A stretch of 64,000 nucleotides of DNA from Tubulanus polymorphus (GCF_964204645.1 NC_134036.1:8036812-8100811); one strand, 5' to 3'; positions 1-64,000 are shown, counted from the stretch's first letter. Notes: generated by a model not told the origin, from the sequence alone. Made by a program: numbers and translations.

Positions 1-240
1 CTGCTCCTATGTTGACGGATGCTGCTGCTCCTATGTTGACGGATGCTGCCTCTCCTATGTTGATGGATGCTGCTGCTCCTATGTTGACGGATGCTGCTGC
101 TCCTATGTTGACGGATGCTGCCTCTCCTATGTTGATGGATGCTGCCTCTCCTATGTTGATGGATGCTGCTGCTCCTATGTTGACGGATGCTGCCTCTCCT
201 ATGTTGATGGATGCTGCTGCTACTATGTTGACGGTTGCTG
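1..240. repeat. 24-bp minisatellite (GCTGCTGCTCCTATGTTGACGGAT)n, ~10 copies
   Basis: Tandem unit read directly; runs off the window start; second array at ~30850-31000. Confidence 0.95.
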
Positions 241-1560
241 CTAGAAAACTCAATTCATTCTTTCACTTTTATTCATCGTTGAAAGATTCTAATTCATTCT
301 TATATGAAATGAACACATACTCAACCATTCATATTAAATAAAGATCCCATGTTTTGATGTTGACTATTCAATCGATTTTGTTTCCAGTGTGCTATCAATC
401 TAAAACAGATAAGCAAATTATTCTAAAAAAGAAATCTTCACACTTAGGAGAAACTAACAGCAATGAATATGTTGAATACTCACCGTTATATTCTAAAAGT
501 AATCAAAAATATGTTTCCGACTTGTCGAGATATCTATCACTAGGGCGTTTTGGGTATCTACAAACGAAAACTAAAGATTGTAAGATTTCCGAACAAAAAG
601 GTCAACTATCAGAAAAAAATCAATTGAACTTGAGAAATTAAACTAGGCCTGAAATAAAAGATTTGAATACAAAACTAATTCAGTTTTTGAAGAATGGTAC
701 TATACACCTACAACAAAACTAACTACAAAATCTTTGATATGAAAGATAGTTTACGAATCCACTGATTTAAATACATTTCATGATCGTTAATCTTAATTAT
801 AATCTAAAACTTACCAGATATGTTGGGATTTTCTGACGACTTGGCTTTGGTGGGTAATCCTCAATACAGGCCCTTCACTGGTGTGCGTGCGCTAGACGTG
901 GTGGCTGGTTCTCGAATGAAGCTCTAACCAAGCGTTACTACAATACGATTTGGGTGGCGGCTATTGTGTGGAAATTCGATCATATCGTGACCCAAAATTG
1001 ACACAATGAAGTACGTGTACTAGAATATTTGAACTCTATTAACTGTCTGCTTCATTCTTTTATGGTATATGCGGGTTTAATATACCAACTTCAGCGGGTT
1101 TAGAACGCGGCTACAAGACCGAAACAAGAGGCAGGAATAAATCACATCACTCCTGTTTTAACTAACAAATACATGTATTCTAAAATAAAACGATGTAATT
1201 AGTTACTATATGCACCGGCACGAAAATTGATGGCCATCGGATCAATGTCTCTTTAATGGCAAATGTTATCATACAAAAATTTGATGATTTCAAATCATTT
1301 GTTTTGCTAAATATTGTTCCCAGTTTTATTAGGAGGCTACGGCAATTTACTGTAATCTGTATTTTGTATTCTCGACTTTGGTCGTGTCTTGGTTATCACA
1401 AGTATTTTTAGTATTGTCGATTCGTTTTATTAATTGGGGATATTTGACAGGGTGGACTGAGTATGAATAAAATAAAATGTTGAAAAGTAGGAAAATATTT
1501 ACATAAAAACTGAAGTCATCCTCAATCCTCCTTGTCAAACATCCCCCAGTAACATACGAC
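241..1560 (+). repeat. Duplicated host block, copy 1 (copy 2 at ~31055-32440)
   Basis: Colinear high similarity to 31055-32440, preceded by the same minisatellite and followed by the same 154-bp satellite. Confidence 0.9.
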
Positions 1561-3985
1561 TCGACCATTCTGAAAATACTCGAGAAAACGAAACACGACC
1601 GAAGCCGATATTAAAACAGATAAAAGAAAATTTTAAAAATTCGGAAAATATTCTCATAAAAAACTGAAGTCATCCTCAAACTTGAATATTCGTTGTCCAA
1701 CATCCCCCCAGTAACACACGACTCGACCATTCTAAAAATACTTAAGAAAAACAAAACACGACCGAACCCAAAATTTAAACGGATGATACAAAATGTTGGA
1801 AATTCGGAAAATATTCAAGCAACAAAATGCGACCATCACTAAGTTTCATGTCACTCATTTTGCTCCCAGATCTCCAGGAAATAGTTATTGATTGCTATAT
1901 TCAGTATAGTTAACTTTGATAGATCCATCAATTCGTAAATTATAAACATGGAATACTACGTGTCACACATTAAAAAACTTGGTTTGACAGTTTGTAGTAA
2001 GTGAGTGCTGTTGGTGAAACATATGGATAGATAATTAGCTAGAATAGTTTGAGCAGAGTCTGGTTAGTTCAGAAGGAAGAGTGGTGAAAAACCCTAAACC
2101 TGACAAGTCAAACAAGAGGTTTTTCATTCATATACATATACAAGACCTTGAAAGTTTCATCACGTGTGGTTTCTTTGATTTTCCCGGTATTTATGTCGCT
2201 ATTTGGTAGAAATGTCTTTAGTCCGACTGTGCACATGCACACCTCAGCCGATAGTAAAACAGATGAAAAAATGTTGAAAATTCGGAAAATATGTTCATTA
2301 AAAACTGAAGTCATCCTCACTCCTCCTGGTCAAACATTCCCGAGTAACAAACTACTTAATCATTCTGAAAATACTCGAGAAAACGAAACATGACCGAAGC
2401 CGACTTTAAAACGGCTACGGGAAATTAGTGATAATTTGGAAAATATTTACATTAACAACTGAAGTCATCATCACTCCTCCTGGTCAAACATCCCCCAGTA
2501 ACAAACCACTCGACCATTCTGAAAATACTCGAGAAAACGAAAGACGACCGAAGCCGATATTAAAACAACTAAAAGACAATTTCGAAAATTCGGAAAATAT
2601 TTATATTAAAAACTGAAGTCATCCTCACTCCTCCTTGTCAAACATTTCCCAGTAACAATTCAATTGGTCATTCTGAAAATACTCTAGAAAACGAAACACG
2701 ACTGAAGCCGATATCAAAACAGATAAAAGAAAACGTTGAAAATTCGGAAAATATTTACATTAAAATCTGAAGTTATTCTCAATCCTCCTTGTCAATCATC
2801 CCCAGTAACAAAAGACTCAACCATTCTGAAAATACTCGAGAAAACGAAACACGACCGGAGCCGATATCAAAACAGATAAAAGATAATGTTTATAATTCGG
2901 ATAATATTTACATTAACAACTGATGTCATCCTCAATCCTCCTTGTCAAACATCCCCCGGTAACAAACGACACGTCCATACTGAAAATACTCAAGAAAACG
3001 AAACAGGACCGAAGCCGATATTAAAACAGATAAAATAAAATGTTTAAAATTCGGAAAATACTTACATTGAAAACTGAATTCATCCTCACTCCTCCTTGTC
3101 AAACATCATCCTGTGATAAACCATTCGACCATTCTGAAAATACTCGAGAAAACGAAACACGACCGAAGCCGTTATTAAAACACATGAAACAAAAGGTTGA
3201 AAATATTGAAAATATTTACACTAAAAACTGAAATCATCCGCAGTCCTCCTTGTAAATCATCCCCAGTAACAAACGAATCGACCATTCTATATAAACTTGA
3301 TTAATCAAAACATGACCGAAGCCGATATTAAAACAGATAAAAGAAAATTTTGAAAATTCGGAAGATATTTACATCAAAAACTGACGTCATCCTCAATCCT
3401 CCTTGTCAAAGATCGCCCAGTAACAAACCAATTGGTCATTCTGAAAATACTCAAGAAAACGAAACACGACTGAAGCCGATGTAAAAATAGATAAAAGAAA
3501 ATGTTGAAAATTCGGAAAATATTTACATTAAAAACTGAAGTCATCCTTATCCTCCTTTTCTTACATCCCCGGGTAACAAACGACTCGACCATTCTGAAAA
3601 TACTCGAGAAAACCAAACACGACCGAAGCCGTTATTAAAAAACATGAAACAGAAGGTTGAAAATTCGGAAAATATTTACATTAAAAACTGAAGTCACCCT
3701 CACTCATCCTTGTTAACCATCCTCCAGTAACAAACGACTCGACCATTCTGAAAATACTCGAGAAAACGAAACATGACCGTAGCCGCTAAAAAAATGGGTA
3801 AAAGAAAATGTTGATAATTCGGACAATATTTACATTAACAACTGAAGTCATCCTTATCCTCCTTTTCTAACATCCCCGGGTAACAAACGACTCGACCATT
3901 CTAAAAGTATACTTGAGAAAACGAAACACTACCGGACCCGGGATTTAAACGGATAATAGAAAATGTTAGAAATTCGGAAATTATT
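1470..3985. repeat. ~154-bp satellite array (~13 diverged units, interrupted at ~1815-2260)
   Basis: CTGAAGTCATC motif recurs at 2305, 2459, 2613 and onward with 154-bp period; more units at ~20250-20490 and ~32210-32440. Confidence 0.92.
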
Positions 3986-4404
3986 CAAGCAACGAAATGC
4001 GACCATCACTAAGTTTCACGTCTGCGGCCGTTTGACGTCATTCATTTTGCTCCCAGATCTCTATCCAGGAAATAGTCATTGATTGCTATAATCAATATAA
4101 TTAACTATGATAGATCCATCAATTCGTAAATTATAAACATGGAATACTATATGTCACAGATTAAAAACCTTGGTTTGACAGTTTGTAGATAGTGAGTGCT
4201 GTTGTTGAAACATGTGGATAGGTAATTAGCTAGAATAGTTTGCGTATGAGCAGAATCTGGCTAGTTCAGAAGGAAGAGTAGTGAAATACCTTAAACCTGA
4301 CAAGTCAAACGAGAGGTTTTTTATCCGTAATAAGTATTTGGTAATTGGCATATGATGGTTTTGTCAACCGTTAATGACCAAAAGCAGATCTTGAGTATAA
4401 TGTG

Positions 4405-4487
4405 AGTAATTGGGAAAGTAGGCTTTCAGATCAGAGGTCGAAGGTCGACCACTCATCACCACAAGTAATTTTTTTTCCTTATAAATG
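4405..4487 (+). repeat. Left terminal inverted repeat of element 1
   Basis: Reverse complement of 19951-20033. Confidence 0.95.
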
Positions 4488-5005
4488 GAGAATGAACCAC
4501 AGCCAGAAAACAATAATGTCAATAAAAATCAATATTATTGTCAATATTGTAAAAAATACATCGATAAATCCCAAAAATCACGACATGAAAAATCTGCAAA
4601 TCATATAAAAAATGTAATAGATTTTGAAACTCCAGAAAATTCCAATGAAAGAAAAGAACGATTAGAAAATATGAATGTGGATGAAATAAAATGTGAAGTT
4701 TGTAATGAATTTATAGTAAAAGGGAATTATAATAGACATCTCGAATCACAAAATCATTATAAAAATTTAAATAAAAATGTTTTAGGATCAGAATATTTTG
4801 ATAATAAACCTCAACAAGTAAAAAAATCAACTTCAAAAACTAAATCCGTTTCAAATAAACCTTACATGGAAAATGTTAGAAATTATATTGATTCACTAGA
4901 AATAAAAGATACAATTGAAATTTTAGAAACATTACATAGTAAAATTGGTCCTGAAGCTATTATATTTAGATTTTTTAAAGGTACAACAATAGAAGATTAT
5001 AGTAC

Positions 5006-6262
5006 TGATCCACAGCTAGATTTTCGTAGTATTTGAAAATGTTCGTAGTATTTAGAAATGTTCTTAATGTTGTTTCCGTATGCGTGGGGGTTACGTTAAA
5101 GCCGTCAGACAAGAACGTACTAGTGGTAAGAATTACGAAAGTTCTTGTTTGATGCTTTCATCTACCAACGCAAACCATAAATCAGTCTATAAACAACAAT
5201 TCTTTCTCGGTTCTTCTGCTGTGAGATCTGGCAAACATTCAGAAAATCTTTATATAAAACTTTTAAATAGTTGGAACCATATTTGGTTGGGTCGGAACAA
5301 TGGAGTGTATTTATAATGAGGGTCGTGAAGGGATCACGCTGATACTTGATGATATTCCCGGCTACTTTCCGTAAAAGGAAAAACCGGAAGTTTAGGAAGA
5401 TGTGGTTGTTTTGCTTATCCTGTATTAAAATAGAATTAGTTAAATTGTAGATAAAATAATTAGTATAAGTATTTCAAATAATTTAAGATTTGATAATCAA
5501 TCACAATGTATTCCGAATCGTAGTTAATTATAATAATTAAAAAAGAAACAATGAATTTGTACTGTAATTAGAAAAGAAAACAAAGTTTTGAAAAGATAAT
5601 TAATTTGAGCAATCTAGATGTTGTTTAAGAACAAATTGTTTATAATCGCTAATGTTTTAGAAAAATTAATTTGTGTTAAATGTTAAAACTAGCTGGCTGA
5701 AGTTTCTGTTGTCTGTATGCGCTCGTTGGTAATTCACAGACAATAGCTGCTCTCTCAACAACGACTAGCAAGGAGTGAGTAAATCACAACGCGTCATGAC
5801 AGGAGGGTTGGAAGGAAAAAGTTAGTTTAGCAAATCAGTTTTGAAAATAATTTTAGATCAGCGAATCATTAAGGCCAAATTCTGACCAAAACAGTCATGA
5901 CAGTAAGGTTGCTGCTCCTTGCCAAAAGTCGAGTGGGAGAGTCGGTATTTTAAGAATGCCGATTCTTTCTATAAAAGGGACCCGCATCTCGAGAGAGCAG
6001 TCAATCGGGAGAATCTGTACCTTAGTAAGACGAGTGTCGACAGCAGGACAGGAGAAGCTTCGGAACGATAGGGATTCATATAATAGGGATTAGGAAAATC
6101 ATTCTCAGGTTCAAGGTAAAGAAAATATATTATCTTCAATATTATCATCCGGTATTTCAGTTTATTCATTCGGATTTGTGCACGGACACGTTCTCTCGCC
6201 AGGGCCTTACTCAAGTATTTTAATAGATAACGATTAAAGAGAGGATTGTGACCGGTGTATCA
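5006..6262. mobile_element. Probable solo LTR (1257 bp) inserted in pPolB
   Basis: Begins TGATCCAC, ends GTGTATCA (TG...CA, 7/8 inverted); 4-bp TSD GTAC; absent at the homologous site of element 3 (~51945); no convincing coding capacity. Confidence 0.8.
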
Positions 6263-9261
6263 GTACTTTTACTGAAATAATAGAAAAAATACTAGATTTG
6301 ATAACAGATGTTGAATATCCAAAAATTAGTATCTCTGGGAAAGTAAGTTTTATAAAGTCAGAAGATAAAATGGATTATAATATTCAAACACTCTCTGAAG
6401 AAATAATTTTAGAAAAAATATTTAATGAATTTAAACGTCATATTGAAGAAAGATATTTTGAGGGTTCTGGCTTAACATTGAATGAAATTATATATTTAGA
6501 TTTAAATGTTTATAATACAAAAAGAAACAAAACATCAAAAAGTAATAAAATGTTTAAAAATGATTCAAACTTTACAACAGAAAAGGATATTAAAGCATCA
6601 TCTTATATTTAATTACCATTTACAACAAAAGCAGTAATAAATATTCAAAATGAAGATAATAAATGTTTTCTATGGTCAATTATTATTTGCTTACATCCAA
6701 CACAGGAAAATGTTTGTAGAATAACAGATTATCGGAAATATGAAACATTATATAAAATTGATCAATATCCAGTAACTATAAAAATGATTTCTAAAATAGA
6801 AAAAGTTAATAATTTAAAAATAAATGTATTCGAATTAATGCAATTACCAAAGACAAAAGGTGAAAATATTAAAGATTATACATTGGAAGCTTTATATTTA
6901 ACAGAATATTATGATGATGAAAATGCTATAGATTTGTTATATTACAAAAAAGATGAAAATGAACATTATATGTGGTTAAAAAAAATTGATTTATTCTTTA
7001 GAACAGAAAGTGATCACCATAAAAAAATTTATCTATGTAGAAAATGTTTATCTAAATTTATGACTGAGAATACATTACTAAAATATAAAGAATTATGTGA
7101 TAATAAAGATTTTTGTAAATTAATAATGCCAACAGAAAAAGATTATAAATTGAAACTTACTAATCATAAATTTAAGAATATTGTTCCATTTGTAATTTAT
7201 GGGGATTTTGAATCGTTGAATAAAGAATTAACTGATCAAGATAGAAAAGAAATATATAACAAAAAGCAATTATTAAAATCAATGGATAAAGGAAATGAAT
7301 TAAATGTAGACACCATACAAGACCCACCAATTATAAATACAATTAAAAAAGTTCATCAAAGAGCTGCTGCTTATGGAATTTATATAAAATCAAATTATCC
7401 TGAATTATATGAAAGTCAATATATTTCTTTTAGAGGTGAAAATGTAGTTAATGATTTTTGTGATAAAATGATTGAATTAGAAAGTGATTTTGCAAAATTA
7501 TTAAACAAAAATAAAAGAATAGTTATGACAAAAGAAGATGAAATTGATTTTAATTATGCAACTCATTGTTGTTATTGTGAAAAACGTTTTTATTCATTTG
7601 ATAAAAGAGTTAGAGATCATGATCATTTAAATTCAGAATATCGTGGAGCTGCTCATGAAGATTGCAATTTACAAGCTAAGAAAGTTAATTTCGTACCAAT
7701 ATTATTTCATAATTTATCAGGCTATGATACCCATCTATTTATAAAACAACTATCGGGAAAATTGGGCGCAATTAATCAAGAAATAGAAGAATATAATGCT
7801 ATGAATGGTGTAAATGTAAGAAAATATGATTTTAAACTATTAGCTAAAACATCTGAAAATTATATTTCATTTCAATTTGGTTGCATTAGATTTTTAGATT
7901 CTTATAGATTTCTAGCAAGTTCATTAGATAATTTATCAAAAAGTTTAGTTGATAATGATTTTGTTATAACTCGATATTATTATCCAAATGAACAAGATTT
8001 TAAATTATTGAGATATAAAGGTGCAATTCCTTATTCATTTTATAAAACACACAATGATTTTAATGTAACAGAATTATTAAAAGATCAATTTTATAATCAA
8101 TTAAAAGAGGAGTATGTGAAAGACGAAGTGTTTAATAGAACATTAAATATTTGGAACCATTTTAAGCTGAAAAATCATGGTGAATTAGTTGATTTATATT
8201 TAAAATCAGACGTTATGATATTGGCTGACATATTTGAAAAATTTAGAGAAGTTAATTTGAATCATTTTAATGTTGATCTATGTTATTGCTACTCTAGTCC
8301 TGCTTTAACCTGGCAATTTGGTTTAAAATATACAAATGTAGAATTAGATTTATTAAAAGAACCAGATATGGTTTTATTATTTGAAAAATCAATTAGAGGT
8401 GGAATTAGTGGTGTTATGGGAGATAGGTATTTTAAAGCAAATGATGAATATAAATTATTATATATTGACGCCAATAATTTATATGGTTGGGCAATGATGC
8501 AACCTCAACCATATGAAAATTTTATATTAACAGAAGTTGAAAATGGTGATAAAACTGATTGGGAAAGCGCAATTGCGAGTTTAAAAGATGAAGCACCAAT
8601 TGGTTATTTCTTTGTAGTTGATTTAGAATATCCTGAAAATATAAAGTTTAAAACAAGAAACTTACCTTATTGCCCAGAACATTTAACTGTAGATGATAGT
8701 TATTTAAGTGAATACCAGAAGAAAATAAAACCGAAAGATCATGTTTTTACAGAAAAATTAATACTTACTCAAAATAATAAATACAATTATATTGTTCATT
8801 ATAGAATGTTAAAATTTTATCTAAAACAAGGAATGAAATTAAAGAAAGTACATAGATATATTGAATTTAATCAATCGAAGTGGTTAGAAAAATATATAGA
8901 TTTCAATACTCAACAGAGAACAATATCAAAAACAGATTTTGAAAAAGATTTCTTCAAATTAATGAATAATAGTTTTTATGGTAAAACATGTGAAAATATT
9001 AGAAATAGAAATGATATTGAATTAGTAAATAATTCTGAAAGATTAAGACATTTACAATCAAGTCCTAGACATTTAGGAAATAAAAGATTTGAAGATTATT
9101 TAACAGCAGTTAAATTAAAAAGAACATCAATGAAATTTAATAAACCTTTATTTATTGGTTCGACTGTTTTAGAAGTATCAAAATTATTAATGTATGATTT
9201 TTATTATAATGTTTTACAACCACTTTTTGGGGAAAAGCATATTGGAATATTATATTTTGAT

Positions 9262-10326
9262 TCTGTAACAGCTGACACCCCAATATTATTAAAATGTAAT
9301 GATAAAATATTGATAAGAAGAATTTCAGAAATAATTCCAAAACAAAATGAATGTTATATTTCATATGGAGAAAAAGAATTAATACAAATAAATGGATTAA
9401 TGGATGTTTGGACAAGAAATGGATGGAAAAAATTAAAGAATATTATTAGACATAAAACAAATAATAAAATCTATAGAGTTAGAACTAAATTAGGGTTCGT
9501 AGATGTTACAGAAGATCATAGTTTAATTAAACGAAATGGCGATGAAATAAAACCAACTGATATAAAAATTGGAGATGAATTATTACATAAAAGATTTTTC
9601 CAAAGAATGAATCATATGTCATTTGATGAAATAATTGATAATATTTATAATATAGAACCCGAAACATTAGAAGAAAAAGAATATTTTATCAAAGGATTTT
9701 TCATGGGTGATGGTTCAGCAGGTGTGTATAATTATGTTAATCGCACTCAATATTGCTGGTATTTATGCAATCAAGAATTAAAATTATTAGAAAGAATTAA
9801 GAAATTCTGTGAAGAAGTTTATTCACATAAAACATTCAAAATCATAGATGTTATGAAATCATCGCAACGTTATAGAATACATGTAAATAATCCTAAAGAT
9901 TTTGCTATAAAATATAATAACGAATTCTATATTCATGCAATAGTGAAAAGTAATACTTCAACTAAAGAAAAGATAGTTCCAGATTATGTATTAAATGCAA
10001 AAAATAATTTAAGAAAATGGTTCTTCATTGGATTCTACGCAGCCGATGGTACTAAAAGTTTCAAAAACCGCAAAACAATATCTTTAGCTCCAAAAGGAAA
10101 AGTTGCTATATCAGGATTAAATATATTATGCAATTCATTAGGTTTTAATATGAATATTGGATTGATTAAATCTAAACCAAATTGCTTTAATTTAAGCCAT
10201 GTAGAAAATGAGTTAACTGAAGAAGTTAAAGATTTATTTGAAATATATAACCCAACAGATTATGTTTATGATTTATCAACTGAAGATGGTACATTTAACT
10301 GTGGATTTCCATTAATAGCCAAAAAT
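9262..10326 (+). mobile_element. Intein (355 aa) with LAGLIDADG homing endonuclease, in frame in pPolB motif C
   Basis: YFD|SVTADTPILL...DVTEDHSL...GFFMGDGS...GFYAADGT...YVYDLSTEDGTF...IAKN|TD; removal restores YFDTD as at 37674-37691. Confidence 0.95.
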
Positions 10327-10778
10327 ACTGACGCCTACATACTAAAAATCAAAACAAATGACATAACAAAAGACTTAAAAACATTAAAACATCATTTTGA
10401 TTTTAGCAATTATCCCAAAGATCATGAACTATTTAGCAATGATAATAAAAAGATTCCTGGTAAATTTAAAGATGTATTAGGGGGTGATGAAATGATTTAA
10501 TTTGTTGGGATAAGAAGTAAAATGTATAGTTACAGAACAAAAGATCATGAAGCTAAAAAGTTAAAAGGAATAACAAAACATGTGGTTGATAAACATATAG
10601 AATTTCAAGATTATATAAAGTGTTTATATAAATCAATTGTAATGAAACACAAAATGAATTGTTTAAGATCAGAAGATCATGAGATGTACATTAATGAAGT
10701 TGAAAAAACTAGTTTAAATCCATTTGATGATAAAAGGCATATTTTAGATGATGGTATAAAAACATTACCTTATGGTCA

Positions 10779-12095
10779 TTAAAACATAAAATCAATATCA
10801 TCATACTCGAAATCACTATTGGCTTCTTCATTTTCATTTAATTGTTCAGGTTCTTCTTCCATTCCATTTTTCTCATTTAAATAAAGTTCTATCTTGTTCC
10901 ACATTTCATCTCGCTCTCTTTGTTTCTTTTTGTTTGTTAATTCATCAAATGGAATTATAATATCTATGTTTAAATAATTTACAATCTTATTTAAAAAGAA
11001 TTCATAATTTATTGAATCTGTTATTCTATTTTCTAAATGATACATTAATATTTGTTTGATTATTTTTTTTATATTTTCCGTATCTTCTGATAATTTAGGT
11101 TTTTCATAATAATCGGTAAATAATAAATATAAATACATTTTCTTTTGTTTTGTGTTAATTAAATGTTGACGGAATAATTGTATTTATAATATCTTTTTTA
11201 GTTATTTCACCATTTTTATTTTCTATTATTTTCATTTTTTCAAGCCATTGCATATATTCTGGTGTATGATCTTTCATAGAAAATATTTTAAAAATTTCAT
11301 CTAGATAATTTAATTTTGGATCTATGAGAAAATCTCTAGTTTTTTCTTCACCCAATAAATTTGTTGCCATCCACATTCATTACAAAATAACACAGTACCT
11401 TCTTGTCTTAAGGTCGCATAACTACATTGTGGACATTTTCGTTTATAATTTATTGGTAATATATCTTCATTAAGCTCCTGGTATTTTCTTACGTTTTCTT
11501 TATGTTTTATTGTTCTATTATGTAGATTTGAATTACTTGTTGTAATAATCAATTTACAATATTTACAATAATATGTTTTTCTTGTTAATTCATTATATTG
11601 TTTTTCTAACTTTTCAACTGTTTCTTTATGATCTGGTTACGTTTTCTCATATTTTATTTTTTCTAATAAATTATTTTTTCTTTCATTGAATTCAGTTTCA
11701 AATTTATTAGAAATTTTATCTATATGTGCTTTACGAAATTGATGATTCTCCCAATCTTCAATATTTTCAGGGCTATATTTTATTCGACAAGGCTCGCAGA
11801 AATGATCTTTTATATTATCCTTATCATAGAATAAGAAAGGTCTTTTCCAAATAACTTCAGGTTCAACTTCGGCAGAATTACTATTACTTTCATTACTATC
11901 AACATTAGCCGTTGCGCCATTAATTCTACACTTCTCTGAATGTTTTTAAACATAATTTCTTGAGAATAATTTATAACATTTTGGGCAGTTTATTTTAGGG
12001 GGTTTATAATTTTCATCATGTTTTTTCATATGTCGAGCCATATTACTTTTTCTTAGAAGTTCACCACAAATTTCGCATGCTATCTTCTCATCCAT
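10779..12095 (-). pseudogene. Zinc-finger plus VLTF3-like late transcription factor gene, frameshifted
   Basis: Fragments 10779-11138, 11155-11376, 11322-11552 and an upstream C2H2 part are colinear with 56494-57805; CxxC-x13-CxxC ribbon and SINYEFFLNKI...KKQRERDEMWNKI. Confidence 0.65.
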
Positions 12096-12163
12096 TTATT
12101 AAGGAAAAATTTTATTAAAATTAATTTTTAGTGATGAGCGGTAATTTTTTTATGTTATAAATA

Positions 12164-12922
12164 ATGGTAGAATTAAAAGAATACAGAATATTTGTTGATT
12201 CAAGAAAACTTACAAATTATAAATCTCATAATTTACTAGTACAATTAGATAGAGAATTTAAGAATTGTGTAGATTTAAAATTAGTTAATATAAGTTTATG
12301 TAATTCTATTTATAATATATCGAATAAAACTATTGAACATAATACTTTTTTAATTCATATTAGAAATATAAATAAATGGTTTCATCTATTTCTAAGACCA
12401 GGATTATATAATTTAGAAACATTAGCTCAAGAAATTAATCGTAGAGCACGGTTGAAAATTAGAAAAGATGATGAATTTTTAATAAGATTTATAAAAAGTG
12501 ATAGCTCAAATAAAATTAAAATAAAGGTATTTGATGAAAGTCAACATGCATTTATAGTAAAAAAACCATTAGCTAAATTGCTAGGAATTGCACCAGATGT
12601 TGTTACAGTAAACGTAGAAGGCATTTCAAATATAATACCTTTTACACACTTTTATATTTATTGCAATTTAATTGATCCTACAAAAACATTTGAAGCAACT
12701 AAAGATACAACATGTAATTCTAGTATATTCAATATTTTACCATTGAAGAATGTTAAACAATTTGGAGCGCAAATAAATTATAATTTAACAGAATGTGATT
12801 TCAAACCTTGTATTCCACATTTCAATAATTTTGAATTAGAAATAAGAAATCATAATGGTTATTTAATTGATTTGAATAACTTTCCTGTAATATATGAATT
12901 AGTTATAAGATGTAGAGAGTAA
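12164..12922 (+). CDS. Minor capsid protein (penton)
   Basis: 252 aa; IFVDSR, PGLYNL..LA.EIN, LAKLLG, FYIYCNLI, LEIRNHNGYLIDLN pattern typical of Polinton/virophage pentons. Confidence 0.8.
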   Translation: MVELKEYRIFVDSRKLTNYKSHNLLVQLDREFKNCVDLKLVNISLCNSIYNISNKTIEHNTFLIHIRNINKWFHLFLRPGLYNLETLAQEINRRARLKIRKDDEFLIRFIKSDSSNKIKIKVFDESQHAFIVKKPLAKLLGIAPDVVTVNVEGISNIIPFTHFYIYCNLIDPTKTFEATKDTTCNSSIFNILPLKNVKQFGAQINYNLTECDFKPCIPHFNNFELEIRNHNGYLIDLNNFPVIYELVIRCRE

Positions 12923-12938
12923 TTTTTTCATTATATAA

Positions 12939-13297
12939 ATCATTTTATAACTGTTGGGCCGAGCATATGTTTTGGATTTGATTTTAAACGTGAGAAAGAA
13001 ATGAAATTTAACATTACTGATGTAATTACACATATTAAAAATATTGCATTTTCTAATGAAACAACATGTTAGTATGAAACAACAATAGATAAAGAAACTT
13101 TAAATGTAGAAAAGATTACTAATTTAATTAGAGAATCTTTAAGATTTTATGAATTAGATGAAGATTTTATCATCGATGATATTAAAAAAATAATAATTGA
13201 AATATATACAAATGAAACTAGTAATGAAATAAATGTTGAATTAATCCTAAATAAGTTAACTAAATATTTTGATGATAGTAATTTTTTTGATAAATAA
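12939..13297 (+). pseudogene. Hypothetical protein, disrupted copy of 58643-58999
   Basis: Near-identical DNA but start codon lost and internal TAG. Confidence 0.8.
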
Positions 13298-13519
13298 ATG
13301 AGTGATAATAACTGGATAATAACTGGATTATATAATGGCGCATTACTATCAGTTGGAACTGTTGGTTATTCAATGGTATTAAAAAAAGTATTCAAAATGG
13401 GAAGTGTTAATGTTGATAGATTTGATATCAATGATATCTTAAAATTAACATTAGCAGTTACTTTATCTAATTTAACTATTGATTATTTGGAAAAACAAAA
13501 ATATATTCCTCCCATATAA
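13298..13519 (+). CDS. Small hydrophobic Polinton protein (73 aa)
   Basis: TAAATG start; 72/73 identical to 59000-59221. Confidence 0.8.
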   Translation: MSDNNWIITGLYNGALLSVGTVGYSMVLKKVFKMGSVNVDRFDINDILKLTLAVTLSNLTIDYLEKQKYIPPI

Positions 13520-13543
13520 ATGCATAATTTTTTTGCTAAATAA

Positions 13544-13966
13544 ATGGCTTCTGCAATTATAACTATTATAGGATCGGCAATTGTTAACGCTTTAGCATTT
13601 ACTGGTGGTGGATATTTATTTAAACATATTGATAAAAATAGTTCATTAGGAGAACAAAGAAGACATAATTTAGCATTAGAGAAATACAATAAAGCAGCAG
13701 AAGAATATAGAGAAAAACGACAAAACTATATGGATTACATGAATAAAGAATTATATGATCAGAAGATTTCACATAGAGATTTTCAATCAGTTGATGATGC
13801 AATGAGTTTATATAACGCAGTAACAAATAAAGAAAAATTACATCTATACAAACCTAAATTATCAGATTATTATACCCCAAGTAAAGAACAACAGAAATAT
13901 GAAATAATTTGGATTTTAGGTGGAACTGTTATTGTTATATTTGTTGCTTATAAGTTTACTAATTAG
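13544..13966 (+). CDS. Polinton protein with hydrophobic N- and C-termini (140 aa)
   Basis: Conserved with 59247-59669; C-terminal TM-like segment. Confidence 0.8.
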   Translation: MASAIITIIGSAIVNALAFTGGGYLFKHIDKNSSLGEQRRHNLALEKYNKAAEEYREKRQNYMDYMNKELYDQKISHRDFQSVDDAMSLYNAVTNKEKLHLYKPKLSDYYTPSKEQQKYEIIWILGGTVIVIFVAYKFTN

Positions 13967-13985
13967 TAATTTTTTTTCTAAATAA

Positions 13986-14411
13986 ATGGAAGATAATATT
14001 GATATTATTCCTCATGATATAAATAAAACTAAATTAAAAATATATTTAGAAAAACAAATATTAGAATTTGGAAGTGATTTAAAAGTTAAAAAGAAAAAAT
14101 ATTTAAAAAGTAAAATTATATATTATTTGATTATTAGTGGTTCGGTTACAATTAGTTCTGTAATAACATTTCTAGCAATATTCAGTCCATTAACACCTTT
14201 AGCTATATCAATTGGTGTATTAGGATTAAGTTCAAGTATCTTAACCGGTATAAGTTCAAAATTAAATATAAAAAGTAATAAAGAAAAAATTAAAACTAAT
14301 ATAAAAGAAATTAATAAATTAAAGAACACACTAGATTATATAATAAGTTTAAATGGTCATATAACAGTTGAAGAACAAGATAAATTATTAAAAGAATTAA
14401 TAAATTATTAA
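13986..14411 (+). CDS. Two-TM coiled-coil Polinton protein (141 aa)
   Basis: Conserved with 59689-60123; central hydrophobic hairpin. Confidence 0.8.
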   Translation: MEDNIDIIPHDINKTKLKIYLEKQILEFGSDLKVKKKKYLKSKIIYYLIISGSVTISSVITFLAIFSPLTPLAISIGVLGLSSSILTGISSKLNIKSNKEKIKTNIKEINKLKNTLDYIISLNGHITVEEQDKLLKELINY

Positions 14412-14427
14412 TTTTTTAATTATATAA

Positions 14428-14930
14428 ATGGCAGATCCAAAAGCTTTCCAATATAATAAATCAATTAAATATAATATTCCAGCAATAGATTTTAATAAAG
14501 ATATTACATATAGAAATGAAGTTTTAAATTCATTAATTGATTTATATATTTATGTTACTGAAAGTAATAATTTTCATGTAAAGATGGAAAATATATTTCA
14601 TGTAAAAAATTGAAAGATGAAAAACAATGGTTATTAAAATCTAATATGAAGTATTGGCAGAACCAATTAAATTTTGCTGTTTATTGTGCAACAACAGGAT
14701 GTGGAATTAGTTGGAATGATCATTTGAATAATTCTAAATATAAATTAATTCAAAGTTTATTTAGATTTCATACATACTTTCAAATAAGAATAATATTAAA
14801 TGAATTAGAGTGCGCTTTACCAGGATCAAGATATTTTAAAGAATTAGATAATAATATTAATTTATCAAAGTTTTATAAAATTTGTAATGAATTTAATAAA
14901 GATATAAATAATTCTGATTTTAGAACAAAA
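14428..14930 (+). pseudogene. 5' part of the 445-aa Polinton protein, frameshifted and truncated by deletion
   Basis: NMKYWQNQLNFAV.CAT.GCG shared with 60141-61478. Confidence 0.8.
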
Positions 14931-15048
14931 ATTGGAACAATAAGATCACTTCCTTGCCCTAAAAAGATTGCAGAATATTGTGCACTTCCCATACCATCTA
15001 ATAGTTTGTATAATATCTATAGTCATAAATTAAGTTAATTAAATTAAA

Positions 15049-15551
15049 TTAATGCAAATGATGAAATAATTAATGAGAATATTAACTTCCCAAGAAGATC
15101 TATTAAAGGTATATTAATATTTTTTACCATTGCAACATATTCTAATGGTGCAATAAAGGTAGATAATTATTATAATCCTGAAATAACAAAAGTAGAAATA
15201 ACTATCGAAGGAATAGCAAATAAAATATTTTGCCAAGGAGTGAGAATGATAGATCAGTGGCCAGAAATTAGAAAACATTTTACGAATGAAAAAGTAAAAT
15301 CATTTGAAAATTGTAATATTAATCAAATTGATTATTATACCGGCAATAAATATGCATTATGGTTAGATTTTAGAACAACAGAGGATAATTCATTACATGG
15401 TTCTGGAAAAAAATTACAAAACACTAAAGATGGAATACAATTATTCATGGCGAAGAAAAGAGGGGACAAAAATTTCAAAATGCACATTTATATTATATCT
15501 GACGCGCAATTAAGTATTGTAAATTCACAATTAGATAGTATTCAATATTAG
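15049..15551 (+). pseudogene. 3' remnant of the major capsid protein gene
   Basis: Near-identical to the element 3 MCP from ~63719 onward; 5' part deleted. Confidence 0.85.
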
Positions 15552-15581
15552 AAATATAAAGTTAAAATTAAGGATATATAA

Positions 15582-16707
15582 ATGGGTGGTAAAAAAACTC
15601 CTAATACTAAAGAACAATATTTAAGAAATTTATATTACAACCCTGAGAGTTCAGTTGCTTATTCTTCTACTAAAAATATATGGCGTCAAGTAAAACAAGA
15701 TAAATTAGATAAGATGATCCCACAAAATTTAGTTAAATATAAAGATATAAATGAATTTATGTTAGAACAACCAACATATACAACACATAAAAAAATTGTT
15801 AGAAAATAAAAAACTCGTAAAACTATGGTAAGTTATGTAGATCAACAGTGGCAAGGAGATTTAATCTATATGAAAAATGTTAAGAAAGATAATGATGATT
15901 ATTGGTGGTTATTGAATATAATTGCTATTTTTAGTCGTAATGTATAGAGCTTCCCACTTTATAGAAAAGATGCTGTACAAACATCAAATGTTTTAAGAAA
16001 ATTTCTTTCGGATGATAAACTAAAACCAGAAAAAATACAATTTGATGATGGAAAAGAGTTTGATAATTCACTTGTTCATGAACTCTTAGATAATCATAAT
16101 ATTAAATATTTTTCAACAAAATCAGATAAAAAAGCAGCAGTTGTTGAACGATTTAATAGAACATTAAGAACAAGAATGTGGAAATATTTTACAGCAAATA
16201 ATACTTTTAAATGGATTGATGTTTTACCAAAATTGATAGAAGGATATAATAATTCTTATCATTCTTCTATTGGAATGAAACCTATTGATGCTAGAAAACC
16301 TGAAAATGCTGAAATTGTTTGGAATAATTTATATGGAGCATTTCTTGTAGATGATTTTGGTGAACCTAAATTTAAAGTTGGTCAAAATGTTAGAATTTCT
16401 AAGTATAAAAAGATATTTGATAAAGGATACGATCGAAATTTTACTAGAGAAATATATAAAATAAAAAAGGTAATAACAACAAAACCATATGTCTATAAAT
16501 TAGAAGATTTAGATGGTGAAGAAGTTGATGGCTACTTTTACGAAGAAGAATTAAGTTTAACTACTGAAAATCTAGAACAAGAATATAAAATTGAAAAAGT
16601 ATTAAAAACAAAAATATAAAAGAAAAAAATATTCTTTAGTAAAATGGGTTGGATGGCCAGATAAATTCAATGAATGGATATTATCAAGTAAAATTAAAAA
16701 TATGTAA
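15582..16707 (+). pseudogene. Retroviral-type (rve) integrase with C-terminal chromodomain, disrupted
   Basis: LYYNP, QWQGDL, IQFDDGKEF, AAVVERFNRTL, YKIEKVL..LVKWVGWPDKFNEWI; internal stops. Confidence 0.92.
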
Positions 16708-17316
16708 ATAAATACAGAATTATTTATATTTGAGCCTCATAATATGTTAATATCTGGCGTAACAAATTGTGGAAAAACTTATTTCATATTAAATTTATTA
16801 GAAACTGTTTTTGAAAACTATTTTGATAATATAGTATTATTTTGCCCAACGTATTAATTTAATCAAACTTATGATAGAAATAGTACTAGAAATAATGAAT
16901 TTATTATATTAGATCCTAAAACAGTAGAAGAAAATTTAGATAATTGTATAAAAATAGCAATTGATATTTATAAAGGATCAAATACATTATTCATTATAGA
17001 TGATTGCGCTAATTTACATGATTCAAAAGTGAGAGAAAGTGAGTTATGTTATCTAGCTTTCTCTGGAAGACATTTCGGGATAACAACATGGGTTTTAAAT
17101 CAAAAATAAAATTCAATTGTTAAAGACTTTAGAGAAAACATTAGATTTCTAGTTTTATTCTACAATAAAGATAGAAAATCAATGAAAAATGCACTTGAGG
17201 AAAATGATATTATTCCACATGATTTACATTATGAATATATGGATAAGTTGAAAAATATTAAAAGATCAAAATTACTATTTAGATTACAACACCCATTTAA
17301 ATATGAATTTATTTAA
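16708..17316 (+). pseudogene. A32/FtsK-like packaging ATPase, start lost and internal stop
   Basis: Manual translation: ISGVTNCGKT (Walker A), LFIIDD (Walker B), SGRHFGITTWVLNQ. Confidence 0.9.
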
Positions 17317-17600
17317 ATTCAACTAGCTTGTTAATATAGTTAAATTCTAGTTACATTCCAGTTGAATTCTAGTTATTGGTAGTTGTAACAAAAATCAACT
17401 AGATTTAACAATATTTTAACTAGCTTGTTAATCTAGTTTAATTCTAGTTACATTCTAGTTGAATTCTAGTTGTTAGTAGTTGAAACAAAAATCAACTAGA
17501 TTTAACAAGAAATAAACAAAAACAACAATATTTCAACTAGCTTGTTAATCTATTTGAATTCTAGTTACATTCTAGTTGAATTCTAGTTGCAACATCACAA
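17317..17600. repeat. Internal tandem repeat of element 1 (3 units, ~96-118 bp, TTCTAGTT-rich)
   Basis: AACTAGCTTGTTAAT recurs at ~17321, 17417 and 17535. Confidence 0.85.
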
Positions 17601-17620
17601 CTAATTTTGTTGTTATATAA

Positions 17621-18226
17621 ATGGTAGGTGAAAAGAAAATAAAATCTAAAAATGGTGATGTTCCAATTGAAAAAACTTTAGATGATTTAGGAATAACAGA
17701 AAACAAATTAATTCCAGATGATGGTGCTTTAAATAATGTTACAACAAATAATAATTATGAATATTATCTTTATTGCAAACATCAATTAGAAATATTAATA
17801 GCATCTGGAAAATGTAAAAATTTTGTCAATAAAAATTTAACTTATAATGAATTAGATACAATGAAATCAGATGAAATTATTAGATTATTTAAGATTTATG
17901 AAGCCGCGAGAACAGCTAAAATTAATGACGCGATATCAGAAAATGTAGTAAAAGGTTATAGTAAATTATGTAATTATATACTACCAATTGAAGATGAAAA
18001 TAGATTATATTCCGATTTAAAAAATGATTATTTAGTTATGACTGAATTAAATAAATGGATTGGATATTTATCGTTTCAATTAGGTGGATTTATGACATTA
18101 TTATCAACTGGGGTTATAACATTTTCAAATATTGAAAGTAAAAATATTTCTATAATAAATGAGCGAGGTGAAAGAAGTGAAGGAATTAAATGTGAAGAAA
18201 AAACCGAGAACTCAGAAACAAATTGA
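17621..18226 (+). CDS. Hypothetical Polinton protein (201 aa)
   Basis: TAAATG start; diverged homolog at 39090-39640. Confidence 0.8.
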   Translation: MVGEKKIKSKNGDVPIEKTLDDLGITENKLIPDDGALNNVTTNNNYEYYLYCKHQLEILIASGKCKNFVNKNLTYNELDTMKSDEIIRLFKIYEAARTAKINDAISENVVKGYSKLCNYILPIEDENRLYSDLKNDYLVMTELNKWIGYLSFQLGGFMTLLSTGVITFSNIESKNISIINERGERSEGIKCEEKTENSETN

Positions 18227-18527
18227 ATGGTCTCGGCAATTAGGGATTGAATCACAAGAATATAAAAAAGCTGTAAAAGAAAAAATAAGTAATAAAAATG
18301 TTAATAAAAATGGTGAAAATATTGTTATTTCTACTCCTTCTGATAATAGAATATTTGATAAATATTTATATTTTACAGTTGGATTTGTAATTGTATTCAT
18401 TTTGATTGGGTGTAATTGGTATAAGAAATCAAATAAAATTCATGATATTAGTAATTCTGAACCAACTGCTATCAAAAATGAAAGTACTTCTGAAATTCCA
18501 AAATTGATGATAAAAAAAATGGATTAA
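18159..18527 (+). CDS. Hypothetical single-TM Polinton protein (122 aa)
   Basis: TAAATG start; TM segment YLYFTVGFVIVFILIG; homolog at 39629-39989. Confidence 0.75.
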   Translation: MSEVKEVKELNVKKKPRTQKQIEWSRQLGIESQEYKKAVKEKISNKNVNKNGENIVISTPSDNRIFDKYLYFTVGFVIVFILIGCNWYKKSNKIHDISNSEPTAIKNESTSEIPKLMIKKMD

Positions 18528-19626
18528 TATTTTAGAAAAAAAGCAAAAAAAAATAATTTTTTTTAATTAATTGAATATCTCACTACTTTTGTCTATCTAT
18601 GCGGAGCAATTAAATTGTCCAGATAAGTCATTTCGGATTCTAGATATTCATTATTTTTATTAATTTATTTAGTTTTTACTTGAATATTGTATTACAGTCG
18701 TTTCTTATTATTAGTTTTTTCTTAAATTGAAAGATGACAACACTGGGTATGATAAAATGAATATTTGAATTTGAATTTGTTAATCAATTAACATAGTAAT
18801 TGATTACTAATTTGATTAAAAATTATATCATAATTAAGTTAAAAATCCATAATTCATTTATCAGTTTTCATTCTTATATTCTTTTCATTCGAAATAATTT
18901 ATAATTTCAAATTTCACATATTTCACAATTTCACAGGTGTTTTAGCTAAGTATATAAGGCAATTCATTCAACCACTGGAGTGCCGCCGGGCTTGGCTTGC
19001 AGGGGCATTTCGAAAATGCACCTTTGTCCACCCTCCGTGGTTCTCCTTCAGTTTTGACTTTCGATCCTCCTTTCGGGGTAAGGGGTTGATAGGAAATGCA
19101 TTAGGCGCCTTAAATATAATGTGTTTCCTGTCAACCATTGAAGGAGAATTGGCGAGGCGTGGGTCACAGGGGTGTAAGTAGAAATGCTTGGGGATAGGTA
19201 TCTCGTGGCGCCTCTCAATAACGGGATGCTTATCCCCTAAAAACTCTGCGAGTCAAGTCGGGTGGTTTTGCTAAAACTTACCGTAAAAACATTGAAATAT
19301 TCCTTTTAATCACGAGAGAATGATGACTATCCTCCTGTCGTCACGGCCGAGCTAATTTAAATAAACCTCGCTTTCAGCAACCAATGAAAACGTGGTGGTT
19401 CAATGCCGGCTAACTGGCTTGTGTGTGTTGTATGTACTGCGTGCTTAATATATAACTGCTAGCTATCCAATATAACAACAACGTTGTGCAACACCTGTTT
19501 GATTGATCAATATTCAAATGAAGCACTCTCATATAATAACATGTAACAGATGTTTGACTGTATGATTGTAGTTGTTTATAAAACGACTAAGGTCATTTTT
19601 AGATATTCATTATTTTTATTTTTTAT

Positions 19627-19953
19627 TTAATCAACAATTTCCAAATCATGATGACCGTCTTCATTTTTCCCATGATATATTATTTTAAATCCTACTAAAT
19701 CTTTCAATTCCTCTGTACTCAATGAAACCCATTTATCGGGTAAAAACACTTTAAATTCTCGTGATGTACTAACATTACAGTAGCTTAAATTAGCTGATAC
19801 TTTCTCTCCATATTTAGTTTTTATCTTTTCTAATTTCAATATCTTATGTTCAATTTCTTTTGTAACATCAACTAACTTTTTTATTTCAAATTGTTTTTTT
19901 GTTGGTTTAATTCTGTTATTTATTGTTGCTAAGAATGCTTTTCTATCTCCCAT
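19627..19953 (-). CDS. Terminal hypothetical protein (108 aa), possibly OB-fold-like
   Basis: ATG sits at the inner edge of the right TIR; TKYG...VFLP pattern. Confidence 0.7.
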   Translation of the reverse strand: MGDRKAFLATINNRIKPTKKQFEIKKLVDVTKEIEHKILKLEKIKTKYGEKVSANLSYCNVSTSREFKVFLPDKWVSLSTEELKDLVGFKIIYHGKNEDGHHDLEIVD

Positions 19954-20033
19954 TTATTAGGAAAAAAAATTACTTGTGGTGATGAGTGGTCGACCTTCGA
20001 CCTCTGATCTGAAAGCCTACTTTCCCAATTACT
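19951..20033 (-). repeat. Right terminal inverted repeat of element 1
   Basis: Reverse complement of 4405-4487; followed by TSD AATGTG. Confidence 0.95.
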
Positions 20034-20519
20034 AATGTGGTGTGAGAATTAGTGATGTATTGATCCCACTAGAGGTCGGTAGTGTAATTTGAAAAAGCGA
20101 TACATGAAAACTATTAATATACATATATACGACCTAGAAAGTTTCATCACGTGTGGTTTCTTTGATTTTCCCCGGTATTTATGTCGCTTTTTGGTAGAAA
20201 TGCCTTCAGTCAGACTGTGCACATGCACACCACCTCAGCCAATAGTAAACCCGATAAAAGAAAATGTTGAAAATTCGGAAAATATATTCATTAAAAACTG
20301 AAGTCATCCTCAACCCACCTTATCAATCATCCCCCATCAACAAACGACTTGACCATTCTGAAAATACTCGAGAAAATGAAACACGACCGAAGCCGATATT
20401 AAAACGGGTAAAAGAAATTGTTGATAATTCGGAAAATATTTACATTAACAACTGAGACATCTTCACTCCTCCTTGTCAAACATCCCCCAGCAACTACCAG
20501 TTACTTTGTAAATATTTCA

Positions 20520-23500
20520 CCGGATGAACCGCCAAATAATAATAATTCTATACAAGATAAAGTTAAAGATGGTCTAATGAAAAATGCAAAATATCTATGA
20601 AAATTATCTAAAAAATCTGCTGCACCATGACCAGGTATTAAATAATTATTTCATATTAATAACACGTTCAAGATTGATTATTGAAAATTTAGATCAAGGA
20701 CTAGAAAAAAAAAGAATTCTATTATGATGATTTAATTGATAATTTTAAACCAATATAGACAAAATGTGGATTTAATGTAACTAATAAAATGTGGAGTATT
20801 TGGCACCAGATTTGAAATATTTAGATGGTGATTATTATTGGCGTTTCAAAGATGACTATGATTTTAAGATATCTTCTTATAAATGTCGTGATAAAATAGT
20901 AACAAAATCAACTTTGGCTAAATTAGAACAATCTAGAATTAAAAGAGTAAGTAATAAGAATGATATAACTGATGTTACAGAACAAGAAATAACTCTAAAT
21001 AGAAGGGAATTTAATCAAAGAAATGATTATATTTCGAAGATGATTCATGAAAATTTAGAACCAGAAACAATCCCTAAAGAAGTTATTAATTCAAAAACCA
21101 GTAAACCTAGATCATCGGGATTTCAAACTGAAAAACTTTTACCGGAAGGAGTAATTGATTAACAGATCAATAAATAGAAGCTTTAACTATGTTTCATGAA
21201 CAATTCCTCTGAGAAATTATTAGTATAAGAAATGAAGCTGAGAAAATTGTACATGAAAAAATTACGACTTTTGAAGATTAATCATCTAAATCAAATAAAG
21301 AATAAGAACAATTAAGATCGGATTTAGATCGTCAAGTAATTGAAGAAATGTAATATAGACAAAATGAATTGCGTTTAGAAGAAGAAATTGATAATTTAAA
21401 AGAAAATTCAAAAGTAAAGAAAAAGAAAAAAAAGTGATTTATTCAAATCAGGTGCTAATAGAATTTAAAGATTAAAAGATATTTTTAAATAATTATTAAT
21501 AAATAAAACCAACTTTTGAATTATCATTAAAAGATAGAATAAAATCATTATTTGAATTAAAAGGTATAACAAGATCGTCTAAAGAAGTTAGCAAAATATT
21601 TATGGGAATTATCTAAAAAATCTGCTGCAGCATTACCTGGAATTATGGCATTAATTGATCGTTTTATTTTTAAAGTCTGTTGGAAATATTATTAGTTTTA
21701 CTGCTTAACATATAATTGTATTTATAATTGCAGTTGTTAGTGCTATTATTTTCGGATTTTTAAATATGATAAAAAGTAGATAAGTAAGCTTTTTTATTAA
21801 TAACTGGTGAATGTAAAATATATAGATCCTTCAAATAATTCGAGAATATCTAATGCAAATCAAGCAGAACGTAATCATCATATAATTTCTCAATCCTTCA
21901 AGTAAAATATTAATCCAAATGAAACTTTATATGTTAGAATTCCTAGATTAAATCAAAATACTTTTTATGCTTATCAAGCAGTATGTATTTATCAGCTGAT
22001 ATAGAATTAACTGGTAATAATAATAATTATGTTGTAGATAATGTTGTTAGATACTTGATACAAAATTTAGGATGAAAATTGAACCGGAAACTGTTTTTAC
22101 ATTAGATGATTATAATTTATTTGCATATTATAAAGATTTATGGTTAACAAAAGAAAATTGAAAAAATATGATATTTCTAGGAATTCAAACAGAAAAATGA
22201 AAATAAATTAAGATCAAAAGCAAATAATGCAATAGTAACTAATGCTGCAGATAATTTAATAAAAAACATTTATGGAAGTAAATATGAAATTCCATTAGAT
22301 TTTGAATGATAAATAATAATGCACTTTTATATAAATATGCAATTCAAGAAGATATAACATTTGAAATAACTTTTGCTCCTGTAAATGAAATAGTATTATC
22401 TAGTGTAATTAAAGATATGGGTTATAAATAATCGAATATATGTTAAGAATGTGATACAGTAAAACTGTAACTATTAATGCAAGTGATGAAATAATAAATG
22501 AAAATGACTTTCCTATAAGATCTATTAAAGGTATTTTATTATTTATCACCTAAGTATATGCTAATGGCACAATAGATGTTAATAATCATTATAATCCCGA
22601 AATATTAAAAGTAGAATCAAATTGATTATTATACTGGTAATAAATTTGCATTATGGGTAGATTTTGGAACAACTGAAGATAACTTGTTACATGGTTCTGG
22701 GAAAAAATTACAAAATACAAAAGATTGAATACAATTAAACATGATAAAGAAAAAAGGAATCGATGATTATAAAATGCATATTTATATTTATTCTGATGCG
22801 CAATTAAATATATCAAATTCACAATTAGATATTATTCAATATTAATAATATAGAAATAATATTTGTGATATATAAATGGAGAATAATATATATCGCAATC
22901 CTAAAGAACAACATCTAAGAAATTTGTATTATAATCCTGAGAGTTCAGTCTAGGCTGAGAGTTCAGCCTATTCTTCTGTAAAACATATATGGCGCCAAGT
23001 AAAACAAGATAAATTAAATAAGCTAATCCCACAAAATTTTGTAAAATATAAAGATATGAATGAATTTACGTTAGAACGTAATGAAAAATGAAAAATCTTT
23101 AAAACAATGAAAAATCTTTAAAAAGATAATATTGGTTGATATTGAATATAATTGATTTTTTAGTCGTTATGTATGGAGTTTCCGACTATCCAGAAAAGAT
23201 GCTGTACAAACATCAAAAGGTTCAAGAAAATTGCTTTCAGGTCCTGCGAATCCAGAATAAAATAGAATTTGATGATGGAAAAGAATTTGATAATTCATTT
23301 GTTCATGGACTCTTAGATTTTTTAACATTGGATAAGAAAGCAGCTGAAGCAGAGAACAAGAATGTGGAAATATTTTACAGCAAATAATACTTTTAAATGG
23401 ATTTATATTTAACCAAAATTAATAGAAGGATATAATAATTCTTATCATTCGTCTATTGGAATGAAACCTATTGATGTTAGAAAATATGAAAATGCTGAAA

Positions 23501-24130
23501 TTGTTTGCCATAATTTATATGGAGCATTTCTTGTAGATGATTTTGGTGAACCTATCTATATAAAGTTGGTCAGTAAGTAATAACAACAAAACCATATGTC
23601 AATGAATTAGTAGATTTTGAAGGTGAAGAAGTTGATTGGTAGTTTATGAAGACGAATTAATTCTAACTACTGAAAAACTAGAACAAGAATATAAAATTGA
23701 AAAAAAAAATTAAAAACAAAAACTGCTAAAGAAAAAAATATTCTTTAGTAAAATGAGTTGGATGGCTAGATAAATTTAATGAATTGATATCATTAAGTGA
23801 AATTAAAAATATGTAAATCAATGAGGAATTATTTATATTTCAACATCATAATATGTTAATTTCTCGTGTAACAAAATGTGGAAAAACTTATTTTTATATT
23901 GAATTCATTAGAAACTGTTTATAAAAACTATTTTGATATATTAGTATTATTTTGTCCAAGATATGAATTCAATAAAACTTATAATAGGAACATTACTAGA
24001 AATACTAAAATTATTGTATTAGATCCTAGATTGTATTAGATAACAGTTAAAGAAAAATTTAGATAATTGTATTAAAATAGCAATTGATACATTGATACAT
24101 CTAATACATTATTTAATATAGATAATTGTG
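20520..24130 (+). mobile_element. Heavily decayed Polinton remnant (484-aa gene homolog ~20520-21783, MCP ~21810-22843, integrase ~22876-23816, ATPase ~23820-24130)
   Basis: Colinear DNA similarity to 61495-64000 and 15049-17000 with many stops, indels and deletions; no termini seen. Confidence 0.88.
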
Positions 24131-24389
24131 ACGTAAGCGGGCATTCGAAAATGAACCAAGAACCGATGACAGAGTTTCTGCCAAATATTAAGAGAGTCAA
24201 TAAGATGGTGAATCGCAATACGATATGATCGGTCGTGGCGGAATATCCTTCCTATAATGTTTGAAAGTCCGCAGAGATAAGTTAGCGACGGTAACCGTTT
24301 TGAAACATCGTAATCTTTGTAATTCGCAATAATCATATGAATCAATATGCTCAAACTCATTGCGGTTTCAAAATAATAAATTTAATTAT

Positions 24390-27300
24390 ATAAAATTTCC
24401 ATTCCCAAATAGGGTGGTTTCTTAAGAGGTAAATCTGCTTAACTGGAAAGCAAACATATCGATATTTTATTTCCCTTTCTATTTTCATGATGCGGAAAGA
24501 GTTTTCAACCGACATAAGAAGCCAATGAGTTTAATCTTAATTGTCGAATCGCGTTAAGACTAATCAAAGCAATAGTATTTCGACCTATTGCCTAAATCTT
24601 TGAAATATGGCCCAGTTGATATCAAACTCTGGGTAGTTGATATCAAACTCTTTTTGAAGCCAACTTTCCTTTTCAAAATTTGTGGCCAGAATTTCAAAAT
24701 CCCCGACTACGGGTCTGTTATGAAAGTATTCAGACCAGGAGCACATCCAGATACGTACAATACCAGTCATCGCGTTATATTGAAATGGTTGACGCCGGTA
24801 CTAAACTATTTGATATGACAATTTATGGCAACGTGTGACTTTCAAAAACATTGCCACCGTAAAGTTCCGTATGCTTAGGTAACATTTCAAAATTGCTATA
24901 GTAAATACACGTTCACTAAGGAGCAAAATAGTATCGAATGGTTAGATTTTATTTTCATCCCACTTAAATCGAAATTTAAAGTAGGATATAAAGAGTTCAA
25001 ATAATGTAAGAACCAAATCAAATTGAAATCGGCGGAAACTAACCGAAGAATATCATCAACGTATCGTCGCAAAAGCTTGGGTCTACTTTCAGTGTAAAAT
25101 GAAGAATTGTACTTTCAAATTGTTACAAAAATAAACGAGCCAAAACAGGGGTGATTGTATACCCCATAGCCATATTGAAAGTCTGTTTTAAAAAATTTGA
25201 ACCAAATAGAAAATAGGAGAATTTTGTACAAAGTTCGATTAAATCCAAGAGACAATCACTATCTGCGATTTCTACGGTATCCCTTGTGTTTTTATCAAAA
25301 TGAAAATCAGAAGTAGGTAACTTTCTCCTAAGAAAATCGATAGAAGGTTTAAAAGTAAAATTAGTGAATAAGCTCGCAACGTCAAAATATATAAATAATT
25401 TATCATGCCCAGGAATAACATTTTTAGACATTCTAATAAACCCTGATTATCATCAATATATCCACTATTTACAGATTTTGAACTGCAGCCAAATATGCCC
25501 ATTTCCAAATAGGATTGTTTCCAAAACAGGTTTGCCTGCTTATCTGAATGCAAATATCGAACCTACCAAAATGATTTCGATATTTCATTCCCCATTCTAT
25601 CTTCATGATGCGGAAAGAGTTTACAACCGACATAAGATGCCAATGAGTTAATCTTAATTGTCGAATCGCGTTAAGACTTATCAAAGCAATAGTATTTCGA
25701 CCTATTGCCCAAATCTTTGAAATATGGCCCAGTTGTTATCAGACTCAGGGTAGTTGATATCAAACATTTTTTGTAGCCAACTTTCCTTTTCAAAGTTTCA
25801 AAATCCCCGGCTACGGCTCTGTTATGAAAGTATCGAGACCGAGGGCACATCCAGATACGTGCTATACCAGTTATCGCGTTATATTGAAACGGTTGACGCC
25901 GGTACTAAACTATTTGAAATGACAATTTATACACGTTCACTAAGGAACAAAATAGTATCAAATGGTTAGATTTTATTTTCATCCCACTTCAAGCGAAATT
26001 TAGAGTAGGATATATAAAGAGTTCAAATAATGTAAGAACCCAATCAAATTGAAATCGGCGGAAACTAACCGAAGAATATCATCAACGTAACGTCGCAGAA
26101 GTTTGGGTCTACTTTCAGTGTAAAGAAGAAGAGCTGTGCTTTCAACGTGTTCCAAAAAACCCCAGCCAAAACAGGGGTGATTGTATTCCCCATAGCCATA
26201 CTAAAAGTCTGTTTAAAAAAAAAAATTAGAACCAAATAGAAAATTTGAGTTTTTTGTACAAAGTTCGATTAAATCCAAGAGACAATCGGTAATCTGCGAT
26301 TTCTACGGTATTCCTTGTGGTTTTATCAAAATGAAAATCAGAAGTAGCTAACTTTCTCCTAAGAAAATCCATAGAAGGTTTAAAAGTAACATTAGTGAAT
26401 AAGCTCGCAACATTAAAATATATAAATAATTTATCATGCCCATTTTAGCCATTCTAATAAAACCTGATTATTATCAATATATCCACTATTTACTGATTTT
26501 GAATTACAGCCAAAGATGTCCATTCCCAAATAGGATGGTTTCCAAAACAGGTAAGCCTGCTTATCTGAAGGCAAACATATCGAACCTACCAAAATGATTT
26601 CGATATTTCATTCCCCTTTCTATCTTTATGATGCGGAAAGAGTTTACAACCGACATAAGAAGCCAATGAGTTTAATTTTAATTGTCGAATTGCGTTAAGA
26701 CTAATCAAAGCAATAGTATTTCAACCTATTGCCTAGATCTTTGAAATATGGTCCAGTTGTTATCCGACTCGGGGAAGTTGATATCAAACTCTTTTTGTAG
26801 CCAACTTTCCTTTTCAAAATTTAAAAATTCCCGGCTATGGGTTCGTCATGAAAGTATTGAGACCGAGGGCACATCCAGATACGGGCTATACCAGTCATCG
26901 CGTTATATTGAAATTGTTGACGCCGGTACTAAACTATTTGAAATGAAAATTTATGGCGACGTGTGACTTTCAAAAACATTGTCACTGTAAAGTTCGGTAT
27001 GCTTAGGTAACATTTCAAAATTGCTATAGCAAATACACGTTCACTAATGAGCAAAATAGTATCAAATGGTTAGATTTTATTTTCATCCCACTTAAATCGA
27101 AATTTAATAGAGTAGGATATATAAAGAGTTCAAATAATGTAAGAACCTAATCAAATTGAAATCGGCGGAAACTAACAGTAACATTTTTAGACATTCTAAT
27201 AAACCCTGATTATCATCAATGTATCCACTATTTACAGATTTTGAACTGCAGCCAAAGATGTCCATTCCAAATTGGATGGTTTCCAAAACCGGTAAGCCAG

Positions 27301-29495
27301 CTTATCTGAAGGCAAACATCGAACCTACCAAAATGATTTCGATATTTCATTCCCATTTATATCCTCATGATGCGGAAAGAGCTTACAACCGACATAAGAT
27401 GCCAATGAGTTTAATCTTAATGGTCGAATCGCGTTAAGACTAATCAAAGCAATAGTATTTCGACGTATTGCCCAAATCTTTGAAATATGGCCCAGTTGTT
27501 ATCAGACTCAGGGTAGTTGATATCAAACATTTTTTGTAGCCAACTTTCCTTTTCAAAGTTTCAAAATCCCCGGCTACGGCTCTGTTATGAAAGTATCGAG
27601 ACCGAGGGCACATCCAGATACGCGCTATACCAGTTATCGCGTTATATTGAAACGGTTGACGCCGGTACTAAACTATTTGAAATGACAATTTATACACGTT
27701 CACTAAGGAACAAAATAGTATCAAATGGTTAGATTTTATTTTCATCCCACTTCAAGCGAAATTTAGAGTAGGATATATAAAGAGTTCAAATAATGTAAGA
27801 ACCCAATCAAATTGAAATCGGCGGAAACTAACCGAAGAATATCATCAACGTAACGTCGCAGAAGTTTGGGTCTACTTTCAGTGTAAAGAAGAAGAGCTGT
27901 GCTTTCAACGTGTTCCAAAAAACCCCAGCCAAAACAGGGGTGATTGTATTCCCCATAGCCATACTAAAAGTCTGTTTAAAAAAAAAAATTAGAACCAAAT
28001 AGAAAATATGAGTTTTTTGTACAAAGTTCGATTAAATCCAAGAGACAATCGGTAATCTGCGATTTCTACGGTATTCCTTGTGGTTTTATCAAAATGAAAA
28101 TCAGAAGTAGCTAACTTTCTCCTAAGAAAATCCATAGAAGGTTTAAAAGTAACATTAGTGAATAAGCTCGCAACACTAAAATATATAAATAATTTATCAT
28201 GCCCATTTTAGCCATTCTAATAAAACCTGATTATTATCAATATATCCACTATTTACTGATTTTGAATTACAGCCAAAGATGTCCATTCCCAAATAGGATG
28301 GTTTCCAAAACAGGTAAGCATGCTTATCTGAAGGCAAACATATCGAACCTACCAAAATGATTTCGATATTTCATTCCCCTTTCTATGTTTATGATGCGGA
28401 AAGAGTTTACAACCGACATAAGAAGCCAATGAGTTTAATTTAATTGTCGAATTGCGTTAAGACTAATCAAAGCAATAGTATTTCGACTTATTGCCTAAAT
28501 CTTTGAAATATGGTCCAGTTGTTATCAGACTCGGGGAAGTTGATATCAAACTCTTTTTGTAGCCAACTTTCCTTTTCAAAATTTAAAAATCCCCGGCTAC
28601 GGGTTCGTCATGAAAGTATTGAGACCGAGGGCACATCCAGATACGGGCTATACCAGTCATCGCGTTATATTGAAATTGTTGACGCCGGTACTAAACTATT
28701 TGAAATGAAAATTTATGGCGACGTGTGACTTTCAAAAACATTGTCACTGTAAAGTTCGGTATGCTTAGGTAACATTTCAAAATTGCTATAGCAAATACAC
28801 GTTCACTAATGAGCAAAATAGTATCAAATGGTTAGATTTTATTTTCATCCCACTTAAATCGAAATTTAATAGAGTAGGATATATAAAGAGTTCAAATAAT
28901 GTAAGAACCTAATCAAATTGAAATCGGCGGAAACTAACAGTAACATTTTTAGACATTCTAATAAACCCTGATTATTATCAATATATCCACTATTTACAGA
29001 TTTTGAACTGCAGCCAAAGATGTCCATTCCAAATTGGATGGTTTCCAAAACAGGTAAGCCAGCTTATCTGAAGGCAAACATCGAACCTACCAAAATGATT
29101 TCGATATTTCATTCCCATTTATATCCTCATGATGCGGAAAGAGCTTACAACCGACATAAGATGCCAATGAGTTTAATCTTAATGGTCGAATCGCGTTTAG
29201 ACTAATCAAAGCAATAGTATTTCGACCTATTGCCTAAATCTTTGAAATATGGCCCAGTTGTTATCAGGCTCTGGGAAGTCGATATCAAACTCTTTTTTAG
29301 CCAACTTTCCTTTTCAAAATTTCAAAATCCCCGGCTACGGGTCTGTTATGAAAGTATTGAGACCAAGAGCATATCCAGATACGTGCTATACCAGTCATCG
29401 CGTGATATTGAAATGGTTGACGATGGTACTAAACTATTTGAAATTAAAATTCATTGCATCGTGTGACTTTCAATAACATTGCCACCGTAAGTCTT
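24390..29495 (-). mobile_element. Tandemly amplified degenerate Penelope-like reverse transcriptase fragments
   Basis: Minus strand IYFDVASLFTN, LLDLIELCT..SYFLF...KQTF.MAMG..ITPVLA, RRYVDD; six partial copies with a ~1762-bp higher-order period. Confidence 0.75.
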
Positions 29496-29599
29496 GGATG
29501 CTTAAGTAACATCTCTTTAATTTTTCGACGATCTCTGTTTTTCTCATTGCATGATTTCTTTTTTAATCAGATATCAGTATTCGGTTCATTCAAGCTCAA

Positions 29600-30085
29600 C
29601 ACGTTCTAACCTGCCCCAATTCACATCGGCCCTACAATGCCTACCGACATTTACACTGCCTATTGCAATACACCTATCAAACATTGTACTAAGCATACCC
29701 TTCCAAGAACTAAACCCATCCCAAACCCAACCACAACCCGACAACCCTACCCCACCCAGAGACCTTACCCTATCACATCCTGTCCTACCCTATCCTATTA
29801 CCATACCCCACCTCATCCTCCTACCCGAACCCTACCACCGTCACTTATGTAATGCCCTTACACCAGCCTTTCTATCTCATCGCAGACCTACCGAACTACA
29901 CTACCCTATCCTACCACATACACCACTCACCCCGTGATCAGTTCTACCAAACTCACCATCCAACCCAACCACACCAACGCATCCTGCACCATCCAACTCG
30001 ACCTAACCTTATCACATTGTCCTATTCTACCCTACGTGTGAGCTCCTCTGTACCCTTCCCTATTCCAAACCACTCCTAATCCACA
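29600..30085. repeat. C/A-rich low-complexity tract (CCCTAC-like)
   Basis: Strong G depletion on the + strand with degenerate short repeats. Confidence 0.7.
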
Positions 30086-30849
30086 CTACAATCAGAGAGG
30101 TAGAAATGCCACGATGTCGCGGTTTAAATGGATGGGAATGATTCTTATCGCTAATGAAGATGAGAGAATAAACATTCTTCCAAATGAGGAGGAATAAATG
30201 AAATGACTGTGTACACAATCAGTGTTACATGTACATCAGTCACAACTTAGTTAGACTGAAACAATGAGTGAATCTTCTACATTTACAATCTTACACATAT
30301 CAGACTGCATTCAAAATACTTTACAGCTCCTAGTGATAAACTCTATCTTTTTTACTAAGCGATTCATTTTTCCTCCGTTGCTCCTCTGTCGCTCATATTG
30401 CTCTTGCAGCTCAAGTTTGTGAATCTATGTACAAGTTTGTGAATCTATGTACCGGCACTGCGCATCAATGAGCTCTGTAGCATTAACCTTTGCTGGAAGA
30501 AATCAAGGTTTTAAAAGACCAAACAAACTAGTCTTTTTTTCGAAGTCGAACGAAGCGCTTTTTATTTTTTACTGAAAATGTTTACAAAAAGCGCTGTAAT
30601 GACTATCGAAATAGAAATTAAGAATTATATGAACCACTGTTTGGGATGTCTGGAGCTCCTGGTGGTATCACGTCGCCGTGGAACTTAATCCCGGTACCGA
30701 AGAGTTTGCCGATATTTTCTCTAGTTACTAGCTCGGGAAAATGAAGCTCTGAAAAACCTTGACAGTTTCCGGTTCTGTATTTTCAGCTTAGGGGTGAATA
30801 ATTATATTTAAACTTACTTGTCTTTAAACTTTTGATACCGTTTCATATT

Positions 30850-32440
30850 GTGCTGCTGCTGTTGCTGCTCCTATGTTGACGGATGCTGCCTCTCCTATGT
30901 TGATGGATGCTGCTGCTCCTATGTTGACGGTTGCTGCTGCTCCTGTTTTGACGGATGCTGCCTCTCCTATGTTGATGGATGCTGCTGCTGCTGCTGCTGC
31001 TATACCACATGTAGATCCTGCTACACACGATGAATACCCCAGCGAAACGATATCAGAAAACTCAATTCATTCTTTCACTTTTATTCATCGTTGAAAGATT
31101 CTAATTCATTTTTATATAAAATGAACACTTACTCAACCATTCAGATTAAATAAAGATCCCATGTTTTAATGTTGACTATTCAATCGATTTTGTTTCCAGT
31201 GTGCTATCAATCTAAAACAGATTGAGAAAACAGAAGGAAATTATTCTAAAAAAGAAATCTTCACACTTAGGAGGAACTAACAACAATGAATATGTTGAAT
31301 ACTCACCGTTATATTCTAAAAGTTTTCGAAAATCTGATTCTGACTTGTCGAGATATCTATCACTAGGGCGTTTTGGGTATCTACAAACGAAAACTAAAGA
31401 CTTAAGGTTTCCGAACGAAAATGTCAACTATAAGAATGAAATAAATTGAACTTGAGAAATTAAACTAGGACTGAAATAAAAGATTTGAATACAAAACTAA
31501 TTCAGTTTTTGAAGAATGGTACTATACACCTACAACAAAATCTAACTACAAAATCTTTGAAATGAAAGATAGTTCACGAATCCACTGATTTAAATACATT
31601 TCATGATCGTTAATCTTAATTATAATCTAAAGCTTACCAGATATGTTGGGATTTTCTGACTTGGCTTTGGTGGGTAATCATATCTCAATACAGGCTCTTT
31701 CTTCACTGGTGTACGTGCGCTATACGTGGTGGCTGGTTCTCGAATGAAGCTCTAACCAAGCGTTACCACAATACGATTTGGGCGGCGACTATTGTGTGGA
31801 AATTCGATCATACCGTGACCCAAAATTGGCACAATGAAGTAGGTGTACTAAAATATTCTAACTCTACTACTAAATTGTCTGCTTCATTCTTTTATGGTGC
31901 ATGCGGGTTTAATACACCAACTTCAGCGGGTTTAGAACGCGGCTACAAGACCGAAACAAGAGGCAGGAATATTCACATCACTCCTGTTTTAACTAATAGA
32001 TACATGTATTCTAAAATAAAACGACGTAATTAGTTACTATATGCACCGGCACGAAAATTGACGGCCATCGGATCAATGTCTCCTTAATGGCAAATGTTAT
32101 CGTACAAAAATTTGATAATTTCAAATCATTTGTTTTGCTAAGTATTTTTAGCAAAGTCGATTCGTTTTATTAATTGGGGACATTTGACAAGGAGGACTGA
32201 GTATGAATGAAATAAAATGTTAAAAAGTAGGAAAATATTAACATAAAAACTGAAGTCATCCTCAATCCTCCTTGTGAAACATACCCCAGTAACAAACGAC
32301 CGAGCCATTTTGAAAATACTTGATAACACAAAACATGGCCGAAGCCGAGAGATCAAAACAGAAGAAAGAAAATGATAAAAATTCGCCAAAAATATTCACA
32401 TAAAAACTGAACTCATCCTCAATCCTCCTTGTAAACACCC
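30850..32440 (+). repeat. Duplicated host block, copy 2 (24-bp minisatellite, unique part, 154-bp satellite units)
   Basis: Colinear with 1-1560, with a ~90-bp deletion near 32140. Confidence 0.9.
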
Positions 32441-33099
32441 CCGGTATGTGCTATTTTCAGTTAAACAATAAATATTATTTTTCACCGAAACAGGTAAATT
32501 AAATCAATTTGGGCTTTGGTTTATTCTAGACTTGTCAAAGTGTTGAGACCAAATTACTGTTTCTAAGACTCGTAGTTCATAGTTTTCCCCACATACATAA
32601 CACCAGATCTCGATACAGCCCAGACACTATCTTATGCATCTTTCCACGGACAAATTCATAAAACCAGCACATGAATATACTGATAGATATACATTCTGCC
32701 AAGTACAGTGCCTCCATCTTTATAAATGTATCGATATATTATTTGTAAAAAACCTATACACCAACGATAAGGTTTAATTGACATACTTTTACAAGTAAAA
32801 CCAGCCTACTTGTTTATAGGGCCCTTCAGAAAATTTCACATATTACATAAAATATTGAATTAACCTTGCTTTTACATACTTAAAAAATCGTTTAAATAAT
32901 AACTGACTAATATACATCTTAATTATCAGCCAAAAGATATTCATAAGTGACTTCACTCATTGATTTCGTCAAATATTGTGAATATTAAAGCAATCGTGTT
33001 TGGTCTTTCGGTATCATACATTGTAATTTACATGTACATCAACGTAACTTAAGATTGATGTGTTCAGTGGCGGCTAGGACCTTCTTAGTGACAGTCGAA

Positions 33100-33975
33100 A
33101 CTGCAGCTTTCCCTCGTCCTCTATCTTCTTCAACACTGTACTGACAATATTCGTAGGCCTACTGTCGTCCAATGCCTCCTATGTGTGATGTCCTGTGAAA
33201 ATCAAATTTACCTATAGAGTTGCGATGCAAATCTTTGAAAAAAATCATTTCAGGATGATACGTACTATTTCGGATTTTGGATACTTCTCGACTGGTATGT
33301 AGCTTTAAACAGGCGCTTAATCGCTGATGTGTGCTTTATTCGTCCTTTTGTTTAGTGGCTGCTATGTGGGCTGGCCTGTAGAATACAAAACTATCTATAT
33401 AAATACAATCTACTCAATTGGATTTGAAAAAAATAATTAGATTAAAAAAACATACCTTTTCTTTCAACATCTCCCTCTTTGTAGTTAGTATGTCGATTCA
33501 TTCAAGTGTTGAATCGATGCCGTGTGTTTGGCTAGATTCGTCATCAGTGCCAATACTCGTACTGCTGCCAATGCATCTGATGTGTGATGGCCTGCAAAAA
33601 TCAATATCATCAATAGATTTACAATTTATAAATGCAAGTCTTTGAAAATAATCATTTCAGGATAATACCTACCACTTCGGAATTCATGACTGATATGGGG
33701 CTTATCAGGCACTTTATCGCTGCTGTGTTTTTCATTCGCACTGTTGTTCAGTGGCTGCTATGTGGGTTGGCCTGTAGAATACAAAACTATCTATATCAAT
33801 GCTATCTACTTAATAGGATTTGAAAAACTAATTGGATGTAGAAACACGTACTTTTCGTTGCATCCCTAATTTTAGCAAGTATGTTGATTCATTCAGGTGC
33901 TGAATCGATGCCGTTTGCTAGGATGATACGTACTTCTTCGGAATTGGGATACTTCATGGCTGATATGGAGCTCGA
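33100..33975. repeat. Diverged ~400-bp tandem duplication
   Basis: ATGTGTGATG..CCTG and GGCTGCTATGTGGG..GGCCTGTAGAATACAAAACTATCTATAT blocks recur ~400 bp apart. Confidence 0.75.
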
Positions 33976-34261
33976 ACACTCGAATTTATTTTCCGACCTT
34001 TCAACCTTTGACTTGAAACAACTTATCCCCTATTACTCTATCCAATCACAAGTCTCATAATTTACAAGTCTCACACGCTGGGTATTCCCCATTACTCTAG
34101 CCAATCACAAGCCTCATAATTTACAAGTCTCAACACGCAGCTGGGGATTCCCCACTGTTGAGTAGTATAAATGGGCGGGTGTTTGTGGGGTACTCATACG
34201 TGGCGGGACGCGTTGAGAGGTAAGTGTTATGTCCAATTTTAATAAAAAATTTGATGTTAAA

Positions 34262-37200
34262 ATGGAAGCAAACAAGAAGTACTACTGTCCAACATGTAAA
34301 ATAAGTATAGATAAATCTCAAAAAGCAAGACACAATAAAACTAAATCTCACTTAGAAAATAGATTAAACTTAGAATATAGAGATGATATATTGAAAAATT
34401 AATTAGAGGAATTGAAGAATGTAAAAGAAACATACAAATGTGATACATGTAATCAATCATTCAGTGAAAAAAAATATTATGAACAACATTTAAAATCTAA
34501 AAGTCATATTACAAATATCAATAATGATATTTCAGGTAAAGAATATTTTGATAAAGATAATGATAAGAAACAGAAGACAATTAAAAGAATAAAAAATAAA
34601 TTAAACAATAAAAGACCATACATATATATTAATTCAGTAGATAATAAAAAAGAAATAGAAATAACCGAGGCATTCAAAAGTGATATTGGACCAGCTGCCA
34701 TTGAGTTTGAATTTCATAAAAGCAAACATTAGATAAAAATAAAAAGCTAAGTTCTAAGTTTTTAGAAAAATGAAAAATGTTATAAAAATAATTACTGAAG
34801 TTGAATACCCTGAAGTTAGTATATCTTCTTAAGTTACATTTTTAAAATCTGAATATATAATATAAATTCCCTTTCACAACATATAATTTCAAAACAGCGT
34901 ATAGATGATAGATTAGATCAATGTTATAATGAAATAAAAAGTAAAATAGAAGAGAAATAATTTGAAGGATCGGGTTTAATATTTGATGAAATAATATTTA
35001 TGACTTTACATGTTTATAACACAAAATATAATAAGTTAACTAAATCAAAACCAATTGATGAAAATAATTTATCATATTATAAAGATGATAATATAAATGG
35101 ATCAAGTTATCTCAAATTACCATTTAAAACTAATGCTGTAATAAATGTACAAAATGTTGATGATAAATGTTTTCTATGGATAATTATAAGTTGCTTACAC
35201 CCAGTTGAAGATTATAAACAACATAGTTTTACATTAACACATTATAAACCATTTTAAAATAATTATAATATAGACAAGTATCCTGTTAGATTTAGAAATA
35301 TCCCAAAAATAGAAAGAGATAATGATTTAAAGATAGATGTTTTTCATTTAATCAAATTACCAAAAACAAAAGGTAACAATATTAAACATTTTACATTAGA
35401 ACCTTTGTATTTATCAAATGATTATGATTCAAATGATGTTATAGATATATTATATTATGAGAATCATTATATGTGGATAAAACGTATTGATTTATTTTTT
35501 CAAATCAGAAAATGATTTTGATATTAAAATATATCTATGTAGAAAATGTATAACTAAATTCAGAACTGAAAGTGCATTATTAAATCATAAGCAATTATAT
35601 AAAAATTATTGTAAAATAGTTTTACCAAATGATAAAATATTAGAATTCAAAAAATATGATTACAAGAATAAAGTGCCATTTGTAATATATGGTGACTGAG
35701 TCACTCAATAAAGAAATAACTGATCAAGATAGGAAAGAAATATATTATAAAAGAAAGAAATCAAATTCTGAAAATGATATAATTGATTATTCAGATCCTC
35801 AAATAACAAATACAATTGAAAAGATTCATCAAAGTGCTGCAGCTTTTGGATTATATATAAAATCTGATTATCCATAACTAATTGAAAGTGAATATTATCA
35901 TTATAGAAATGAAAATGATACAAATAAAGAAATAATTATGACAGAAGAAGATAAAGAAAAAATTGTGTTTGCAGATAAATGTTATTATTGTGAAAAGACA
36001 TTTGATTTTAAAGATAAAAAAGTTGGGGATCATGATCATTTGAATGGAAAGTTTAGAGGCGCAGCGCATGAGAATTGTAACTTACAAGCTATGAAAATCA
36101 ATTTTGTTCCAGTAATATTTCATAATTTATCAGGATATGATGCACATTTATTTATAAGACAGTTGTGTCATAAAATAAAAGAAATCAATAATGAAATAGA
36201 AAGATTAAATTCAAATAGATCAAAAGATAAAATAACAACTTATAAATTTAAAATGTTAGCTAAAACATCTGAGAATTATATATCTTTCCAATTTGGGTGT
36301 CTAAGATTTATAGACTCATATAGATTTTTAAGTACTTCATTAGATAATTCATCAAAATCATTAGTTGATGATGAATTAAAAATATTAAAGGAACACTATC
36401 CAAACAATGATCATTTTCAATTAATGAGATATAAAGGCGCAATTCCATATTGATTTATAAATCGCATAAGGATTTTAATATAACTGAATTATTAAAAGAA
36501 CAATTCTATGATGAATTAAAAAATGAATATGTGAAAGATGAAGTCTATAATAGAACATTGAATATTTGGAATCATTTTGGAATGGAAAATCATGGACAAT
36601 TAGTAGATTTATATTTAAAATCAGATGTATTATTATTAACTGATATATTTGAAAGGTTTAGAGATGTAAATCGAAAATATTTTAATATTGACCCATGTCA
36701 TTGTCATTCTAGTCAAGGTTTAACTTGGGATCGTGGTTTAAGATTTACGGATATAAGAATGGATTTGTTAACAAATTTAGACCAATTATTGTTATTCGAA
36801 AAATCTATGAGGTGTTTCAGGTGTATTAGGTGATATATATTTCAATGTAAATGATAACCCTGGATATAATCTATTATATATAGATGCAAATAATCTATAT
36901 GGTTGGGCAATGATGGAACCTCAGCGTTATGGAGTATTTGAAATAACTGAAATTTTACAGTATGAAAATAATGATAAATTTGATTGGAAGAAAATAATTC
37001 TAGATATTTCGGATGATTCAGTGACTGGTTACTTTTTTGTTGTAGATTTCGAATATCCTGAAAACATTAAATTTAAATCTATAAATCTAGCATACTGTCC
37101 CGAACATAAAACTGTAACGCATGAAGAATTATCAAATTATCAAAACAGAATTAAACCCGATAATCATATTCATACAGAAAAGTTAATGGTAACTCAGGAA

Positions 37201-38101
37201 GATAAATGTAATTATGTAGTACATTATAGAATGTTAAAATTCTATTTGAATCAAGGAATGATCCTAAAAAAGTACATAGATATATTTCATTCAGTCAATC
37301 TAAATGGTTAGAGAAATATATAGATTTTAACACCAAACAGAGAACTAAAGCTAAAACTGATTTTGAGAATGATTTCTTCAAGTTAATGAATAATGCATTC
37401 TATGGAAAAACTTGTAAAAACATCAGAAATAGAAATGATATTGAGTTAGTCAGTAATGGCAAAAGAATTAGACATTTACAAACATATCCTAAGTTCATCG
37501 GTAACAGAATATTTGATGAAAATTTAGCTGCAGTTGAAAGGAGAACTTCTATGAAATTTAATAAACCAATTCATGTTGGAGCAACAGTTTTAGAAATATC
37601 AAAGTTATTAATGTATGAATTTTACTATGACGTATTACAACCTCATTTTGGAGAAAAGCATATAGAAATCTTATATTTTGACACTGACAGTTACATATTA
37701 AAGATAAAAACTAATAACATAACAGATGATTTAAAAACATTAAAACATCATTTTGATTTTAGTAATTATCCTAAAGATCATGAATTGTTTAACAATGATA
37801 ATAAAAAGGTGCCCGGTAAATTCAAAGATGAATTAGGAGGTGAAGAAATATAAAACTAAAACTCATGAATCAAAGAAATTGAAAGGAATAACCAAAAGCG
37901 TTGTTGAAAGAAAATATTCATTTCGAAGATTACATCAATTGTATATTCAATGAAGAAGTTGGAAAACATAAGATGAAATGTTTAGGATCCGAAGATCATG
38001 AAATGTTTATTGAAGAGATAGAGAAGATAAGTTTAAACCCATTCGATGATAAAAGATATATTTTAGATGATGGTATACACACAGTTATGGTTGTAATATA
38101 G
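34262..38101 (+). pseudogene. pPolB without intein, fragmented
   Basis: GSSYLKLPF, NVDDKCFLW, PFVIYGD, FHNLSGYD, YLKSDV, MNNAFYGK, uninterrupted YFDTDSY; many stops and frameshifts. Confidence 0.93.
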
Positions 38102-38199
38102 AAGAATGCTTGAAATTAATAAGAGAAGAAAGAAAAGAGAATTATATTATGAAAAGGATTCCAGCACGTTAATCAATTTAAAAAATATATATTTTATAA

Positions 38200-38973
38200 A
38201 TGGAGAGTAAACAGTCACAAACTAACAATATTCACCATAAAAAATGTTCAAAATGTGAATTGAATAAGCCATTTACTGAATATTACACAAAAAAAACTAA
38301 GAAAGATGGTTTAAGAAACAATTGTAAAAGATGTTGGAAACAGAAGAATAAACTGTATAATAAACAATGTTATATAGATAATATTGAAAAATATAAAGAT
38401 AGAAGTAAACAATATTATCTAAATAATCTAGAAAAATGTAAAGAAACGAAAAAACAATGGAGAGAAAATAATCCAGAATATATTAGAGATTGGAAAAAAG
38501 ATAATCGTGAACATTATGATGATTACAGTTATAATTATCAAAAAGAAAGGCGTCAAACAGATCTTAATTTTAAAATGAAACAATGTTTGAGAAATAGATC
38601 ATCAAAATTATTCAGTAAAGAAACGCATTTAGAAACGCTAAAAAAATTCCTTGGATTGTTCAGATGAATTTCTCAAATCATGGATTATATATCAGTTCGA
38701 TGATGAAATGAATAAAGATAATTATGGAAATTATTTTCATATTGATCACGTGTAACCAATATCTAATAACACGAGTGATGAATACAATAAAAAAAACTAA
38801 TTTGGAATTGGAATAATCTAAGACCCATTGAAAAGAAAGAAAATAAAATTAAGTCTAACAAACTTGATATGAAATTATATTTTGATCAATTAGATAAAGC
38901 AAAGAAATTTATCGAATTATGGAATAGTGATCCAAATAATGAACAATATGTTGAATCTTTATTGAGTGGTTAA
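38200..38973 (+). pseudogene. Free-standing HNH endonuclease with N-terminal zinc ribbon, frameshifted
   Basis: KKCSKC..K...EY..K..KDGL...CK.C; after the frameshift LGCS.EFL..WI.YQF...MN.DNYG..FHIDHV*P...W.NLRP....EN..KSNK. Confidence 0.8.
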
Positions 38974-39089
38974 AGATTAATATATCTCAAATCTTCAACT
39001 AGCTAGTATTTAAAATTCTTTTACTTCAAATGGCTAGTATCATTTGAAGAATAAGTATATTATTTTTTCCGCTTTTTTTGCTAAAATAA

Positions 39090-39640
39090 ATGTCAAAGAA
39101 ATCTAATAAGAATAATATTAATATTGAAAAGACAATTGAGGATTTAGGTATTACAGATACTAAAGATACAGTTGTTTCTAATTGTGCTCAAAATAAAAAT
39201 AATATTAATTTCGAATTCTACTTATATTGTAAGCACCATCTTGAGTTATAAATTGCTGGTGGAAAATCTAAGGATTTCTTGGGTAAAATTATAACTTATC
39301 AAGAATTAGATGCCATGAAACCAGACAAAGTAATCAAACATTTAAAAATATATGAAGAAGCTAGATTGGCTAGACTAAATGACTCTATTAGTGATGGAAT
39401 AGTTAAATGTTAATACCAATTGATGATGAAAATAAATTATATAAAGATTTAAAAAAAATTACTACTTAGTTATGACAGAACTGCAAAAATAGGTTGGGTA
39501 CGCTTCATTTCAATTAGGTGGAATAATGACATTAATTTCTACTGGCGTGATAACATTTTCTCATATCAAACCTATAGTATGTAAATCAGATAATAATATC
39601 GAAACAGTACACAAATTAACTAAAATAAATGAGTGATGAT
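39090..39640 (+). pseudogene. Homolog of the 201-aa gene
   Basis: IEKTIEDLGI, YLYCKHHLE, FQLGGIMTLISTG shared with 17621-18226. Confidence 0.8.
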
Positions 39641-39989
39641 GTTAAGAAGAAGCCTGAAAAACAAATTAAATGGGCTAGGGAATTAGGTAAAGATCTTCAG
39701 AATTAAAAAAGCTAAGAAAAAGAAATTAACTGATTTAAACGAATCACAGAAATTATCTGATATTGATTCGAATGATAATCCATTTAATTCTTCTAATACT
39801 GGAAGAAATAATTACTTATATATTACAATTGGGTTAATTGCAGTTATTATATTCTCCGGCGTAATATATAAATATAAGTATAAATCTGATGATAACAATA
39901 ATGATTCCGATGATAAACATGTTATACCTGAAAATAAGTCAAATGATAAAGTCATTGAAAATAAACCAAGATAATTATTAATGGATTAA
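39629..39989 (+). pseudogene. Homolog of the 122-aa single-TM gene
   Basis: QIKWARELG, YLYITIGLIAVII and terminal MD-stop as in 18159-18527. Confidence 0.7.
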
Positions 39990-39995
39990 AATAAG

Positions 39996-41079
39996 ATGAA
40001 AAAAAGAACAATATTAAATAGATTTATATTATAACCCAGAGAGTGACGTATCATATTCTAGCGTAACAGAATTATGGGATATAATTAAATCTGATAAAGA
40101 AAATATAAAATATAGTGAACTGAGATTATGGTTACAAAATCAACCAACATATCAAATCCATAAGAAAATGGATAAAAATTATTTAACAAGAAAAGTTATG
40201 GTTTCATATATTGATCAACAATGGCAAGCTGATTTAATTGATATGAAGAACTTAGAAGAATACAACAAAGGATATTTCTGGAATTAAATGTTTATTAAAT
40301 GTTATAGACATATTCAGTAGATACGCATGGTCAATTACAATCAAAAATAAAACTGGTATAGAAGTTACTAATGCTTTCAATATTTAAAGAACCTATTCCA
40401 GATTAGATACAATTTGATGAAGGTAAAGAATTTTATAATAAACATTTTAAAAAATTATTATCTAATAATGATGTAGAATATTTTTCAACACACTCAAATA
40501 AAAAAGCATCTATTATAGAAAGATTCAATACAACATTGAAAACTAGAATGTGGAAATATTTCACTGCAAAAGAAACATATAAATATATCGATGTGTTAGA
40601 TGATTTAGTGAAATGTTATAATAATTCTTAACTTTTAAGTATTGGTGTGAAACCTATACAAGCTAGAAAAGAAGATAATTCATGAATAGTTTGGATTAAT
40701 TTATATGGTGCGTTTGTTACACACAATTTTGGAGAACCTAAATTTGAAATAGGACAAAATTGTTAGAATATTTAAATATCGAAAAACAATTTATAAAGGT
40801 TATACTCCAAATTTTACTGTAGAAATATTTAAGATTAAAAAGATAATATTAACTAAAACTTTTGTTTAAAAATTAGAAGATCTAAAAGATGAAAAAATAT
40901 TAGGTTATTTTTATGAACAAGAATTATCACTTGTACCAAATCCAGATGATATAGAATATAAAATAGAGAAGGTATTGAAAAAAAAACTCTTAAAGGAAAA
41001 AAGTATTCTTTACATAAATATAAAGAGTATGATGATAAATTTAATGAATGAATTTTATCTAGTAAAATTAAAAGAATAA
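39996..41079 (+). pseudogene. Integrase with chromodomain, disrupted
   Basis: LYYNPES, QWQADLIDM, IQFDEGKEF, ASIIERFN, YKIEKVL. Confidence 0.9.
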
Positions 41080-41724
41080 ATGAATAAAGATTTATTTATA
41101 TTTGAACCACATAATATGTTAGTTACTGGAGTAACAAATTGTGGTAAAACACATTTTGTATTAGATTTATTAGAAACTATTTATAAAAATCATTTTGATA
41201 ATATAATATTATTTTGCTACTTATTTTCCTACTTATTAAATGAATAAAACATATAATAAGGATATAGTTAAGATAAAAAAGTTTATTATATTAGATCCTA
41301 AAATAGTAAATGAAAATTTAGATAATTGTATTAAAATAGCAATTGATATTTACAAAGGAACAAATACATTATTCATTATAGATGATTGTGCAAATTTACA
41401 TGATTCAAAATTTAGAGAAAGTGAGTTATGTTATTTAGCTTTCTCTGGGGGACATTTTGGGATAACAACTTGGTTTTTAAATCAAAAATATAATTCAATT
41501 GTTAAAGATTTTAGAGAGAATATTATATTCTTAGTTTTATTTTATAACTAAGATAGAAAATCAATGCAACAATCATTGGAAGAAAATCAAATTCTACCTG
41601 AAAATCAATTATATCAAATTATACTGAATTACATGATGAATATATGAATAAATTAAAAAGTAATGAAGGTTCAAAATTATTACTGAGACTACAATTTCCC
41701 TATGAATATAAATTTATAAAATAA
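41080..41724 (+). pseudogene. A32-like packaging ATPase, frameshifted
   Basis: VTGVTNCGKT, LFIIDDCA, FSGGHFGITTWFLNQ. Confidence 0.9.
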
Positions 41725-41955
41725 GGGGTATGAGGCTAAAAAAATTGATACCTTGTTTCTCCGCTCTGCTGAGCTTAAATGTTGACCTGTCCGCCTATCT
41801 ACCCTATACATTACTTTTTTTAAAATCGTGATCAATTTTACCATAACAGATCCGGCCGCTATAGAAATGAACTGTTTACAAATTTTATCATATTTTACAA
41901 AAATGACCCGGCCGCTGCGGAGAAACAAGGTATCATTTTTGATTAGCCTAACCTT
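41724..41955. mobile_element. ~230-bp MITE
   Basis: ~40-bp imperfect TIRs (AGGCTA...TGATACCTTGTTTCTCCGC and GCGGAGAAACAAGGTATCA...TAGCCT); ATAA and TTAA flanks. Confidence 0.75.
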
Positions 41956-42043
41956 TAAGCATTTATGTATTAGATACGTATTAGATACGTATTAGATACC
42001 TTAATACTTAAAATTTGAAATATTATAGAATTTTGAATTGTGT

Positions 42044-42162
42044 ATGAATGGATGAGTGGATGAATTGGAAGAATTGGATGACTCATCCATTCATCCATTC
42101 ATCCAATTCATCCATTCATCCATTCATCCAATTCATCCAATTCATCCATTCATCCAATTCAT
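42044..42162. repeat. Short fold-back of (GGATGAAT)n and (ATTCATCC)n simple repeats
   Basis: Head-to-head 8-9 bp repeats. Confidence 0.8.
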
Positions 42163-43064
42163 TAGAAACAGCTGAAAATGACTAAAAAATGTTTCAATTA
42201 TTGCCCACAACATAGCGTCGCCAGATTTCTGATTTAATGGTCCAAAAACTTATTCGATCGCATTTTTCTCGTTCATTTTCTGGTAGATGAGAGCGGGTTA
42301 AACAATCGCGTAGCGATATGTCCGCATTGACATTGGCAGTAAAGAATGGGGAACAGCCTCTTCTCAATAGAAAAACACAAAATTATGTACCTCCGGTTTA
42401 TAAATATCACAGTGTTTGGATATCACTGTTATTCCAACTATCAGTACCCATGGGATTATTTGGGATTAATTCTCAGCGTCAGAATACGTATTTCTAGAAC
42501 AGTGGAACAGCAGCCTACTCGTGACTGAAACCCGTATGTGATCGTGCGGGAACGCCTTTACTAAAGTTAAAACCATTTCCTGATGACACGAAACGGTAAA
42601 CGGTAGGCTACCACCATGATACGATATCACCAATAAAGATAGATAATTTTATTCAATTTTACTAGTGTTGTTTATTGGAGGAAAATATCATTGTTAAGTA
42701 CGCCGAGAACAACTATGTTGTATTATCAATCAGTTGACTGACATTGTAAAATTCGATTGGGCTATATTGTCATATACGTTTTCTTTTTAGGACGTGGCGA
42801 GAGTCAAGTAGCGAAAAACGTCCCCCGGGTCAGCAGGCAGGCAGGGCGGCGCGGCCGGTCGGACGGAGGCGGCGCGCCTGCTGCGCACTCATAAGGCGGT
42901 AGCACCCTCTTACGCACTCGGCAGAGATTCGCTTTGTAATGCGCGCCGGAGAAAAATACCTTTTATTTTCTTTTCCATGCGTTAAACAACAGTGATTGAA
43001 TTTACGCTTTGTTTGCAATATTGCGATGGTTATTTGCCGCTGCTGTAGTTTTTTGGAATTGAAT

Positions 43065-43172
43065 CGAGTGGCCTTGGTAGCTCAGTGAGATAAGGCGTGA
43101 TGCTGTTGAATCCACTATCAATGCTGAGTGACAAGTGGGTTCGAGTCCTGCTGGCTGCGAACAGTGTGCGGC
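43065..43172 (+). mobile_element. tRNA-derived SINE, 5' part (interrupted by the palindromic element; 3' part ~49427-49550)
   Basis: A-box-like TAGCTCAGTGAG, B-box GGTTCGAGTCC; continuation after the TSD ends in a (CAAA)n-like tail. Confidence 0.6.
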
Positions 43173-43288
43173 AGTAATTAGAAAAGTAGGCTTTCAGGCC
43201 AGAGGACGAGAGGACGAGACACCACTCATCACCACAAGTAATTTTTTTCCTAGCACTCATCACCACAAGTAATTTTTTTTCCTAATAA

Positions 43289-43445
43289 ATGGGGGAGAAT
43301 GAACACCAACTAGAAAACAATAATGTCAATAAAAATCAATATTATTGTCAATATTGTAAAAAATACATCGATACATCTAATAAAACACGACATGAAAAAT
43401 GTTAGAAATTATATTGATTCACTAGAAATAAAAGATACAAATTAA
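43289..43445 (+). pseudogene. 5' stub of pPolB within the long TIR (mirror copy ~49155-49310)
   Basis: MGENEHQLENNNVNKNQYYCQYC identical to the element 3 start, then an internal deletion to the 51815-like sequence. Confidence 0.9.
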
Positions 43446-43514
43446 ATTTTTTTTTTTTGCTTTTTTCCAAAAATAAACACACTTTTTAATATAAAAGCGC
43501 TAATAAAATGATAA

Positions 43515-43790
43515 AATTGTTCAATATTAAAAGTGTGAGTAAAGTGTGAGTAAAATAATTTAGATTTTCAATATTAAAAGTGTGAGTAAAGTGTGAGTAA
43601 AATGATAAAATTGTTTAATATTAAAAGTGTGAGTAAAGTGTGAGTAAAATAATTGAGATTTTCAATATTAAAAGTGTGAGTAAAGTGTGAGTAAAATGAT
43701 AAAATTGTTTAATATTAAAAGTGTGAGTAAAGTGTGAGTAAAATAATTGAGATTTTCAATATTAAAAGTGTGAGTAAAGTGTGAGTAATA
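43515..43790. repeat. ~47-bp tandem repeat (AATATTAAAAGTGTGAGTAAAGTGTGAGTAA core), 6 copies; ~4 inverted copies at 48900-49080
   Basis: Read directly. Confidence 0.9.
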
Positions 43791-43804
43791 ATTTTGTTAT
43801 AAAA

Positions 43805-44461
43805 ATGAAGAAAGAAGAACCCAACTTCAAAATCGAAATCAATGAAACCAATAAATCATTTTCACAGTTTAACATTAGAAATTATATTTCAGCAACAAAT
43901 TTAGTATATGGAAGACAATATAAAATTGATAATATTACTGTAATTAATCAAATATTATTAAATGAAACATATTTAATTACTGAACTAATAGATACTTTAG
44001 ATAATGGCGCCAAAAATCCTAAAATATTTAATACAGTTTTAAATTATAAAGGTAATTTAGATGAAAACATAATAAATATTCTTAAATTTCCTTTTAATGA
44101 AAGAGAAAGTGATATAATACTTTCAAAAGGTAATGATAGGATAGACTTAAGAATTGAAAAACGACGATTATATTATTGTAATTTTGATGATAAACAAATT
44201 ATTTATAATGAAAATACATCAAATATTGAAATTCAATGTGATTTAGAAAACAATAATTCTTTTAAAGATATTGCAATTCAGTGTGATTTAGAAAATAGTA
44301 AATCTTTTAAACATATCGCAATTCAATGTGATTTAGAAAATGAATTCAAAAGATTTAATCCTAATGAAAAAATTCATTGTTATTGCGGAGGTAAATATTC
44401 AAAATCACATAAATCAAAGCATTACCAAACAATTAAACATAAAAACTGGTGTAAAGAGTAA
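43805..44461 (+). CDS. Hypothetical protein (218 aa) with three IQCDLEN repeats and a C-terminal zinc finger
   Basis: Intact ORF, ATG at 43805; HCYCGGKY...KH...KH; present only on the left arm. Confidence 0.7.
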   Translation: MKKEEPNFKIEINETNKSFSQFNIRNYISATNLVYGRQYKIDNITVINQILLNETYLITELIDTLDNGAKNPKIFNTVLNYKGNLDENIINILKFPFNERESDIILSKGNDRIDLRIEKRRLYYCNFDDKQIIYNENTSNIEIQCDLENNNSFKDIAIQCDLENSKSFKHIAIQCDLENEFKRFNPNEKIHCYCGGKYSKSHKSKHYQTIKHKNWCKE

Positions 44462-44534
44462 CAATTCTACATTGAAAATAAATTAAATAGTCAAATAATT
44501 ATTGAATTTAGTTAAATGATTTAAATATCTAATA

Positions 44535-44945
44535 GACTGTTGAAATGATAAATTGTTTGGCTGTTAAAATGATAAATTGTTCGACTGTTGAAATAATAAA
44601 TTGTTTGACAGTTGAAATGATAAATTGTTTGACAGTTGAAATGATAAATTGTTTGACAGTTGAAATGATAAATTGTTCGACTGTTGAAATGATAAGTCAG
44701 TTGAAATGATAAATTGTTTGACAGTTGAAATGATAAATTCTTTGACAGTTGAAATGATAAATTGTTTGACAGTTGAAATGATAAACTGTTTGACAGTTGA
44801 AATGATAAATTGTTCGACTGTTGAAATAATAAATTGTTTGACAGTTGAAATGATAAACTGTTTGACAGTTGAAATGATAAACTGTTTGACAGTTGAAATG
44901 ATAAATTGTTCGACAGTTGAAATGATAAATTGTTTAGCTGTAAAT
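44535..44945. repeat. 24-bp minisatellite (GACAGTTGAAATGATAAATTGTTT)n, left arm
   Basis: Read directly. Confidence 0.95.
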
Positions 44946-45059
44946 TTAATTGTTATTTGATTTAATCATTTAAAAGTTTAATATTTTAAAAATGATTTTA
45001 AAATATTTAAATAAAAACAAGCAAATGTTTATTAATTTTCTAATTTCTTTCTTAAATAA

Positions 45060-45278
45060 ATGGATGGTTTCATTCCAACTGGGAAAAGTGATTTAAAACA
45101 TTATTTAGTTGCTGGAGGTTTAATTTTAGCTGCGCTTTACTTTTATTATGAAAATATTTCAAAAGATTTAATAAATGAAAATAATAAATTAAGCAAGAAA
45201 TTAAAGAAGTTAAATACTAAAAATGGAAATAATTATAAAAACGGTAATAATCACAAGAAAGTTGTTGAATCAGATTAA
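45060..45278 (+). CDS. Small single-TM protein (72 aa)
   Basis: TAAATG start, YLVAGGLILAALYFYY; identical inverted copy at 47026-47244. Confidence 0.65.
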   Translation: MDGFIPTGKSDLKHYLVAGGLILAALYFYYENISKDLINENNKLSKKLKKLNTKNGNNYKNGNNHKKVVESD

Positions 45279-45314
45279 ATAGTGAATTAATCTATTAAAA
45301 TCTTTTCTTATTAA

Positions 45315-45596
45315 ATGAGTGAAAATATATTAAATTTGTTAAATCTTATTTACAGAAATCAAGAGAAAATGAAATTAATTATGATGATTTCAGGGTTACT
45401 TTCATTTTCAGTTTATAGTTTGAAACAATTGTTTCATTTTTATGATGATTGTAAAATAAAATATATTGAATTGAAAAATAATATCAATTACATTTCAGAT
45501 AGAATGAATAATATTAAAAGATGCGAAATTTGTAGTAAAAAATACAAGACGGAAAAAGGATTTAGAAATCATAAAATTGGGCATAAATTGGAATGA
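45315..45596 (+). CDS. Small protein with hydrophobic segment and C2H2 zinc finger (93 aa)
   Basis: TAAATG start; CEICSKKYKTEKGFRNHKIGH; inverted copy at 46708-46989. Confidence 0.7.
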   Translation: MSENILNLLNLIYRNQEKMKLIMMISGLLSFSVYSLKQLFHFYDDCKIKYIELKNNINYISDRMNNIKRCEICSKKYKTEKGFRNHKIGHKLE

Positions 45597-45649
45597 TTAA
45601 ATAACAAATTAAAGTAAAGAATTTTAAAAAAATCTCATTTATTGTGTAA

Positions 45650-46655
45650 AATTGACTAAAATTGAACTAAAATAGACAACTTCGTTAATCTAATGAAATT
45701 TTAGTTATATTTTAGTTGAATTGTAATTAAAGTTAGTTGCAACTAACTTCAACTAGAATTTAACTAGAATTGACTAAAATTGAACTAAAATAGACAACTT
45801 TGTTAATCTAATGAAATTTTAGTTATATTTTAGTTGAATTGTAATTAAAGTTAGTTGCAACTAACTTCAACTAGAATTTAACTAGAATTGACTAAAAATT
45901 TAAAAAGATTAACAAGACAGTTGATTTAGTGTATTTTTAGTCAATTCTAGTTAAATTCTAGTTGAAGTTAGTTGCAACTAACTTTAATTACAATTCAACT
46001 AAAATATAACTAAAATTTCATTAGATTAACAAAGTTGTCTATTTTAGTTCAATTTTAGTCAATTCTAGTTAAATTCTAGTTGAAGTTAGTTGCAACTAAC
46101 TTTAATTACAATTCAACTAAAATATAACTAAAATTTCATTAGATTAACAAAGTTGTCTATTTTAGTTCAATTTTAGTCAATTCTAGTTAAATTCTAGTTG
46201 AAGTTAGTTGCAACTAACTTTAATTACAATTCAACTAAAATATAACTAAAATTTCATTAGATTAACAAAGTTGTCTATTTTAGTTCAATTTTAGTCAATT
46301 CTAGTTAAATTCTAGTTGAAGTTAGTTGCAACTAACTTTAATTACAATTCAACTAAAATATAACTAAAATTTCATTAGATTAACAAAGTTGTCTATTTTA
46401 GTTCAATTTTAGTCAATTCTAGTTAAATTCTAGTTGAAGTTAGTTGCAACTAACTTTGATTACAATTCAACTAAAATATAACTAAAATTTCATTAGATTA
46501 ACAAAGTTGTCTATTTTAGTTCAATTTTAGTCAATTCTAGTTAAATTCTAGTTGAAGTTAGTTGCAACTAACTTTAATTACAATTCAACTAAAATATAAC
46601 TAAAATTTCATTAGATTAACAAAGTTGTCTATTTTAGTTCAATTTTAGTCAATTT
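45650..46655. repeat. 118-bp tandem repeats in head-to-head arrays (~2 plus ~6 units), each with a 20-bp perfect palindrome
   Basis: AAGTTAGTTGCAACTAACTT in each unit; period 118 (46028, 46146, 46264...). Confidence 0.92.
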
Positions 46656-46707
46656 TACACAATAAATGAGATTTTTTTAAAATTCTTTACTTTAATTTGT
46701 TATTTAA

Positions 46708-46989
46708 TCATTCCAATTTATGCCCAATTTTATGATTTCTAAATCCTTTTTCCGTCTTGTATTTTTTACTACAAATTTCGCATCTTTTAATATTATTCAT
46801 TCTATCTGAAATGTAATTGATATTATTTTTCAATTCAATATATTTTATTTTACAATCATCATAAAAATGAAACAATTGTTTCAAATTATAAACTGAAAAT
46901 GAAAGTAACCCTGAAATCATCATAATTAATTTCATTTTCTCTTGATTTCTGTAAATAAGATTTAACAAATTTAATATATTTTCACTCAT
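46708..46989 (-). CDS. Inverted copy of the 93-aa zinc-finger protein
   Basis: One amino acid difference (S/N) from 45315-45596. Confidence 0.7.
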   Translation of the reverse strand: MSENILNLLNLIYRNQEKMKLIMMISGLLSFSVYNLKQLFHFYDDCKIKYIELKNNINYISDRMNNIKRCEICSKKYKTEKGFRNHKIGHKLE

Positions 46990-47025
46990 TTAATAAGAAA
47001 AGATTTTAATAGATTAATTCACTAT

Positions 47026-47244
47026 TTAATCTGATTCAACAACTTTCTTGTGATTATTACCGTTTTTATAATTATTTCCATTTTTAGTATTTAACTTCTT
47101 TAATTTCTTGCTTAATTTATTATTTTCATTTATTAAATCTTTTGAAATATTTTCATAATAAAAGTAAAGCGCAGCTAAAATTAAACCTCCAGCAACTAAA
47201 TAATGTTTTAAATCACTTTTCCCAGTTGGAATGAAACCATCCAT
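47026..47244 (-). CDS. Inverted copy of the 72-aa TM protein
   Basis: Identical translation to 45060-45278. Confidence 0.65.
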   Translation of the reverse strand: MDGFIPTGKSDLKHYLVAGGLILAALYFYYENISKDLINENNKLSKKLKKLNTKNGNNYKNGNNHKKVVESD

Positions 47245-47359
47245 TTATTTAAGAAAGAAATTAGAAAATTAATAAACATTTGCTTGTTTTTATTTAAATA
47301 TTTTAAAATCATTTTTAAAATATTAAACTTTTAAATGATTAAATCAAATAACAATTAAA

Positions 47360-48903
47360 TTTACAGCTAAACAATTTATCATTTCAACTGTCGAACAATT
47401 TATCATTTCAACTGTCAAACAGTTTATCATTTCAACTGTCAAACAGTTTATCATTTCAACTGTCAAACAATTTATTATTTCAACAGTCGAACAATTTATC
47501 ATTTCAACTGTCAAACAGTTTATCATTTCAACTGTCAAACAATTTATCATTTCAACTGTCAAAGAATTTATCATTTCAACTGTCAAACAATTTATCATTT
47601 CAACTGTCTTATCATTTCAACAGTCGAACAATTTATCATTTCAACTGTCAAACAATTTATCATTTCAACTGTCAAACAATTTATCATTTCAACTGTTAAA
47701 CAATTTATTATTTCAACTGTCTTATCATTTCAACAGTCGAACAATTTATCATTACAACTGTCAAACATTTTATCATTTCAACTGTCAAACAATTTATCAT
47801 TTCAACTGTCAAAGAATTTATCATTTCAACTGTCAATTAATTTATCATTTCAACTGTCTTATCATTACAACTGTCAAACATTTTATCATTTCAACTGTCA
47901 AACAATTTATCATTTCAACTGTCAAAGAATTTATCATTTCAACTGTCAAACAATTTATCATTTCAACTGTCAAATCATTTCAACAGTCGAACAATTTATC
48001 ATTTCAACTGTCAAACAATTTATCATTTCAACTGTCAAAGAATTTATCATTTCAACTGTCAAACAATTTATCATTTCAACTGTCTTATCATTTCAACAGT
48101 CGAACAATTTATCATTTCAACTGTCAAACAATTTATCATTTCAACTGTCAAACAATTTATCATTTCAACTGTCAAACAATTTATCATTTCAACTGTCAAA
48201 TCATTTCAACAGTCGAACAATTTATCATTTCAACTGTCAAACAATTTATCATTTCAACAGTCGAACAATTTATCATTTCAACTGTCAAACAATTTATCAT
48301 TTCAACTGTCAAACAATTTATCATTTCAACAGTCAAACAATTTATTATTTCAACTGTCGAACAATTTATCATTTCAACAGTCGAACAATTTATCATTTCA
48401 ACTGTCAAAGAATTTATCATTTCAATTGTTAAACAATTTATTATTTCAACAGTCGAACAATTTATCATTTCAACTGTCAAACAATTTATCATTTCAACTG
48501 TCAAACAATTTATCATTTCAACTGTCAAACAATTTATTATTTCAACTGTCTTATCATTTCAACAGTCGAACAATTTATCATTACAACTGTCAAACATTTT
48601 ATCATTTCAACTGTCAAACAATTTATCATTTCAACTGTCAAAGAATTTATCATTTCAACTGTCAAACAATTTATCATTTCAACTGTCTTATCATTACAAC
48701 TGTCAAACATTTTATCATTTCAACTGTCAAACAATTTATCATTTCAACTGTCAAAGAATTTATCATTTCAACTGTCAAAGAATTTATCATTTCAACTGTC
48801 AAATCATTTCAACAGTCGAACAATTTATCATTTCAACTGTCAAACAATTTATCATTTCAACTGTCAAAGAATTTATCATTTCAACTGTCAAACAATTTAT
48901 CAT
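47360..48903. repeat. Expanded 24-bp minisatellite, right arm (~1.5 kb)
   Basis: Reverse complement of the unit at 44535-44945, with interspersed shortened units. Confidence 0.95.
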
Positions 48904-50597
48904 TTTACTCACACTTTACTCACACTTTTAATATTGAAAATCTCAATTATTTTACTCACACTTTACTCACACTTTTAATATTAAACAATTTTATCATTTT
49001 ACTCACACTTTACTCACACTTTTAATATTGAAAATCTAAATTATTTTACTCACACTTTACTCACACTTTTAATATTGAACAATTTTATCATTTTATTAGC
49101 GCTTTTATATTAAAAAGTGTGTTTATTTTTGGAAAAAAGCAACAAAAAAAAATTTAATTTGTATCTTTTATTTCTAGTGAATCAATATAATTTCTAACAT
49201 TTTTCATGTCGTGTTTTATTAGATGTATCGATGTATTTTTTACAATATTGACAATAATATTGATTTTTATTGACATTATTGTTTTCTAGTTGGTGTTCAT
49301 TCTCCCCCATTTATTAGGAAAAAAAATTACTTGTGGTGATGAGTGTTAGGAAAAAAATTACTTGTGGTGATGAGTGGTGTCTCGTCCTCTCGTCCTCTGG
49401 CCTGAAAGCCTACTTTTCTAATTACTTGCGGCAACACTTCAAAGGCCGTTCCGTCGTGAGGTTAAATGAACAATCCAATGGGAATAGTCTTGGGAATCCA
49501 TGATCCAAACGACGTACGTAAAGCCAAACAAACAAAAAGACAAGCAAACAATCATCAGCCGGCCTCAGTGACACCAACGCCGGCATCGCTCTCTGCGACG
49601 TTTTGCATGCGTACATGCATCAGAGCTTGGAGCTCTACGATCAGAGAGTCTTGCAATTGCATTCTTAAAAATCGTTCTGTTTTTGTTTTCATTATTCAGT
49701 GGAGCCTAACAGTTCATGCGTAAAAATGGGTTTCTGTATCCAAATCTTGATTGATATAAATATCTTGGCTGGGACATGATGGAAAAGATCAGAATAAACT
49801 AGTTTCGTCTTTTTAACAGAATCGCATTAATGAGGTTTAACAGTACAAAGAGCCTAGGCTAAATCGTTCGGCAGAAAATAAATTCATTTTCAGGAATAGA
49901 ATCGTACTAGACAAATAGACCTTTTAGTCTGTGGTCCTCCCAATCAACATCGTCATAGAAGATTTGCCGGCATATATAAAACATTATAACCACTCAACTC
50001 TTTCAATGCGACTTCCCTAAAAACCAGATCCTGAGATTTTTTCAAAAAATATTGGGTTCTCAAACTTCTAGACGGTCTAATACGCTTCCCTACACTAAAA
50101 TATGATGATTCAGCTTGTTTCTGATGATGTAGCTATTCTGGGGTCGTTAGGGGCCCCCAAAATGTCCAAAAAGAATTTGACCTACTTTCGGGTCATTCGG
50201 GTACCCCTACCCCTAACTGCAGCTTCATATTCTCTCTATATATCTTCATTATATCCACTGCGTCATGTATAGACACCGTATACCAGCCGCTGTGTCTATG
50301 TATAAAGCTTTCAATTTTGCCCTACTTTGTTTACACAACTTGACCTCAATTCACCGATAATGACTTTCGTGACCTACATAGATTTTATTCATACACCCGC
50401 CAGCGAACTCGAACAAAAACAAGTCCCTGGGGTTGCCAGGACTACCAGGCATACATACAAGCCGTATAAGCTTTATACATTGCCATTTAGACAGTAAGGG
50501 GATAAGTAGGTCAAACACCTGTGACGTGGCGCCACACCGCGCAAAAACAAAGCGTTCTGGAGACTGTGTCGTCCGGTCACAGTAAGCGTGGAAAGAG

Positions 50598-51270
50598 TTT
50601 TAACTTTATCTTGTATAGAATTATTATTATTTGGAGGTTTATCTGGTTCATAAGGATTTGGTGTAGATTCCAATGAATTTGATATTGCTAAACCAATTGT
50701 TGTAAAAAACATAGTTACAGCTGTTAGAATTGAAAGAATTGTTATACCTTCTAACTTAAATAATAATCTTATTCTATCTTTCAATGATATTTTAGAATCT
50801 GGTTTTATTATTAAATCTTTAAAAATAACTTTTAATTTTTTAATATGATTAAGATCATATGATTTCAATAATATATCTCTTTCTTTTTCCTGCAATTCTT
50901 TGGTATATTTTAAATCATCAATTTCTTTTTCTAAAGATGACTTTCTGCTTTAATGTTCAGCTTCATCAATTACTTGAAGATCTCTATTTAATTCTAATTG
51001 TTTTAATTCTTCGTTAGCATCAGTTAATTCTTTTTCTAACATGGTATTTAAGAAAATCTCATCTTAATATTAGCAATTTCACCAGCTGATTCTTGCATAC
51101 CTTTAATTTCTCTACGTGCTTGTTGAGGAAATACTTTTAATTGTTCTTCATTTAAATCAAGTAATCTTTTTTTAATGAAGATTGCATTCGATTTGTTCCA
51201 GTTTCAGTACCAGGTGTATCTAAAATACTAATCATATCTTCTTCAAATGAATTCATTGTATCCAGTAAGT
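50598..51270 (-). pseudogene. Fragment of a diverged 484-aa gene homolog from another Polinton in reverse orientation
   Basis: LKVIFKDL.IKP.S.ISLKDR..LLFKLEGITILSILTAVTM shared with 61495-62949. Confidence 0.85.
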
Positions 51271-51425
51271 TATCTGTAACCGGCTGGTTGTTGTATCGGC
51301 AGGCTGGCTGGGGAACTAGCATTTACAGCAGCGGTACAGGAGTAATTAGAAAAGTGGGGTTTCATACCAGAGGGCGAGAGGGCGAGACACCACTCATCAC
51401 CACAAGTAATTTTTTTTCCTAATAA

Positions 51426-54400
51426 ATGGGGGAGAATGAACACCAACTAGAAAACAATAATGTCAATAAAAATCAATATTATTGTCAATATTGTAAAAAA
51501 TACATCGATACATCTCATAAAACACGACATGAAAAAACTGCAAATCATATAAAAAATGTAATAGATTTTGAAACTCCAGAAAATTCCATTGAAAGAAAAG
51601 AACGATTAGAAAATATGAATGTGGATGAAATAAAATGTGAAGTTTGTAATGAATTTATAGTAAAAAGGAATTATAATAGACATCTCGAATCACAAAAACA
51701 CCGCCAAAATTTGAGTAATAATGTTTTAGGAAAAGATTATTTTGATAATAAACCTCAACAAGTAAAAGAATCAACTTCAAAAACAAAATCCATTTCAAAT
51801 AAACCTTACATGGAAAATGTTAGAAATTATATTGATTCACTAGAAATAAAAGATACAATTGAAATTTTAGAAACATTACATAGTAAAATTGGTCCTGCAG
51901 CTATTATATTTAGATTTTTTAAAGGTACAACAATAGAAGATTATAGTACATTTAATGAAATAATAGAAAAAATACTAGATTTGATAACAGATGTTGAATA
52001 TCCAAAAATTAGTATCTCTGGGAAAGTAAGTTTTATAAAGTCAGAAGAAAAAATGAATTATAATATTCAAACACACTCTGAAGAAATAATTTCAAAAACA
52101 CAAATAAAAGAGAAGTTAGAAAAAATATTTAATGAATTTAAACGTCATATTGAAGAAAGATATTTTGAGGGTTCTGGCTTAACATTGAATGAAATTATAT
52201 ATTTAGATTTAAATGTTTATAATACAAAAAGGAATAAAACATCAAAAAGTAATAAAATGTTTAAAAATGATTCAAACTTTACAACAGAAAAGGATATTAA
52301 AGCATCATCTTATATTAAATTACCATTTACAACAAAAGCAGTAATAAATGTTCAAAATGAAGATAATAAATGTTTTCTATGGTCAATTATTAGTTGTTTA
52401 CACCAAACAGAAGATATGACGCATAGTTTTAGAATAACAAATTACCGGAAATATGAAACATTATATAAAATTGATCAATATCCAGTAACTATAAAAATGA
52501 TTCCTAAAATAGAAAAAATTAATAATTTAAAAATAAATGTATTTGAATTAATGCAATTACCAAAGACAAAAGGTGAAAATATTAAAGATTATACATTGGA
52601 AGCTTTATATTTAACAGAATATTATGATGATGAAAATGCTATAGATTTGTTATAATACAAAAAAGATGAAAATGAACATTATATGTGATTAAAACAAATT
52701 GATTTATTCTTTAGAACAACAGAAAGTGATCATCATCGTAAAATTTATCTATGTAGAAAATGTTTATCTAAATTTATGACTGAGAATACATTATTAAAAC
52801 ATAAAGAATTATGTGATAATAAAGATTTTTGTAAATTAATAATGCCAACAGAAAAAGATTATAAATTGAAATTTACTAATCATAAATTTAAAAATATTGT
52901 TCCATTTGTAATTTATGGGGATTTTGAATCGTTGAATAAAGAATTAACTGATCAAGATAGAAAAGAAATATATAACAAAAAGCAATTATTAAAATCAATG
53001 GATAAAGGAAATGAATTAAATGAAGACACAATACAAGACCCACCAATTATAAACACAATTAAAAAAGTTCATCAAAGAGCTGCTGCTTATGGAATTTATA
53101 TAAAATCAAATTATCCCGAATTATATGAAAGTCAATATATTTCTTTTAGAGGTGAAAATGTAGTTAATGATTTTTTTGATAAAATTATTGAATTAGAAAG
53201 TGATTTTGCAAAATTATTAAACAAAAATAAAAGAATAGTTATGACAAAGGAAGATGAAATTGATTTTAATTATGCAACTCATTGTTGTTATTGTGAAAAA
53301 CGTTTTTATTCATTTGATAAAAAAGTTAGAGATCATAATCATTTAAATTCAAAATATCGTGGAGCTGCTCATGAAGATTGCAATTTACAAGCTAAAAAAG
53401 TAAATTTTGTACCAATATTATTTCATAATTTATCTGGATATGATACTCATCTATTTATAAAACAATTATCGGGAAAATTGGGTGCAATTAATCAAGAAAT
53501 AGAAGAATATAATACTATGAATGGTGTAAATGTAAGAAAATATGATTTTAAACTATTAGCTAAAACATCTGAAAATTATATTTCATTTCAATTTGGTTGC
53601 ATTAGATTTTTAGATTCTTATAGATTTCTAGCAAGTTCATTAGATAATTTATCAAAAAGTTTAGTTGATAATGATTTTGTTATAACTCGATATTATTATC
53701 CAAATGAACAAGATTTTAAATTATTGAGATATAAAGGCGCAATTCCTTATTCATTTTATAAAACACATGATGATTTTAATGTAACAGAATTATTAAAAGA
53801 TCAATTTTATGATAAATTAAAAGAGGAGTATGTGAAAGACGAAGTTTTTAATAGAACATTAAATATTTGGAACCATTTTAAGATGAAAAATCATGGCGAA
53901 TTAGTTGATTTATATTTAAAATCAGATGTTATGATATTGGCTGACATATTTGAAAAATTTAGAGAAGTTAATTTGAATCATTTTAATGTTGATCCTTGTT
54001 ATTGCTACTCTAGTCCTGGTTTAACCTGGCAATGTGGTTTAAAATATACAAATGTAGAATTAGATTTATTAAAAGAACCAGATATGGTTTTATTATTTGA
54101 AAAATCAATTAGAGGTGGAATTAGTGGTGTTATGGGAGATAGGTATTTTAAAGCAAATGATGAATATAAATTATTATATATTGACGCCAATAATTTATAT
54201 GGTTGGGCAATGATGCAACCTCAACCATATAAAAATTTTATATTAACAGAAGTTGAAAATGGTGATAAAACTGATTGGGAAAGCGCAATTATTAGTTTAA
54301 AAGATGAAGCACCAATTGGTTATTTCTTTGTAGTTGATTTAGAATATCCTGAAAATATAAAGTTTAAAACAAGAAACTTACCTTATTGCCCAGAACATTT

Positions 54401-56497
54401 AACTGTAGATGATAGTTATTTAAGTGAATACCAGAAGAAAATAAAACCGAAAGATCATGTTTTTACAGAAAAATTAATACTTACTCAAAATAATAAATAC
54501 AATTATATTGTTCATTATAGAATGTTAAAATTTTATCTAAAACAAGGAATGAAATTAAAGAAAGTACATAGATATATTGAATTTAATCAATCGAAGTGGT
54601 TAGAAAAATATATAGATTTCAATACTCAACAGAGAACCATATCAAAAACAGATTTTGAAAAAGATTTCTTCAAATTAATGAATAATAGTTTTTATGGTAA
54701 AACATGTGAAAATATTCGTAATAGAAACGACATTGAATTAGTGAATAATTCTGAAAGATTAAGACATTTACAATCAAGTCCTAGACATTTAGGAAATAAG
54801 AGGTTTGAGGATTATTTAACCGCGGTAAAATTAAAAAGAACGTCCATGAAATTTAATAAACCAATATTTATAGGTTCGACTGTTTTGGAAATTTCAAAAT
54901 TATTGATGTATAATTTTTATTATAATGTTTTGCAACCACTTTTTGGGGAAAAACATATAGAAATCTTATATTTTGATTCTGTTACAGCAGACACCCCAAT
55001 ATTATTAAAATGTAATGATAAAATATTGGTAAGAAGAATTTCAGAAATAATTCCAAAACAAAATGAATGTTATATTTCATGTGGTGAAAAAGAACTAATA
55101 CAAATAAATGGTTTAATGGATGTTTCGACGAGAAATGGATGGAAAAAATTAAAGAATATTATTAGGCATAAAACAAATAAGAAAATCTATAGAGTTAGAA
55201 CTAAATTAGGATTTGTTGATATTACTGAAGACCATAGTTTAATTAAACAAAATGGTGATGAAATAAAACCAACTGATATAACAATTGGAGATGAATTATT
55301 ACATAAAAGATTTTTCCCAAGAATGAATCATATGTCATTTGATGAAATAATTGATAATATTTATAATATAGAACCTGAAACATTAGAAGAAAAAGAATAT
55401 TTTATCAAAGGATTTTTCATGGGTGATGGTTCAGCAGGTGTGTATAATTATGTTAATCGCACTCAATATCGTTGGTATTTATGCAATCAAGATTTGAAAT
55501 TATTAGAAAGAATAAAGAAATTTTGCGAAGAAGTTTATTCACATAAAACATTTAGAATCATGGACCATATGAAATCATCCGCGGTTTATAGAATATTTGT
55601 AAATAATCCTAAAGATTTTGCTACAAAATATAATGATGAATTCTATATTCATGCAATAGTGAAAAGTAATACTTCAACAAAAGAAAAGATAGTTCCAGAT
55701 TATGTATTGAATGCAAAAAATAATTTAAGAAAGTGGTTCTTCATTGGATTCTATGCCGCAGATGGTTCAAAAAGGTTCCAAACCGCAAAACAATATCCTT
55801 TGCTCAAAAAGGAAAATTTGCTATATCAGGATTGAATATATTATGCAGTTCATTAGGATTTAATATGAATATAGAATTAATTAAATCTAAACCAAATTGT
55901 TTTAATTTAAGGCATGTAGAAAAAGAATTAACAGAAGAAGTTAAAGATTTATTTGAAATATATAACCCAACTGACTATGTTTATGATTTATCAACAGATG
56001 ATGGAACATTCAATTCTGGGTTCCCATTAATCCAAACAAATACTGACAGTTACATACTAAAAATCAAGACAAATGATATAACAAAAGTCTTAAAAACATT
56101 AAAACATTATTTTGATTTTAGCAATTACCCCAAAGATCATGAATTGTTTAGCAATGATAATAAAAAGATTCCTGGTAAATTTAAAGATGAATTAGGAGGT
56201 GATGAAATGATTGAATTTGTTGGGATAAGAAGTAAAATGTATAGTTACAGAACAAAAGATCATGAAGCTAAAAAGTTAAAAGGAATAACAAAACATGTGG
56301 TTGATAAACATATAGAATTTCAAGATTATATAAAGTGTTTATATAACTCAATTGTAATGAAACACAAGATGAATTGTTTAAGATCAGAAGATCATGAGAT
56401 GTACATTAATGAAGTTGAAAAAACTAGTTTAAATCCATTTGATGATAAAAGGCATATTTCAGATGATGGTATAAAAACATTACCTTATGGCCATTAA
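51426..56497 (+). pseudogene. pPolB with intein; two premature stops (~52653, ~52686) and one frameshift (~55775)
   Basis: ORFs 51426-52655, 52776-55835 and 55733-56497 join into one polymerase with all exonuclease and polymerase motifs. Confidence 0.95.
54978..56041 (+). mobile_element. Intein with LAGLIDADG endonuclease (1-bp deletion near 55775)
   Basis: YFD|SVTADTP...DITEDHSL...GFFMGDGS...GFYAADGS...YVYDLSTDDGTF...IQTN|TDS; 1064 bp versus 1065 bp in element 1. Confidence 0.95.
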
Positions 56498-57805
56498 AAC
56501 ATAAAATCAATATCATCATACTCGAAATCACTATTAGCTTCTTCATTTTCATTTAATTGTTCAGGTTCTTCTTCCATTCCATTTTTCTCATTTAAATAAA
56601 GTTTTATCTTTTTCCACATTTCATCTCGCTCTCTTTGTTTCTTTTTGTTTGTTAATTCATCAAATGGAATTATAATATCTAGGTTTAAATAATTTACAAT
56701 CTTATTTAAAAAGAATTCATAATTTATTGAATCTGTTATTCTATTTTCCAAATGATACATTAATATTTGTTTAAATATTTTTTTTATATTTTCCATATCT
56801 TCTTCTGTTAATTTAGGTTTTTCATAATAATCGTTAAATAATAAATATAAATACATTTTCTTTTGTTTTGTGTTAAATGTTGGTGGAATAATTGTTTTTA
56901 TAATATCTTTTTTAGTTATTTCACCATTTTTATTTTCTATTATTTTCATTTTTTCAAGCCATTGCATATATTCTGGTGTATGATCTTCTATAGAAAATAT
57001 TTTAAAAATTTCATCAAGATAATTTAATTTTGGATCTATGAGAAAATCTCTAGTTTTTTCTTCACCCCATAAATTCCTTTGCCATCCACAATCAACACAA
57101 AATAACACAGTACCTTCTTGTCTTAAGGTCGTATAATAACATTGTGGGCATTTTTGTTTATAATTTACTGGTAATAGATCTTCATTAAGCTCTTGGTATT
57201 TTCTTACGTTTTCTTTATGTTTTATTGTTCTATTATGTAGATTTGAATTACTTGTTGTAATAATCAATTTACAATATTTACAATAATATGTTTTTCTTGT
57301 TAATTCATTATATTGTTTTTCTAACTTTTCAACTGTTTCTTCATTATCTGGTAATGTTTTCTCATATTTTATTTTTTCTAATAAATTATTTTTTCTTGCA
57401 TTGAATTCAGTTTCAAATTTATTAGAAATTTTATCTATATGTACTTAACGAAATTGATGATTCTCCCAATCTTCTATATTTTCAGGGTTATATTTTATTC
57501 GACAAGGCTCACAGAAATGATCTTTTATATTATCCTTATCATAGAATAAGAAAGGTCTTTTCCAAATAATTTCAGGTTCATTCAGAATTATTATTACTTT
57601 CGTTACTGTCAACATTAACTATTAAGTTATTATTTTTACACTTCTCTGAATGTTTTTTGAAATAATTTCTTGAGAATGTTTTATTACAATTTGGACAGTT
57701 TATTTTAGGGGGTTTATAATTTTCATAATGTTTTTTCATATGTCGAGCCATATTACTTTTTCTTAGAAGTTCACCACAAATTTCACATGCTATCTTCTCA
57801 TCCAT
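56494..57805 (-). pseudogene. Zinc-finger plus VLTF3-like late transcription factor gene (frameshift ~57580, stop ~57446)
   Basis: Comparison with element 1 shows that 57578-57805 and 56494-57267 belong to one ancestral ~435-aa ORF. Confidence 0.65.
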
Positions 57806-57873
57806 TTATTTAGGAAAAATTTTATTAAAATTAATTTTTAGTGATGAGCGGTAATATTTTTATGTTATAAATA

Positions 57874-58626
57874 ATGGTAGAATTAAAAGAATACAGAATA
57901 TTTGTTGATTCTAGAAAACTTACAAATTATAAATCTCATAATTTACTAATACAATTAGATAGAGAATTCAAGAATTGCGTTGATTTAAAATTAGTAAATA
58001 TAAGTTTATGTAATTCTTTTTACAATGTAACGGATAAAAGTCTTGAACATTTAATTTTTTCAATCTTTTATAAAAAAAGGAATAAATGGTTTTTTATATA
58101 TTTAAAACCAGGATTATATAATTTAAATACATTAGCACAAGAAATTAATAGAAAAGCTCGAGCTAAATTAGGAAGTGATTCTGGATTTAATATTAGAATT
58201 TTAAAAAGTGCTAGTTCTAATAAAATAAAGATTAGGTTAGACGAACAATTTAAATTTACAGTAAGAAAACCTTTAGGTAAACTGTTAGGAATTAACCCAG
58301 ATATTGTTACAGCATACGCAGAAGGTAAATCAAACTTAATACCTTTTACACATTTTTATATTTATTGCAATTTAATCGATCCTACAAAAACATTCGAAGC
58401 AACTAAAGATATAACTTGTAATTCTGGTTTACTAAACATTTTACCATTGAAGAATGTTAAAGAATTTGGAACGCAAATAAATTATAATTTAACAGAATGT
58501 GATTTCAAACCTTGTATTCCTCAATTTAATAATTTTAAATTAGAAATAAGAAATCATAATGGATACTTAATTGATTTGAATAACTTTCCTGTAATTTATG
58601 AATTAGTTATAAGATGTAAAGAGTAA
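57874..58626 (+). CDS. Minor capsid protein (penton)
   Basis: 250 aa, homolog of 12164-12922. Confidence 0.8.
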   Translation: MVELKEYRIFVDSRKLTNYKSHNLLIQLDREFKNCVDLKLVNISLCNSFYNVTDKSLEHLIFSIFYKKRNKWFFIYLKPGLYNLNTLAQEINRKARAKLGSDSGFNIRILKSASSNKIKIRLDEQFKFTVRKPLGKLLGINPDIVTAYAEGKSNLIPFTHFYIYCNLIDPTKTFEATKDITCNSGLLNILPLKNVKEFGTQINYNLTECDFKPCIPQFNNFKLEIRNHNGYLIDLNNFPVIYELVIRCKE

Positions 58627-58642
58627 TTTTTCACCTATATAA

Positions 58643-58999
58643 ATGAATATAACTGTTGGACCGAGTATATGTTTTGGGTTTGATTTTAAACGTGAGAAAG
58701 AAATGAAATTTAACATTAATGATGTAATAACACATATCAAAAATATTGCATTTTCTAATGAAACAACATTTGAGTATGAAACAACAATAGATAAAGAAAC
58801 TTTAAATGTAGAAAAGATTATTAATTTAATTAGAGAATCTTTAAGATTTTATGAATTAGATGAAGATTTTATCATCGATGATATTAAAAAAATAATAATT
58901 GAAATATATACAAATGAAACTAGTAATAAAATAAATGTTGAATTAATCATAAATAAGTTAACTAAATATTTTGATGATAGTAATTTTTTTGATAAATAA
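58643..58999 (+). CDS. Hypothetical acidic protein (118 aa)
   Basis: TAAATG start; abuts the next gene; conserved in element 1. Confidence 0.75.
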   Translation: MNITVGPSICFGFDFKREKEMKFNINDVITHIKNIAFSNETTFEYETTIDKETLNVEKIINLIRESLRFYELDEDFIIDDIKKIIIEIYTNETSNKINVELIINKLTKYFDDSNFFDK

Positions 59000-59221
59000 A
59001 TGAGTGATAATAAGTGGATAATAACTGGATTATATAATGGTGCATTACTATCAGTGGGAACTGTTGGTTATTCAATGGTATTAAAAAAAGTATTCAAAAT
59101 GGGAAGTGTTAATGTTGATAGATTTGATATAAATGATATTTTAAAGTTAACATTAGCAGTTACTTTATCTAATTTAACTATTGATTATTTGGAAAAACAA
59201 AAATATATTCCTCCCATATAA
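59000..59221 (+). CDS. Small hydrophobic protein (73 aa)
   Basis: Homolog of 13298-13519. Confidence 0.8.
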   Translation: MSDNKWIITGLYNGALLSVGTVGYSMVLKKVFKMGSVNVDRFDINDILKLTLAVTLSNLTIDYLEKQKYIPPI

Positions 59222-59246
59222 ATGCATATTTTTTTTTGCTAAATAA

Positions 59247-59669
59247 ATGGCTTCTGCAATTATAACTATTATAGGATCGACAATTGTTAACGCTTTAGCA
59301 TTTACTGGTGGTGGTTATTTATTTAAACATATTGATAAAAATAGTTCATTAGGAGAACAAAGAAGACATAACTTAGCGTTAGAGAAATACAATAAAGCTG
59401 CAGAAGAATATAGAGAAAAGAGGCAAAACTATATGGATTACATCAATAAAGAATTATATGATCAGAAGATTTCACATAGAGATTTTCAATCAGTTGATGA
59501 TGCAATGAGTTTATATAACGCAGTAACCAATAAAGAAAAATTACATCTATACAAACCTAAATTATCAGATTATTATACCCCAAGTAAAGAACAACAGAAA
59601 TATGAAATAATATGGATTTTAGGTGGAACAGTTATTGTTATATTTGTTGCTTATAAATTTACTAATTAG
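59247..59669 (+). CDS. Protein with hydrophobic termini (140 aa)
   Basis: Homolog of 13544-13966. Confidence 0.8.
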   Translation: MASAIITIIGSTIVNALAFTGGGYLFKHIDKNSSLGEQRRHNLALEKYNKAAEEYREKRQNYMDYINKELYDQKISHRDFQSVDDAMSLYNAVTNKEKLHLYKPKLSDYYTPSKEQQKYEIIWILGGTVIVIFVAYKFTN

Positions 59670-59688
59670 TAATTTTTTTTCTAAATAA

Positions 59689-60123
59689 ATGGAAGATAAA
59701 GTTGATAGTATTGATATTATTCCTCATAATATAAATAAAACTAAATTAAAAACATATTTAGAAAAACAAATATTAGAATTTGAAAGTGACTTAAAGATAA
59801 AAAAGAAAAAATATTTAAAAAGTAAAATTATATATTATCTTATTATAAGTGGTTCGGTTACAATTAGTTCTGTAATAACATTTTTAGCAATATTCAGTCC
59901 ATTAACACCTTTAGCTATATCAATTGGTGTGTTAGGATTAAGTTCAAGTGTTTTAACTGGTATAAGTTCAAAATTAAATATAAAAAGTAATAAAGAAAAA
60001 ATAAAATCTAATATAAAAGAAATTAATAAATTAAAGAACACACTAGATTATATAATAAGTTTAAATGGTCATATAACAGTTGAAGAACAAGATAAATTAT
60101 TAAAAGAATTAGTTAATTATTAA
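59689..60123 (+). CDS. Two-TM coiled-coil protein (144 aa)
   Basis: Homolog of 13986-14411. Confidence 0.8.
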   Translation: MEDKVDSIDIIPHNINKTKLKTYLEKQILEFESDLKIKKKKYLKSKIIYYLIISGSVTISSVITFLAIFSPLTPLAISIGVLGLSSSVLTGISSKLNIKSNKEKIKSNIKEINKLKNTLDYIISLNGHITVEEQDKLLKELVNY

Positions 60124-60140
60124 TTTTTTTAGTTATATAA

Positions 60141-61478
60141 ATGGGGTTTCCAAAAGCTTTCCAATATAATAAATCACATGAATATTATAAATATAATACT
60201 CCAGCAATAGATTTTAGTAACATGATAATATATAAAAATTTAGTTTTACCTTCATTGATTAATTTAGAAATTTATGTTACTGAAACAAACTATTTTATTT
60301 CTAAAATGGAAAATATATTTAATACATATGAAGTTACTTTTACTCGAGATGAATATAATATATATAAAGTAAAATCTAATATGAAATATTGGCAGAATCA
60401 ATTAAATTTTGCTGTTCATTGTGCAACAGCTGGTTGTGGTGTAAGTTGGCATGATCACTTGAATAACTTAGATAAAAATTTGAAATATTCTGATTTAAAA
60501 TTCATTCATACAATATTTAGATTTCATGTATACTTTCAAATTAGAATTATATTAAATGAATTAGAATGCCCTTTACCTGGATCAAAATATTTTAAAGAAT
60601 TAGATAATAATATTAATCTATCTAAGTTTTATAAAATATGTAATGAATTTAATATAAATATTAATTTCGATTTTAGAGCGCATGGTAAATTGCAAGGTGT
60701 CGGTGAACAGTATGAAATAAAAAGAATTGATTATATGCATAGAATTGGAGCTTATCATAATTATAAAATTAATAATAATAATGGTTGGGTTTATTTTATT
60801 GAATCTTATAGTGAAGGATTTACAAAACCCGGTATACAAAGAATAAATCAATCAATTAGAACTTATTTGATATGTATTTTAGGTGCACAAGTTGAAACAA
60901 GATCACCAATAGTTGGAAATAATAGTACTTCATTTGATGCGCAGAAACAATTCAAAGTATTATTTGAAGATTCCATTCATAATGATAAAAATAGATCGAT
61001 TCCAGAAAACATTGTAAGATATCAAAATTATTTAGATAAATCACATATTAGATTAAATTATTGTATAGGCCCTAATCTATTAATTATTTCTAATGATTTA
61101 GTATTAAAGATGGGAAACATAATTGGTTATAATAATCTAATTAAAACTGCAACAATAAATAATTCAATTGGATTAAATGATATAAATAAAAAGATTATTA
61201 CTGCTCCAAAATTAATGGAAGGTGAAAAAAATAAAAAACATATTCAATCAATAGAAACTAAAACTAATAATATTAAATTAAATAATGATTCCAAAATAAA
61301 AGATTACAATACTATAGAAAATGGTGCCGTACGGCACCCACACGGTGATATTAAAACCGATAAAATTCAACATGATATAATTAAACTAAATGATGATAAT
61401 AAATCCCATGAAAATACTAAATTAGCTATAACTTGTATAGGAATTGTAATCGGAGGAATATTATATTTTAAATTTTAA
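60141..61478 (+). CDS. Uncharacterised Polinton protein (445 aa) with C-terminal TM anchor
   Basis: Long intact ORF; QLNFAVHCATAGCGVS; ends LAITCIGIVIGGILYFKF. Confidence 0.85.
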   Translation: MGFPKAFQYNKSHEYYKYNTPAIDFSNMIIYKNLVLPSLINLEIYVTETNYFISKMENIFNTYEVTFTRDEYNIYKVKSNMKYWQNQLNFAVHCATAGCGVSWHDHLNNLDKNLKYSDLKFIHTIFRFHVYFQIRIILNELECPLPGSKYFKELDNNINLSKFYKICNEFNININFDFRAHGKLQGVGEQYEIKRIDYMHRIGAYHNYKINNNNGWVYFIESYSEGFTKPGIQRINQSIRTYLICILGAQVETRSPIVGNNSTSFDAQKQFKVLFEDSIHNDKNRSIPENIVRYQNYLDKSHIRLNYCIGPNLLIISNDLVLKMGNIIGYNNLIKTATINNSIGLNDINKKIITAPKLMEGEKNKKHIQSIETKTNNIKLNNDSKIKDYNTIENGAVRHPHGDIKTDKIQHDIIKLNDDNKSHENTKLAITCIGIVIGGILYFKF

Positions 61479-61494
61479 TTTTTTCATTATGTAA

Positions 61495-62949
61495 ATGGAT
61501 GTAGAAGGTGGAGAAGATATTGGAATGGATCCTTTTGATGAACCTGACATAACTGATGAACAACCACCTGATTTTGATGAAACAAGTTTTAATGATGGTA
61601 ATGAACCAGAATATAACAATAATTTAAATATGCCTGATTATATTAAAAATGCTGAATCACAATTAAATCCTGAAAATTTAGACCCAGATTCAGTAAAACA
61701 AGATTTAGATAATTTAAACAAAATACCTAAATTAGAAGATTTAATTGAAAAATCTAATTTTAACATAAATGATGAAGACGTTGGACTTTTAGCAGATCAA
61801 TTGAAATTTTTAGATAATGGTAAATGTTATTATCGTTTGAAAGGTGATTATTATATTGATATCACTTATAAAAATAATAAAAATAAAATATTATCAGAAT
61901 CAACTTTAGAAAAATTAATACCAGATAGAATTAAAATAATAAGTAATAGTAATGAAATAACTGATGTTACACAAAAAGAAATAGATGATAATATAGATGT
62001 ATTTAAACAAAGAATTAATGAATTATTTGAAATAATCAAAAAGAAATCAGAAACAGAAACAACTTCTGAACAGAATATAACTTCCAAAAATAGTAAACTT
62101 AGATCAAATAAAGTTCCAATTGAAAAACTTTTACCGAATGGATTATTTGATGCAACAGATCAAGAATTAGAAGATTTAGATATATTTTCTGATAAAGCAA
62201 TTAGAGAAATTATTAGTATAAGACTTGCATCTGATAAAATTGCACATAATAAAAGTATAAGAGATCAAAAAATTATGTATTTGGAAAAAGAATTAACTGA
62301 TAAAAATAAAGAAATAGAACAATTAAAGTCTGATTTAGATCATCAAGTAATTGATGAAATAGAATATAGGCAAAAAGAATTACGTTTAGAAAAAGAAATT
62401 AGTAATTTAAAAGATAATTTAGAAGTACAGAAAGAAGAAATTAAATTATTATTAAAATCATATGATTATAATATTAATAGATTAAAAGTTATTTTTAAAG
62501 ATTTGTTGATTAAACCAAATTCTGAAATATCATTAAAAGACAGGATGAAGTTATTATTTAAATTAGAAGGAATAACAATTCTTTCAATTCTAACAGCTGT
62601 AACTATGTTATTTACAACAATTGGTTTAGCAATATCAAATGCTTTGAAATCTACTCCTACTCCCAATAAACCAGATAAACCTCCAGGTAATAATTCTATA
62701 CAAGATAAAGTTAAGGATGGTTTAAAGAAATTAGCAAAATATTTATGGGAACTATCAAAGAAATCTGCTGCAGCTTTACCAGGAGTTATTGCATCAATTG
62801 TTGGTTTTATATTGAAATCTGCTGGGAATATTCTTAACTTTGCTGCTGAACATATTATTTTATTTTTAATCACAGTTGTAAGTGCTATTATTTTTGGGTT
62901 AGTAAATATGATATCAAAAAGATATCAAGAAAAAAATAATAAAAAATAA
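61495..62949 (+). CDS. Acidic N-terminus, coiled-coil, multi-TM protein (484 aa)
   Basis: Long intact ORF; homologous remnants at ~20520-21783 and 50598-51270. Confidence 0.85.
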   Translation: MDVEGGEDIGMDPFDEPDITDEQPPDFDETSFNDGNEPEYNNNLNMPDYIKNAESQLNPENLDPDSVKQDLDNLNKIPKLEDLIEKSNFNINDEDVGLLADQLKFLDNGKCYYRLKGDYYIDITYKNNKNKILSESTLEKLIPDRIKIISNSNEITDVTQKEIDDNIDVFKQRINELFEIIKKKSETETTSEQNITSKNSKLRSNKVPIEKLLPNGLFDATDQELEDLDIFSDKAIREIISIRLASDKIAHNKSIRDQKIMYLEKELTDKNKEIEQLKSDLDHQVIDEIEYRQKELRLEKEISNLKDNLEVQKEEIKLLLKSYDYNINRLKVIFKDLLIKPNSEISLKDRMKLLFKLEGITILSILTAVTMLFTTIGLAISNALKSTPTPNKPDKPPGNNSIQDKVKDGLKKLAKYLWELSKKSAAALPGVIASIVGFILKSAGNILNFAAEHIILFLITVVSAIIFGLVNMISKRYQEKNNKK

Positions 62950-62973
62950 ATAATTAATTTTTTTGTTAAATAA

Positions 62974-64000
62974 ATGAGTGGGAGTTATATAAGTCCTTCG
63001 AAGAATCATAGAATATCTAATGCTATTAAAGCAGAAAGATCACATCATATAATTACTCATAACCCTTCAAATATTAATCCCGATGAAACTTTATACGTTA
63101 GAATCCCTCGATTAACACAAAATACTTTTTATGTTCCAAATAGTATTTATTTATCAGCTGATATAAAAGTAATCGGTAATAATAATAATTATGTTGTCGA
63201 TAATGTTGGGAGAAATTTGATTAAAAAATTAACTATAAAGATTGGTCCAGAAACAGTTTTCTCATTAGATGATTATAATTTATTTATGCATTATAAAGAT
63301 TTATGGTTAACTAAAGAAAATAGAAATAATATGATATTTCAAGGAATCCAATCAGAAAACCATAATAAATTAAGATCTGAAGCCAATAACGCAGTAGTAA
63401 ATAATGGCGTAGATAATTTGATTAAAAAGATTTATGGAAGCAAATATAAAATTCCATTAGACTTTGAATTGATAAATAATAATGCACCTTTATATAAATA
63501 CGCAATTCAAGAAGATATTATATTTGAGATAACATTTGCTCCTGTAAATGAAATTGTATTATCTAGCGTTGTTAAAGATATGGGTTATAAATTATCGAAT
63601 ATATGTTTAGAATATAACACAGTAACTAATGAAAATATTGCTAGCACAATTCAAACTCAATACAATCAAGGATTTTCATTATTATATGATTATATTGATA
63701 AATTTAAAACTGTAACTATTAATGCAAATGATGAAATAATTAATGAGAATATTAATTTCCCAAGAAGATCTATTAAAGGTATATTAATATTTTTTACTAT
63801 TGCAACATATTCTAATGGTGCAATAAATGTTGATAATTATTATAATCCTGAAATAACAAAAGTAGAAATAACTATCGAAGGAATAGCGAATAAAATATTT
63901 TGCCAAGGAATGAGAATGATTGATCAATGGCCAGAAATTAGAAAACATTTTATGAATGAAAAAGTAAAATCATTTGAAAATTGTAATATTAATCAAATTG
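62974..64000 (+). CDS. Major capsid protein (double jelly-roll), 3'-partial
   Basis: Not in the ORF track because it runs off the end; MSGSYISPSKNHRISNAIKAERSHHIITHNPSNINPDETLYVRIPRL...VVDNVGRNLIKK...YKDLWL; lies upstream of integrase by synteny; ~420 aa when completed with the element 1 remnant. Confidence 0.8.
   Translation, partial: MSGSYISPSKNHRISNAIKAERSHHIITHNPSNINPDETLYVRIPRLTQNTFYVPNSIYLSADIKVIGNNNNYVVDNVGRNLIKKLTIKIGPETVFSLDDYNLFMHYKDLWLTKENRNNMIFQGIQSENHNKLRSEANNAVVNNGVDNLIKKIYGSKYKIPLDFELINNNAPLYKYAIQEDIIFEITFAPVNEIVLSSVVKDMGYKLSNICLEYNTVTNENIASTIQTQYNQGFSLLYDYIDKFKTVTINANDEIINENINFPRRSIKGILIFFTIATYSNGAINVDNYYNPEITKVEITIEGIANKIFCQGMRMIDQWPEIRKHFMNEKVKSFENCNINQI

Follow-up and report, generated by a model that had tools for sequence, protein, structure and literature searches.

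A cluster of decayed Polintons in Tubulanus polymorphus with a polymerase intein and a poxvirus-late-like motif at gene starts

Results

Organization of the locus

The 64,000 nucleotides from Tubulanus polymorphus that were analysed here, referred to as the window, contain three AT-rich blocks (21–25% GC) within a repeat-rich background of 33–41% GC. Clustered in the locus are decayed copies of Maverick/Polintons, which are virus-like elements, and every Polinton copy in the window is broken (Table 1). Terminal inverted repeats (TIRs) with 5'-AG ends and a 6-bp target site duplication (TSD) are present in element 1, while element 3 shows its left end only. Position 51341, proposed as the start of element 3 in a preceding sequence-only reading, proved correct: the terminus AGTAATTAG is common to the copies at 4405 and 43173/49426, and 876 whole-genome sequencing (WGS) reads depart from the repeated flank exactly at this position. 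Of 1.9 Gb in a single-species WGS run, 46,287 reads matched 49000–64000, with a depth of 71–1014 over the element and mostly 90–99% identity, indicating that the element 3 family is multicopy. The palindrome, as a non-autonomous derivative, is likely mobilised by the integrase of the Polinton family.

DNA polymerase B of the protein-primed type (pPolB) was recognised by PF03175 with E-values of 1.5e-18 and 4e-20. An rve integrase and an A32 packaging ATPase were detected in elements 1 and 2, outside the windowed part of element 3, as weak Pfam matches on broken pieces (rve_3, E 0.045; Pox_A32, E 0.045 and 0.0013). Element 1 additionally carries an insertion at about 5006–6261 and an internal deletion within the capsid block. 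An adenain-type cysteine protease, which is typical of group 1 Polintons and variable in group 2, was found in none of the ORFs scanned, a set limited by the internal deletion of element 1 and by the window edge that truncates element 3. Where we speak of group 1 or group 2 for the sequences in the window and their relatives, we presume this assignment from sequence style and the literature rather than from a tree with named references.

Table 1. Features of the Polinton cluster, with positions counted from the first nucleotide of the window.
Feature	Position	Strand	Remarks
Element 1, Polinton	4405..20033	+	both TIRs, 6-bp TSD AATGTG; integrase, A32 ATPase
Intact 355-aa intein, element 1	9262..10326	+	begins with Ser and ends in Lys-Asn, Thr at +1; two LAGLIDADG blocks
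Further Polinton fragments	20.8-24.1 kb; 50.6-51.15 kb		
Element 2, older Polinton without intein	34100..41720, ends approximate	+	71-76% identity; pPolB, HNH, integrase, ATPase remnants
Broken zinc-finger and HNH endonuclease gene, element 2	38200..~38960	+	
Palindrome, 6.25 kb	43173..49426	.	bounded by Polinton termini, TSD TGCGGC; non-autonomous derivative
Element 3, Polinton copy	51341..64000	+	left end in window, passes right window edge; 8.8 kb match element 1 at 93% identity
Left TIR region, element 3	51341..51425	+	finishes with T-run/TAAATG start motif of first gene
Protein-primed DNA polymerase B, N-terminal zinc fingers	51426..56497	+	PF03175 E 1.5e-18
Motif-C (Pol-c type) LAGLIDADG intein, element 3	54978..56041	+	frameshifted
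Gene with zinc fingers, zinc ribbon and VLTF3-like domain	56494..57805	-	convergent with polymerase
250-aa gene	57874..58626	+	weak PF19254
Four small genes (118, 73, 140, 144 aa)	58643..60123	+	
445-aa gene	60141..61478	+	conserved counterparts in the related Polintons L095, L097, L102 (30-31%)
484-aa coiled-coil gene	61495..62949	+	no function assigned
Major capsid protein	62974..64000	+	cut by window end; 30-36% to L091/L095/L097/L102

Structural genes of element 3

The 250-aa gene presumably encodes the minor capsid protein. Among the four small genes, the one of 140 aa has conserved counterparts in related Polintons, and that of 144 aa is weakly SLATT-like. Orthologs of the capsid and 140-aa genes with 30–40% identity occur in the metagenomic Polintons L091, L095, L097 and L102, three of which also contain the 445-aa gene. 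A low-confidence model of the major capsid protein (pLDDT 51; first roll 70–80) matched vaccinia D13 (E 1e-4) and the capsids of PBCV-1 and iridovirus in Foldseek with a TM score of about 0.3, and mavirus and Sputnik capsids were absent among the matches listed. With moderate confidence, the model suggests a capsid protein of the double-jelly-roll type. A single-sequence fold gave no usable model (pLDDT 31), and in capsid searches of IMG/VR 0/4 and 0/118 pattern matches were confirmed.

The VLTF3-like gene

The VLTF3-like gene comprises about 437 codons, interrupted by a stop near 57444 as well as a frameshift near 57580; L081 has an unbroken homolog of 697 aa (L081:4375-6465), whose domain is 47% identical. 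Its layout is that of VLTF3 (PF04947), a zinc ribbon followed by a conserved helical domain, at about 25% identity, and compared directly with giant-virus VLTF3 the protein is only 24–25% identical. PF04947 matched a 157-aa piece with E 3e-6 and 27.4 bits against a cut-off of 25, and was unreported on a longer stretch of 315 aa and on the intact L081 homolog. HHalign against giant-virus VLTF3 returned a value of 93.6% (E 2e-7), and the ESM Atlas gave a score of 0.93 with VLTF3 in 26 of 30 matches, the top cluster being commonest in Preplasmiviricota. Taking these three lines and the two Pfam misses together, the evidence for the VLTF3-like gene that the sequence-only reading had proposed is moderate, and the assignment stands.

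When the VLTF3-like stretch was used as a query for homologs, 0/332 candidates were retained, and PF04947 had no match in the PLV-like records L010, L013 and L015. The Polinton L091 also holds a VLTF3 (E 1e-16), which has no detectable closeness to the protein of element 3. VLTF3 has already been reported in coral Polintons (PMC11131425), in a paper that refers to a 2016 work by Krupovic and Koonin.

A common motif at gene starts

The genes are preceded by a start motif consisting of a T5–9 run, a spacer of 5–8 nt and TAAATG. TAAATG occurs at 9/10 true gene starts compared with 6.5% of internal ATGs (p about 2e-10), and a T5–9 run ending 8–12 nt before the ATG at all of them (10/10), counts that were attained in 0/20000 shuffles for either feature. 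Three further ORF starts, which are internal restarts of broken genes without the motif, were left uncounted. The pox-like TAAATG starts noted by the sequence-only reading thus turned out to be a stronger pattern than originally described. The spacer measures 5–7 nt at eight of the nine TAAATG starts and 8 nt at one.

The motif lies within the TIR and, in element 1, precedes the terminal gene on both sides. As it is also present at starts that have no upstream co-directional gene (51426, 57805 and 19953, as well as 57874, which is without exact TAA), it tracks gene starts and not gene ends. AATAAA overlaps the start at 6/10 sites, and the T-run often directly follows the stop codon of the upstream gene. 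Two other kinds of signal were considered: a trans-splice acceptor does not fit the T-run, since no AG stands before the ATG, and TAAG, the baculovirus-type late motif, is absent.

With starts called at the first ATG, TAAATG was found at 8/11 starts in the close relatives L081–L084, compared with 11/180 and 12/280 in other pPolB elements, 6/51 in those under 30% GC and 84/625 in NCLDV-type loci with related inteins. None of the starts in 35 control elements, each with at least seven ORFs, combined T-run and TAAATG; one unrelated control element, L183, has TAA|ATG at 5/14 starts. Among the listed loose-end rows (24 of 193) there were no poly(A) heads; the contigs over 58560–60200 come from runs of unspecified kind and are not usable as evidence. 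In two of four contig runs, depth over 58560–60200 was uneven, an observation that is likewise not usable as evidence.

A motif-C intein in the polymerase

Two stops, at 52653 and 52686, and a frameshift inside the intein break the polymerase of element 3. The Pol-c intein of the sequence-only reading was verified as an insertion at polymerase motif C, frameshifted in element 3 and intact in element 1, where it reads YFD/SVTADTP...PLIAKN/TD; the corresponding site in the element 2 polymerase is empty. Serine as first and asparagine as last residue, threonine at +1 and the dodecapeptide blocks are those of Pol-c inteins at the PolB motif C site. The termini and both LAGLIDADG blocks agree with the mimivirus PolB intein, including the penultimate lysine. 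In the PDB it matched PI-PkoII (E 6e-8), and Pfam intein matches remained below cut-off.

Searches returned 531 and 2122 intein relatives, and 259 inteins (242 distinct) were extracted from fetched proteins and loci. Classed by host polymerase via BLAST against references, they comprised 15 from protein-primed polymerases, 211 from RNA-primed PolB and 16 unclassified ones. The best 12 non-self matches were all in Polinton polymerases (40–62%), led by the Polinton P0001 at 62%; the best RNA-primed PolB match reached 40.5% and the best NCLDV match about 40%. In a tree of 93 rows (the 60 best plus every eighth other row, with four near-identical Polinton rows dropped), the Polinton inteins were monophyletic (11/11, support 100), as they were in a tree of 37 hand-picked rows (8/8, 100/100). 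This phylogeny, which had been suggested as a check of an NCLDV affinity, placed the intein nearest to other Polinton inteins, in a clade of their own that includes P0005, an intein housed in another type of polymerase. Six giant-virus bins that neighbour them were looked up, and the three that were found all belong to Imitervirales IM_01 (PMC8575486).

In a polymerase tree built from 99 group-2 segments lying upstream of the intein site, all ten intein-bearing polymerases fell inside one 17-row clade (support 97), beside intein-free sisters, which forces at least five changes; because the search that supplied the intein-bearing rows was intein-led, the fraction with intein is biased. The branching of the Polinton inteins roughly tracks that of the polymerases.

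The HNH gene of element 2

Intact 256-aa homologs of the broken HNH gene lie directly after pPolB in L082 and L084. The gene matched endonuclease VII/HNH families in PHROGs (E 6e-12), and the best three Atlas clusters are commonest in Uroviricota. Among five HNH loci in IMG/VR, three were phage-like by their neighbours and one was a giant-virus bin matching the zinc finger only; the searches for relatives were shallow, with three matches in one of them. Free-standing HNH genes are known from PLVs, phages and giant viruses alike (PMC12220804). The gene itself, as proposed, is present in element 2, but its relatives are mostly from phages rather than of giant-virus type, and judged by these matches it is not an NCLDV marker.

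Discussion

As a Polinton cluster the locus is ordinary, and it is unusual for the combination of an intein with a start motif resembling poxvirus late promoters. In TIRs, 6-bp TSD, pPolB, rve integrase, A32 ATPase and jelly-roll capsid, the copies are like group-2 Maverick/Polintons (adintoviruses, Polintoviricetes) and coral polintoviruses, some members of which contain VLTF3 as well (PMC11131425). Compared with group-2 Maverick/Polintons, the copies in the window add the motif-C intein in pPolB and the T-run/TAAATG starts, and no cysteine protease was seen among the ORFs scanned. The PolB inteins of Mimivirus and Imitervirales IM_01 occupy the same site (D/S...N/TD), share the serine start, the Lys-Asn end and the two LAGLIDADG blocks, and are 37–41% identical; here, in contrast, the host protein is the protein-primed polymerase of an integrated element, and the Polinton copies form their own clade.

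The sequence-only reading had interpreted four co-occurring NCLDV-like traits as the mark of a helper virus and had proposed that the cluster would hold a nested set of helper virus, Polinton, intein and palindromic satellite. Intein, VLTF3-like gene and TAAATG starts were all recovered, while the HNH gene drops out as a giant-virus trait. Similarly, Polinton, intein and palindromic element are present, whereas the window contains no helper virus: none of the 54 ORFs that reach 70 aa and lie outside the Polinton blocks gave an NCLDV family. The intein and the VLTF3-like gene support past contact between the Polinton lineage and NCLDVs. The four traits are, however, not independent signs of one present-day helper, and no single helper is indicated because the intein points to Imitervirales, the start motif to poxviruses and the HNH gene to phages. 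Judged by its sequence, the VLTF3-like gene indicates an NCLDV ancestry of the gene, not a need for a helper, and only the start motif bears on a present-day mechanism.

The vaccinia late promoter consists of a T-rich core, a spacer of 5–7 bp and TAAAT(G/A) (PMC5294985), features that are all found in the start motif, and the INR of yeast pGKL elements similarly places TAAAT(G) at the start codon after such a core and spacer (PMC6211774). The motif may act as a promoter. Vaccinia and pGKL encode their own RNA polymerase, whereas the Polinton in the window encodes none.

The best reading in our view, which we hold to be about an even bet, is that of a nuclear Polinton whose genes are likely transcribed by host RNA polymerase II, with the element's own VLTF3-like protein probably acting at the T-run/TAAAT motif, so that no helper virus would be needed. 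Mriyaviruses and ariadnaviruses retain VLTF3 while lacking an RNA polymerase, and a nuclear location has been inferred for both (PMC11253617; 10.64898/2026.08.29.747986), and for this reason VLTF3 does not imply a cytoplasmic helper. A helper would presumably supply VLTF3 itself, and hallmark genes of coral Polintons are expressed in ordinary samples, in a study that leaves helper status unaddressed. Less easily reconciled with transcription by RNA polymerase II are the closeness of the motif to the vaccinia late-promoter architecture and the short intergenic gaps, which leave little space for ordinary Pol II units. In addition, L082 and L084 have TAAATG starts with no VLTF3-like gene on their partial contigs.

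Alternatively, and with a lower though appreciable probability, the integrated copies might be silent until a pox-like cytoplasmic virus infects and its RNA polymerase reads the T-run/TAAATG sequences as late promoters. Sharing of helper promoters is established for virophages by mavirus and CroV, and mavirus carries one start motif on all its genes, as does the Polinton in the window. Mavirus, the virophage of CroV in Cafeteria, is also alike in combining pPolB with an rve integrase and in integrating into the host genome; it differs in that its helper is known and its host is a protist, and the CroV late motif is TCTA. The architectural match to vaccinia late promoters is exact, the motif stands before replication and structural genes alike as well as inside the TIR, and it is restricted to one clade, as the counts in L081–L084 compared with other pPolB elements show. 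A precedent against purely nuclear expression and for a satellite lifestyle is provided by AHEV_PLV1 and CBEV_PLV1, divergent members of the group-2 Maverick capsid lineage and candidate poxvirus satellites, which differ from the copies described here in that they encode a protease and came, together with their helper, from occlusion bodies of entomopoxviruses (PMC11296320). The words 'VLTF', 'intein', 'motif', 'promoter' and 'TAAATG' do not occur in the main text of that paper. Several findings weigh against a satellite: the window holds no helper gene, the nearest relatives of the intein outside Polintons that could be named are Imitervirales and not pox-like, with NCLDV loci that mostly lack TAAATG, the HNH gene is phage-like, and an element-encoded VLTF3 would be redundant with that of the helper. 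The TAA|ATG starts in the unrelated L183 further imply that the hexamer alone can arise elsewhere. We consider it possible, at rather less than even chances, that the Polinton clade consists of satellites of an undiscovered pox-like cytoplasmic virus, with a spliceable giant-virus intein in the polymerase and a palindromic element riding on the Polinton. Every gene, from polymerase to capsid, would then run off a poxvirus late promoter.

It is improbable that the motif is not a promoter at all but a compact end-of-gene/start-of-gene signal, made up of a stop codon, a U-rich tract and an AAUAAA poly(A) signal that overlaps the next ATG, an explanation that is silent on the transcribing polymerase. 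The frequent AATAAA overlap and the position of the T-run behind upstream stop codons would fit such a signal, but the motif also occurs where no upstream gene needs to be terminated, and the 4/10 sites without AATAAA keep the T-run.

The intein had been taken as a sign that its donor co-resided in the current host. It more likely records one old capture common to many Polintons, because all Polinton inteins found form one clade with a patchy distribution within one polymerase clade. The lineage probably acquired the intein from a giant-virus polymerase in a single ancient event. A transfer from NCLDVs to Polintons would best fit the breadth of the intein in NCLDVs and its confinement in Polintons, in trees that have no outgroup. 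Afterwards, the intein may have descended vertically and been lost repeatedly, and may have jumped once, in P0005, to another type of polymerase. Recent entry from an NCLDV infecting the present host is largely refuted by the sequence comparisons and very unlikely, for although the intein is missing from element 2 and from L081, whose polymerase is the nearest relative (86%), the nearest inteins reside in other Polintons and branch roughly as their polymerases do, and the best NCLDV match is distant.

Neither a motif-C intein clade nor a TAAAT/TAAATG start motif in Polintons was described in the papers searched, though supplements of Polinton surveys or Repbase may already annotate such inteins. 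Endonuclease inserts in pPolB were only suggested to stem from intein invasions in PMC11161782, and the word 'intein' is missing from the main text of PMC10748475, which is cited there. With a start motif fixed on every gene, this Polinton family offers a direct way to address how Polintons of animals are expressed and whether a helper is required. The motif-C intein clade common to NCLDV polymerases and the protein-primed polymerases of Polintons documents a transfer between two classes of polymerase as well as spread between Polinton types.

Small genes and repeats

The features of two Polintons (element 1, and element 3, which runs past the right edge of the window), of the palindrome and of the host background are listed in the table. 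The 108-aa gene matched no family, and a similar gene sits ahead of pPolB in L084, a close relative. Pfam gave no match for the 218-aa ORF within the palindrome, and the inner repeats of 118 bp are akin to the 97-bp repeat of element 1. The reverse-transcriptase-like fragment, likewise without a Pfam match, is presumably Penelope-like, judged by its motif.

Features in the window
Feature	Position	Strand	Remarks
24-bp repeat	1-242; 30863-30989		two sites; host background
154-bp satellite array	2246-3985		host background
Intein, element 1	9262-10326
144-aa gene	13986-14411; 59689-60123		two TM; weak SLATT match (E 0.005)
97-bp repeat	17318-17589		element 1
108-aa gene	19627-19953	-	starts at right TIR motif of element 1 (putative promoter)
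739/1023-bp repeats	24456-29600		alternating; enclose reverse-transcriptase-like fragment
Reverse-transcriptase-like fragment	25123-25446	-
Palindrome, 6.25 kb	43173-49426		bounded by Polinton termini and own 6-bp TSD
218-aa ORF	43805-44461		inside palindrome
Intein, element 3	54978-56041

Start motifs in other Polintons

In four Polintons with related capsid-module genes (L091, L093, L102 and L173), AAAAATAATC lies about 12-16 nt upstream of ATG (at 5 of 11 starts in L102), a start motif differing from T-run/TAAATG and suggesting lineage-specific promoters across group-2 Polintons. Polinton-like contigs in bacterial MAGs (L173, L175, L181-L185) are likely host or viral contamination. TCTA, the CroV-type late motif, occurs within 30 nt of 5/9 starts in locus L005 and 8/15 in L006, which may be mavirus-like elements.

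Divergence and probable transfer of the intein

Between elements 1 and 3, identity falls to 91.9% in the intein, below the 96.3-96.5% of the polymerase DNA flanking it, and the endonuclease half is the most diverged portion. An intein of the same clade is borne by P0005, a polymerase of the other Polinton type, implying that the intein would have passed between Polinton groups.
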